A stretch of 64,000 nt of DNA from Prorocentrum cordatum (lineage: Eukaryota): positions 62,001-126,000 of the forward strand of contig CAUYUJ010000159.1 in NCBI GenBank assembly GCA_963575745.1, written 5' to 3'. A model generated the notes under the pieces. That model did not search any database. It was not told the origin of the DNA and worked only from the letters and a program-made list of their open reading frames with translations. This document shows, piece by piece, positions 1-64,000 of this stretch. Each line of letters starts with the position of its first letter. The stretch's first letter is position 1. Position numbers and translations under genes: made by a program.

Positions 1-934
1 AAGTGTGAACTGGCAATAGCAGACTTCGACATCGCCCCCGTGCAGCACGGGGATCACATGAGGCTCGCATTCGAGATGAGCGAGAGCCTCACCAGAGGGC
101 AAAACCACACCAGGAGGCTCGCGGAACCGAAGGTTAGGCACACGAGTGTCCCAGATCAGGCGAAGAGCACCTGACTTCTTTCGAACGAAAAACAAGCCAC
201 TTTCTTCGAGTACATCATCGCTGACTTCCACAACGCCAGCGGCCCAGAGCTCAGAAACGAACTCTCCAAAAAGTTTGGGGTTATCCCGAAGAACGGGATC
301 AAGGGAAGAGGCTGCCATCAAAGCTGTCGCGGCGAGCGGCGGCCTCCTCCTCAGAAAGTAGGATTGACCGATCTTCAAGCGCAGACTGCAGGGCGGGCGG
401 CAGACACTCACTCAGCGCAACTCGCCCAGAGAGCCCCGCGGGAAGCGACACGTTCCCTTGCTCGAAGTTCGCCCGATCACCGACGGCCATCGCGTCATCC
501 GCGTAGCCGGGCCGCGTGCCCTGGAGCGCCTCCCACGCCCCCAGGGCGCCCCCGCAGTCAGGCGGGGGAGCGACGACTGATCCGCACTGCCGAGCAAGGT
601 GTCGAACGGCCGAGACCTGAGCAGAAGTCAAGGACGAAGGCGAGGCCGCCAGCGGCTCCGGGGCGCCCAGCTCGTTCAAGGCGCGGATGCCCTCGAACAG
701 CCAGCCCTCCTGAGCACGTCGACGTCGAAGCCGCCGCCGCTGGCTCTGGGACAGGCCCAGCCCGCTGGCACCCCCAGCGCAGATCTCCGAGGCGGCCGCC
801 AGGGAGATCGGCAGAACGTCGCGCTGCCTCATCTGCTGCGAAGCTGAAAGCGCCTCAGGGCGGCACCACCTGCCAGCCCTGAACCCCTCACGAAAGCCCT
901 CGAGGAGGCGGGGCAGTCCCCCCCGTGGCGGCAC
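1..934 (-). pseudogene. pol ORF N-terminus with reverse transcriptase motifs 1-3, broken by a 1-nt frameshift at ~301-305
   Basis: Manual translation of the reverse complement of 1-300 gives DPVLRDNPKLFGEFVSELWAAGVV...GLFFVRKKSGALRLIWDTRVPNLRF...LHGGDVEVCYCQF. This matches the F-V-x-KK-x-G-x-x-R-x-x-x-D-x-R-x-x-N motif and the first catalytic Asp region. It is +1 out of frame with ORF 299-934; removing one C from TTCCCTTGAT joins them as GSLFLDPVL. Confidence 0.8.
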
Positions 935-955
935 AAATCAGATGGAAGCAGGCCC

Positions 956-2164
956 TCAGGCCTCCTCCTTGGGACCTTTGGGCTTCTTCTTTGGATCAGC
1001 CGACGTCGGTCCCGCACCTTCTCCCTTGGCCAGCGCGGCCTCCTCACGCGCCTTGCGGCGCTCCTTCAGCACGGCGGCGCGGGCCGCCAGCTCCTTAGCC
1101 ACGTAGTCCTCCAGCTCAGGCATGACGATGGCGCTGCTCCTCAGATTCTTCACGCCGAGGAACAGCGAGCGCTCGCTCAGCCAGTCGTCGCCGCCCGAGC
1201 CGCCCGTGTCCACCTCCCGCAGCAGATCCTTGTAGGCGCTCTCCCACATCTGATAGCGCCGGCTCAGGAGCTCGAGCGTCGCCAAGTTGCAGACCTGCAT
1301 CTGATCGATCGTCATGCCGACCTCCAGGAGCTGGGACAACAGCAAGTGCTCGTCCACGCCGACGTCCGTCGCCGACAGCCCCATCACCGAGCGCCACCAG
1401 TAGTGCCGCTGCACCGGGCTGTGGTTGCCCTCGTAGATCGGCTCCGCCGTGTAATACGTCGAGCGCGGACCCTCGATCTCCCAGCTCTTGCCAAAGTCAG
1501 CGGGCTTCATGTCCTGCAGCGCGCTCGCGAAGGAGCGGCGGTAGCGCTGCTGGGCGTCCTGCCTGGCAGGCAGGATGCGGGCGTCGTCCTCGATCCCTGC
1601 AGCGTGGCCCGATGGCAGCGTGCCCTCGAGCCCTCCGCTCAACACGGTGCCGTCCGTCAGCTTGAAGATACAGCGATCGTTGGACTCGAACTCGACTGAC
1701 CCCAGCGAGGCGGCGAGGGCATCACCAAGCCCCACACTGCCCCAAGCCTCCAGCGCGCACCACTTCGCGGCAGGCCCGGCACCCGCGCCCGCCGCGATCG
1801 GCACAGCCGCAGGGGCCGCAGCCCCGCCGGGACGCAAGCCCCGCGCGAGAGCCTCTCCCGTGTCCATGTGGTACTGCCTGTCCTGGCCGAAGCGGTAGTG
1901 GTCGACCAGGTAGTGAGGGAGCACGCGCACCGTCGCGGGCGCCTGCCCGTTGGCCAGGAACCGCTTCAGGTCGTCGGCCTCGGCGAAGTCCTCCTCGAAG
2001 ATGTCCCAGTCCCGAGAGACGACGACCCACTTGGCGTCGCTGATGTGCCCAAGAAGGATCCGCTCATGCCATTCCACCGCTGCCCCGCCCGCGTCCTGAT
2101 AGTAGCTGACGAGGACCCGATCGCCTGGCTTGGCCGACCCCTGGAGCCATGCTAGCGTCGCCAT
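956..2164 (-). CDS. ORF1 / gag-equivalent of the DIRS-like element (402 aa)
   Basis: Long, compositionally normal ORF (EWHERILLGH..., basic and coiled-coil C-terminus) immediately upstream of the pol ORF. Confidence 0.65.
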   Translation of the reverse strand: MATLAWLQGSAKPGDRVLVSYYQDAGGAAVEWHERILLGHISDAKWVVVSRDWDIFEEDFAEADDLKRFLANGQAPATVRVLPHYLVDHYRFGQDRQYHMDTGEALARGLRPGGAAAPAAVPIAAGAGAGPAAKWCALEAWGSVGLGDALAASLGSVEFESNDRCIFKLTDGTVLSGGLEGTLPSGHAAGIEDDARILPARQDAQQRYRRSFASALQDMKPADFGKSWEIEGPRSTYYTAEPIYEGNHSPVQRHYWWRSVMGLSATDVGVDEHLLLSQLLEVGMTIDQMQVCNLATLELLSRRYQMWESAYKDLLREVDTGGSGGDDWLSERSLFLGVKNLRSSAIVMPELEDYVAKELAARAAVLKERRKAREEAALAKGEGAGPTSADPKKKPKGPKEEA

Positions 2165-2534
2165 CTTCCTCGACGATGGACACGAGCGTGTCGTTCACCA
2201 CCGGCGATGCACTCAAGCTGCGGCGTCCGAAGCTGCAGCCGATCAGCAGGCCAAGCGTTAAGGCGATAACCGAGAAGAACGCCAGCAGCCCGAGCAAGGC
2301 CGTGAGCCCGATCCCCGCAGCGGCCTCCGAGTGGCAGTGACAGTCGCACTGGCAGACGCACTGGTTCGAGCGCCCGACCAGCTCCGCCAGCAGACGGCAC
2401 TCTCCACTGACAGGCTCGGCGGCAAGCAGAGCCTCAGGCACCTCGCAGGTGCACTCGACTGGCGCGGGCCACAAGAGTGTACGCAGGAAGGCAAACTCTC
2501 GGAGTGCGGAGAAGCCGAAGAAGAGAGCTTCCAT
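2064..2534 (-). CDS. Small Cys-rich protein with a predicted transmembrane helix (156 aa), first ORF of the DIRS-like element
   Basis: ATG lies 11 nt downstream of an SL-like 22-mer. A CVCQCDCHCH cluster is followed by the hydrophobic stretch GIGLTALLGLLAFFSVIALTLGLLIGC. Overlaps ORF1 by 101 nt. Confidence 0.5.
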   Translation of the reverse strand: MEALFFGFSALREFAFLRTLLWPAPVECTCEVPEALLAAEPVSGECRLLAELVGRSNQCVCQCDCHCHSEAAAGIGLTALLGLLAFFSVIALTLGLLIGCSFGRRSLSASPVVNDTLVSIVEEDGDASMAPGVGQARRSGPRQLLSGRGRGSGGMA

Positions 2535-2544
2535 ATACCTCTGA

Positions 2545-2566
2545 CTTGAACCAAAAAGACTGCAGA
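2545..2566 (-). other. Degenerate spliced-leader (DinoSL) relic
   Basis: Minus strand reads TCTGCAGTCTTTTTGGTTCAAG versus TCCGTAGCCATTTTGGCTCAAG: 17/22, ungapped, terminal CAAG kept. Confidence 0.6.
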
Positions 2567-2610
2567 GCGGAAAACGGATGACGAGGTCAGGTCATTTCCG
2601 TGGGGCACGA

Positions 2611-2611
2611 A

Positions 2612-2658
<47 letters not shown>

Positions 2659-3000
2659 GCATCATCATCATCATCGCCAACAGCATATCTATCATCATCC
2701 TCTCATCACCAACATCAGCATCATAATCATTGTCCTCCTCATCCTCATTCTCGACTTTAACCTCATCACCATCCTCTGCATCATCATCGTCATCACCATC
2801 ATCATCATCATCATCGTCATCATCCTTGTCCTCATCCTCAACGTCAGCCCCACCCCCATCCTCATCCTCGTCCTCCTCTTCCTTCTCCTCGTCATCATCA
2901 GCGTCACCATCAGCACCAACATCTCATCATCATCAGCAACATCATCATCCTCATCAAACTCATCATCATCCTCATCATATCATCATCCCTCCGCCTCCTC
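2611..3000. repeat. (CAT)n/(CCT)n degenerate trinucleotide microsatellite
   Basis: Directly visible. Confidence 0.95.
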
Positions 3001-3679
3001 CTTTTCGGTCGGTCGGTCGGTCGCATGGCGGACAATAGGTGTCAATATGGTGAGAAAGATGAGAGACGCCCAATGAGTGAATAACAAAGCAGGCAGCGAA
3101 AGCAGACCGGCGAGGCGGGCTACACAAGCTGCCACGCACAAGGCGGGGCCACATACGTGGAGACAAACAGGGGTACTATCACTATGCGGGTGAGATAATA
3201 TAGAGGAAGAGGGAAATAGCAATACACCTAGGAAAATCAGAGCCGCCCCCCACATCAGGGCAACAGGGCACTGCCGACAGAGAGCCGACACCCACTCCGT
3301 TGGTACTGCGAAGTGGAAGGCCGCGCACCGAGTGGCTCCCTTGGGAGCTACATCCTTCCCCGCGGAACCCTTCCACCGTCGACTGGCGGTGCTTGGAGCA
3401 CCAGTTCTGCAACAGTGACAAACATCAACAACAAACAAAAGAGATAGCATGCCGAAGTCGTCATAAAGTACGCGGAACGGGTACCCTGTGCTGCATGCAA
3501 TCCATGGCCACGGCTTGGATCACATAAAGGTCGTAAGGCGCAGCAAACCGTCGCAGTGAATCTGGGATGCCCCACCCGCCGGAACCGTCGGACAGATCTA
3601 TGGCCTGGCCTAATGGGGTCGGGGGGGGGGGGGCCAGGGCAGACCTCCGGGAACCTATCTCGCGCTTCCTGAGCAATGG

Positions 3680-4430
3680 CAGAAACCAAAAACTGGCACA
3701 GTCCAGGCGGGTGCGTCTTGAGAGGCGTCGCCCTCCCCAACCCGTCAGATCCTACACCCCGTATGCCGCGATGCCGCGCAACGTGAGTACATGACCCCCT
3801 GCCTGGTTTGGCTTCCAACAGGGCGCGCAGGGCGGGTCACCTGACGGCCAAGAGGGTAGTAGGTTTCTTGTACTCCCCCCAAACATACACTGGTGAATCT
3901 TGAGCGCGCGCAGTTGCGGAAGGGCCTCTAGACGCCACGCTTGCGGCAGTTTCCAAGGACTGGGGGCCTCAAGGAAACGATCGCGCGCCGAGGGGTGCCC
4001 CATGACGCCGCGGATGTTCAGGGGCCAGCATTCATACAAAAGTCGGATGGTCTTCCTCAAAAGAAAACTCCCCACGCGCACCTGTTCCCTTTACTCTGGG
4101 GGAGATGTGGCCCAAGCCCCACGGGGACCCGCGAGACCTCGGAGGCCTGGGGGGCCCACGCCCTCCAGGGGCGTTGCCAGGGACAGGAAGATACCGCGCC
4201 GGGGACCAAGTCTCGCAGGGGGGGCCCGCCACCATGGCGGCCACCTTGCCCGATCCCATGAAAGCCACCCATAGCTGAATGGCCCCCTCAGGTCACCGAA
4301 CTCAGGGCGGCATGCAACATCCACGCCCAACGCGCACAAACGGGCGGGGAGCGGGGCACAAACTCCTCAATGCACAATGGGAGATCACCCTCTCTTCGAA
4401 AGCGTGAGAAAAGATCAATGCAAACTTGGA
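3680..4430 (-). pseudogene. C5 DNA cytosine methyltransferase domain (frameshifted)
   Basis: Motif I-like FSRFRREGDL (~4381-4410), then ALGVDVA...GDL, catalytic motif IV AGPPCETWS (~4205-4230), motif VI-like VMGHP, motif VIII-like IHQCMFGG..., and motif X-like LKTHPPGLCQFL. All are in the expected order across frames. Confidence 0.8.
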
Positions 4431-5399
4431 GGGGCGCGCGGGCATGGGAGAGGGGGCGACGGCAGAGGCAAGGGGCGCAAGGAGACGGGCAGGGGAAAGA
4501 AGCTCAGGCCTGCCCCCACCGTCTTGTTTGCGTGAGCAGGCGATCCGCGGGGCAATGGGCGGCCCCATGCATTGAACAGGTGGCTGCTTCTAGGCGCTCA
4601 CGCTCACTGTGCCCCATGCCCCTGCTGTTCCGGGGCCGACAAAGAGACGGGGAGTTGCGGAGACGCTGGGTGGGCCTAGGAACATTAGCAAAGCCCTTGA
4701 GACACATCTGGCATACACTACCCACTGCCAACATAGTCGGGGTGGAAACAGCCTTATGTTTACGCCCAGTGTGCGCTCGAACCGCTAACCCGGATGGGGG
4801 TCGGAAGTCACGCTGCGGGCACTTAACAAAGGGCCCTCGTTGCTGTCAGAAGCAAGAGGGGGGTCCTTCGCCAAGGCCTTGAGTAGGTGCTCCCAAGCAA
4901 TTAAATGATGCTGGTCATCCCAGAAGGCTCGCATCTTAGGTATGGCCGAACACAGCATGCCGCTTAGCTCCCTGGGCTGGGCGCGCGCAAGAACAAAAGC
5001 CTCACTTGCAGACTCGCACGTGGAATGTGTAACAAAGTCCAATAAGAAACAGGGGCCCAGCGTATCCTCCGTGACCAGTGAGGCCCAGGACCCAACTACA
5101 GGAATATGCATATCAACAAAGACACGGACCACAGATGGAGCGGATCTGATCATGCGATACAGGTGTCTTAGCCTTGCTACCGTGGCGACCACATGGACAA
5201 GGCACTCCCCCCTTGATCCGCGATGCACCTCAGCTGACAAATCATGGAGACTGGCCCTGTTGGAAGACGGTAAGCTCAGGGCCGCGCGGTAGAAGGTACA
5301 GCGCGCCGCGCGCATCCTCCTGCACTGCGCTTCCGGAAAAAAAGGGAGACCACGAGCCCACTCCATACATGAGCACCGGGGCTGATAATGCTTCCGAGT

Positions 5400-6800
5400 A
5401 TAGCACCTTGGCAGAGAGAGGGCCGCCCTGGGCCCCACAGTAGCTTTAATGGGGGCCAAAGATGCTCTCGCTTGAGCGGCCCGAAACGAGACTTCACTCG
5501 CCATCGATTCCCAGAGGCGTCAAACTGGGCCCCAAGAGCCTTGCGCGCGGAGTAAATAGGGAAACAAACGCCCCACTTGCCGGAGGGAGCGCGCACAACA
5601 TAGCGGCCAGAAAAACAAAGGGACCCAGGCCCCCTCAGATGATGCGGCACCTTCGTCTTGGCAGCGTTGGGGCGCGACCCATATGATAAGCAAGGCGCAT
5701 TAACCAGCTCCGATATGCCACCGCGGTGGCTGGAACGTCTGTCGCCCTGCGCACTAACGTAGACACTGTAAGATCATCAACAGTGGGGGGCCACTCTGCA
5801 TGCGCTGCCAGTCCGCGGGGGCGGGGCAGGCAGGTTCAGGGGGGGCAGAGACATCGGCAGCCCCTTCACCTAGGTGTCGAAGGCCCTCGCGAATCTTGAT
5901 AAGGGCGCACCTGAAAACAAAATGGAAAACATCCGTGGCCAAGACCGTGCCAGGTCTTGCACCGCCGCCAGGTAGCACAACACCAGACGCTTCCCTCACT
6001 TGCCAGAAGGGGGCCCGTTGAGATTCACGAAGCAGCGCCAACAGGCGAGCAGAGCATTCCGCACAGAGCAGAGCAAAATTCTCTCGAGGGGCTTCTCCTC
6101 GCGCAGAGCATTCGCTGCCCCCTGGCACAGCAGAGGGGGCAGATGCACGCGTTCCATCGCCTCCTCCAATCTGTCCTCTTCCCCAGGGAGAGAAGCCGCA
6201 CATTGTCTTCCAACGCTACAGAAAGCATCCACAATGTCAAATGATAACGCGACAAAGGGGAGCCCGTGTCCCTGAGCGACCTGCGCGCGCAGGAATATGC
6301 CGCGCAGTGACATCTCAGGGCCCCAGCGGGGACCCCCCCGCACTGCTGCTCAGCCAATAAGCACGTGCACGGGAAATCCATCGCCAGAGAACGAATATGA
6401 CGAGGACAGAACTTACGGATCGCACTGGCCATGGCGATCTGACGCTGACCTTTCGCCGTCAGGGGGGGGGGGGGGGGGTCGTGGAAAAACGCAACCTCGC
6501 CAAACTTAGACGCAACGCAATGGGTTCACGGGCGGCCAGGGTAATGTTGCACATCAAGTGGCGCAGAACCGTTGCCCTGGCCTGGGGGGAGCGAGGAAGG
6601 GGGGGAGATGGGGGAAGGGGGGGGGGGGGGGGCTGGAGCAAGTCGGAGGGGGACCCATCGGGGCCAAGGGCCTTCCCCGCCCGCAGGCTTCGAACAATGT
6701 GCTCGAGATCGATCGCAGTGGAGACAATGTCGAGCTCGCGGGGGCTGAGGGGGGTAGCAGATCAGGTAGTCGATTGAAGGCTTGGATGACCTCCTGCAGG
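5400..6800 (-). pseudogene. Non-LTR reverse transcriptase domain (heavily frameshifted)
   Basis: GGVPRWGPEM (motif 2a), LSFDIVDAFCSV (motif 3, ~6215-6245), GARPGTVLATDVF (motif 4, ~5930-5965) and VDDL (~5770-5782). Confidence 0.75.
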
Positions 6801-7649
6801 GATGCGTGTCTTCCTAGCTCGACTTGGCAAAAGTGCCTCTGCATATCAGAGCTGGCTTGTTCCTGCGAGGCTAGCGCCTTGCCTTGTGGGGGGGCCTCGC
6901 CTCTCTCAGCAGCCACGCCAGATGTGACAACTCGGAGGGGGGTTCAATCATCAGAGGAAGTGCATCTGGTGTCTTGGCGGCTCCCTTTTTGCCTGCCCCC
7001 CGCTGCCAGGAGGGCCGGCAGTCGTTCCCATTGTTGGCGCGGCAATTCGGCGCCGATAACACCGAGACATCCCTGGCGTGATTTTTCTCCGGAAACCACG
7101 CGCGGCCCTGGTCCAGGACACGCGATAAAACAAGGCTGCTGGAAATCAAGAATGCAACCGCCATATCGGCAAACAGATATGGGTCAGCCGACCACCTTCT
7201 GAACTGCCACGCTTGCTGGATAAGCACTTCCGCCGCCTCCCACAGGGTAGGAGTGAATCTGGCCTCAGCGGCCTGATGGAGAACCCCTCCCGCGATTCCC
7301 TCGACAAAGCTGAAAAGGGAGAGGACAAACGGACGAACCTGAGCCGAGCTAACTGGGGCCTTGTCCAAGGGTGTGCCACTTTCTTGTGGCGCGAATGGCT
7401 GCCCTTCTCCGTCCTACAAGGTCAAGCACCTGCGGGGGAACGTGTTCCTGCTTGGGCTCGCGGCCAGGGTATCCAAAGCATCCCTTGGCCATCTCAATGG
7501 TGCTCTCAGGTATCTCTTGCAAGTGATCATGCATGTCGCATTCCAATGAGGTGGTCGATGAGCTTTGTAGACCGTCGGGAAACTTGGCTCTGGCCTCATC
7601 AGAGCACAACAGCAGGAGGGCCCAACTTGGGGCACCTGGGGGAGGAGGC

Positions 7650-8400
7650 AGAAAAAGGGGGATAACGACCACTGAAAGAAAGCAACAATGGGAATGTGAT
7701 CACGAATGCATCGGCAGTCGTCAAAATATGGAAGGGTGTGACAAGCAGACGCAAGTGAGAGAAACGTCCGGTCTACCATGATGTTGTCAATGCGGTGAGC
7801 CTTGCCTCCCAGCTCGGTGAACGCGTGACCAGGCTGGCCATCAGCAAGTAAGGTGTTCAAAAGCGAGAGGTCGAATTGCATGGCTGTTCGGTGCAGCTCG
7901 TCACCTGTTGCGCCCTGATCTTGGGGGAACCCTTCATTGCCAACCGCATTCGAGGTGATGATGCCCACGTGGGCAATGACATCAATGAAACATACCTGCG
8001 GGGCCCACTCTGAGAAGAGCGTCCTTAGCTTAGTCCAGAATCGCAAACGGAACTCGCGCGTTCTTTTGGCATGGGGCGCAAGGGCCACAACCGCTGTGAG
8101 CGCGATGGAAGGAGCGCAAATTCGCGAGACCAGTATCCGAGGATCAGCGTGCAGGATGCGCACGTGCTTAGGTTCAAATATCAGGCCCCGCTCCCCAAAC
8201 TTGGCATAGGGCACCTCGCAATTGACCCACGGCTCCACCCCGAGCCCACCCTCCCCCCAAACAGCAGAGGTCCCCGAATAAAGAATCACAAAGCCGTCGG
8301 CGCATCTAACCCCACGAGGATTTCTGGCCACTTTAATGCCCACCAGGCGGGCCCCCATGGAGCCAAACTGGAACCTGGGGATCTGGTTACGGGCGCGCCG
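7650..8400 (-). pseudogene. APE/EEP endonuclease domain of the LINE-Dnmt
   Basis: In ORF 7414-8619: GLGVEPWVN, ALAPHA, FIDVIAHVG (degenerate GDxNA), HRIDNIMV and DHIPIVAF. Confidence 0.75.
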
Positions 8401-8699
8401 GGCCTTGCCGAGGGCCCCGTTGGCCGCGCGGGCGGGCGCGGACCTAGCATTGCGCTGGGCAGCTGCAAGGCCTACAACCCCCCCTGGGGCTTTGACCTCC
8501 TCGGTTCTCTCTAGGAGGGAAATGTGCGAGTCCACGGCCCTACGCGAGAGCAAAGGCGTGCTGATGTCGAAATCCCATGCAGGAAACGCACCCGCGGGGC
8601 CAACATCCAAGTGACGCACCCACTCCCACTCGAGGCCCAGGTGGAAATCAGCGCAGGCGACCAGACTGCAGGCAGAACAGAGGGAGGAGCACGCCCCGG

Positions 8700-9140
8700 C
8701 AGCGTACCACGAGCAACGTGGCCCAAAAGGTCATGCCAAGGATGTCCATTATGAGCCTTGACGCGGGAGACGCGGGCTTGCTTGCGCAGGCTTAGGATGC
8801 AACGAGCGCGTGACGCGCGCCAGGAGATAATCTCTGGACGGCGCTGTCTCTCCCAGCAGGGCCTTGACTGCATTCATAGGGTACTCTATGTGAACGGGGG
8901 GCGAGTCGGGTAAAAAGAAAAAAGAGAAGCATGATGATCGCCCGCAAAAGGGCGGCATGCTCCGAGTCGGCGCAGGCAAGGGCGCGGTCGGGCATCGTCC
9001 TGCAGGCGCGGCGCACTTTGCCACGATACTTCCCGTCATATGAAAAACCCTGGTCTTCGTGAAACACAAGTATGAAAGCCCAGGCTGCGATATCATCATC
9101 ACCGTTTTTGACAGCCATCACTAAACGCGGAGATGGAATT
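8700..9140 (-). pseudogene. RNase H domain located upstream of the endonuclease
   Basis: ISAFSDG (~9113-9135), AAWAFIL, DSEHAALLRA and SRVKAHNGHPWHDLLGHVA read across frameshifts, in RNase HI motif order. Confidence 0.65.
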
Positions 9141-10520
9141 CCAAGCCCCCCGACGGGGAGGGCAGAGCTCCAGTGCGATGTTGGCCTCCTCCGGCGCCCC
9201 CGTCAGGTCCTCGACGCTCAGATCAGGTGCAGGAAAGGAGCAGCAGAGGATTCTACCCATAACTCATGGCACAATAGGCAGCTTAAAGCTAGTGGGGCCC
9301 CTAGTGGGCTCATGGAGGTGCAGGGCCGAAGTTCCAGGACAAACGGCCGTGGCACTACTAGGGACCCCCGCAAGGCCCCCACATAAAATGACGACCAATG
9401 AAAGATCGGCACAACAAACAAACATATAAGAGCAACAACACTTAACGATACGACTGTTGCAGAGCTGGTGCGACGCATGACAGGCGAACGCTAATGCATC
9501 ACTCACTTGGCATGGGGGGGGTACTCTGGCGCCATCGACGAGGTGGCAGAATGGGTCGACGCGAAGCAGTGTGCAGGTCGCGCCACCCCACGACAAACAA
9601 CGGGGTAACTCCCAATGTGTTGGCGAGGCATCGAGGATCGCGAGCAGCATGAGTTCGGACAACGCGAGCCAGCCTTGCATAGTTGACAGACTGGCCGCAC
9701 CAAGAGCTGAGCACCCAGAATGGTTACCCACAGCCAGTGTTCCGAGATCATTGTTTGTCTCAGTCTGCAACGCGCAAGCCCCTGGCCGTTGAGATCCACG
9801 CGCCATCCCCGTCCTCCTCCCCCCGAGCTCAAACCTCCCAGCCCTTCCCCTGGTCCAGGCCGACGAGCTCTAGCGCTCGCCGTTGGGCTGAGCGCACGGC
9901 GACCTTTGCGCAGGCGCCGCCGCTAGCGGGCTGGCAAAGGACAGGCAGCGCGAGAAACCGAACCTCCCCTCCTCACGCTCACCCCGCCCTCCACCCTGAA
10001 GAATTGTTGCGCCAGGGTAGCTGTCGATCGTCGGCTCCGTGGATGCTCGCGCTTCACCCCTATGCCCAGGGCCGCGCAAGCTTCCAAGCGCAGTTCTGGA
10101 GTCTAAAGAGGCTTGTCGAAAGACGCACCGAGCGCCCCCCCCCCCCCCCCCCCCCCCCGCGGCCGCGCGCTTAGCCTGCTGCATGGGCAATCGGGAGAGG
10201 GGGGGGGGGGGGGGCGCGATGGGAGGAGGTGGGGGCAACGGTATTGCCCGGCAACTTCGAGTCGGCAGGCACTTGCAGAGTGGGCCCTGGGCGCGCAGCT
10301 GCTGGATGCAGAGCGCGGTTGGCGCTGGCTTCACATGCGGCGACAATATTGCCGCCAGGACGGAAAACCGGCAAAGGTAACTGGCAAACATCACACTGAA
10401 AGCACGCGCATGAGAGGTGGAGGAGGCAAGCTCGACGAAGATGAATTCCATGAGGGATGGGGGGGAGAATGCCTCGCATATAGCTAAAGTCGGCAGAGGC
10501 TCTTCGCTGCGTCGACACGC

Positions 10521-12260
10521 TCAACCCTGCGCGGACGCTGCGCCTTTCTGCCGTTTGCGAGGGGGGCTCGCCACCGCGTCGCCGGGCTCTGGCGGGTGTG
10601 GGCATGCATCTACTGGGCAGCTGCGCGCCCCCTCGATCTTGGCAACTGCGGCCTGCATTTCTGCTATTGAAAGCTGGGTCGCCCCGTCCGCATTGGCATG
10701 CGAATCTGGGGCGGCGATCAAATTCGCGGCTGAATACGTCGGGGCGGTCACTAGAGGATCTTCCTCGCAGGCGCCCCCAGGGGGCATCATCTGGGCGGGT
10801 GAGATCGGCTCGAGCATTCGAGGTGCGGGGATCTGCGCAGGGTCGAACTCCCCCTGAACTTCCCGCTTGGTCTGGGACAGCGGCGTCGGCCACGGGCCAG
10901 GTAACGTGGCCGGTGCCTTCGGCGTCGCTGGCGCCGGCGTAGGTGTGTCGGGTTGCGCAGGCGGCGGCGATGGCGAGACTGGGCATCTGCCATGGGCTGG
11001 CGGCGTGGCCGCGCGCGGTGTCGGGGGCTCTCCCGTGGTCGGCGGTGCCCGTGCCTGACTCGGGCTCGACTGGCGTGGCGCACCCCCAGTCGGCCCCGTA
11101 GACCCCGACGCTGATGCTGATGAGGAACCTCTGTCACTGGCAACTCTCATCGCCTGCACCACCTGGCCAATGGTCGAAATGCTCTGGTCGCGCTGGTTGG
11201 AATCTGTCAATCAGCAACTTCATCATGTCTAGCATCTGCGAGACCTGGTCTGATGATGCCTGCTGGGCTGCGGGCTGCACGGGGGCTTGAACAACAGCTG
11301 GCGGCGGCGGAGGCGGGCGCCTGTACTGGGCGTTCGCTCTCCCGAAGCCGTTTGTCGCAGGCGGCATTCCAGCGCCCAGGGCGTGCTCAGGCGGCGGCGG
11401 GACAAACCCTGGCGGCACGCCGAAGGCAGGCGCACGCTCCTGGGGAGGTGGTGCCGCCTGTGGGGCCCGCTGCCAAGCTGGCCGTCCGCCGCCAGGGCGA
11501 GGCCCCGCTCCCGCCGCGCCGGCGGCCGTCCACGCCACGTCGTCCTCGGCGCCCTCCTCCTCGCGCTCGTGCTGCTGTAGTTCCTTGCGCTCCGCGTGCA
11601 GAACATTGATGGCGTCGAGCCCCCGACTCTGTAGGTGGGCAGTCATGTCGCGAACCGAGCGCAACTTGTCATGGGCAACATCTCGCATTGACTTGATCTT
11701 GCCGAGCTGGACCGATGTCTTAAGACTGAGCCATGAGTTTCAGAACAGATATCTCGGCAATCAAGTAATCGACGCACTTGCCCGCGTCGCGGGCGCTGGG
11801 CCCGAGGGCCCCGATCTGGTCCATCTTCCTACAGACACGAGCCTTGACATCCTGGATCTGCGCGGGGTCCGTCGGGGCGCCCTCGTAGGTGTCGGGCCGC
11901 GGCCTCTGAGGCGGGTAACCGATGGCAGCGCGCGACACATGTACAATCCTAGATAGGAAGACACGCAGCGCCTTGGATCGCTGAACGGGGCCCATCTCCT
12001 TTGCCTTTTTGCCCACCTTTGACTCGGGGCATTCTGGGCTGGCTGTTGGGGCGCCGCTGTCTCCAGGACCAAGTGTGGATGCCGTTCTTCGCGCAGTTGC
12101 TGTCAAAATGTTGACCGCAGAAGCACTGCCGATGATGACCCTTCACTCGACGTGCACATGATACAAAGTTCCAATGACGTCCTGGAATCGGTCCTTGGGC
12201 TCTGTATGACATCTGGGCAGAATGACGAGAGCGGAGAAAGGCTTCTGCGCTGGCCAACTT
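10521..12260 (-). pseudogene. ORF1-like region of the LINE-Dnmt (fragmented; helical then Pro/Ala-rich)
   Basis: Consecutive fragments 11720-12106, 11134-11688 and 10521-11210 lie between the SL relic and the RNase H domain. Confidence 0.45.
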
Positions 12261-12741
12261 CACGAGCGTCCTGGCGTTAGACCTCTGCTGCCTCTGTCGC
12301 CGGTGCTGCGCAGGCTCTGGCGCGCCGCGACGCCCCGTCGTGGCTGAACGCAGAGGGGGGGGGGGGCAAACATGTCATGTTAAAAATGATGAGCGCGGCG
12401 GAAAGCACGCCTGAGGTTCGGGGTGCACTCGGACTAGGCGCACCAGCCCTGGGACGCATAACGGTAAGCTCATTGTATGCGCTGCGCTCGCATGTTCTTA
12501 TGAGCGCATTTAGTGCGCTTACGACTTTACACGACAGCGCAATACATGCGGTGACCGTTCGGGACAACATGATTGATATGCATACGCGCTGCGCGACCAT
12601 GGCTGTTGAAAGCGGCGTGGCCACCGCCCAATCGACGTAATATTCTCGAACAGCGACAAGCGTCGCGCGAACCTTAGCGTTGCGAGGGCCTAAAGGACCT
12701 CGCTTCGCGAAAAGGCACCTCGAACCCTAAGCGGAGAGGCG

Positions 12742-12763
12742 TTCGAGCCAAAATGGCAACAGA
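12742..12763 (-). other. Degenerate DinoSL relic marking the 5' end of the LINE-Dnmt
   Basis: Minus strand reads TCTGTTGCCATTTTGGCTCGAA versus the SL: 18/22 with a perfect GCCATTTTGGCTC core. Immediately outside it the sequence becomes purine-rich and (GCAG)n microsatellite. Confidence 0.75.
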
Positions 12764-12764
12764 G

Positions 12765-12985
12765 GGCGGGGCAGCGAGGGGGAGGAAGAGGGGAAGGAGG
12801 AAAAGGAGAATGAGGAGGAGCAGAAACATCAACAGGCAGGAGCAGGCAGGCAGGCAGGCAGGCAGGCTAGCAGGAAGGCAACAGGAGGAGGCAGGCGGGC
12901 AGGCAGGCAGACAGGCAGGCAAGCAGGAAAACAAGCAAGCAAGGAGGCGCAAGGAGGCAAGCAGGCAAGCATGCCAGCAATCAGG
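12765..12985. repeat. Purine-rich and (GCAG)n tetranucleotide repeat
   Basis: Directly visible. Confidence 0.9.
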
Positions 12986-13214
12986 CGCGCGCGCGCCCAG
13001 ACCAACGCACGCAGGCGCATGTTAAACGCACACCCCTCGCACGATTCGTGCCCCATTGGGAACTGGGCCGCATTTAGAAAACCCACCTCCCCCCGCCTGG
13101 GCCCCCCCATCGGGGCAGTGGGTGCGTCGGTCTAGTGGCCAAGTGGTTCAAGCAGCGGGATGTGACGTTGTTTCCCCCGTGTCCTCCTCCTCCTCCCCCT
13201 CCCCGGACATCGCC

Positions 13215-14179
13215 ATGCTGGCTTTGTCCAGTTGCGGCAGCGGCGGCCCCGCCTTGCAGGCTTCCAAGCGCCTCGCGGCGCCGTGGAGATCGATGCCTCC
13301 GAACCCCGGCTTTGCGGGCACGGCCGAGGAAATGTGCGACCGCCTCAGCCCGTGCGCTCAGTCCTCGGCGTGGCTGTCGTACCCATCGCACGGCGTGAGC
13401 AAGGAACACGTGCGGAAGAACCGCGCGCTCATATGGGATCTCATCAAGGTGCAGCCCAACTTATCGCTCAAGAAACTGACGACGAAGAGCGCCATGGAGA
13501 TGGTCCTCGAGAAATGTCGCACGTCGTGGCCGACGAAATTGGATCCCAAACGCGGCAAACAGTGGGTGAAAGTGTACACGCAGAGGCTGCGGCTGCTGTG
13601 CTCGCACGTCCAGCGAGCCCTCCGCAATGACAACCCGTGGGTCCACGAGACCTTGGCGCAACCACGCATGCCTTCCCCGAGAGCGCGTGCCTGCCCGACC
13701 ACAGCGGCATCGACGAGGAGATCGGCAGCGTTTGGAACGAGGACGAGGATGACGGGCCAGAAGACGAGGAGCTGCAGGAAACTGCAGGTAGCGTTCAGGT
13801 CGAGGACGAAAGCGCCTCACAGGTCGAGGACGGGAGCGCCTCAAAGGTCGAGAACGAGAGCACCCAGAAGGTCGAGGACGAGAGCACCCAGAAGGTCGAG
13901 GACGCGAGCACCCAGAAGGTCGAGGACGAACGCACCCAGAAGGTCGAGGACGAAAGCACCCAGAAGGTCGAGGACGAGAGCACCCAAAAGGTCGAGGACG
14001 AGAGCGCTCAGAAGGTCGAGGACCAGAGCGCCCAGAAGGTGAACGAGAGCGCCCAGAAGGTGAACGAGAGCGCCCAGAGCCCGTTCGTCTACGGCTACGA
14101 CCCTGCGAAGGAGATGGCGTGGCGCGAGCGCGCCGACCAGAGCGATCAGAAGGACTGGACCCATTACAAACGTATATGA
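13215..14179 (+). pseudogene. Unknown protein, N-terminal part (frameshift at ~13660), possibly a transposon accessory ORF
   Basis: A globular-looking segment (LIWDLIKVQPNLSLKK...RLRLLCSHV) shifts frame into an acidic segment with QKVEDEST repeats and PFVYGYDPAKEMAWRE. Confidence 0.5.
13795..14078 (+). repeat. 24-bp coding minisatellite (CAGAAGGTCGAGGACGAGAGCACC; QKVEDEST), about 12 units
   Basis: Tandem units are directly visible; the last two are shortened to 21 bp. Confidence 0.9.
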
Positions 14180-14214
14180 TACTTCTCCCGCCCTTCTTCG
14201 CATGAGGTAGGGCG

Positions 14215-14548
14215 AGGGGAGGAGGAGGAGGAGGAGGAAGAGGATAAGGAGGATGAGGAAGATGATGATGATGATGATGTTGATGCTGATGATGGTGCTG
14301 ATGCTGATGATGATGCTGGTGCTGATGATGAGGAGGAGTAGGAGGACGAGGACGAGGAGGAGGAGAACGAGAACGAGGGGGAGGGGGATGAAGATTGAGG
14401 AGGGAGATGAGGAGGAGGAAGATGAAGATGAAGATGAAGCGGAGGAAGAGGAGAAGGGTGATGATGGGAGGAGGAGGAGAAGGAGGAGGAGGAACATGAG
14501 GAGGAGGAGGAGGAGGAGGAGGAGGAGGAAGAGTAGGAGGAGGAGGAG
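14215..14548. repeat. (GAG)n/(GAT)n microsatellite
   Basis: Directly visible. Confidence 0.95.
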
Positions 14549-14619
14549 CTTGGATGAGACCGAATGTATCACCCCGAAGTGATTCGTTCGGGCTCTTCCG
14601 ACGTCGTCCTCCCGCTCCC

Positions 14620-15777
14620 CAACAAGAGTCTCGCTGTTCAAGAAAGCTGGCAACAAACCAACCGACTACACGTACGTGAAGTTCGGGGATGACGAGTGGA
14701 TGTGCAGGGACGTGCTGGTCACCGAACTCCGAGCGAGGGCGAAGCTGGAGCTGGACTCCAAGCAGAGCGGCGTGCTGTACAAGAAGACGGTGGGCGGGGT
14801 GAATCACACGAGCATGAAGACTGTGAAGCAGATCGCAGGCCCAATCTTGCTGGCCTTTCGGCCATCCACTTCGTGCAAGGCTGGCAAGGAGCATATCCTC
14901 GAGCTGAGAATGAAGGACGTGTTCGGGAGCATGGCCGACGGCATCGCCTTCCTGGCGCCGATCGTGGATCGCATCGCACATGGGGAGATCGACGACAACA
15001 AGAACGCGCGCTACGCCGCGATGAGGCAAGCGATGAAGAGCCACGGCATCGAGACCACGACGGAGAGGAAGACAGCGCCCCATAAGGAGGAGAAGCCGAC
15101 GAAGGCGAAGAACGGTAGCTCGGCCAGCGCATCGAGGGCGGGGGCTGGCGAGAATGAGCAGGGCGACGAGTGGGGCGACGACTGCTGGGGAGACCAGACG
15201 AGCTGGGGCGACCAGCCCGACACGCTAGGCGACGAGGCCTGGAACCAAGAGAGCTGGGAGAGCTGGGAGAACTGGGGCGACCAAGAGAGCTGGGACGAGC
15301 AGCCCGACAAGCCCGACAAAAAGACTACGAAACGCGAGAACGAACATGATACGCCGAAGCTCAAGAAGCTGAAGAACACAGCCGATTTGACCTCCGTTGA
15401 GAAGGAGCCTGAGCAGAAGCCCGCGGAGCCGAAGCCCGAGACGGCCGAGGAGCAGACGCCCGAGCCAGCAGCGGAGCAAAAGGCCGAGGAGCTTAAGCCC
15501 GAGAAGAAGCGCAAGTCCAAAGAACCGAAGCCCGAGAAGGCCGAGGAACCAGAGCCCGTCGTGGAGCAGAAGGCTGAGGAGCGGACGCCCAAGAAGAAGA
15601 CGAAACGCAAGTCCACGGAGCCGAAGCCCGAGCAGGCCGAGGAGCAGACGCCCGTCGAGGAGCAGAAGGCCGAGGAGCACACGCCCAAGGTGCACAAATC
15701 CACGGGGCCGAATCCCGAGCAGGCCGAGGAGCCGAAGGCCGAGGAGTCGAAGCCCGAGCAAGCCACAAACGAGGCGG

Positions 15778-15780
<3 letters not shown>
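14620..15780 (+). pseudogene. Unknown protein, probable continuation of the 13215 ORF; globular part followed by WGDQ and KPEQAEE repeats
   Basis: The first ~370 aa of ORF 14676-16865 look coding-like; the rest is microsatellite read-through. Confidence 0.5.
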
Positions 15781-17470
<1,690 letters not shown>

Positions 17471-18244
17471 CTTCCCTCCAGACTGCGGGCCCCACGATCG
17501 GTGACCTCAGCTTCGACGATATCAGCGTGCTGGACACGCTATAGCGTGTGGACACGCTGGGCTACAACAACACGCACCACTCGCGCGTGTCGGGGCCCCG
17601 TGCTAACAGCACAGCGTTCGGGGTCCAGCGGTCTCAGCGCTGGAACATCGCGGGTTGAACAAAAAAACATCATGCTCACGACCGTGAGCGTGCCCCAGGA
17701 AAGAACACAGCGCCCCCCTCCAAATATTGCGCCCCAGAGAAGACTGCGGCGAACCCACAAAAAAAGGTCAGGAGACAGTCATATAGCTGAAGGGTGCCCC
17801 TGAGGTTATATCCCCGAAGGTCCCCCCAAAGAAACCTGGCACGCCCCAAAAGGTACACCACGAACACCGCCCAAAGAACACTTAAGGGTACCCCCGCGCT
17901 CCGAACCTCAGGCCCATGCGCCCTTAAACGATTCGTCAGACAACTCAAACCTCCCGAATAAAATTGTCGGTGCGAATCGTCGAAACGTAGCGTCCTCACA
18001 ACGTCAGGTCATCAGGACAAGTCTGTTGCATTGCGTTTTTCGGATGTCGCATTGCTTTGAATTGTAGGGAACGTCGTAACAACAATGCGCATTGCTCGCG
18101 ATGCAGTATGGGCTTTGCACTGAATTGCAGTACATTGTATTGCGTGAGTGTGTGTGTGTGCGTGTATAGCAATTTGGGATCGCCCTCAGGGCGCTTGCCA
18201 GCGCGGTCTCGCGCATCTCTGGGCACCAGCAAGCATGCCGCCCA

Positions 18245-19699
18245 TGAAGAGCACTCGCAAAACTTCGCGTGGAGCGAAGCGCGGGAAGCGCTGCCGCAAG
18301 TCCTCGCAGACAGCCTCGGAACCCGCGCCAGCGCTGCCAGCAGGGGCATCCGAGGAGTACTCCGCCGAGGAGCTTGCAGACACAGGCGCGGAGGCTGCAG
18401 GCGCAGGCGTGATCGTAGGCGGGGGGGTTGCTGCAGGCGTGGCGCCTGCTTCTGACGCTGCCCAGGGCAAGGGATCCGAGAAGTGCGTGGTGGACCTCAC
18501 GCAAATCTCCGACCTGCTCAAGCCTTTCCAGAACGCCTGGGACCAGAATACCGCCAAGGTCGAAATCATCTCGATACTCTCCGACCAGATCGTGAAGACC
18601 TTCAGCGATGGCGAGACGATCCCTGACGAGCAGGGGGATCCCACCGCGCCTCCTTCGAACGAATGCGGGCCGCTCTTGAAGTCAGCCGTCACCTCGGGGC
18701 CCCCCGGTACCGACAAGTCGACCAAGCTCGGCAAGTTCTGGAACGACGCCAAGCAGAAGGACCAAAGGCTCGCTGCGTCCTATGCGGCCGTCGGCAAACA
18801 ATACGCAGCCCAGAAGAAATTCCGCTTGCAGTGGGCAGAAGACACAGCGAACGCAATGAAACAGGAGAAGATCGCCAAACACACTCAGGCATTGCGCGGG
18901 CGGGTCAGAGGCGTTCCTCGTACTTTCGGCCAGATCTGGAACGACGAGGGGAAGGACTCCGTGGGGTTCCAGGTTGCGATGAACGTCCTGGAGAGCTGAT
19001 TCGCTCTCCACAACAAAGGGAGTTGTTCCCTTTACGGCAGGCCGTGGCCGCGCCTGAACGAGGAGATCGTGGAGGTGAAGGATCCGTAAGCAGGGATTCG
19101 GCTACAAGGAAGTCCCGAAGGATCGTGAGGCCGCGCGGCCCGCTGCGGCTCCGCTGCCCCCCGCAAGCCCCGCTGCAGCTGACCCTAGTGGTGCGCCTCC
19201 GCCTCCACGGGAAGCGATTGACGTACGAGAAGGTGAAGCCGACCTCGACGACGCAGCTGCGGCTTCACCAGCTATGAAGAAGAAGGACACGAAGCCACTC
19301 ACGCCCGAGCAGAAGGCGGCCCTGAAGACGTTGATGGCCGACGTGTCGAAGCCGGCGGCGGCAAAGAAGACCACTGCGTTGGCGCGCCAGGAGTGCTTCG
19401 ATCTTCGGACGGTCATTGGGACGAAAGCCGAGTGGGAATACATGAACAACGAGTCGCTCCTCAAGCCAATGCGAACGGTGAGCGGCGCCATCGACAAGTT
19501 CAGGGAGGGCTCAACGTTCTGGAGCGAGGTGATGGTCCAGGACAACTTCCTGGGCTTCGCCAGATCTAACTTCAAGCCGAGCCAGAGCATGAACGAGCTG
19601 ACTAAAAACAACTAACTCGAGAACCCGCGCGCCAAACTGCAGACGGAGACGGCAAACCTCAAGAGGATGCACGCCGCCAAGAAGCCTCCGCAACCCTGA
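18245..19699 (+). pseudogene. Unknown helical protein, frameshifted (ORFs 18148-18999, 19274-19615 and tail to ~19699)
   Basis: Coding-like composition continues across frameshifts (KFWNDAKQKDQRLAASY...KKFRLQWA; KTLMADVSKP...). No recognisable domain. Confidence 0.5.
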
Positions 19700-19982
19700 G
19701 CTGCGCAGGAAGGTGAAACCGTGGCCACGCTCTGATCATTCTCTGGGCAGCCAGTGCGATGCATGTCTATGGAGCATCTTCGAGTGGTGAAGTATGGTAG
19801 GCATGAATTGGGGCGTGCTGGCAAGGTTTCGACAATAGGTGGTCAGCGCTGCGCTGGCCAAGCTCGAGGTGACACCGCTACGACCTTCTCATGTATCTCT
19901 AGAGGCGCCTTGAGCCTGATATTATTGGAGCAACGCAACCCTCTCGGATTACACATGTGTTAGAAGTCGTTAAAACACAGCG

Positions 19983-20083
19983 TTAACGAGTTTAAAAATA
20001 TCGGTGTGGTTGAAGAGTGGTCCACAGGACAGCAACGATTTAACGCTAGTTAAAACTCGAGCAGTCAGTTTTAAACTCGTTAA
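19983..20083. repeat. Perfect 15-bp inverted repeat (TTAACGAGTTTAAAA ... TTTTAAACTCGTTAA) in an AT-richer island with many GTTAA motifs
   Basis: Arms at 19983-19997 and 20069-20083. Confidence 0.8.
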
Positions 20084-20369
20084 AACTCTGGCTGGGCGTT
20101 GAGCTCAGTGGCAAGGCGACATCACAACGAGGTTGAGAGTGAGGATGGCGATGTTAACGGTGGTGGGAGCAAGTGAACAGAAATATCGTTCTAGATCAAT
20201 ACGCATCCCTTGCTCACCTCTGGGGCGGCGTGTCACCGTGTCGCCACCGGATTAGACGTGTCGCCCGAGAGCTAGCTGCAAATTGCACGTCTCCTTACTG
20301 GGGATCTCGCGATTTAATTCCGCAATGCGATACTGTTGTGGTAATGCGAGTTCCTGATGTTCGCTTTCC

Positions 20370-20585
20370 GTGCGATCTCGCAACCTCGACTCCACTGACC
20401 CAGCCGTCGTTTCCAAAGGCGGTCTAGGGCCATAATTTCGAAGCGGAACCAGCCGTGGCGTCGCGGTGGCGTCCTGCATGCCCAGCGGGGGCCAGAGGGG
20501 CATTCAAGTGCCCTTGGGGATCTCGGTCACTCGAGGCCCGCCGAGCACCTTGCCCCCCACCCCCCCTCCCCCCCTCGACAACCGC
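20370..20585 (+). repeat. Dispersed ~200-bp repeat, copy 1
   Basis: Shares GGCGTCGCGG..GGCGTCCTGC...GGGGCATTCAAGTGCCC...GATCTCGGTCA.TCGAGGCCCGCCGAGCA with 23930-24145. Confidence 0.85.
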
Positions 20586-20589
20586 CCAA

Positions 20590-21608
20590 AAGCTGCTTCT
20601 GTGAGTGCAAGGCCTCCCGCACCCACCCCACCCCCCCCCCACCCCCCCCACCCTCCCCACCCCCCCCTTCAGGGGGAGGGGGAAGGGGGGGGGGCGCCCT
20701 CCGCCCCTCCCCGCCCCCGCCCCTCCCTCCCCCCCCCCCCACGCACCCCGCCCCGCCTCCCTCGAGGGGAGTGAGGGGGCCCTTCCGAGCACCCTGCCTC
20801 CCCCCCCCCCCCCCCAACCCCTCCCCACCCCCCCACCCCACCCCAGCCCACCCGCACCCTACGCAACCAGAGATCTCCCACACCACGCACACGCACCGCA
20901 ACGCACACGCACACGCAACACGCCACACACGCCACCCACACGCACACGCACAACCACACCGCACGCCAAACACACGCAAGCTTACGCAACCAGGCAGGCC
21001 CGACGCACACGCAACACACGCACAACGCACACCCCCCACACCCACGCCACCCACACCCTCACACCCCAACCACCCCACCCCACACCCACACCACACACAC
21101 ACACACACCACGCACACGCACACGCACACGCACCGCCCACGCACACTCACTACGCAACCGACGCACCGTACCACAAACAAAAAAACGCAACACACGCACA
21201 CAACGCACACACTCACACACGCAACACGCGCACGACGCGCACACGCGCAACACACGCCACAGCCCACGCGCACGCGCACGCGCACGCACACGCACACGCA
21301 CACCACTACGCCACGCACACACACACGCACAACCCACACACACACACACACACCCACACACACACACCACACACACCGCACCACCACGCGCGCGCGCACC
21401 CCACCCACCCCACCCCCGACCAACACAGTGAAGAGAAGAACAAAAAAAAAAAACTTCTCGAAGCTATGCCTCCTATCCCCCATGCCGCCTACCCTTCCCC
21501 CCCCCCCGAGGGGTCGGCGAGCGCACACCCCCCCCCCCCCCGCGCCCTTCGATGGGGGGGGCCTTTTCGCGCACCCTACCCCCCCCCCCCGCCTCCCCCA
21601 TCGACGAC

Positions 21609-21633
<25 letters not shown>
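20590..21633. repeat. C-run, (CA)n/(CACG)n and (TA)n low-complexity block
   Basis: Directly visible. Confidence 0.9.
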
Positions 21634-21639
<6 letters not shown>

Positions 21640-21711
21640 ATATGCGTTGCGGCACCAGATGGTTTCTTCACGCCAGCTCCCTGGCGAAAACCCATTCTCA
21701 GTTTCAGGATT

Positions 21712-22468
21712 GTTTCCCCAACCCTCCTGCGTTGGGTACTCGTTTTGAATAAAGCACTGCGGTCTCCACCTTCCTTCCTTCCTTCCCGCCCCCTCTCTTC
21801 CCTCTTCCTCTCCTCTCTTGCTTGCCTTCTCCTCCTCTCTTCGCTCCTCCTCTTCTCTTCTCTTGCCTTTCACGTCATCCCTGGCGGGCTGCGATCTGCG
21901 GAACTGTCACCACTTTCGAGGGCTGCTGGTGGGTCCAGCGGAGTGAGGCACCACGGGGACTCAGATTAGACCTCGCCATCCCTGGGGGGGGGGCTGCGAT
22001 CTGTGAAACTGTCGCCACTTTCGAGGGCTGCTGGTGGGTCCAGCGGAGTGAGGCACCACGGGGACTCAGATTAGACCTCGCCATCTCTGGGGGGGGCTGC
22101 GATCTGTGAAACTGTCACCACTTTCGAGGGCTGCTGGTGGGTCCAGCGGAGTGAGGCACCACGGGGACTCAGATTAGACCTCGCCATCTCTGGGGGGCTG
22201 CGATCTGTGAAACTGTCGCCACTTTCGAGGGTTGCTGGTGGGTCCAGCGGAGTGAGGCACCACGGGGACTCAGATTAGACCTCGCCATCCCTGTGTGAAA
22301 CTGTCGCCACTTTCGAGGCTGCTGGTGGGTCCAGCGGAGTGAGGCACCACGGGGACTCAGATTAGACCTCGCCACCCCTGGGCGGCTGCGATCTGTGAAA
22401 CTGTCGCCACTTTCGAGGGCTGCTGGTGGGTGGCCAGCGGAGTGAGGCACCACGGGGACTCAGATTCT
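21712..22468 (-). repeat. ~102-105-bp satellite array (about 6 units) with purine linker and conserved 3' hairpin module, copy A
   Basis: Units start at ~21888, 21993, 22096, 22197, 22295 (short) and 22385. Hairpin CCCAAC-8nt-GTTGGG at 21717-21736 is followed by TACTCGTTTTGAATA. Confidence 0.9.
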
Positions 22469-23929
22469 GACCACGAGCAATGCTCGCGTGCCCTTGCTCT
22501 GCGGTTCGTGACACGTGGCGCTGCGACTCGAGCTGGCGGTCGTCCTTCGGACCCGCAGAAACATCTGCTGAGCTCGATGAGCTAGGGGAACTACAGGAAA
22601 GAAGTGCAGGAAACGGAGGCCGGTCATGCACTCGCCGATACCTCGTTGCTCTGTCATCGTCTTTGCTGTTGCATGATCCTTATCTGGCCTGCCGGCGCCG
22701 CGGCTCGAGCTGGCGGTCGCCCTTCGGGCCCGCGGGAACATCTTCTGAGACAAGTGGACGCCGCCGCCTTACTTGCAGGCAGCGCATTGCATTCGCGGAC
22801 AGCAGCATGGCAGACCGCAGTGAGATCCTCAGTCGCGTGGTGTTGCCAAGCCTGGTGGAGACGCGCGTGATCGACCTGAAGTCCCAATCGCGCGTGCACT
22901 GTACCTGCGTGGCGTTCAGGCACGCGCGTGATGCTGCTCGCTCCGCGTTCAACCAGTACGTCGCCAGTGCAACTTTGGACGATGGACAACCGATTGATGA
23001 TGCGCGACCCCGGCCTTGAGTTTCTTTCCCGCGGGCCGCCCGCAGACCTGGCGGCGCGCCTGCGAGCGTTCAGCTCCCGCGCTGAAATGTGCGGGAAGGA
23101 GGCGGAGAAGCTAGCGGGCGAGCTACGCCTCGCTCGTTCCTTGCACTCTAAACAAGTTTTATCATGTGGAACTCTGCGACGACATGGCGCAGGCAGCGCT
23201 GCGGGTTTAGCTCGCACTTGAAAAACGCGGCAGTCTTCTGTCTCCTCCCGCCACTTTCATCGTCGTCCTATTCCCCGCCTCACCTTCTCCATGCATGCTG
23301 CTGCTTCCGCGATGGCCTTTCGCCCCCCCCCCCCGCCCTCCATTCCATCCCTCTCCTACCCCTCGTTCCCGTGCCCGTTCTTCTTCGATCCTGGGGCCTC
23401 AAGCCTCGTTCTTTCGATCGTCGTCCTGCGAATCGTGCAACGCATGCGCATCCCATGTAGCTTGCACAGCAAATCGCCGCGTCTACACTGTCGTTGTTCC
23501 TGCTAATGTTGGCATACTCCTCTTGCCATTTGATGCGCGTGGGCTGGGTGCGTCGCAGGGTAATTTGTTTTTTTTTGGGCGGCGGCGGCGGGGGGGGGGA
23601 TGGGGGGAAGGGGGGTGGGTGGGGGGCGCCGGCGGAGGAGAAGTTGCATTTCAGCGGGCGCGAATGTTTCTGGTGAGCGTCTAGAAAAGGGGGACGGCGA
23701 GGAAGACGAGGGGGGGGGGGCGGGGCGGGGTGGGGGGGGGGGGGGCAACAGCAGCAGCGTTAGGAGGAGGACGAGGAGGAGGATGATGAAAAGGAGAAGG
23801 AGAGGGAGGAGGAGAGGACGAGAAAGAGGGGGGAGGGAGGAGGGGGAAGGAGGATGAGGAGCAGGCCTAGACAAGACAAGACAGGAGGAGGCTCTCCCGT
23901 CGGGGAAATGAGGTCCTGGTGCTCGCTTG

Positions 23930-24145
23930 CCTTGCGATCTCTGAACCTCCACTCGGGTCGTTTCCAGGGGCGCCCTAGGAACAGAACATCGAAGCGCTCC
24001 CAGCCGCGGCGTCGCGGCGGCGTCCTGCTGGCCCAATGGGGGCCAGAAGGGGCATTCAAGTGCCCCTGGAGATCTCGGTCATTCGAGGCCCGCCGAGCAT
24101 CTAGCCCCCCCCCCCCACCCTCTCCCACCCCCTCTCGACAGCCAA
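23930..24145 (+). repeat. Dispersed ~200-bp repeat, copy 2
   Basis: Direct-orientation homolog of 20370-20585. Confidence 0.85.
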
Positions 24146-24379
24146 TAACAAACGGCTTCTAGGAGCAAGGTGTCCTACCCATCCCCCCCCCCCCCTCTTC
24201 CGAAGTGGATGGGGGGGGGGGGGGGGGGGGGGGGGGGGCTCTCCCTACCCCTCGGGGGGGAGGAGGAGGAAGAGAAAACGAATGAGTATGTGTCAAGACA
24301 AGCACCCCGTCACCACAATCGCATCAGGAGCCGTAGTTTGGCCCGGGCTGCGTGGCTTGTGCAAGCCCAACGGACGCCA

Positions 24380-26530
24380 ACAAACGTGGGACCATGACCC
24401 ATGGGACAATGCAGATCCTTGGGGCGCCGCGGAGCCTGGTCCATCTGTGCAGGAGGTACCGGTCGATGATGCCACGTTTGGGGTCGTCAAATACATCGCG
24501 CTGTTGAAATAGGAGCCAAGTTCTCAGCGCGAAACAAGCGTGCTGCCTTGCTTGGTGGTGCCACAAAGCAGGCCTCAAGGGGAAGGTCGCGCAACTGGCG
24601 GAAGATCCCGCGTCTCAAGGCGCTTCACGTCATGTTGACAATGCTGTTGGCGTGGGTACAGATGTTGCTGGTGCGTACGAGGCTGGGATCCCATGCCGCG
24701 TGCGAGCTGAACGTGCACATGGAACACGTTGGGCGCATACTATGTCACCGTCAGGTGCAATTGAACGGGGGCCCCCAAACATGATAGCATGGCCAGTGCG
24801 CTGCGCAAGCAAATTGGGGGCGATGAGCTGCCAAATTGTTACGCAATGCATACTGTTGTGCAGTGTGCACGACCTGATGTGCCATGCATCCCTTGCGCGC
24901 TGTATGCAGACGATGCGCCTGTTAGTATGACCGACGGTGCCTGCGCATGCCGTCTGACCAATCGCACGACGAAGGTGGCGCATTGCCTTGCAGTGATGCG
25001 CAAGGGTGAGGCATGCCCCTGCGGTTGCAAAGGGTGGCGCTCTCAATATGGGAGGGGGCTGCAGCGCATATCCAGTTATCTCGCCCCCCCCCCCCCACAC
25101 ACGGGTCACTGCGCACGCGCACACACGCACGCGCGCACACACACGCACACACGCACACACACACACACACACACACACCACCCCCCACACACACACAATA
25201 TGCATTGCAATTGGTCCTTGGCTGGGGTTTCAAACATGCTGCCAAAGGTGCCATGCCACGGCAGAGACGCGATTGTTCGCCATGGCCGCCATCGGACAGC
25301 GATCGTCAAGCATTTGCTGGGCAGGACCTGGGCTTCCGAATTGCATTGCTCTTCGTTAAGTGTGACTAGATGGAGCTGGGCGGCACGTTCGGACTACCAG
25401 GCGTGCGCCGCGCTACTTCGGGGTGTCCAAAGTGCACCGCAACGTCAGATCATCCTGGTTCTGTTGTGGGCATCAGCCCGCTTACTTCGCCTTGAAGACG
25501 ATGGCTGATGTCGTTGCAGGTGCTCGGGAATGCCAGAAGGTCGTTGTGGCCACGGACGCACAGTTTCCTCCCCGTCGCGCGCGCTTGAAATATGACAGAA
25601 GGGAAAGCGGCTCGCACGGCAAGGCGCTGGCCTCGGACTACTCGCCGCTCGGGCTGCGCAAAAGAGACAGGCTGGAGCCCTCAAGGTCGATGCCGTGCCT
25701 CGTCCACTTTGACACATTGCAGAGACCATTCGAGGTCGTGTTCTGGCGCCCCAGCATTGAAAAAAAAGACGAGCAGACATGAGTGTCCACTGTTTTCGGT
25801 TGAGACAGGTCTCTTACCAGGCACCAGAATGTCTGACTGGTTGCACGCCCTCAACCTTGGAGAGCTTCAGTTCTGGATAAATACGTGCTGGCATTCGCTG
25901 CTGACAGCGAGCATCTTTTGTAGCCAATCTACAACGTACGTTGCCCGAGAAGAAGAATTTGTCAGACACGTCAAGGCTATCCTTTTCAAGTGGTATCGGT
26001 TGCAACGTGGGCGTGGCAGAGTCGTTGCCAGTGTTCAGGACATCGCTGGCGGAATGCTGAAAGACACCATTGGTGCCGACATTGGAATGCGCGGTGGTCA
26101 GGCAAATTACGTGTTGGAGTTTGCGGTATTCGAGTTGCTGCCACGGTTTGGCCAGGGCGTTGCGAACGCCGAGGCCCTTCTGGCGTCGAGCAGTGCACTG
26201 TGGAACATGCTCAGTTTGATTCGAGAGCACGAGCAGAAGTTGTCAGCCAAACATGCCAGCTCATTTGTTGATTATGTCAAGGCGCGCCGCAGAGCATGCG
26301 ATGCCCTCGACTTGCTCTCAAAACCCAAGAGGCACCAGATGATTCATATGGGCCATGTGGCCCTTGTGTTTGGCAGCCCTGTCCTTTGGGGGTGTTGGGC
26401 CGAGGGGGGCGTGAACAAATGGCTGGCCAGAGTTAGTAACGTTGCACGCCGCATGGCCTGGAGCCGTCGGGTGCTGGCAGAGTTCAACGCTGTCTGGGGC
26501 CCAGGCAATGCCCTCACGCGGCCGCATTGA
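24380..26530 (+). pseudogene. Decayed DDE transposase of the CMC (CACTA/EnSpm-Mirage-Chapaev)/Plavaka-like group, interrupted by (CA)n at ~25085-25200
   Basis: In order across frames: LSAKQACCLAWWCHKAG, YADDAP, RKGEACPCGCKGW, KCD.MELGGTFG...CPKC, SDWLHALNLG (~25831), KPKRHQMIH (~26320) and WGCWAEGGVN (~26387). The D-x-x-H-x-x-x-LG, PKxH-x-x-H and W-x-x-x-x-E-x-x-N series is typical of CMC-type transposases. Confidence 0.7.
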
Positions 26531-27322
26531 CAAGACCTGCGGCCGTAGTTGGTGTAAAACTAACATCAACACCAACATAGCACTCATGTGCACCAACATG
26601 TACAATCTGTCAAACATGATATTGAATTATAGGCCCCGTGGGAACCCCAAGAGCCGCAAAAAGCCTCCAAAGCCCGACCCCTCATCTACACTCAAAATGA
26701 GGTTCTCGCCCTGGCGCCGCGCAAATTCGTTTTCAAAATTAGCAGCGGTATCAAGGATCGCCTCCTCTCCCACCGATAGCCCTCCGCCCATGCCAAACAT
26801 TTCTGGGGGCCCTGACCCAGTGCCCAAGCACGGCGGCGGTGCCCAGTGCCCAGTGCCCAAAGGCGGCGCGCGCTGATGATAGCTCTGGCTCGGAGACGGA
26901 GCCCCCCCCCCCCCCCCTTTCGGACGCGACCCGGCCACGTGACATCCAAACGGCCAAGAAGCCTCACGCCTGTCAGGCCTGTCCTCCTCGTTCGCCTCTT
27001 CATTATAGTTCTCCTCCTCCTACTCCTTCCCCTCCTCCACCTCCTCCTCTTCCTCCTCTTGCTACTCGTCCTTCTCCTCATGGTCCTCCTTCTCCTCCTT
27101 TTTCTCCTCCTCCGCCTCCTCCGCCTCCTCCTCCTCTTCCTCCCTCTCCCCCCCCTCCTCCTCCCCCTCCTCCTCCTCCTCCTCCTCCTCCTTCTCCTTT
27201 CGCATCCTCCTCGGTTCCCCACGGAAACGCGGCCATCAACTTCGGCACGGTCGCCCGGCGAGGTAACAGTGGTTTTGATCACAGAGTCGCTCCCGGACCC
27301 GTTCCAGACAGCTGGCCCTGTG

Positions 27323-27440
27323 GACGGCGGCGTTCCTCGGGACGATCCTGGGAAAACTGACAACGGCGGTGCTCCTCGGGGCGATCCTGGGAAAACTGAC
27401 GACGGCGGTGCTCCTCGGGACGATCCTGGGAAAATTGACG
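27323..27440 (+). repeat. 39-bp tandem repeat x3 (DDGGAPRDDPGKT in ORF 26846-27808)
   Basis: Units at ~27323, 27362 and 27401. Confidence 0.9.
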
Positions 27441-27478
27441 CTCCAAAGGCAGGTTCCTTCTCGTCCTGCTGCTGCGAT

Positions 27479-27517
<39 letters not shown>

Positions 27518-27991
27518 CCCTACTCCTCCTCCCGCCCTTCTCGTCCACCTCGTCATCAGGCTGCAGGGCGGTGGCGCAAAATCGTTCGCACGGCGATCCG
27601 CGAGATGTCCAAGACAACAAACCAGGTGCTCGACGTCCTTACCGATGTCGAAAAGGCTTTCGGTTCAGAGGCCTCCTGCTCGTCCAGCCCCTCTTCTTCT
27701 CACCCCTTCCCCTCCACCGCCCCCCCCCCCCGCTCCCCCTCGGCTGACGACGACAACTCGGGGCAACAACAAGCGCTGTCGGAGGCGTCGCGGGCCGCGC
27801 CAGCGTAGCCAACAGGGCGACGTGAAGGGGGCGAGGGGACAAGGGAAAGACGAAGAAAACGGGGAGGAGAGGCCGGCAGAGGCCGAGAGAACGAGCGAGA
27901 ATGATGAAGCGGAGGAGGGCGAGGGTGAGGGGCAGTAGGGAACGCGCCAGTCGCGCCGACGCGCCCCACCCGCGGCGCTCGCGCCCCCCGC

Positions 27992-30900
27992 TCAGCGGAC
28001 GCCGCCCTCGGCGGCCCGCGGAGCGCGAGGCAGGCTCGGCGCGGCGGCGGCGATCCGCGCCCGCTTGGCTGGCGGACCGCCCTCGGGCGCCCCGCGGGTG
28101 GCCGCTGGCGGCCAGCAGCAGGGGCGGGGGCCACGGCCAGCGGGCGCAGCAGCCGCCGCACGGCGCCGCCGCTTCGCCTCCTGGCCGAACTCGCCCTCCT
28201 CGGCGGCGCTGCTGCGGCCGCGAGCGGCCCGCAGGAGGAAGGCGACCTTGTCGTCGAAGCTTGCCTCCGCAGGGAGTCCACGGGGAGGCGAGGACGGCTT
28301 CGCGCCCGTGGCGCACCTCGCCTCCCTTTCATGCTCCCCTGTCCCGCAATGTATCACAGGATGCGGGCAACTGTCTGAACCAGCCGAAGGACCTGGGGGA
28401 GCCGCTCCCAGCAGGACTGGCTCCCCCAGGTCTGCCGTCTCGAGGACCGTGTCGCCCAGCGCGTCCTCGATCGCGTCGTCCAGCGCGGAGTAGGACTCGA
28501 CGCAGGTGGCGTCGTCCAGCACCTCGCACCCCAACACAGCGTCGGCGAGGTCACGGGGACCTGACCCTTCTAGGACTGCTGCCCCAACCAAGTCGCTCCC
28601 CACGCCAGCCCCCCGCTCGACGTCGGTGGCGCGGGGCCTTGGCGAGAGCCGCTTTGGGATCAGCGGTTCGCACGAGGTTAGGCCGATCTCCCGCACGGAT
28701 CGACCCGCAGCACCCACGCCTCCACGAACAGCTTCACCTATTATGGCGTCGTCCAGCATGTGGTGGCCCACCCCGTCCCGCATGACAACGGCCTCCGTGC
28801 TCATCGCATGTGGGATGGCTGTCCCCTCTATGACTGTCGCCTCAGATACTGAGTCGCTCATCACAACAACCTCCTGCTCTGCGTCGACGGCGTGGGGCCT
28901 CGGCGAGAGCCGCTCTGGGATCAGCGGTGCGTACGAGGTCTGGCCGATCTCCCTCATGGATCGTTCCGCAGCTCCCACGCCTTCCCAAAGAGCAACCTTA
29001 CCCATGTCGTCCGTCACGTAGTGGTCCACCTCGACTGTCTCGCGGCGGCCTTCCTCGACCAGCGCAGGGGGAACCTGGCCTCCTCGTCGCTCTGCGGCCC
29101 GAGCAGCAGCTCGTGCAGCACGACGTCGACGAGCCAGTAGCCTCGGACCAATCACCAGCTCGGCCTCCTTCCTCACGAACCTGCGCTGCCCACTGACCTT
29201 CGGCCACAGGCCTCGTGCCAGCCGCTGGAGGTAGTCGCGACCAGCCCGCGAGGGGCGCCCCAGGCATCTGGCCCGCAGGCCTAGACCCACCACGCGGCCT
29301 GCAGCGGCCACGAAGCACCCGCAACAGACACAGGACCACGCGTCCAGGCGCTCGTGAAGTCGTAGAAAATGGGGAGCGTGAGGCCTGCCTCCTCCGATAT
29401 GCGGGAGGCCTTCCCGCAACAAGAGTGTGGAGGGCCCATCACGTAGCAGCCCTGGGCAACGAGATGCCATCCACTGCGATCGCATGGAGCGGGAAGCTGA
29501 ACACCTGCATCTCAAGCAGCTGCCTCGGCTGCCCAGCGCGTGCGACGAGCCGAAGGCCTCGACCATGCTGGGTGCAGGTGGGGCCTGTCGCCGTCGCCTC
29601 GCCCGTCGCACCGATGGCGTGAACTCGGCCTCGGCGCTCAGCGCGTCCAATGTAGCCCGCAACAGGCGCCGTCTGACCACCGGCGCCATCTGCTCAGCCT
29701 GGAGCACTCGCCCTCTCTCGGTGGCAGGGAGACGGGCCAGCTCAGCGGCCTCACCTGCAAGGACGTCGGCGACCGCATTGCCCATGATCAGCCAGGGCGG
29801 GAGACCCCGCCGCGCGGCCTCGTCCATGTCCAGGTGCGAGTTCACGTGCTCCACTACGAACTCCGACCTGTCTCTCGCCAAGAAGAGCTGGCCCAGCAGG
29901 GCCCACAAGTCGCAGTCAGCACCCTGCGGCCGCTGGTCACGTCGGCTCCACCAGCCCATGCAGACAGCCAGATTGTCGGAGATGTAGACCGTCGGCCCTA
30001 GGGGGCCCTGCGCCGCAAGCACCAGCGCCCGTAGCTCCCCGCGGTGTACGGTCTGCACGGGGCCGCTGAGGCTGCCCCAGACGGCCTTCTCCAGCGTGCC
30101 GTCGAGCGGGTGGATCTTGGCCACGGCGAGCCCGACTCGCCGAAGATGAGGCACCTGCCCTTCACGTCCCCCGCTGGCGTCGCCGAAAAGGACGAGGGGG
30201 TCGAACTCGGAGCCATGTCCAAGCTCACCAGGGGCAACGCCGTCTGCACGATGACCCTGCAGGAAGATCCACGTGTCGCCATCGGGCGGGGCACTGACCT
30301 CCGTCCATCTGGCAGGGGGGATGCCCCTGAGCCAGAAGGCGGCGTGCGCCTCATGGTCGGTAGCCGCTCGGCCGCTGAACTCGTCGCTGTCGTCATATGC
30401 CTTGCTGCCTGTATTGCACGGGCAGCTCCAGCATCTGTGGTAGGCAGTCTCCTCATCGACTCCACAGCGCGGGCACGACAGGAGCTCAGCGTCGCCGAAC
30501 ACCTCCCTCTTTCTGGCTCGCGGCCACGCGCCTCCGACAGCGATGGTGGCGAGCAGCTCTTCAAGCGCAGGCCCTCCTGGGAGTCGCCTGAGCCTTTGAA
30601 GGAGACTCTGCAGGGAACGCATGTCCGCCCCTCCCTCCAGGCCAGCTCCGCACCAATGACCTGCCGCGCGCTGCCACAGGTCCTCCTGGACAGAGGCGTC
30701 GAAGGCGTCAAGGATGGCCTGGCAGGAACCCTCGGTGATGCTGGCCGCGTCGGGAAAAGCCCACCTTTCACGAGAACCATCCTGAAGGTGTCGTTCCCAA
30801 CCACGAGGGCCCACAGGGCGCCAGCCGCACTGCAACAGCATGACCTGCAGGGCGGAGATGGGGCCACGCACCAGCCTCGACCTCTCCTCGGGAGGGGCTT

Positions 30901-32023
30901 CGCGTAGCCTGGTATGGATGGGGATCCAGGCGCGCTCGACCCGCTGGCGTACCTCCTGGCTGCCTCTCCACACCTCGAACCAGTTCTTGAGGAGCGCCCG
31001 AGGGAGGCGCCGTGCGGGGTCAAGGGCTCCCGCGCGGAAAGCCAGCTGCGTGGTGAGGCACCTCCCACGCTTGACGGCGCCAGTGACTGACGCGAGCCGC
31101 CTTCGCAGCTCTGCCAGCCTGCTGCCGAAGGCGCCGAAGATCTCGAGGCCGTAGGTCGCTGCCGTCTGGAGTCCGACCTTCTCGACGAACCCGCACTTCA
31201 GGTACTGCCTTGACGCCTTGGCCATGCCTCGGAGCCGCTTGCTCGCTTGCCTCGTCTTGCCGAAGCGCTTCGAGATCGCGGGGAGCACTGGCCGTCTGCC
31301 CGCCGCAAGGTCGACTCCTAAGCACGTGCCGAAGGAGGAAGCCTGGACGATGAACCCGTGCTGCTTGACAATCTTGGCGACCTTGCGGGCGTCCTCCAGC
31401 TGCGAGCACACCACAACACTCTTGGGGGAGAGCGCCAAGCCCTCCTGCTGCACGCCCTGCCCGAAGTCGCGGATTCCCTGCGAGACGGCAGCGACCGCAG
31501 CGGGGCGAGGACCCACCGCGGAGAGGGAGAGGTCATCCACCCAGATCCGCGACGGCAAGAGCTGAGGCATCCCCTGCGGGGCCCCCGTGGCGAGCCGCTC
31601 CATGGTGAAGTACGTCATGCACCTGCCAAAGCGCGTGCCCGACCGCACTCCTTGGACGACCGACTGAGAGGGGATCACGATCCGCGAGGCCAAGCCGTCC
31701 TGCAGCAGGACGCGCCCCGCCATGCACTGCTGCAGCTCCAGGGCCAGGACGGCGGGCGGGAATCCGCGCCGAAGAGCGGCCCTGGCCAGCCCCGCCCACG
31801 GCATGCTGTCATAGAACTTCTGAATGTCCACCAAGCCGTGCGCGTAGGAAACGCCCATGGCCGCATAAGATTCCTCGCACACGGCCCTGGCGAAGGCCTC
31901 CCGCAGCGAGGAGTTGCCAGCCACGGCCGCATCCCACGCTGGGGCCGTGCGACGCGACCACTCTCGCATGGCGTCCTCCCTGACCATGCTCCAGCAGCGC
32001 GTGACCATGCTGAGGACGCCCAT
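27992..32023 (-). mobile_element. 5'-truncated LINE: RT, Zn knuckle, RNase H and Cys/His-rich C-terminus in one 1343-aa open frame
   Basis: RT: LVDIQKFYDSM, SVVQGVRSG, IWVDDLS, CLGVD. Zn knuckle: CPRCG...ETAYHRCWSC. RNase H: LFGDASGG, QTVHRGELRAL, YISDN, HVNSH, GNAVADVLA. Starts mid-RT against a (GAG)n tract. Confidence 0.9.
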
Positions 32024-32025
32024 GA

Positions 32026-32490
32026 AGCGGAGGAGGGCGAGGAAGAGGAGGAGGAGGAGGAAGAGGAGACGGAGGAGGAGGACTCACATGTTAGTGGCTG
32101 CGAGTGTTTCTGGGGAGCTGCTGGAAGAGCAAGAGGATGATAATGAGAAAGACGAGGAGGCGGAGGGGGAGGAGGACCACGACGACGATGACGAAGAAGA
32201 GGAGCAGGATAATGAGGAGGAGGAGGAGGAAGATGCTGCCACGACCTGGCCTCGAGACGGAGCAGGCTGGACCCGTGTCCGCTCCGCGACGCCCGCAAGG
32301 AATCTTTTCATTTGCATCGTCCCTCTCCTCCTCCTCCTCCTCCTCCTCCTCCTCCTCCTCCTCATCCTCCCCCTCCTCCTCCTCCTCCTCCTCCTCCTCC
32401 TCCTCCTCCAACTCCCCCTTCTCCTCCTCCCCCTTCCCCTCCCTCGCCTCCTCCTCCTCCTCCCCCTCCTGCTCCTTCTCCTCCTCCTCT
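32026..32490. repeat. (GAG)n tract and an opposing (CTC)n tract separated by ~90 bp of unique sequence
   Basis: Directly visible. Confidence 0.9.
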
Positions 32491-32999
32491 CGCGCCGCCG
32501 GCTCCCGAGTGGGACTGGCACCCCCTGCGCCCAAAGGGGGCCGACGGCGATGCTGGAAAGAGGTCAGTCCGGCGGGGACTAACCGAGAAGCAGGTTAATT
32601 CGCTGGCGCTCTCTAGGAAGAGGAGGAGGAGGGAAAGGGAGAGGGGAGAGAGCGGAAAGGGGCGGGGGGCGGGAGCGGTAGGGGCGGTCGTGCCGGTGGT
32701 CGTTGTGGTGGTCGGAGTGCTGGTGGTCGGTCCGTGCTGGTGGTCGGAGAGGCGGTCGTGGCGGCCTTGGCGATAGCCGGGCTGGTGGTAGTAGTGCTGG
32801 AGGCGGCCGGGCTGCGGTGGCTGCGTGATTTGTTCGCCGTGCTGGGGAAGGCCACGGTGGTCGTGGCGGTGGCCGCAAGAGCCGCGGTGGTGGCTACGGC
32901 AGTTGGTGGCGGCTGTCGTCGCCAGGGTTGCCGCATTGGTCGGCGCGGCCGCTGGTGTTGGCCGCGGGAGCGGTGGTCCTTGTCCTGGTGCCTGCATCC

Positions 33000-33980
33000 G
33001 CCTCCTCCTCCTCCTCCTCCTCCTCCGTCTCTTCCTGCTTCCCCCTCTTCCTCCTCCTCCTCCTCCTCCTCCTCCTCTTCCTCCTGCTCCCCCTTCTCCT
33101 CCTCCTCCTCCTCCGCCTCCTCCTTCTCCTCCTCTTCATCCTTGCCCTCCCCTTCCGCCTTCTGATCCTCCTCCTTGTCCGCCTCCTCCGCCTGCTGCTG
33201 CTTCTCCTCTTCCTGCTCATCCTCGTCATCTTCACCATCTGCCTCGTCCTACTCATCATCCTCCTCATATTCCTCCTCATCATCTTCCTATTCCTTCACA
33301 TCCTCCTCCTCCTCCCCCTTATCCTCCTCCTCATCCCTCCGCCTGCTGCTGCTTCTCCTCTTCCTCCTCCTCCTCCTCCTCCTCCTCCCTCCTCCTCCTC
33401 CTCCTCCTCCTCCTCCTCCCCTCTCTCCTCCCCCTCCCCCTCCCCTCCACCTCCTCCTCCTCCTCTCCTCCTCTTCCTCCTCCTCCTCCTCCTCCTCCTC
33501 TCCTCCCTCCTCCCCCTCCCCCCCCCCCCCCCCCCCCTCCTCTCCTCCCCATCCCCCTCCTCATCCTCCGCCTCCTCCTCCTTCTCGCATATTCCTCCTC
33601 CTCATCCGCCTCATCCTCATCCTCATTATCATCCCTCCTCCTCCTCTTCCTCCTCCTCCTCCTCCTGCTGCTCATTATCCTCCTCCCCATCCTCAACATC
33701 CCTCTCCTCCTCGTCCTCCTCCTCCTCCTCCTCTTTCTCTTCCGCCTCCTCCTCCTCCTCCTCCTACTCAATATCTTCATCATTATCCTCCTTCCTCTCC
33801 TCCCCCCTATTCCCCATCCTCCTCATCCTGATCCTCCTCCGCCTCCTCCTCCTCGCCCTCAAGTCCCAAGCATCCTTCTCGTCGTCGTCGTAATCCTCCT
33901 GCGCTCGTACCACGGCGAGCACGGTCTCATCCACTGCTACTGCTGCTGCTACTGCTAGAGCTACTGCTACTGCTGCTGCT
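33000..33980. repeat. (TCC)n-dominated microsatellite block ending in (CTG/CTA)n
   Basis: Directly visible. Confidence 0.95.
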
Positions 33981-36900
33981 CCCACTCCTGCACGGGCGGG
34001 GCTGCCTCGCAGAAGCCGCTGGACGGCTGGCGCGCGGGGTGGCCGCATGCGGGCGCGGCGCGGGCGCAGTACGATAGAGCGAAGAACGGAGTTGAGGAAG
34101 GAGGGCGAGGGGGGGCTTCCCAAGAGAGAGGGTGGGGCTCGACATGGGCAAGAGTAAAACAGTAAAAAGCAGAGACAATTACCTTCGAGGATTCTGCAGT
34201 GGGACGACGGAGGCCTAATCGGTGAATGGGGCATTCTGGAAACGGGCGGCCGTGAAACCCCTGTAATAACCCCGAAAACCGAGGACAGACAAGGTAGCGG
34301 CCCTGGGAGTCGCAACCAGCTGCGCGCTCAAACATGCATTTCTGACACTGCTGGAATCGCGATTGTGTGGTCCAGGCTCCAGCGAGTGTGTTCAGCACAG
34401 CTTGCCTCCGCGCTGGAGGAAGAGTCAATACCGCAGTCTTGACCTGCGGCCAACAGATCGCGCCCAACTGCCTTGGAGGAACATTGGGGAGGAGGTGGGC
34501 GAGACGGGCGCGGAGCGTCGGAGCGAGCGAGGGGGGGAAGATAGACGACTTGAGGCTCTCGGCAGCGGCGCGCTGGATCTTCTTGCCATCACGCTGGGCC
34601 CCCGGCGCGCGCTGTAAAGCGCGGCGGCCAGCCTTCGCAACGTGCGGATCGTTGCTGAATCCTGTCGACGCTGCATGCAAAGTGTCGCATATCGGGGGCT
34701 CTGTCCAGAATTCTGGGCAGCGACGGCCTTTTCTCATATCTTCAAGGGGGAGCTCGGTCCCCGCCTCCGAGAAACGAGCAACGCAAGACCGCCAAACCGA
34801 GAACGTGCTAATTGACGCTCGAATGAGCGTCGCCAGGTTGAGCACTAGAACACTTCTGAGGCGAGGGCCGCCCCAGCTTTCGAGAGAAAAGAACGCCTGG
34901 CGAGACAGCGAGCAGTGCGGCATCTTTAAAATCGAAGCGAAAAGCGCATGCTCTTTCGGAAGCACTGTCTTGGGAATCCGACAGAACTGAGCGATGTACC
35001 CCAAACAGGAGAGAGCACGCGAGTCGTATAGTGTGGTGGCGACAGCTGCGGGCGCTCCCGACTGGGCAATGCTGTTCGAGCGTTTCGCCCATTTGGCCAC
35101 GGGCGCATCCCAAGACGACGGGGGCGCAGCAGGGCCAAGAAAGACTCCTAAATAGAGCAGCTTGGGGACTATACATATATCTGTCCACTCGGGCAAGTGC
35201 TGATTGATCCAATTCTTATATGTCCAAGCGACTGCCTCCGAGAAGGGACCGCGTAAAGGCACTAGCTTACATTTACTCAGTTCGAGGGTTAGATTGGCCA
35301 CCCGTTTCGAAGCCCGAAAAACCGCATATAATTTTCTGAGGGCGGTCAGATCTCGAATCGCACTGCCTTTATCGTCCGCGCAGGCCCTCACGAGGCCCAA
35401 CTGCTTCTTCTCGGGGAGGGTTTCGAAGTGCTCGACGAAAGGATGAGACGCCACCGCATATAAGGCCCCGCTCGCTGGACACCCTTGGACAATCCCCGAC
35501 TCGACGAGGTAAAGGAAAACCATGCACTGCCCGAGCTGGCCGTAGCACGCGACCTGCGCGTAAATAAACTCCAGAAAATCGAAGAGGGGCTGGGGGGGGG
35601 TGAGCAATTTTAGGATGAGGAAGATCCAGCGCTGGGAGATGGAGGGGAAGGCCTGGCCGCAGTCGAAAGAGAGAAGAGCAGGGAGCCTGGAAGTGCATTC
35701 TGGCATCGTCGAAGTGATCCGAACCTCGGTATCGAGCTCAATTATGTTGTCCCCGAAGTTTCGCTTCGGCACGAAGCCCCTCTGAGCCTGATTTATGAAT
35801 CCTGGGAGAGCCCGCGTCTGAGGCTGCATGGCCACCGAGGTTGAGATCTTGCAGTCTGTGTTCTTTAATCCCAGGGGGCGGGTTCCACTGGCATCTCGGA
35901 TCACTTTGTCACTGTCCTCGGGCTCGGAGCCCTTGACCAAGAAAGCGCCAAGCATCTGGTTGAAACCGAAGAGGGGAGGGTTGCCTGCCAGGTTCCAGTC
36001 CAACGTGCTGCACAAAACCTTCGGGCCCGCGGTGTGATATTTCCAGGCCCAATATGGCAGGCCATCTGGCCCAGGAGCGCTCGGCGAAACTCTGTCCAGG
36101 AAACGAGCAATACTAGCTTCCGAGGGTGGCGGCGGCCCTGAAAGATCGACGCTTGGCTTGAACCTCTGGGCGCACTGGAGGGCGGCAGGCTTGTCGACCT
36201 CCGACTTCGCAAAAACTGGACCCCAATGCTGAGCCAGACCTGACAAAATCTCGTTCGGCTTCGAGGTGACCGTGTCCTGGGCCGCCCTGAGGCCCTGCAG
36301 TGGGAGCTTTCTGTTCGAATGGAGACCAAAGACGAGCCCGGACCTGGAGGCTTTTGAGGCGCTTGGCGAATTTGGTCTGCTTGTGCCGAGTGGAACATTG
36401 CCAAGTTGGCCTCGTTCGCCTCAGCGTGCAAGCTGATCGGGTCAGTGATGCTCACGCTCTGCTGCTGAACATCTAGGCTGATAAACTTGCGGCCGAAGGG
36501 GTGCGACAAGACAATGCGCCTGGCCAGCACCATATCCTGATTCCAGACTGCTCTGGCACTAGTGCGGCACGCATCATAACGAGAGAGAGGATCGTGAGGT
36601 TTACAAGTGAGAAGCCGATTACGTGCGTGACGTGCAGCTTCGAACATAAGTTCCTTGCGAAAGAGGAGTCGGAGAGGTGGAGAGAGAACACTATCGTCTA
36701 TCTGTGCCAGCACGGACTCAATAAACTGCTGGTACTCGCGTCGCTTGAAGATATCTTGATGGATTCGTCGGTCCTTTGGCGGAGTCTGGGAGCGAGGTGT
36801 GAGGATCACGCTGATCGCAGCGTGGTCGGGCAGCTTTGTCTTAGCAAGCACCTCGGGGTATCCGTGGACGCGAGCACCCGTGCACATCTGGGTGATGCAC

Positions 36901-37670
36901 CAGCCTGGCGCTGACACGAGTAACCTATCCAGTTTCCCGAGAGTCCCCCGAGCGGCGCAGAAATGGGTCGGGTCTCCAGGATCGATTTCGACGAGCTTCT
37001 TGAGAGCGGCCTTCCAGGGGCCTCCAGAGCGGATGGGCTGAGACGAGTGCTTATCGGGGTCCTGAGAGGGGATCTTCTCTGGGTCCTGAGAGAGGGATAT
37101 ACCAAGCTTGGAGAGGGAGAGGTCATTTAGCGCCTTCGGGGGCTCGTCCGAGAAATTGAAGTCGCCACCTACGAGGATGAAGCCTTTCAAGGGGTCCTCC
37201 GAGGCCTTGCTGTAGTCCAGGGTGATAGTTTCTAGGATGCAGTTTCTCTGAGCCGACGTCAACCCGTGGTTATGAATGTTGAAATGCGATACCCAAACAC
37301 CGTTAGTAAACAAAACTCGAACATTCACGGCACGGCCCCTGACAAGCTCAATCGGAGTGACTACTGGGCGCCTCGCAGCACCGTGGGTCTTGTTGAAATC
37401 TGGCAAGATGGTAATCACCCCGCCAGCTGGATGAGCAGAGACAGGAAATAGAGAGAAGAATGCCTGGAACGGGCGATGCATGTGGAACAGCATATCCTTG
37501 ATTTCAGCCTCAGACCCGTGAGATTCCTGAATCCCCAAGGTGGTACCAGGTCCCAGGAGAGACTTCGCATAGCGGATTTTGCGGCCCTTGATCTTCTGCT
37601 CATGGTGGAACAGAGCTTGGGCATTCCAGGAGCAGAACGAGAGAGGGGAGGCCGAAGAAGAAGAACTGCT
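33967..37670 (-). mobile_element. L1/Tx1-like LINE ORF2 (APE and RT) with a frameshift at ~36310-36340; ORF1 absent
   Basis: APE: SWNAQAL, GIQESH, NIHN, GGDFN, LDRLLV, PDHAAI. RT: SAPGPDG, RPLGLKNTDCKI, QRGFVPKR, LSFDCGQAFPSI, GIVQGCPASG, ACADD, LYLGV. C-terminal CQKC...YLVC. Confidence 0.9.
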
Positions 37671-37704
37671 CCATGCCGAAAAGAGCGGGTTAAACCCGCC
37701 ACGA

Positions 37705-37812
37705 TACTCGTCGTCGTAATCCTCCTCCTCCTCATCATCATCATCAGCAGCATCATCAGCATCAGCATCAGCATCAGCATCAGCGTCATCATCGTCATCA
37801 TCGTCATCATCG

Positions 37813-37880
<68 letters not shown>

Positions 37881-38250
37881 GTCAGCATCAGCATCATCAT
37901 CATCACCCTCCTCCTCCTCCTCCTCCGCCTCCTCCTCCCACTCCTCCTCATCGTCTTCCTCCTCCTCCTCATCCTCATCCTCAGCCTCCTCTTTCTCCTC
38001 ATCATTATCTGCTCCTCCCCCTCCTCCTCCTCCTCCTCCTCCTCCTCCTCCTCCTCCTTCTCCCCCCCCTTCCTCCTCATTCTCCACCCTCCTCCTCCGC
38101 CTCCTCCTCCCATTCCCCCTCCTCCTCCTCCTCCTCCTCCTCCACCTCCTCCTCATATTCCTCCGCCTCCTCCTTCGCCTCATCCTCCCCTCCTCCTCTC
38201 CTCCTCTCCTCCTCCTCCTCCTCCCCCTCCCATCCTCTTCCCCCTCATCC
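37705..38250. repeat. (TCA)n/(TCC)n microsatellite
   Basis: Directly visible. Confidence 0.95.
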
Positions 38251-38267
38251 TCGATCGATCATCGAAT

Positions 38268-38495
38268 CGATCGAATCAAAATCTCGAATCGCGAAAACAG
38301 GTATCGACCTCTGAACTCGAGGGCACAAAAAATCAGAATCCATCAAAATCAATGAAAATTCGTCGCAATCCATCAAAATCCATCAAACATCAAAATCCCA
38401 TTGATTCCTGATGGATGTTGATGGATTCTGACTTTTTTGCCCTCGGACTCAGAGGTCGAAACCTGTCTTCGCGCTCTGAGCTTGATTCGATCGAC
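38268..38495. mobile_element. Foldback/MITE-like element with ~80-bp imperfect inverted repeats
   Basis: 38268-38348 (CGATCGAATCAA...ACAGGTATCGACCTCTGA...GAGGGCA...TCAGAATCCATCAA) matches the reverse complement of 38419-38495. Followed by (CGACGAT)n to ~38575. Confidence 0.75.
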
Positions 38496-38754
38496 GATCG
38501 ACGACGATCGACGACGATCGACAACCGACGATCGACGATGGACCTTCGACGGACGACGATCGACGATCGACGACGAACTGAGGGTACCGTGAAGGGGGAA
38601 CGGGGGGAGAGACGCAAATCCCACCAGCTCTTTAGGGCGTGAGTGGTTTAGAGAGCCCGTCCTGTACAACCCCCTTCTTCCCCTTCGGGCAGGGGTTTAC
38701 CCCTCCCCCTACCCTCTCCCCCTGGGTCTAGTGGGAGGGTTTCGCGGGTCGTCA

Positions 38755-39330
38755 GGGCGCCCAAGATGGCCCAAGATGGCCTCAAGAAGGCCCAAGAGAG
38801 CTCAAGATGACCTCCACTATCGCTCAAGATAGCCCTCGATGGCTCAAGATAGCTCCCAACATGCCTGCAATATGCTCCAGGACCGCCCCAAGACGGCTCC
38901 AAGTGGCCACGGAGCCTCCCAAGGACGCCTCCGAGAGGCCCAATTCTTTAAAACACCTAAAGCAAATCAATGTCGTTGGCTTTCCCGCCTTCTCGCTTCC
39001 AATGGGCTTTTGAGGCCTCAAGATGGCCCCAAGATGGCCCAAGAGAGCCCCAAGACTGGCCCAAGGGAGGCCCAAGACGGGCCCAAGAGCGCCCCAAGAG
39101 CGGCCCAACAGAGCCCCAAGAGGCGATCTTTCGGGTTTCGAGAGGGGGGGGCGTAATTGACGATGCTCTCTTTTTTGAGCCGTGGCCTCCAAGGTGGTCC
39201 CAAGAGACCTCCCAGACCCCCCAAAAGAGCCCCACGACCCCCCAAAAGAGCCCCAAGAGCGCCCCAAGAGGCACCACGGGGACCCCAAAAGGGCCCAGAG
39301 ACCCCCAAGAGATCCCCAAGAAGTCCCCGG
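38755..39330. repeat. Degenerate ~11-bp CCCAAGA-motif satellite
   Basis: Recurrent CCCAAGA/CTCAAGA at ~11-bp spacing. Confidence 0.85.
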
Positions 39331-39332
39331 AC

Positions 39333-39355
39333 CCGTCGTCGTCGTCGTCTTCGCG

Positions 39356-39420
<65 letters not shown>

Positions 39421-39457
39421 CGTCGCGGTCGTCGTCGTCGCGGTCGTCGTCGTCGCG

Positions 39458-39509
<52 letters not shown>

Positions 39510-39592
39510 TAGTCGTCGCGGTCGTCGTCGTCGTCGTAGTCGTCGTCGTCGTCGGGTGCGTCGTTGTGGTCCTCGCCGTTGTCGTCGTCGCC
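39333..39592. repeat. (GTC)n microsatellite
   Basis: Directly visible. Confidence 0.95.
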
Positions 39593-40331
39593 GCTATCTC
39601 CGCCTTCCATCGTCTTTTCTTCTTCCTCCTCCGCCTCGTCCTCCTCCCACTCCGCCCGCAAGGAAGAGCAAAAAGGAAGTAGGTGGGAGGTAGGACGAAC
39701 AGGAAGAGATATGCGAGGGCAGGAGGAGGTACGCCCGAAAATCACGACTGCCGGTCTGCTTCGCAAGAGTTGCTGTTTTGGGATGGGCGGGTGGGGATAC
39801 TTTTTTTTCGGTCGCGGCCGCGAAACGACGGTCAGGCGGCGAAAGCAAAGTCCGGGACGCGAGCTAGGCGAATTAGCTGAGACAGGCGCAGGCCGGCCGG
39901 CCCACTCAGACAGCAGCTGCGGGCTGACGGGCGAAGCTGAACTGATCGGCGCACCGCAAGCTCGGGCACGTGCACTGGACAAAATGTCACGGAATTCAAG
40001 CGGGCAAGGCACAGCCCGCACAGAGGGGGCGCGGACCACGATGGGCAAGTCCTTCGTGCTTGGTGAAGACGCGATGGCCATTGGAGTGAGTCGCCAATGT
40101 GGCGCCAGGCTCCGAGCGGACGACCTGAGCTAGCCAGACAGGCTAAACAGTCGTGAGCCGTGGTGCAACGCACAGGGGAGGCTGAAGGTGGGCCTGCAGG
40201 TCTGCACCTGCTGCGGAAGGCTGAACCACTCTGCACCATGGCCAGCCCCAGTCAGACCACGTCACAGCGCCAGGGGGTAACCGAGCGACTGTGAGCCATC
40301 CAGCGCGTGCCGGCACGGCAAGGCAGCTGGT

Positions 40332-40374
<43 letters not shown>

Positions 40375-40624
40375 CCGCAGGCGGAAGCGCCAGCGGCGGA
40401 AGGTCGCGGGCGGGCTACGGCCGCGACTAAATTGCCGAGCGCGCGCGGGGGCCGCGGATCAGCGCCCGGGGCGGCAGAGCCGACGTGCAGTCCAGGGAGC
40501 CTGAGACAGCCCCAGAACGGGCATGCAAGGGTGCATCCAAGGAGCCTGGAGCCAGGCACCGAGGAGACCAAGCGCAGCCAAAATGGCGCGAGAGGCGTTC
40601 CCAGAAGTCCGAATGCGAACGAAG

Positions 40625-41358
40625 GAACGTGCCGAGGACAACGATCTAGGGAGCCAGACGGGTAGAACAGACTGACTGGGAACGTAAATCCAGCGGAAAA
40701 TCCTGACGGCGACACCGAGTCGCGACGCCAGAACGCGCATCCAGGGCGTGGAGAATGATGACAAAGAACCTTCCACAACTGAGATGCGACAGCCCAGATC
40801 CATCAAGTGGAAGGGCGCAGCGGTGCGCGAGACACGGTCGCGTAACGCGTGCACATCCAAAGTGACCCAGCGCAACTCAAACCGAGTCCGCTAGCACCCG
40901 AGGGGCGAGACCGTCATAAACTCAAGACGCAGCCCTCAGAGTCACTCGATCCAGGGTCACGGCGGAAGGCCGTTCAGCATTTAGAGGTGCCCGAGGAAAA
41001 CGATCCAGGGAGTCTGACGGGTAACGCAGACTGACTGAAAACGTAAACCAGCGGAAAATCCTGCCGGCAAATCCATGTCGCGACGCCAGAACGCGCATCC
41101 AGGGTGTGGGCCGATGATGACGGAGAACCCTCCACAACTGAGATGCGCGAGCCCAGACCCACCGCGTGGGAGGGCGCAGTAGTGCACGATACACGAGAAC
41201 CACGTGACGTGTGCACATCCAAAGTGTCTCAGCGCTACCCAAGCCGAGTCGGATAGCACCCGAGGGACGAGACCGCCCTACCCAAGACGCATCCCTCAGA
41301 GCCACTTCGATCCAGGGTCACGGCGGAAGGCCGTTCATCTTTTGAGAGATCCAGGGAG
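40625..41358. repeat. ~360-bp tandem duplication (2 diverged units)
   Basis: AACGATCYAGGGAG...CAGACTGACTG...CCAGCGGAAAATCCTG...GTCGCGACGCCAGAACGCGCATCCAGGG...CCACAACTGAGATGCG...GATCCAGGGTCACGGCGGAAGGCCGTTCA occurs from ~40640 and ~40999. Confidence 0.9.
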
Positions 41359-42429
41359 GGCCTGTGGACGGGCGCGCCAGCGTCCGCAGACGCGGGCCAG
41401 GGCACGCCTGGCGGTGAAAGACCTACAGTAGGGCCCGGAGGCCGCCAGTCCAACAGCGGGCAGGCTGTGGACGGTATTACCGAGGCGCGCATCTGGATCC
41501 AAAGGCAAGAGGTGCGCACACCGGAAGGGGCGGCAGAGCGCCGCAATTGAAGGGCCCGCGGCGCGGCCAAGGCAGCGCCAGGGGGATGTCAGGCGTGAAA
41601 CGCAGCCAGGAAAGAGGAACCATGCGGCGCGAGTGAAGGGGCCACCGGTAGAGTAAGGCAGCGGAGCCAGTGGCCTGTGGGTCTGCAGGATGCGCGCTGT
41701 CACGCAGAGTGCAGATGGCACTGCTGAGCGGCACTCCAAAGTAAAGGTAGGGGGAGTGCCGTCCAGGGGAGGGGGGGCGGTGGCGCGGCCCCACGGCTGT
41801 AGAAAGAAGGCGGCGGAGGGCCGCAAACATTGCGTAGAGAGGCGCAGGTGGTGGCGCTGAGCGCAGGGGGCGGGGAGAGAGCGAAGAGTGAGCTCAGTCT
41901 CTCCAGCGGGGCCTCTTCTCATCTCTATCGCCCCGATCGTCGGGGCAGTCACCGCCGCGCTTGCCACCCGTCTGCCAGCGATCTTCGCGCCATCCATCCC
42001 TCCACTCGCCCTGCCAGCTGCCCCAGGTGTTCCAAGGGCTCGACGCGCGGTCCCGCCAGTCGGTCTGGTGGTAGCTGCCTTTGCCCCTGTCGTCTGTTCG
42101 GGAGTGCCGCAGGTATTTGGCCCGTAGTCTGTCCCAGTCAATGCCATAGCCCAGCCTCATGTTCATCTCGGAGGCGTCATACCCGCAGTCTTTCCAGGCG
42201 TCGAGAAAGTTGCTGATGTCCGAGGCCGCGTGTAGTTTCGGGTCGGATTTGGGCGCCCTGGATCCAGCGATTCAACTTCGCTGCGTGTTCGCTGTCCAAA
42301 GCGCGCAGAAGACTGCGCCCAGCTTCGATTGAAGCCTGGTTATGCGTTTGGCTGGAGTCTCATTGGGACGCTCGAGGTCAACTGTGCCCAGCCGGACTGT
42401 GTACATGGGGCCGCCCCCTTCCGGGCAGG

Positions 42430-45400
42430 TCAACTGGTTGAGTCATCCTGCTCCGATGTACCGGCATGGGCAGGGTGATAGCGCCTCTGTCCAGGGAGCT
42501 GCGGGGTGGGCGCGGGAGAGCGCTCGGACCGCGAGTCGTCCCGGTCGCGGGTTCTCTCGTCCCTGGTGGGATTACGGGCTGGACCGCTACGGCGGTCGGC
42601 GTGAGGCGCTTCCTCCTCGGCTGAGGTCGCCGCCTCGTCGCGGCTGGCGTCGGAGCTGCCCGCCGATGGGCTTTGCTGAGGCGCCTCATCGCCTGAGCGA
42701 TCACCGTCGTCGTCCTGGGCCGACTCTGAGCAGGCAAGAGGACGAGGTGGTTCGTCATCCCCGAAGTCGGGAGACTCCACCTTTGGAGGAGGGATCTCTT
42801 CTTCCGCGCTCCCGTCGTTGCCGTTGTGGTCGGGCGGGTCCCGGTGGCCCATGCGCGAGTCATTGTCCGTCGTGCCCGGGGGCCTGTCCGTGTCAGCGGC
42901 CATGGGGGTCTCTGGTCTGTCGTCGCCCATGGCTAAGACGCCCGCTGGGGGGGGCTCGGCCAAGGAGGTGATGGTAGTTGCGGCGAGGGCATCGGCACCG
43001 AGGCTGAGTAGGAAGCCCGTCAGCGCGCTGATCTCATGTCGGATGGGGTCGAAGCCACTTGCCGGGGCAAGCGTCGCCGCATGAGTCCTCCAGGGCTCCT
43101 TATGTCTTTCGCCGTTGGCCAAGTGTGCTATGACTCGCGCTGCGGCCGCGCGCCTGCCTTCCCGGAGCTGGTTGGGAGGGAGGCAGTCGTCTGGGATATA
43201 GTCACCGTATATGGTCCTAAGGAACTCTGACAGGAGCTCGTCAGGCAGGGAGGCCTCGTCGTAGCTGGGCTCCGGGGCGCTTCTGTCGCGGTTGGCGATG
43301 CAAAACTGCCTCCAGGCGTATTCCAGTCCAGGATGGAAATCACGGAGGAAGGTTACTAGCGATCGCCGTGCGCACAGTCCGCTGGAGCCAGGCCTGCTGG
43401 GGCCTACAGCGCCTAGGGTGGGATTAGAGACGCTCCCGTCGCTCAGGAACGGGCGCTGCGGCGCAGGCAGGTCCGGCAGGAGGTCCAGGAGCTGGGCGAG
43501 GGTCCTAGGGGTTGTCTCTGACGCTGCACCAGTACCGCCCGCGGCGCTGGGTCCAGGGAAATTGCCTGCTCCGACCTCGATGAACTGATCGTGGGCCTTG
43601 GCGCCCACGCCCAGCCAAGGAAGAGAATCAATGATGCCCACAGGCGCCTCGAATCCAATCTGGCTGCTGAGCGGAGGAAGGATTGGCGGTTTTTCCGGAT
43701 GCAGTGACCTGAAGTCCCCATCCAGGATGTGGTCCAGGGTGGCCGGACCTATGTTCCAGATTGGGACCAAGCAGCGACGGCAGCGCCATGTAGCGTTCCA
43801 TTGGCGCCCCCACCAGGCCAGGGCACGCGCGTCGACGGGGGGCAGCCCAGCTTGCTCGGGAACGCCTACACCTTCCGCCGGCTTCCATATGAAACGCCCC
43901 AGGGGCGGGGAGCCAGGGTTCCAGACGAGGAGTGGGCCCCCCTGGGGGCAGGTGTCGCACCTCGCAGAGTAGGCCCCCGTCTGCGCGGCTTTTAGACCGA
44001 AGCGCTCATCCCGGATCCGTAGGATGGGAATGGTGGCATTGGCATTGGCGCGCTCAGGGACCTTCATGCCCGTCGGCACCATGAGGAGGCCCGCTAACGT
44101 CCTCGTGTCCTCGAGGGGGCTGGATCCTAAGCCGAGCGGGAGATGCCCCAGGGAAGGGAGGGCGCTCGCTCGGTCATTATTGGCCCCCGTCGTCTGCTGC
44201 TCATGCTCCTTAACTCTGTCGGCAAGCTTCGCACCTGCAGGCGTAGGGGGGCCCTGCTCCTCCAGGTGGCTGACCCAGCAGACCTCGCAGAACCACCCCA
44301 TGTTGGCGCCGTCGATGTAGGCCTGGGGCCTACTTTGAGCGACCATCTGGCGCGTGGTGTCAGAGATCCAGGTGCCCTCGGCAGAACTCAGCTGGTCCTT
44401 TCCGCATCTGTCGCAAGTGTATCTGCCGTTCTTCTTCTCGAGCGTGAGCCTCTCGTCGGGGATGACTGGAGGGTCCAGCCTGGTGCCAGGGGCGGGGGCG
44501 GGTGGTGGGGGGCATCGAGGTCGGTCTTGGACAGGGCAATCCCGCCGCCGATGTAGGAGAGCCCCGCAGCCCGATCGTCAGGGCCCAGGGAGGCATCGAC
44601 CCCCGCCAGCGCGACGTGCAGCGCACAAACTGAGCAGCCGCGTGTATCCAGGGAGGTTAGAGTTGCTGCCGGGACGATCTGCTCGAGGACGAGCATCGGC
44701 GCTTTTAGCTGGAAGTCTTGCCTGTCCATCTCGCTCCAGGTCTGCGGGCAGTCGGCATCCCGCGCGGCCGGGTGGTGATGCGCCAATGCCACGAGTTTGG
44801 AGATGTGGGGAAGAACAGCCTCGATGCGGCCGTGCAGGTCGGCCAGGTCCTCCAGCGTGAGGCTCCAGGTGCGGGCGAACTGGCTTCGGAAATCCAGGTG
44901 GACCTCTTGCCAGGGAACGCAGAACCCCAGAATGGCTTCGATGACGTCCCCGGCCTGTTCTGCATGAAAGAAGGGCCACAGAAACACTCGCGGTTCGCAG
45001 AGCATGAGCATCATGACAACCAGAAGTGACCGGGCCTTGCAGGAATCCATGGGGAGGCCGTCGGTGTCTGTGATTCCCTGGCGGAACTCTTCCATCGAGG
45101 CACCACGCCCTCGGAGGATCTCTCCCAACCCGGCCATTCCAGGGTGCCTCCTGTGTCGGCAGCAGTCCTTGGTAGCGGAACTCCAAGCCTTGGGGACCTT
45201 ACGGAAGAGCCCTTTGGGGGTGGACTGGCGGCGCTTCCAGAGTGTTACACGCCTGCCGTTGGCGTGATGCAGCGGGGGAAGGGAGTCGTCAGGGACGGCG
45301 TAGCTCGCGTCCTGCCAGGGGGTGTCCAGGCCCAGCGACCACACGATTGCTGCCCAAAGCATGTTGTAGACTAGATTGGTTGCGTCGAGTCCCAGAGACA

Positions 45401-45995
45401 TGTCAAACAAGAAGCCCAGATGCGACCAAGCCTTGCGGTCAAGCATGCCGGGCTGTCGCGGTGTATTGGCTAGTGAGAATTCGTGAGGGTGTAGCCCGGA
45501 CATCAGGTATATGAGCACATGGAAGGCAGGCGTTGAGAGGATAGCGTGGAGCCCTCCCGAGATCAGTTTACCCAGGGTCTCCCAGTCGAAGTGCTCGTCC
45601 AGGGGTGCATTAAAGCGCTCAGCGAAACCGGTGGCCTGGGCATCACGTGCTTTCTTCTTGGCGGCATCCAGCTCGCTCTGCCCGTTCTTCCCCTTTGCAT
45701 CACGGTTCCAAGCGACGGGCGAGGATATCCATGCAGCGAGGTCCTGGAGTGGGTCGAAGCTTTCGTCGATATCCAATGAGAGACTGTGGCCCACTGGGGC
45801 GTGGCCTCGAAACTGGACCCAAAGGCGGGTCAATCGCCCGTATTCTGAGAGTACTCGAAGCTGTGACCAGGTGGCGTTGGCGAACATGCGTCCGTCCCCC
45901 AAGATCAGGATGTCCCGCTTGGCCCTGGTGATCGCCACGTTCAGACGCTTGGCGTCATCGACGAAACCCCAATTGTAGCTCCCGTTGCTCCGTGA
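42430..45995 (-). pseudogene. 5'-truncated intronless ORF: SF1 Upf1/DNA2-like helicase C-terminus, RNase III-like motif and CxxC zinc-binding pairs; frameshift near 44480-44510
   Basis: RSNGSYNWGFVDDAKRLNVAITRAKRDILILGD is helicase motif VI of the Upf1-like family. AEQAGDVIEAILG lies ~250 aa further on. The frame of ORF 42430-44346 extends upstream as YTCDRCGK...WFCEVCW and later has CDTC...WRCRRCL. Confidence 0.65.
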
Positions 45996-45999
45996 ACAA

Positions 46000-46380
46000 T
46001 TCAGGGGCGCATGGAGGGGATGCATGGGTACATGGATGTGGTGGATGTGATGAATGTGATGGATGTGATGGATGCATGTATGCATGGATGCATGTTCGCA
46101 TGGATGCATTGTTGCCTGTATGCACGGATTCCTGGATGCCTGGATGCGTGCGTGCGTGCGTGCGGGCATCCGTCTCATCACCATTTTCCCATCACTCTCC
46201 CTCGCCACGCCCCGCATGTTGGCTTTGCGCGCGCGTGTCTGTGCGCGGGGTTCATTGCACCTTGATTGCACGTGTGCGCGATGTGTGCGCGTGCTTGTGC
46301 ACTTTGGTGCGTGCGTGAATGCGTGCGCGCGTGTGGGCGCGGCTGCTTCGGATTGCGTGTGGGCGCGTGTGTGCGAGTCT
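46000..46380. repeat. (ATGG/ATGC)n and (GCGT)n low-complexity repeats
   Basis: Directly visible. Confidence 0.9.
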
Positions 46381-46499
46381 GGGCAAAGCTGGATTTGATT
46401 ATATTTCTTCGCACCCTTTTTTCCACGCGGACCCTCCCCCCACCCACGCCCCCCAAAAGGTTCAAGGACAGCAGCGCCCATGGGGGTAGCAGGCCAACG

Positions 46500-47208
46500 T
46501 TTGGATTTGTGTGAGGTTCACGCTCCGCTGGATTGCCCAGGATCTCAGATAGTGGCGGCAGTTTCTACATGTGGCAGGTCCCAAGGGTAGCGGGCCATCG
46601 TTTGGATTCGCGTGGGGCTCACACCCCGCTGAATTCCCCGGGATCTCAGATAGTGGCGACAGTTCTACATTTGGCAGCTCCCAAAGGTAGCGGGCCATCC
46701 TTTGGATCGGCGTAGGGCTGACGCTCCGCTGGATCCCCCCCAGGAGTTCAGATTCTTGCGACACTTCTACATGTGGCAACACCCAGAGGATAGCGGGGCA
46801 TCATTTGAATTCGTGTAGGGATCACGCTCCGCTGGATTCTCCAGGAGATCAGGTACTGGCACAGTTCTACCGTTGGCAGCATATACATTTGGGAACACTC
46901 ATGGGACATCTTTTGGACCCGCGTAGGGGTCACATTCCGTTGGATCCCCCAGAAGCTCGGGTATTGGCTCAGTTCTGCATCTGGCAACACTCAGGGGATA
47001 GCGGGGCATCGTTTGTATCCGCTTGCGGCTCACGCTCCGCTGAACCCACCAGGAGTTCAGATGCTGGCGACAATTCTACATTTGGCAACTCCCAATGGCT
47101 AGCGGGGCATCGTTTGAATTCGCGTGGGGTTCACGCTCCAATGGATTCCCCAGGAGTTCACAGAGTGGCGACAGCTCTACTTTTGGCAGCTCCCATGGAA
47201 TTGCGGGG
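46500..47208 (+). repeat. ~100-bp satellite array (about 7 units), a diverged relative of the 21.9-kb and 56.6-kb arrays in opposite orientation
   Basis: Unit core CTCCGCTGGA....CCAG...AGTGGCGACAGTT..ACA...GCAGC aligns to the reverse complement of the other arrays. Confidence 0.85.
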
Positions 47209-47878
47209 CATAACAGCTGAGAAGGGGACCGCTCGCGGCACGACGTCACTCGGCGCGAACCCAAGGACACAGGCGACGGGGTGCCCTCCCTAAAATGGCG
47301 GCCGGCGCCGCCTCGTTCGGCGGCGGAGATCCGCGATTCTATGCCGTCACGCTGGTTCCGGGCAGGCTGTGCTGCCCGGCGGAAGGGGACGAGGAGGGGA
47401 GAAGCAGGCAGACGACGACGAACGCCCAGGCGGGGAGCCAGGGCCGGCGGGGCGGGCGGGCAGGCAGAAGACGGGCCAGGCGGAGACAGCAGGCAGGGAG
47501 CAGGAGGAAAGGAAAGGGAGGGAAGCAACGAGCAGAAGCCAAGGGATGGGGAGGAGGGGGAGGAGGACAAGGAGGAGAGAAAGCAGCGGCCGCAAGCAGA
47601 CAGGCCGGGCCAGGGGCCGGGAAAGAAGAGCCGCCCGCGACGAGGCTGCGGACCCTACGGCGGCGACCTGGGCGGGGTGGCCGCCCGAACCCAGCGCGAT
47701 GCGGCTTGGTGGGGATTGCCCTCTGCGGGATCCATCCACCGCCCCGCCGGGGAAAGGCCGGGCGGCGCGTGGGAGGGGTCGCCGGCGCGACGTTGGCGAA
47801 AGGGCGAGGGGGGCGCCCGCGCTGCCCAGCAAGGGCGGGGGGGGGGGGCGGGGGGCGCTAGGCAGCGCAGGGGGCACC

Positions 47879-49380
47879 TCACACGGCGTCTGCCGTGGAG
47901 GCCGCCGTGGCCGCGGCCAGGCGGGCCGCTGCCACCCCCGCCCCTCCAGACAGGGTCTGAAGGCGCCGCAACACCGCCCGCGCGTTCTCCCTGTGCAGGG
48001 AGACGGAAAGTCGCTGGGCATGTTGGTCCGCAACCAGTGCGGCGTCTTCCCCCGTGGCGTCAGCCACCCGCTTGGCCAGGACCCCGAAGGCCCTGCGTGC
48101 CTCGCGGCCCCACCCGCCGCCGTGGGCTTCCACCACCATGGGGAGGAAAGTGAAGCCCTGTGCCGCGCAGAGCCGCGCGGTGTCCTGGTGCTGCCTTTTG
48201 AACTCCTCGCACCGCTCCGTCGCTGCGCTTGACGAAGCGGCCGACGCGGCGAGGAGATCGGCGCGCAACCCTGACGCGGCGGCAAAGTCCCAGGCGGCCG
48301 CCGTGCCGTTGCGCCACCGCGGCAGGTAGACGTCGGCAGGGCGGCGGCCGTTGTCGTCCACCTGGGACCCGCCCTGCTCGCCCCCGGGGGTGGCCTCCCC
48401 GGCGGGGCGCGCGGGTAGCAGCCCCGGGCGCTCCAACTCCGCCCCGGCGTGGCCGGCGGCCAGGGCGTCGAAGAAGGCCTGGTTGCGCAGGGCGTTGTGG
48501 CGTTTGGTCCGGTCGCCGCGGCAGGCGCAGACCAGGGCGTGGTCGCAGAAAACGTCCATCACCTCGCCACAGGCTGGGCAGAAGCACTCCTCCTGCAGGA
48601 GCTGGACTCGCAGCCGCCTCTGCAGGCCGACCTGCATGAGGCCGCGCGGGAAGGCGGTGCCGGTGGCCTCGCAGGGCGGCGCCTGGAGCCACGCGGCCGC
48701 GCCTGGGGCTTGCACCAGAGAGAGGTGCGCCTTGCCGGCCAGGGTGGAGCCCGCCAGAAATCCGTCGAGCGAGGCGCTGTCCACCGCGTCGGAGAGGGCC
48801 TTCTGGTTGCCGTGCTGCGCGTGGTCGAACACCACCCGGTCGGCGCCCCGCACGACTTCGTTGTGGGCCTGCACCGCAGCCGCCAGGCTACCTCCGTCGC
48901 GGTCGGGGTTGTTAGAGTAGCCGGGGTAGAGCTGCCGACAGAGGTCGGTGCTCTTCGCTCTGGAAGCGATGTAGGCGGCGGCGGCGTGCTTCGCGGCAGA
49001 GCGCAGGCCAAGTCCTCCCTTCCTGAGCTTAAGCTGAGCCTGCTGCCAAGAAGCGTCGGAGGGCGAGCAGCCGCTCAGTTGCTCAAGGCAGGCCCGGACA
49101 GCGTCGTCCATGGCCAGCAGGGAGGCGGCGTGCGCGGTGGGCGGCACCACGCGCGAGGAGTAGCCCAGCTTGCAGAAGGAGGCGCACTGGCGCAGGAGGT
49201 GCAGCGCGACCTGCGCGTTTTCGAGCTCCCCCAGAGCTTCCAGCAAGTCGGTGGCGCTCGCGACCCGCTGCTTGGTGTTCTCCGCGCAGAAGTCCGCGTC
49301 TCCCACTGGCGCGCCGAGCAGCTCGAAGCTGCGATCGGTGCGGAGGCGGAAGCCCGGCGGGAAGCCCGGCGGGAAACCCT
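47879..49380 (-). mobile_element. 5'-truncated CRE-clade (RLE-type) non-LTR retrotransposon: end of RT, thumb, CCHC and restriction-like endonuclease; 3' UTR probably extends to ~47210
   Basis: FELLGAPVGD (RT motif 7), QAQLKLRKGGLGLRSA, GAAAWLQAPP, CPAC...DHALVC, RHNALRN, RRPADV...AWDFA, EEFK, FLPMVVEAHGGGWG and QRLSVSLHRENA. Confidence 0.9.
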
Positions 49381-49660
<280 letters not shown>

Positions 49661-50333
49661 CGCCCCCGAAACCCTAAGAATCTAAACCCCTATGATCTAG
49701 ACTCCCGCGGAATGTTATTGATAAGGAGCAAGAGCCACGGGCCGTCCGCACTGTCGCAGCTGCCTGCGGTTCGAAAGGGCGGCGGCTCGGTGGAGCCGCC
49801 GCCGAAAGCTCAGCCACCGCCTCCCTCGCTGAATGCTCGCCGTCGTGAAAAGTACAGCCTCCAGGGGCCCTCGATTGGCCCTGGGACCGTCAAAGAACCG
49901 TTCTTTGACGTTCTGAACGACTCGGGAGGTCTCGAGAAAACCGCGACCGACGGCACAAAACAGGTGCTACACGTCAATGGCCGCTCAAAAATGCCAGAGC
50001 GCTGGCTACGGAAAACGACGTCAAAGGGTCAGGAACAGCATTGGAACATAGTTTGCTGGCGACGCACGCTGTCACCGCAAGTAGGAAGGAATGGCATGGA
50101 AAATGATGTCCAACTTCCCTCGAGACCCGTCTGAAAACAGACCGTGGTGAGGGACATATGGCCTAGCTGAGACGGTGGCTCCTCGGCTGAGGCCATGCAG
50201 CAGTCGCCGGCCCTGCGATCGCATAAAAAGAATGGGAGCCCTTGCTATGCCAAGCGAGTCCTGGACTTGCAATAGCTACACACTGCGTTGCCGTGCTTGC
50301 TACAGTCAAAACCCAATTTCACAGCTTAAGGCT

Positions 50334-50373
<40 letters not shown>

Positions 50374-50388
50374 AAAAAAGAGACAGCC

Positions 50389-50419
<31 letters not shown>

Positions 50420-50741
50420 CAGCTTAGCGCCTTGCTCGAATGCGAGATGTTATATAATTGTCGCGCCTTGCTCAAATGCGAAATGTTCCTTGTCAGGACG
50501 CGCACGCTCGGTGTGATTACCAGGGCGCCGCCCCTGACCAAAGTCAAAGCGGCAACAAAATGGGAGGCCTCATTAAAAAATTGCCTGGACGCGCACGCTT
50601 GGCGCGATTGCCAGGGCGCCCCCCTGACAAAAGCCAAAATGCGGCCCTCGACAGAAGAGCAGCCGCAGGCGAGGCGGGCCTCTCCCAGCGGGCAGGGCGA
50701 AACGGGAGGCAAGGACAGCGGGCAGCGGCATCGGCACCCCT

Positions 50742-50892
50742 TAGGGGAACGAAGAATGACACAAACATAACAACTCTGAGGTCCGCGCGGATTTCTCGGA
50801 TCGGCGCTGGACCGCCCTGGCGGAGCCTCCGGCGCCGCCCCTGGCGCGCGGACCTCCAGGTTGTTATGTTTATGTCATTCTTGGTTCCCCTA
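50742..50892. mobile_element. MITE (147 bp) with ~46-bp terminal inverted repeats and a TA target-site duplication
   Basis: TA-GGGGAACGAAGAATGACACAAACATAACAACTCTGAGGTCCGCGCG ... CGCGCGGACCTCCAGGTTGTTATGTTTATGTCATTCTTGGTTCCCC-TA. Confidence 0.85.
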
Positions 50893-51680
50893 CCCCGTGC
50901 CCCTTGCCTCCACAGACTCTGCGTGCGCGTGGCCCGCGCTGAGGATGCCTTCCTCGGGCAGACCCGGAGCCCGCAGGCAGCCTCTGCCCTCGCCTGCGGC
51001 ACTGGCCGCCTCCGCCGCTCGCCGCGCGGCGCCCGCGCGGGCAGACGCCTGCGGCGCGGCCCCCTGCTGCCTCGCCCTGCCGCGCGTCGCCCCGGCCACC
51101 CGAGGCCGGGCCTCAGGAGGGGCGACAAAGGGGGGAGGTCAACCCCCATGGGTTCCGAGTAGGGCGGGGTCGAAGGACCGCGCCGCGTCGCACGCATCGG
51201 GGGTGCATCCACGATGCACTGGCGACGTCGGCGGTGCATCGGCGACGCTGGCGTGGAGAAAATCGGGCTCCACATCGAGCCGCATCGGCAATGTGGCGCG
51301 ATCCTCCGACCCCATCTGCTCGGACCCCATCTGGGAGCTCTGAGTTCCAGGCTTTAGCACGATTTCGCGAGTTCTCGGCTGCTTTCCAGCCTCGGGGTGG
51401 TCTTCCAGCACTTGCGCCTCGCCGAGAGCGCTTCTCGGGGGTGCCTGGATCGCCCCGAACGGCCGCCGAAGGCCCGAGTTGTGGCCCGAAAACACAGGGG
51501 ACCAGCTTCTAGGGGGGAGCACCGACCTGGCATCGGCGATGCATCGCCGATGGATCGGCGATGGGCCCCGAACAGCTCGACGGGCACGTCCTGGGGCGGG
51601 GGCTGTCGAACCTCCATCGGCGATGAGATGGACGACCGAGGGGTCGATGCGCTCTCCCCTGCCTGATCCTCCCCCTGACC

Positions 51681-52847
51681 TCAGCTGAGAGCGGAGCGCG
51701 GGCGCCCGCGGCCCCTTGCCGACAGCGACCTCCGAGCGTTGGCGGGCCGCTCCCCTCGCGGGCGCGGGGGCTCCGCTGGCTCGCTGTGGAACTGGCGCGG
51801 CCCAGGATGGATCCCCACGGCGCTGCAGACCCGCCCGGGCACAGCGGAAACCCACGGAGGCCCGTCGGACATGCTGGCGGCTGCGTCGCGGCCGGCCGGC
51901 AGCATAGCGCCCAGCTCGGGCGGCGTGAGCAAATCGCCCACGCGCCGGCCCGAGGCGCGGTCGCCCGGGCGAGCCCCGACTTTCGCGCCAGAGCCCTGCA
52001 GCTCGGGAAGGTCGCCGAAGGTGTGCGGCTCGCCCACGCGCCGGCCCGAGGCGCGGTAGCCCGGGCCGGTTCTGACTTCCACGCCAGAGCCCTGCAGCTC
52101 GGGAAGGTCGCCGAAGGTGTGCGGCTCGCCCACGCGCCGGCCCGAGGCGCGGTAGCCCAGGCCGGTTCTGACTTCCGCGCCAGAGCCCTGCAACTCGGGA
52201 AGGTCGCCGAGGGTGCGCGGCTCGCTCGCGAGCCGGCCCGAGGCGCGGCGGCCCGGGCGAAGCTCGCCGAGAGTCAGCGAGGTCGGAGCTCCTGGCTGCC
52301 GCAGCCAAGGCAGCCCGCAACTGCGGGGGGCCCACTCGTCCTCGGCGGCGGCCAGGTCGGGCCGAGGGAGCCTGGCGCCCGCCCTGGGGGGCTCTGGGGA
52401 CCCGTCGGAGCTGCCCGCGGTCGATGTGGCGCCGCTCGTCTGGTCGCACGCCCCTTCGCTGCCGGCCGGCCCAGCCCTGGGCAGCTCGGGCGGAGAGGCG
52501 GGCAGCCGGCCCGCCGCGCCGTGGTGCAGGAGAGGCTTCACTCCCGCGGCGGAGCTCTCGCCGAGGGCCCGCGAGGTCGGAGGCCCAGCAGCTCGCAGCC
52601 CGCAGGGCCTGCGGATGCTGTGGGGGCGGCCGCCGCACAGCTTGCGCACGGCGTGGCGGAGCCACCTGACCGCCGCGGGGCGCTCGCTGTTACTCCTGGG
52701 CTTCGAGGGCGCCCTCGGCGCCGGCGCCTCCGCCCATGCCTGCGCGGGCACCGGCCGCGGCAGCTGATCGTCGACGTTCTGGAGCGTGCCAGCCACGACG
52801 TCCGCCATTGCCGTTGTGTCCACCTTCTGCGGGCGTCCCTGGGGCAA
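51681..52847 (-). CDS. Possible coding exon or ORF (388 aa) containing 96-bp (32-aa) tandem repeats at ~51935-52270
   Basis: CCGGCCCGAGGCGCGG recurs at 51945, 52041, 52137 and 52233, an exact frame-preserving 96-bp period. No recognisable domain. Confidence 0.3.
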   Translation of the reverse strand: MPQGRPQKVDTTAMADVVAGTLQNVDDQLPRPVPAQAWAEAPAPRAPSKPRSNSERPAAVRWLRHAVRKLCGGRPHSIRRPCGLRAAGPPTSRALGESSAAGVKPLLHHGAAGRLPASPPELPRAGPAGSEGACDQTSGATSTAGSSDGSPEPPRAGARLPRPDLAAAEDEWAPRSCGLPWLRQPGAPTSLTLGELRPGRRASGRLASEPRTLGDLPELQGSGAEVRTGLGYRASGRRVGEPHTFGDLPELQGSGVEVRTGPGYRASGRRVGEPHTFGDLPELQGSGAKVGARPGDRASGRRVGDLLTPPELGAMLPAGRDAAASMSDGPPWVSAVPGRVCSAVGIHPGPRQFHSEPAEPPRPRGERPANARRSLSARGRGRPRSALS

Positions 52848-53014
52848 GGAACGGGGATCGCGGCGACGAGGGGCGCCTACTTGCTCCGCAATATTGAACC
52901 AATGTTGTTACTGACGATGACGATGACGATGATGATGCTCACGACGACGGTGGGGACGATGTCGACCACGACCGTTGATCAAGTACTACAGCCGTGTGGT
53001 CGGAAAAGTAATCG

Positions 53015-53167
53015 TACTAGTAGCAGTAGCAGTAGCAGTAGCAGTAGTAGTAATAGTAGTAGTAGTAGTAGTAATAGTAGTAGTAGTAGTAATAGTAGTA
53101 GTAGTAGTAGTAGTAATAGTAGTAGTAGTAGTAGTAGTAGGAGTAGTAGTAGTAGTAGTAATAATAA

Positions 53168-53198
<31 letters not shown>

Positions 53199-53546
53199 CG
53201 TTGTAGTAGTACAGGAAGTCGTACTAGTAGTAGTAGTTGTAGTTGTGGTCGTAGTCGTAGTGGTAGTATTCGTGGTGATGGTGGTAGTAGTAGTGTTAGT
53301 ATTAGTGGTAGTAGCAGTACCAGTAGTGGCAGTCGTAGTAGTGATAGTACGAGGACTATGTCGTAGTCGTTGTTTTTGTCGCTGTCGTTGTCGTAGTAGC
53401 AGTAGCAGTAGTAGAACATGTAGTAGTGGTAGTCGCCGTCGTACAAGTGGTACTACGAGAAGTAGTTTTGGTAGTAGTGGTAGTACTAGTAGTAGTAGTA
53501 GTAGTAGTGGTAGTAGTAGTTGTTGTTGTGGTAGTAGTAGTGGTAA

Positions 53547-53579
<33 letters not shown>

Positions 53580-53737
53580 CCAACGTCGAAGTCGAAGTCG
53601 AAGCCGACGTCGTAGTAACAAGTCGTCGTAGCAGTAGCAGTGGTAGTAGTAGGAGTCATGGTAGTAGTCGTTCTAGTCGTTGTAGTCGAAGTCGTACTCG
53701 CAGTAGTAACAGTAGTAGTAGTAGTAGTAGTAGTAGC

Positions 53738-53773
<36 letters not shown>

Positions 53774-54032
53774 TGCAGTACTACGAGTAGTCCTCGTAGT
53801 AGTCGCAGTAGTAGTTGTAGTAGTAGAAGTACTAGAGTTGGTGGTCGTGGTGAGGGTGGTGGTGGTTGGTGATAGTCGTAGTCGTTGCAGTAGTGGTAGC
53901 AGCAGCAGCAGTAGTAGTAGTAGTAGTACAAATCGCAGTAAACGCAGTAGTAGTGGTAGTAGTAGGGATAGTGGTAGCCGTAGTAGTCGTTGTAGTAATA
54001 GCAATAGTCGTAATAGTACGTGTAGTAGTAGC

Positions 54033-54067
<35 letters not shown>

Positions 54068-54224
54068 TGGTAGTGGTAGTGGTAGGGTAGTGGTGGTAGT
54101 AAAAGACGGGGTAGAGTTATAAGTACTAGTAGTAGTAGTAGTAGTAGTAGTAGGAGTAGTAGTAGTAGTCGTAGTAGTAGTAGTCGTAGTAGTAGTAGTA
54201 GTCGTAGTAGTAGTAGTAGTCGCC

Positions 54225-54267
<43 letters not shown>

Positions 54268-54343
54268 ACGTAGTAGTAGTAGTAGTAGTAGTAGTAGTCG
54301 TAGTAGTCGTAGTAGTTAGTAGTAGTAGTAGTAGTAGCAGTAA

Positions 54344-54377
<34 letters not shown>

Positions 54378-54490
54378 CGTAGTAGTAGTAGTAGTAGTAG
54401 TAGTCGCCGTAGTAGTAGTAGTAGTAGACGTAGTAGTAGTAGTAGTAGTAGTAGTCGTAGTAGTCGTAGTAGTAGTAGTAGTAGCAGTAA

Positions 54491-54538
<48 letters not shown>

Positions 54539-54552
54539 TCGTAGTAGTAGTC

Positions 54553-54585
<33 letters not shown>

Positions 54586-54760
54586 TGGAATCGTACTATT
54601 AGTAGCAGAAGTAATAGCAGTAATAGCTGTAGTAATACTAGTCGTAGCAGTTGTTGTTGTGGTCGCCGGCGTCGCCGTCGCCGTCGCCGTCGTAGTAGTA
54701 GCAGTCGGTGCAGTAGTAATAATAGTCGCAGAAGTAGTAATAGTTGTAGTACTCGTAGTC

Positions 54761-54796
<36 letters not shown>

Positions 54797-55044
54797 ATAG
54801 CAGTCGTAGTAGTAGTACCAGGAGTCGTAGTAGTCGTCGTCGTAGTAGTAGTAGTAGTAGTAGTAGCCGTAGTACTAGTAGTAGAAATAGTAGTGGTCGT
54901 AGTGATCGTAATAGTATTAGTCGTATCAGTCGTATTAGTAGTAGTAATAGTAATAGTAGTAGTAGTAGTAGCAGTAGTAGTAGCAGTAGTAGTAGTAGTA
55001 ATAGTAGTAGTGGTCGTCGTCGTCGTAGTAGTGGTAGTACCAGC

Positions 55045-55077
<33 letters not shown>

Positions 55078-55078
55078 C

Positions 55079-55120
<42 letters not shown>

Positions 55121-55323
55121 GTAAACGCAGTGGTATTAGTCGTAGTAGTAGTAGTAGTAGTAGCAGAAGTAGTAGTAGCAGTAGTAGTAATAGTAGTAGT
55201 AGTAGTACTAGTACTAGAGGTGACAGGAGTGGTAGTAGTAGTAGTAGGCGTCGCCGCCGTAGTAGTAATACTGGTCGGAGTAGTAGTAGTAGTACTAGTA
55301 GTAGTAGTAGTAGTAGTAGTAGA

Positions 55324-55361
<38 letters not shown>

Positions 55362-55520
55362 TAGTAGTAATAGTAGTCGTAGTAGTAGTAATAGTAGTAA
55401 CCGTAGTAGAAGTAGTCGTAATAGTAAGAGTAACAGTAACAGCAGTTGTATCAATCGTAATTAGCAGTAGGAGTAATCATAGTATTCGTAGTTCGCAATC
55501 GCAGTGGCAACCGTAGTCGC
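53015..55520. repeat. ~2.5-kb degenerate (TAG)n microsatellite
   Basis: Directly visible. Confidence 0.97.
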
Positions 55521-56379
55521 GATGAAGAGACGCCAAACAGGAAGGTCTGGTGGAGAAAGGGGTGGGCAGGAGAAGAAGGACCGCCACGACCACCACCTCA
55601 CGTTGAAAACAAGGTCTCGGGGTAGCAAACCGAAGGTTCGAAACGCATATGATGCTTGAGAAGCGCGTGCAGGTTGGAGTTCATGTTGAATTGCGCATGT
55701 CCCATATTCAAAGAATGTTCCTTGGAATTGAGGAGGGGCCATAACTGGTTCATAGGTGCGCAGCAGGCACAGGTTTCAGAGGAATTTATTTGGATTCGAA
55801 TGCGCACCAAATAGGAATTCAATAAACATGATCCTGTGCTCAAAATATCTCGGATGGGATTTGCATGAATTATCGGAAGGGTTCAGATAGGAATGGGACA
55901 GGCCCCTCGGTCAGAGGATTCCGATTGAATTCGCGCGGAACCATCGGAGGAATTCAACAGGGATTGGGCAATAACAAACGGATTGCGAGTAGATTGGAAT
56001 TTGGACCTGGTGGGAATTCGGTAGGTCTAGAACAGATCCCAGATTCAGACGATTCTTTGGATTTGCATCGGAGCCTGATGGGAATTCGGTAGAGATTTAG
56101 ACGACCGAGATCAATCACATGTTTTTGATTTGAAACCAAAGAACTCGCAGGAAACGAACAGGATTGGGACATGCCCCAGGAACGCGTTTCTTTATCATCG
56201 GCCATGACGGTCGTCATGGGGGGGGGGGAGGGGGGGCATGACGTGACGCCCCCCCCCCCACCGTGCGGCTCGAGCACCGCAGTCGCGCCCGCGCGCGCGA
56301 CGACGACGATCGACGAGCGACGAGCGGCGAGGACGAGGACGAGGACGATGCGAGCAGCATGTAAGTGGCGACCTGCCCC

Positions 56380-56459
56380 ACCGCGCCTGTGTGCACCACA
56401 GCAGTCGCGTGCACCGCAGCACTTGTGTACACCACAGCGCCTGCGTACACCGCAACAGC
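56380..56459 (+). repeat. 18/21-bp GTGTACACCACAGCGCCT satellite, left part
   Basis: Same repeat family as 63754-63975. Confidence 0.8.
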
Positions 56460-57225
56460 AGTTTTTTCTTTTTCCCAACCCTCCTTGGTTGGGTATTCGT
56501 TTTGAATAGAGCAGTGTGGTCGCGTCTCCTCCCGCCTCCCTCCTGCCTCCTGCCTGCCTCCTCCTGTCTTGCCTGCGGGGGGCTGCGATCTGCGAAACTG
56601 TCGCCACTTTCGAGGCCTGCTGGGGGGCCCAGCGCAGTGAGGGCCACGGGCGGACCCAAATTAGACCTCGCCATCCCTGGGGGGCTGCGGCCTGCGAAAC
56701 TGTCGCCATTTTCGAGGCCTGCTGGGGGGGGCAGCACAGTGAGGGCCACGGGCGGACCCAAATTAGACCTCGCCATCCCTGGGGGGCTGCGATCTGTGAA
56801 ACTGTCGCCACTTTCGAGGCCTGCTGGGGGGCCCAACACAGCGAGGGCCACGGGCGGACCCAAATTAGACCTCGCCATCCCTGGGGGGCCGCGATCTGCG
56901 AAACTGTCGCCATTTTCGAGGCCTGCTGGGGGGCCCAGCACAGTGAGGGCCACGGGCGGACCCAAATTAGACCTCGCCGTCCCTGGGGGGCTGCGATCTG
57001 CGAAATTGTCGCCATTTTCGAAGCCTGCTGGGGGGCCCAGCACAGTGATGCCACGCGCGGACCCAAATTAGACCTCGCCGTCCCTGGGGGGGCTGCGATC
57101 TGTGAACCTGTCGCCACTTTCGAGGCCTGCTGGGGGGCCCAGCACAGTGACGCGCTACGCGGATCCACAATAGACCTCGCCGCAGACTCGAGTTAGACCT
57201 CGCCATCTCTCGGGGGCTGCGGCAT
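56460..57225 (-). repeat. ~102-bp satellite array (about 6.5 units) with purine linker, 3' hairpin and A-rich tail, copy B
   Basis: Units at ~56582, 56684, 56786, 56888, 56990 and 57092. Hairpin CCCAACC-CTCCTT-GGTTGGG at 56474-56493. T-rich tract at 56462-56473. Confidence 0.9.
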
Positions 57226-57532
57226 GAGATCCCCGCTTTCGAAGTGGCCAGGGGTGCTCAGGGATTGTAACTAATCAGCTTTATCTAGTTTTTGTCCTGT
57301 AGCCAGTGTCCTGCGAGTCTCCCGAATTCCGCCTGCAGACATATGTAGCCCTCGCTCCGTCACCGCCCCCCTTATAAAGTGTCCTAAACTATTTGCGCCC
57401 CGCGTTTGCGCAGGGGTTGGGTGCGTCGCCAGGGCAATTGTCTTCTTATTCTTCTTCTTCTTCTTCTTCTTCTTCCTTCCCCCCTCTTCCCATTTTTGCC
57501 TGCGCGGCGGGCAGGCGGGGGGGCCCCAAGAG

Positions 57533-60500
57533 TCAGCCCCCCCTGTCTGTGCGGCGCTTCTCGGCCCTCGGCGAAAGATCAAGGCTCGGCGCCGCGGAAG
57601 GCAAGGCGGCCTGCGCTGAGGCCACCGAGCTCGAGAGGCCAGCCACCTCTCCAGCTGCAGCGTCGGGGAGGCGCGCACCGCTGGCCGGGCGCACCCCTCG
57701 GCGAATTCTGTCGCCCCTGAGGCGGCGGATGCGGCCTGCATCCCCTTCGTCTGGGACGCGCATGCTCGAGAGCGCCTTGAAGGAGCCAAGGCGCTCGCGC
57801 GCGCACGCGTTGCACCTATTGCAAACGACGCAGCCGCGGCGCCGCTGCAGCACATGCCCGAGCTCGTCGCGCGCAGAGGACAGAGCGGGCGGCACAGCGG
57901 GGGCCGAGGGAGCCGCCCCCTCGGCAGACTCGTCGGCGGGAACCAAAGGCGCACTGGCTACGCCGAGCTCTGCGCGCTCAAGAGGGGGCCGCGACCTGTC
58001 GCCGCTGCCTCCGACGGCGCCAGCGCGAGAACGGTCCGCCCTGCGCCCCCTCCAAGCAGCCATGAGGGGGTCAGCGGCACTCGAAGGCTGGCGCCCCTCA
58101 GCGGCGGGCCTCACACTGGAGCCCGCGGGGGGCCCACGAGGCCTGCGAGGCGCTCGGCGGGCGGGGCCGCTCGCGGCGGCGGTGCTGCCGGTGTCGCCGC
58201 CGCCGCCCTCGGCGCTGCCACCTCCACCGTGTCCCCCAGCAGTGGCAGCCGCGATGGCGGCTGCCGCCAACGCAGCGCCCGCAGCAGCGCTGGAGGCGGG
58301 GGCCCGCGTGGCCCCTGAGGCCACCGCCTTGGACTTGCAAGGGCCCCTGAAGAGCACCTGCTTGGACTTCTCGGTGCGCGCCGTCTTGAGGCGCGCCTGG
58401 CAGCGCCACGAGCCGTCGGCCTGCGTCGCGAAGACATGGCTCGTGAGGCTAAGGCCGATGCGGTTGCCGACGTCGCGCTGCACGTAGCCCTGAGCGCCGT
58501 CGCCCCAGGCGGCCCCCGCTGGCGTGCCGGCCTTGGCCAGCCAGCGCGCAACACCGTCCACAATGACGACAGCCTGCTTGCACCTCAAACTTGCCTCGGG
58601 AGGGGGTCCGAGCGCCGCGGCGATGCCACCTGCCACGAGGTCCACCTCGAAGTTGCCGCGCCTCTGCTTGAGCGCGATGGCGCCCTCTCGAACTTGGCGA
58701 AGGGGCGCGTGGCCAGGCACCTTGACCACCGTGAGGCCGCGGTCCGAGAGGCCGCCGAAGCCGTCGAGGGCCGCCCGCGCCATCCGCCACAGGCGCCCCC
58801 ACGCGGAGGATGCGAGGGTGGCGCGCTCGGCCCCGCCGTCCACCACGAAACTGGCGTCGCAGTGCAGGACAATGGGCGGGATGGAGCGCCGCAGCACGAT
58901 GAGCACCGACAGCAGCTCCGAGCCCTCGATGCTCTGCCACGGGCCGACGAGCGGCGACCCAAGCGCCTTGGTCCTGCTGCCAGGCCCTGGGTCGGCGTTG
59001 TCGCTGACGGGCGGCAGCTCGACCACCGCCGCTGCGCCTTGGGCGCCCCGCCCACCAGCAAGCGCGGCGCCGTGCAGGGCGCCGTCGCAGTGCAGGGGCT
59101 GGCCGCAGAAGGGCTCGCCTGGCTCGCCGCGGCACCAGCGCAGGTGGTCCAGGAATCCGCCTGCAGGCGGCCGCCGCTGCATCCAAGGGATCGGGAAAAG
59201 CAGCCTCTCGACGAGCATCCTGATCACCTGGTTGTCGCGCTGCGCCAGCAGGAGCGCCATCTCCCGCGGCAAATCGCCTCCATCAGGTAGACGAGTGAGG
59301 GCCTGGCACTCGAGATGCCTGTGCCAGAGGTCGCCCCGCTGCCCTGGGCAGAGCTCGCAGAAGTCCGAGGAGGCATACCTCGGGTTGTTGCCGAACTTCC
59401 TGACGTTGGTCCACTGGCCGCTCACGATGCACGACCTGAGGTAGCCGCGCTCCTCGTTGGTGGCGGTGGGCCAGCTCCTGCCCACCTTCGAGGAGGGTCG
59501 TCCTCGGTCGACCCACTTCCGCATCTGCCCGAAGTTGATGCCGACGGCCAGCCAAGGGGCGTCGTGCTCGCTCAGCTGGCGGGCCTGCCAGTCCTCGCAG
59601 CTGCGCCGAAGAAGCTTCTTGGTCATCCACGGGCTGGTGTCGCCGATGCAGTGGGCGTCGCCCGCGTCGGAAGTCCACTTGCCCAGCTGCTCGCACTGCC
59701 ATCCGACGCGCCGCAGGGAGAGGGCGGCGGCGGAGATGGGCCCGCGGGCCTGACTCCACTGGCCGACGTGGCGGACTGCAGCTGCAGAGGCCGTCTCCAG
59801 TGCCTTCTTGGGCAGCCACTGCTCCCAGACGGCTCGGTGCAGCGTGCTGATGGGGTCGAGCGTGGCCTTGACGATGGGGTCGTAGTCGGCTCCGATGAGG
59901 GCCAGGGCCGCGGTGGCGCTCTTACCCGCGGGCCGCAGCTCGATGGCCTTCACGGCCATGGTTCTGGCCAGCTGGAGCTCGGCGTCGCTCAGGCCCGTGC
60001 GGCAAACCCCGTAGGCGTAGCTGGCCTCCAGCCCCTGCTTCGCCACGCGGGCTGCGATCCTGCGGCGGCAAGCGGGGCCGAGGAGGCGGCGAAGCCTCGG
60101 CACTCGCCGCGAAGCCTGCTTGAGCCGCCCCTTGCGCACGTTCCTGGGCATCTTGATGCCGACGGCGAAGTCCACGCCCAGGTTGCGAGCTCCTCGAACC
60201 GCGCGCGCCTTGGTAGACGCGGCCAGCCTGCCCTCGAGGTCCTTGGCCAACTGCGGCGAGTCGACGAGGAGCACCGACTTCTTGGTAGCCACGAAGATGT
60301 CCACCTTGCGCAGCTCCTTGGCCACGCTGGTGACGCTGGCCACGATGGAGTCGGCCACCCGCATGCCGCCCCCGACCCGCTGGAAGACTAGGTCGTCGAC
60401 GACGACCGACGGCGCGATGCTCGGCGACGCGCGGACCGCGCGGTCGAGCGGCGTGAGCAGGATCAGCTTCATGAGCGTGGTGGCCCACATGTCGCCTGCC

Positions 60501-62580
60501 AGGACCGTCTGGCCCGCCTCGATGAAGTCCGAGGCGGCTCCGCGGAGCTCGAGGGCCCGCGGAGCTCGGTACAGCGAAATCTGGAGCTTGACTACCCAGA
60601 GGGGGAAGTCGTGCTCGGCCGCCGAGGTGCTGGTGCCCGATCTGCTCGAAGGCCTTCCATAGGTCCAATCCAGGTCGGGCTGCTCGTCGCGCTTGGCCTT
60701 CAGCCACTCACTCCATACAAGCTGCTGCCATACAGCTCGCTCACAGGACTTGCCTGCCGTAGCCCGCCAGAAGGCCCGCGGGTGAACGGCCTCCCAGTCA
60801 CGGGCGAGGCCGCGGCGAAGGCGCCCGTGCACGCGCACGAGAGCCGCGAGGAGGGCGATCGGCCTGACGCCGCCCCCCCGCCTGGCAATGCAGACCAGCT
60901 TCGTGATGAAGTTGGACCAGCAGCACTCGAGCTCGACCCTCTCCAGGGGGGCTGCGATGGCCCCCACGCCGTCGCCGCCAAGGGCGTCGAAGTGGCGCGG
61001 GCAAAAGGCGTCGAAAGAAGTGTCCGTGGTCTGCGAGAAGGGCGTGAAGACCTTGCGCAACTCCGCGACGGTGGGGCGCGGCGGCCTGGCGCCGGGGCCT
61101 CCATCAGGCCAGGCCAGATCTGCCGTCGCCCTCCCAATGTTCCAGTGGCGCGACCACTCCTCGACGAGAAGCTGCACCGCCTGCATCTGGCCTGCTGTCG
61201 TCGGGACGGGTTTGCCCTCCGCCCCGCTGCCGCCGTCGGCGCAAGTGGGGCTTGGATGCCACTGCGCGGGCTCCTTGGTGAAGGCGCGCAGCGCGCTGCC
61301 TCCAAGCAAGGCCTGCTACTCGATCCAATCGCCGAACCTGGACTTGGCCCGCCTGATCGCGGAGGCGGCGAACATGTCGCCCACGTCGTCCACCAGCACC
61401 GCGACAGCGCGGAGGGCGGCGCTCGGCAGGTAGTCGAAGGCGCTGCACAGGAGGGCAAGCGCGTTGCCGAGACGGCTCTGCTGCTGGCCTCCGTCGGCGT
61501 GCTGGACGCAGCGGTGCCAGGCGCGCCGCGGGCGGTTGATCTGCTGCCGTCCACGCCCATGGGCACCGATGACGTCCAGGGATGAGGCGTTCTTGGCGAC
61601 CATGGACCACTGCTTGACCCAGCACGTTTGGATGTCCAGCCTGGGGCAGCGCGGCATCTTGGGCACGCTGGCGCGAATCCAGTGGAGCATGGGAGGGGCC
61701 GCTCGCCCCCTGTAGAGGTCGCCGTGCTCGTTGAGGCCGCAGCGGTCAATCAGCTCGTCCTCAGCGACACTGATGATGGCTTGCCACGCGTCGTCGACGG
61801 TGGGGGCGCGCGGCGCGGCTGGCTGCGCGGCGGCCCAGGCTGGGCCGAAGTCCTGGGGGCAGCAGCCAGTCGGCAGCGGCCGCGGGAAGGGCTTGGGCGA
61901 CTGCATCACCTGCACCCAAGGCCGCACCTGGCCCGTGATCACCTCGAGCAAGACAGGTCGGTGAGGGCCGAAATCCCAGTCCTGGAGGGTCGTGGCCTCG
62001 GCCGCCGCGAAGCAGGAGGAGACCGCGAAGTAGTCCAGCACGCGCTCGGCGGGTCGGCAAGTGCCGCTCGCAGGAGCGACGGTGTAGCCGCCCAGCTGCG
62101 CGAGCCATGGGGCCTGGGCAAGGTCGGCGGGCTCCATGTTGAAGTCTCCGCAAATGATGAACGGCGGGCCGACCACCAGGACCGCTCTCCGCACGGCCTC
62201 CAGTATAGCCATGTTGGCGGCCGACAGCCCCTCGCCCGTATGCAGGTGTTGACCCACGAGATCCCGCCTCGCATGAAGCCGCCGTGGCGCAGGATGGCGG
62301 CGCGGCCAGGGACGAGGAATGGGGGCGGCCCCATGCCGCCTGGGGGCCAGGCAGTGCAGGCCGCCGTGGCCAGGCTTGCCGCCCTCCGCGTCGGTGGCGG
62401 CGCACGCGAGGGCATGCCAGCCCAGGCGGTCGAAGGCCGCGCTAGCCTCGGCTGCGCGCGGCGCGGAGAGGTGCGTCTCCTGGACGGCGACGAAGTCACA
62501 GCTGACGAGCTCGTCCGTGCCCACGAAGCCCATGAATGTGGAGTGGGCGTTCGGGTTGATGGTGAGCCCGCGCCAAAGCG
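57533..62580 (-). pseudogene. LINE ORF2 (APE-RT-RNase H) with an in-frame TAG at 61316-61318 and local frameshifts
   Basis: APE: LTINPN, VQETHL, GDFNMEP, LDYFAV, PHRPV. RT: RPIALL, LDLWKAFE (only in a shifted frame, ~60640-60675), VLAGDMWA, VVDDL, RNLGVD. RNase H: HCDGA, QSIEGSELL, LHCDA, VKVPGH, GNFEVDLVA. Confidence 0.9.
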
Positions 62581-62937
62581 CGCATGCAGCTGCACCAGCA
62601 GCCCTGCAACTACCCCTTGGGGGTCCATCGACCCGCAGCTTCTTGTCGACGTGCTCGCGGGGGCAGCTGAGGGCGGTGGCCAGGCGCTTGGGCTCAGTGT
62701 CGCCAGCGCACACCATATACAGGCCACCAGGATCCGACTCGCAAAGGCTGCAGGGTGACCATGCTGTCGGGCGGGGGCGGCGCCTCGACGGTGACGCCCA
62801 TGGGGCCAGCACCTGCGGGGCCGCCTGCCCCGCATGCTGGGGCCGCTGGAGCTGCCGCCGCCGCTGCAGCTGCAGGCGGAGGCGGCGGCGCCGCCGCCTT
62901 TGACCAGTTCGATAACCTCTGCGAGCAGGTCCTGCGG

Positions 62938-63588
62938 CTACTTCTCGGCAACGTCGACGGCCGAGAGCTTATCCAGGAGGCTGGCGGCGGGCACGACCTC
63001 TGGCACGACGAAGACCTTGGCCGCGGCAGCCCTGGCCTCCTCGCGCTCTGCCTCGATGGCCTTGCACTTGCGCTGCGCCTCCTCGAGCGCCAGCATCGCC
63101 TTGACCGCGGCTGCCGCCAGGCGCTGCACGGTCTTGGCGGCCTCGAACGCCCGCTGGTCGACGCGCTTGAAGTTCTGAGTGGCCTCGTGCGCTGCGAAGG
63201 CCCCGCAGGCGCCAGGCCCGCCTGCGGCGACGGCGCGGCGCGCGTCGACCTTGGCGACCGTGGCCTTCGCGAGCACCTTGCGGTACTCTGCCCAGGCCTC
63301 GTCGCTGAGCGCCGCAGCCTGCTCGATGGCCTTCTCGTCCAGCTTGGGCCAGAAGGTGGCCTCCTGGGTGGGCTGCTGGCCGTTGGCGCCCTTGGGCCCC
63401 GTGCGCAGCCAAGGCGGGGCGCCGCCGCCGCCTTGCCCGCGCCCACTGACACCTGGGCCCTTGCGGTCACGCCCGCCGCCGCCACTCTGGCCCTGCCAGC
63501 GCCGCTGCTTGCTGCGCCGACAGAAGGCACACGCCTGCAGTTTGAAGGGGTTGTAGCCGCCGCACCCGCACAGCCAGTAGGAAGACAT
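62938..63588 (-). CDS. LINE ORF1 with an N-terminal RanBP2-type zinc finger and a coiled coil
   Basis: WLCGCGGYNPFKLQACAFC fits W-x-C-x(1,4)-C-x3-N-x6-C-x2-C. It is followed by a Gly-rich segment and an Ala/Glu/Lys-rich helical region. Confidence 0.7.
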   Translation of the reverse strand: MSSYWLCGCGGYNPFKLQACAFCRRSKQRRWQGQSGGGGRDRKGPGVSGRGQGGGGAPPWLRTGPKGANGQQPTQEATFWPKLDEKAIEQAAALSDEAWAEYRKVLAKATVAKVDARRAVAAGGPGACGAFAAHEATQNFKRVDQRAFEAAKTVQRLAAAAVKAMLALEEAQRKCKAIEAEREEARAAAAKVFVVPEVVPAASLLDKLSAVDVAEK

Positions 63589-63731
63589 CGCTGGCCAAAT
63601 ATCTCCAACTGCTGGGGGCGAGAGAGCAGCGACTTCTGCTCGGCAGCGCGCAGCTCGACCGAGGATGGAAAGCCAACAGGGTACGTCCGCGGACTAGCGG
63701 TGTCCACGCCGCCTCTCGGGAGACGTGGCAT

Positions 63732-63753
63732 CTTGAGCCAAAATGGCTACGGA
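63732..63753 (-). other. Perfect dinoflagellate spliced leader (TCCGTAGCCATTTTGGCTCAAG) fused to the LINE 5' end
   Basis: 22/22 match to DCCGTAGCCATTTTGGCTCAAG. It is followed by ATGCC rather than a GT donor, so it is not an SL RNA gene. Confidence 0.97.
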
Positions 63754-63975
63754 CACCGCAACAGCCGTGTGCAACGCAGCGCCTGTGTACACCACAGTGT
63801 TTGCGTGCACCACAACGCCGGTGTACACCACAGCGAATGTGTACACCGCAACAGCCATGTGCAACACAGCGCCTGTCCACACCACGATGCTTACGTGCAC
63901 CGCAGCGCCTGTGCACACCACAGCGCCTGTCTACTCCACAGCATCCGCGTGCAACGCAGCGTTCGTGCACACCTG
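63754..63975 (+). repeat. 18/21-bp GTGTACACCACAGCGCCT satellite, right part
   Basis: About 11 degenerate tandem units. Confidence 0.85.
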
Positions 63976-64000
63976 CGTGCGCATGACAGGTAGAAGAAAC

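What the first reader, a model, noticed from the sequence alone, without database searches (positions are those of the whole stretch)
63588..63765. A full-length autonomous-type LINE begins exactly at a perfect spliced leader
Seen: the LINE 5' boundary coincides with nucleotide 1 of a 22/22 DinoSL. Satellite DNA lies immediately outside, a ~143-nt UTR and ORF1 lie inside, and there is no GT donor after the SL. Established: dinoflagellate mRNAs receive this SL by trans-splicing, and relic SLs mark retroposed host genes. Inference: the LINE RNA is itself trans-spliced, which cuts a capped unit-length RNA out of read-through transcription, and is then copied to the very 5' end. Trans-splicing would thus do the job that an internal promoter or 5' ribozyme does in other LINEs, and the SL's terminal AG could act as the acceptor for the next round.
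Basis: partly seen in the sequence, partly recalled or inferred. Interest (0 to 1): 0.9.

Follow-up and report, generated by a model that had tools for sequence, protein, structure and literature searches.

The report
LINE retrotransposon capped by spliced leader
A nearly intact jumping gene (LINE) in a dinoflagellate genome begins exactly with the 22-base leader that these algae splice onto their messenger RNAs, which shows that the element's RNA was trans-spliced and then copied back into DNA right to its tip.

Summary
A perfect DinoSL lies on the minus strand at 63753-63732, with none expected by chance.

It is the first sequence of a 7.29-kb insert (63753 to 56460) in an 18-nt/90-nt satellite. 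The insert is bracketed by a 13-nt duplication and ends in an A-rich tail. Removing it restores the satellite in phase, and contigs from other runs show that uninterrupted form.

The insert encodes ORF1 and one 1811-codon ORF2 frame with a single TAG. ORF2 has an APE nuclease domain and an RT/RNase H part homologous to RVT_1-bearing proteins.

So the SL belongs to the element and not to the target. It was joined at the exon end, with no SL-intron bases.

A second, unrelated and fully intact LINE (L014/L140) also starts at the SL, inside a (GA)n repeat.

The idea that trans-splicing replaces an internal promoter, and that the SL's last AG is reused as acceptor, fits two of two cases but is untested. 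I reached no RNA data and no other 5' ends of this family.

I rate it a new variant of SL-tagged retroposition. Interest 0.65.

The parts
63754..64000 (.). 5'-flanking satellite (18-nt unit, 90-nt higher-order period); it runs to the window's end
   Evidence: TRF rows with periods 18, 54 and 90; 90-nt rows printed in register
63753..63765 (-). 5' copy of the 13-nt target-site duplication GCTGTTGCGGTGT; its last T (63753) could equally be SL base 1
   Evidence: Exact copies only at 63843-63855, 63753-63765 and 56447-56459; once per 90-nt unit plus the extra copy after the tail
63732..63753 (-). DinoSL, 22/22 (TCCGTAGCCATTTTGGCTCAAG), first bases of the element
   Evidence: 0 matches in 100 shuffles
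63589..63731 (-). 143-nt 5' UTR. It starts with an ATG that opens a 345-aa R/S/P-rich frame overlapping ORF1, judged spurious from its composition.
   Evidence: no Rfam family at E<=1; shares nothing but the SL with the 5' UTR of the second LINE
62938..63588 (-). ORF1, 216 aa: N-terminal W-x-C-x-C-x3-N-x6-C-x2-C motif (RanBP2-finger-like, read by eye), then a helix-prone A/E/K-rich part
   Evidence: no Pfam hit at E<=0.01 and no zinc-finger hit at E<=1; no relatives found
57533..62968 (-). ORF2 reading frame, 1811 codons, open except for one TAG; first ATG at 62716
   Evidence: Frame map and translation
62087..62506 (-). APE-type endonuclease domain of ORF2
   Evidence: Pfam Exo_endo_phos, E 6.8e-6, 26.4 bits against cut-off 24.5, residues 71-210 of the 466-aa piece
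61316..61318 (-). The single in-frame stop (TAG) in ORF2
60089..60901 (-). Reverse-transcriptase core (RPI..., VVDD, NLGVD motifs, read by eye)
   Evidence: No direct Pfam RVT_1 hit. 1957 relatives at E<=1e-3. Of 8 relatives scanned, 7 hit RVT_1 at E<=0.001 (4 above Pfam's cut-off), 2 hit RNase_H and 1 hit Exo_endo_phos. The catalytic DD is invariant in alignment A1.
57441..57475 (-). (GAA)n run in the 3' UTR. Summed contig depth in other runs steps up about 150-fold 3' of it.
56577..57181 (-). 5.9 copies of a 102-bp tandem repeat inside the 3' part of the insert
   Evidence: a second array with the same end segment lies at 21713-22466
56460..56576 (-). GA-rich stretch, roughly 50-nt end segment, and A-rich tail (A5 G A6 C T, 56473-56460)
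   Evidence: the end segment is 86.5% identical to 21713-21764, after which the two loci diverge
56447..56459 (-). 3' copy of the 13-nt duplication
56378..56446 (.). 3'-flanking satellite, in phase with the 5' flank once the insert is removed
   Evidence: Contigs in runs X1 (4), X3 (1) and X4 (2) join 56446 to 63753 with 13 shared letters (table 5).

Best explanation
Shown, about 0.9 confidence:
- On the minus strand, 63753 to 56460 is one retrotransposed unit of an APE-type non-LTR retrotransposon: SL, 143-nt UTR, ORF1, ORF2 (APE-RT-CCHC-RNase H) and a roughly 1-kb repeat-rich 3' part with an A-rich tail.
- It was inserted into a satellite by target-primed reverse transcription, which left a 13-nt duplication.
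- Its template RNA carried the trans-spliced DinoSL at its 5' end, joined at the normal exon end. The reverse transcriptase copied it to SL base 1 or 2.
- The same holds for a second, unrelated and intact LINE from another source (L014/L140).

Inferred, about 0.45 confidence:
- This is how such LINEs normally obtain their RNA. A new copy has no promoter of its own, is transcribed by read-through from neighbouring DNA, and SL trans-splicing cuts out and caps a unit-length mRNA.
- Every master copy is itself a retrocopy, yet both LINEs carry exactly one complete SL and no relic. The acceptor used each round would therefore be the AG that ends the DNA-encoded SL, so the 5' end is rebuilt exactly.

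Corollary, inferred: this LINE machinery can copy SL-capped RNAs end to end, so it is a candidate maker of the SL-tagged retrogenes of dinoflagellates.
For: - SL 22/22, none expected by chance.
- No GT follows the SL, whereas SL RNA genes fetched here continue with GTAC.
- The 13-mer abuts both the SL and the tail. It occurs exactly 3 times in the window: two copies 90 nt apart in the 5' flank, and the third, extra copy abutting the tail.
- With the insert removed, the satellite is in perfect 90-nt register.
- Contigs in 3 of the 4 runs laid join 56446 to 63753 with 13 shared letters.
- The A-rich tail lies directly before the 3' duplication.
- APE domain. ORF2 is a single frame with one TAG.
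- ORF2 relatives carry RVT_1, RNase_H and Exo_endo_phos. The catalytic DD is conserved.
- The self-comparison found no direct repeat between the element's two ends other than the flanking satellite, so no LTRs.
- No ribozyme or other Rfam family at E<=1.
- Second case, L014/L140: (GA)n-type repeat, then SL bases 2-22, 93-nt UTR, ORF1 with a Pfam RanBP zinc finger (1.4e-7), a 2536-codon ORF2 without a stop carrying Exo_endo_phos (5.1e-9) and RVT_1 (4.5e-11), a 31-nt 3' UTR, A6, then (GA)n again.
- The two 5' UTRs share only the SL.
- Neither LINE has a relic after the SL. Relics do occur in the same data set (L012).
Against: - Only two LINE 5' ends were seen, and the second was found by scanning for the SL. 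No frequency can be given.
- No RNA run holds the stretch, so the SL-to-63731 joint has not been seen in RNA.
- No other 5' end of this family could be fetched.
- In a 90-nt periodic array, a 77-nt target deletion would give the same flanks as a 13-nt duplication. The 13-nt overlap lies in the usual duplication range, which about 1 in 6 random offsets would also do (my estimate).
- SL base 1 is ambiguous with the flank in the window, and it is absent or C in L014.
- The window's ORF2 gets no direct Pfam RVT_1 hit and has a stop, so this copy is not itself autonomous.
- The 3' 1 kb has a far higher summed depth than the body in other runs. It may be a transduced or shared module and not the LINE's own end.
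- The absence of a relic may simply mean a master with a native acceptor.
Confidence: 0.6

Rival explanations
1. The SL is incidental. The family has its own (internal or upstream) promoter, or most copies are dead on arrival. [quoted passage not shown]
For: Trans-splicing of dinoflagellate mRNAs and SL relics on retrocopies are established (passages in PMC12014239, PMC7245778). Only 2 LINE 5' ends were seen, one by a biased search. This copy has a stop in ORF2.
Against: Two unrelated LINE families, one fully intact, both begin at the SL. An element with an internal promoter would start its RNA at its own first base, and its full-length copies would then have no SL. Both UTRs are short and share nothing but the SL.
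Confidence: 0.25
2. The DNA-encoded SL is a fixed 5' module. It was captured once and is now transcribed from its first base, driven by an internal promoter or by the T-rich SL itself. The RNA therefore mimics a trans-spliced mRNA without being spliced each round.
For: A passage in Song 2017 (PMC5585692) proposes that the TTTT/TTTG motifs of the SL may act as a core promoter for retrogenes. AT-rich giant-virus-bin contigs carry 129 DNA-encoded SLs directly ahead of ORFs, so encoded leaders are used elsewhere. A passage in PMC9651163 says an RNA virus carries a DinoSL and that this was read as mimicry.
Against: The viral SLs sit behind a conserved AT-rich motif that a LINE cannot carry along; here the flank is a satellite or a (GA)n run. 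A promoter lying downstream of the start would have to place initiation exactly at SL base 1 in two families whose UTRs share nothing.
Confidence: 0.08
3. Template switch. The reverse transcriptase reached the 5' end of an uncapped or unspliced LINE RNA and jumped onto free SL RNA, as in U6-L1 chimeras (recalled).
For: SL RNA is abundant in the nucleus. LINE enzymes are known to switch templates (recalled, not tested here).
Against: The joint is exactly at the SL exon end in both LINEs, with no intron bases. A jump onto the SL RNA would start within or at the end of its intron part.
Confidence: 0.03
4. The SL was already at the target (an SL gene array or an older relic), and the LINE inserted next to it, as SLACS, CZAR and NeSL do.
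For: Site-specific LINEs of SL genes exist (recalled). SL RNA genes form arrays in dinoflagellates (passage in PMC8045281).
Against: The SL lies inside the 13-nt duplication. The satellite's other units have no SL. The uninterrupted satellite form in other runs has none. No 5S or other RNA gene is nearby. The nuclease is APE-type. L014 sits in a different repeat.
Confidence: 0.02
5. Assembly artefact: a cDNA or chimeric read joined to satellite DNA.
For: Repeats invite misassembly. The S. mansoni authors raise this doubt for their own cases (PMC5832876 passage).
Against: Both junctions are coherent (duplication, tail, satellite phase). An independent assembly gives the same architecture for another LINE.
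Confidence: 0.02

Closest known systems
SL-tagged retrogenes of dinoflagellates ('mRNA recycling', relic DinoSL). Slamovits and Keeling 2008 is cited in the passages read; Song 2017 (PMC5585692), PMC6050394 and PMC12014239 were read as passages.
   Same: A DNA copy of a trans-spliced RNA that keeps the DinoSL at its 5' end. Song 2017 reports the GO term 'RNA-dependent DNA replication' enriched among SL-tagged retrogenes, so RT-coding models with SL relics are implicitly in print.
   Different: Here the copied RNA is the retrotransposon's own full-length bicistronic mRNA. The ends are resolved (duplication, A-rich tail), which points to a LINE-type insertion mechanism. The SL is complete and single. 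The passages read say that the enzyme behind retroposition is unknown, and PMC6050394 favours LTR elements.
SL-containing (retro)transposon gene models in Schistosoma mansoni (Boroni 2018, PMC5832876, passages)
   Same: An SL sequence is found in genomic copies of mobile elements, with the suggestion that they are trans-spliced, retro-transcribed elements.
   Different: That case concerns another phylum and another SL. The SL lies inside gene bodies, no ends or duplications were resolved, and the authors themselves allow for misassembly.
L1Tc/ingi of trypanosomatids: Pr77 internal promoter plus HDV-like ribozyme (PMC1874656, PMC3383444, PMC3185411; abstract starts seen)
   Same: An APE-type LINE in an organism whose mRNAs are SL trans-spliced. 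Both face the same problem of making a defined 5' end out of polycistronic or read-through transcription.
   Different: By those abstracts, L1Tc solves it with its own promoter and ribozyme and makes unspliced transcripts. Here there is no ribozyme hit and the 5' end is the SL itself.
SLACS, CZAR and NeSL: LINEs specific for SL RNA genes (recalled, not read here)
   Same: A LINE lies next to an SL sequence.
   Different: Those elements insert into SL genes, interrupt the SL exon, and use a restriction-like nuclease. Here the SL is inside the element, the target is a satellite, and the nuclease is APE-type.

Membership tests
APE-type non-LTR retrotransposon (LINE) | Reverse transcriptase with a catalytic Asp-Asp | tested here: met
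   There is no direct Pfam RVT_1 hit. However, 1957 relatives were found at E<=1e-3. Of 8 relatives scanned, 7 hit RVT_1 at E<=0.001, 4 of them above Pfam's cut-off. D307 and D308 are invariant in A1.
APE-type non-LTR retrotransposon (LINE) | N-terminal apurinic-like endonuclease in ORF2 | tested here: met
   Exo_endo_phos, E 6.8e-6, 26.4 bits, above the 24.5 cut-off
APE-type non-LTR retrotransposon (LINE) | Target-site duplication and an A-rich or simple-repeat 3' end; no LTRs | tested here: met
   13-nt duplication and an A-rich tail. The self-comparison shows no terminal direct repeats apart from the flanking satellite. Caveat: in a periodic array, a 77-nt target deletion would look the same.
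APE-type non-LTR retrotransposon (LINE) | Intact coding capacity (autonomy) | tested here: not met
   There is one in-frame TAG at 61318-61316. The second LINE (L014/L140) is intact.
SL-tagged retrocopy (relic DinoSL class) | DinoSL encoded in DNA at the 5' end of the copied unit, joined at the exon end with no SL intron | tested here: met
   22/22 SL followed by ATGCC. SL genes fetched for comparison continue with GTAC.
SL-tagged retrocopy (relic DinoSL class) | Transcript of the locus carries a new SL ahead of the relic | not testable with these tools
   No RNA holder was listed
SL-gene-specific LINEs (SLACS/CZAR/NeSL) | Insertion into an SL RNA gene; SL exon belongs to the target | tested here: not met
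   The SL lies inside the duplication, the target is a satellite without an SL, and no RNA gene was found
LINEs with a 5' HDV-like ribozyme (L1Tc, R2, RTE types) | Self-cleaving ribozyme at the 5' end | tested here: not met
   No Rfam family at E<=1 on either strand of 56300-64000. A divergent ribozyme could escape this search.

The most novel reading that the evidence does not exclude
Dinoflagellate LINEs are promoter-less parasites of the host's SL trans-splicing. Any read-through transcript that crosses a copy is cut and capped at the AG ending the copy's own DNA-encoded SL, so each generation rebuilds exactly one SL. The same machinery, which favours simple repeats as targets, makes the thousands of SL-tagged retrogenes of these genomes.
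Probability: 0.35. Interest if true: 0.85.

Novelty: new variant of a known kind. Interest (0 to 1): 0.65.

Why it matters
**The open question.** Passages in the dinoflagellate retrogene literature say it is unknown which enzyme makes the many SL-tagged retrogenes. One review leans towards LTR elements (PMC6050394; PMC5585692).

**What this adds.** Here a LINE's own RNA, SL included, has been inserted with the marks of target-primed reverse transcription. A second, intact LINE shows the same. That gives a concrete candidate engine and a simple test: look for duplications, A-tails and simple-repeat targets at retrogenes.

**A new solution to the LINE 5'-end problem.** Other LINEs solve it with internal promoters or ribozymes. 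Here the element may borrow the host's trans-splicing instead. This can be tested with SL-selected RNA data and a genome-wide census of 5' ends.

**Limits.** Trans-splicing of the template RNA is what known biology predicts, and RT-coding models with SL relics are implicitly in print.

Tried and rejected
- **Whole genome of the window:** none is held.
- **Earlier findings of this scan:** nothing relevant.
- **Protein searches across the 5' end:** no hit at E<=1e-3 with ORF1, with the antisense frame that reads through the SL, or with the SL-to-ORF1 frame of L014. Each search covered only proteins of similar length.
- **Metagenome scan with ORF1:** one locus, L001. It is a bacterial contig with no SL, so a chance match.
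- **Viral-contig scans with three LINE proteins:** nothing.
- **Alignment A1** was too divergent for locus scans.
- **Sequencing runs:** no RNA holder was listed. The four runs laid are contigs, and no listed piece bridges the SL junction. The raised depth in bin 63496-63752 in X1 and X3 is probably the SL word itself; I did not verify this.
- **Other contigs of the genomes holding L002 and L014:** RT pieces only, no 5' ends.
- **Cluster names and the protein Atlas** were unavailable.
- **PDB sequence search of the RT part:** no hit.
- **Other RT elements in the window** (27995-32083, 33970-36420) do not give usable 5' ends.
- **Nested-insertion reading** (LINE ends at the (GAA)n run, and the 3' kb is an older element): rejected, because only the composite is bracketed by the duplication.
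- **Literature:** searches, and the passages read, gave no description of SL-capped LINE copies in dinoflagellates. I did not open any supplementary tables. Those of Song 2017 may list RT-coding retrogenes.

Full report
**1. The observation**

The window's last 7.6 kb was read on both strands.

- The 21 defined bases of the dinoflagellate spliced leader match exactly on the minus strand at 63752-63732. Base 63753 supplies T at the variable first position, so the match is 22/22.
- It is the only match in the window at up to 3 mismatches, and none of 100 shuffles gave one.
- ATGCC follows the SL, not GT. Real SL RNA genes fetched later continue with GTAC (L007, L008, L013, L019).
- The next 143 bases lead to the ATG of a 216-aa ORF1 at 63588.
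- On the element's strand, upstream of the SL lies a satellite with an 18-nt unit and a 90-nt higher-order period.

**2. What the element is**

In the element's own orientation, one frame is open from base 786 to base 6218 apart from a single TAG at 61318-61316. ORF2 is therefore one 1811-codon frame, not two genes.

- Its N-terminal part hits Pfam Exo_endo_phos (E 6.8e-6, above the cut-off).
- The rest gets no direct RVT_1 hit and no PDB sequence hit.
- An exhaustive HMMER search found 1957 relatives at E<=1e-3, 110 of them at E<=1e-30.
- I scanned 8 of these relatives. Seven hit RVT_1 at E<=0.001 (4 above Pfam's cut-off), 2 hit RNase_H and 1 hit Exo_endo_phos.
- The catalytic DD is invariant in a 17-sequence alignment.
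- Read by eye, ORF2 also has a CCHC motif and an RNase H-like part, and ORF1 starts with a RanBP2-finger-like motif. Pfam does not confirm the ORF1 motif.
- A self-comparison shows no terminal direct repeats other than the satellite.

This is an APE-type LINE that is nearly, but not quite, intact.

**3. The ends**

The same satellite reappears at 56460-56378, just after an A-rich tail.

- The 13-mer GCTGTTGCGGTGT occurs exactly three times in the window. Two copies lie 90 nt apart in the 5' flank, the second abutting the SL. The third abuts the tail.
- If 56447-63752 is taken out, the satellite reads on in perfect 90-nt register.
- In Logan contigs of other runs, pieces join 56446 directly to 63753 with 13 shared letters (X1: 4 contigs; X3: 1; X4: 2; none listed for X2, table 5). 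The satellite is multi-copy, so these need not come from the same locus. They do show that the uninterrupted form has no SL.

The simplest reading is a 7.29-kb insertion with a 13-nt target-site duplication.

Caveat: in a 90-nt periodic array, a 77-nt target deletion would give the same picture. A 13-nt overlap lies in the usual duplication range, which roughly one random offset in six would also do (my estimate). On either reading, the SL is the first sequence of the insert and is not part of the target.

**4. The 3' part**

After ORF2 come a (GAA)n run, a unique stretch, 5.9 copies of a 102-bp repeat, a GA-rich stretch and a roughly 50-nt end segment.

- A second array with the same end segment lies at 21713-22466. 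The two loci diverge right after it.
- In other runs, summed contig depth is about 150-fold higher 3' of the (GAA)n run than in the LINE body. Depth is not copy number.
- Only the composite is bracketed by the duplication, so the template RNA ran through to 56460.

Whether this last kilobase is the LINE's own 3' UTR shared with a non-autonomous family, or a 3' transduction, is open.

**5. How the SL got there**

The SL is joined at the exact exon end. That is what trans-splicing gives, and it is not what a jump of the enzyme onto free SL RNA would give. The template was therefore a trans-spliced LINE RNA, copied to SL base 1 or 2. Base 1 is ambiguous with the duplication. No Rfam family, and hence no known 5' ribozyme, was found at E<=1.

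**6. Is it a one-off?**

I could not reach other copies of this family.

- No genome is held.
- The single metagenome scan gave only a chance bacterial hit.
- Protein searches across the 5' end were blank.
- No RNA run was listed.

Instead I scanned two collections for the exact SL 21-mer. It occurs in 20 stretches of prokaryote-labelled genome contigs and 119 stretches of viral contigs, which makes 156 distinct occurrences.

A tblastn search and an HMM built from A1 found one LINE among these loci, L014. I completed it with L140 from the same contig. Its layout is:

| Feature | Detail |
|---|---|
| 5' flank | (AGAGAGAC)n/(GA)n repeat |
| SL | bases 2-22, at 117-137 |
| 5' UTR | 93 nt |
| ORF1 | 370 aa, Pfam RanBP zinc finger, E 1.4e-7 |
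| ORF2 | 2536 codons, no stop; Exo_endo_phos 5.1e-9, RVT_1 4.5e-11 |
| 3' UTR and tail | 31 nt, then A6 |
| 3' flank | (GA)n again |

Its RT is about 28% identical to relatives of the window's ORF2. Its ORF1 does not align with the window's ORF1. The two 5' UTRs share nothing but the SL.

So a second, intact and unrelated LINE from another source has the same 5' start and also sits in a simple repeat. This search was conditioned on the SL, so it shows recurrence and not frequency. In L002, L005 and L016, other SL-tagged units also have a microsatellite directly before the SL.

**7. Mechanism**

Shown:
- The template RNA was trans-spliced.
- It was reverse-transcribed over its full length.
- The ends are those of a LINE-type insertion.

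Inferred:
- A new copy lands without a promoter and depends on read-through transcription and SL trans-splicing to make a capped, unit-length mRNA.
- Every master is itself a retrocopy, and both LINEs carry one complete SL and no relic, while relics do occur in the same data (L012). The acceptor would then be the AG that ends the encoded SL.

I put the core at about 0.9 and this life-cycle reading at about 0.45. The rivals are:
- an incidental SL on an element that has its own promoter;
- an encoded leader transcribed from its first base;
- a template switch onto free SL RNA;
- a pre-existing SL at the target;
- misassembly.

**8. What is known**

I read passages only, not whole papers.

- Relic SLs mark retrogenes (PMC12014239, PMC7245778).
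- Song 2017 finds 'RNA-dependent DNA replication' enriched among SL-tagged retrogenes and says the responsible enzyme is unknown.
- A 2018 review favours LTR elements as the source of that enzyme (PMC6050394).
- In Schistosoma mansoni, six SL-containing (retro)transposon models were tentatively read as trans-spliced, retro-transcribed elements, with a caution about misassembly (PMC5832876).
- L1Tc of trypanosomes uses an internal promoter and a ribozyme and makes unspliced RNA (abstract starts).
- Searches listed no paper describing SL-capped LINE copies with resolved ends in dinoflagellates. I did not open any supplementary tables.

**9. Verdict**

This is a new variant of SL-tagged retroposition in which the retrotransposon itself is the copied RNA, with a testable and still unproven idea about how it is expressed. 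Interest 0.65.

Noticed in passing
L021-L139 (viral contigs; mostly giant-virus MAG bins, GC 0.16-0.26): The AT-rich contigs carry 129 distinct exact DinoSL copies. 125 are preceded by A, giving a full 22-nt SL, usually behind a conserved AT-rich motif (for example ...AAATATAAATTTTA or ...CTAGTA). 123 are followed within 220 nt by an ATG-started open frame, at a median distance of 51 nt, on both strands. This looks like genome-encoded SL leaders on viral genes. Searches listed no paper on it; the passages read report only an RNA-virus case.
   Followed up: partly
L087 1-5319: The contig begins with the DinoSL (minus strand), followed by a 759-aa ORF with Pfam viral RdRP_1 (E 4.5e-7). It resembles the SL-bearing +ssRNA virus of Symbiodinium mentioned in PMC9651163.
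   Followed up: partly
L002 1-60, L005 1-52, L016 1-56, L014 1-137: In four GC-rich SL-bearing contigs, the SL is directly preceded by a microsatellite: TG-rich, (CAT)n, (GACA)n and (GA)n. With the satellite target in the window, this hints at a simple-repeat target preference of the retroposition machinery.
   Followed up: partly
window 12742-12762, minus strand: A degenerate SL-like word: the 15-mer matches with 2 mismatches (0.13 expected), and by eye 4 of the 6 upstream bases also fit the SL. It lies behind a CT-rich stretch and about 140 nt ahead of an ATG. It is possibly an old relic of a retrocopy.
   Followed up: no
window 27995-32083 and 33970-36420, minus strand: There are two more RT-coding stretches. 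One is a 1363-codon open frame with LINE-like RT similarity (tblastn to relatives, E down to 6e-18). The other is an 817-codon frame with Pfam RVT_1 (6.1e-9) that the LINE queries do not hit. No SL lies nearby at up to 3 mismatches.
   Followed up: partly
window 21713-22466: A second array of the 102-bp repeat has the same roughly 50-nt end segment as the LINE's 3' end (81-87% identity). The repeat has very high summed depth in other runs. It is possibly a non-autonomous partner or a 5'-truncated copy.
   Followed up: partly
window 53014-55426: A 2.4-kb run of a 3-nt repeat (consensus GTA, 802 copies, 74% matches) lies about 1 kb beyond the element's 3' flank.
   Followed up: no
L012 (last 60 bases), L044 8001-8121, L084 3907-3976: L012 has an SL followed by two tandem relics. 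In two viral-bin loci, SLs recur at about 50-nt spacing with the same intervening 29 nt.
   Followed up: no
L009 7980-8045: In a 209-kb contig labelled Rhodospirillaceae, the SL 21-mer sits between two copies of a 19-nt word (TTTTGCTTGCAGGCGTGAG). This is unexplained and may be an artefact.
   Followed up: no
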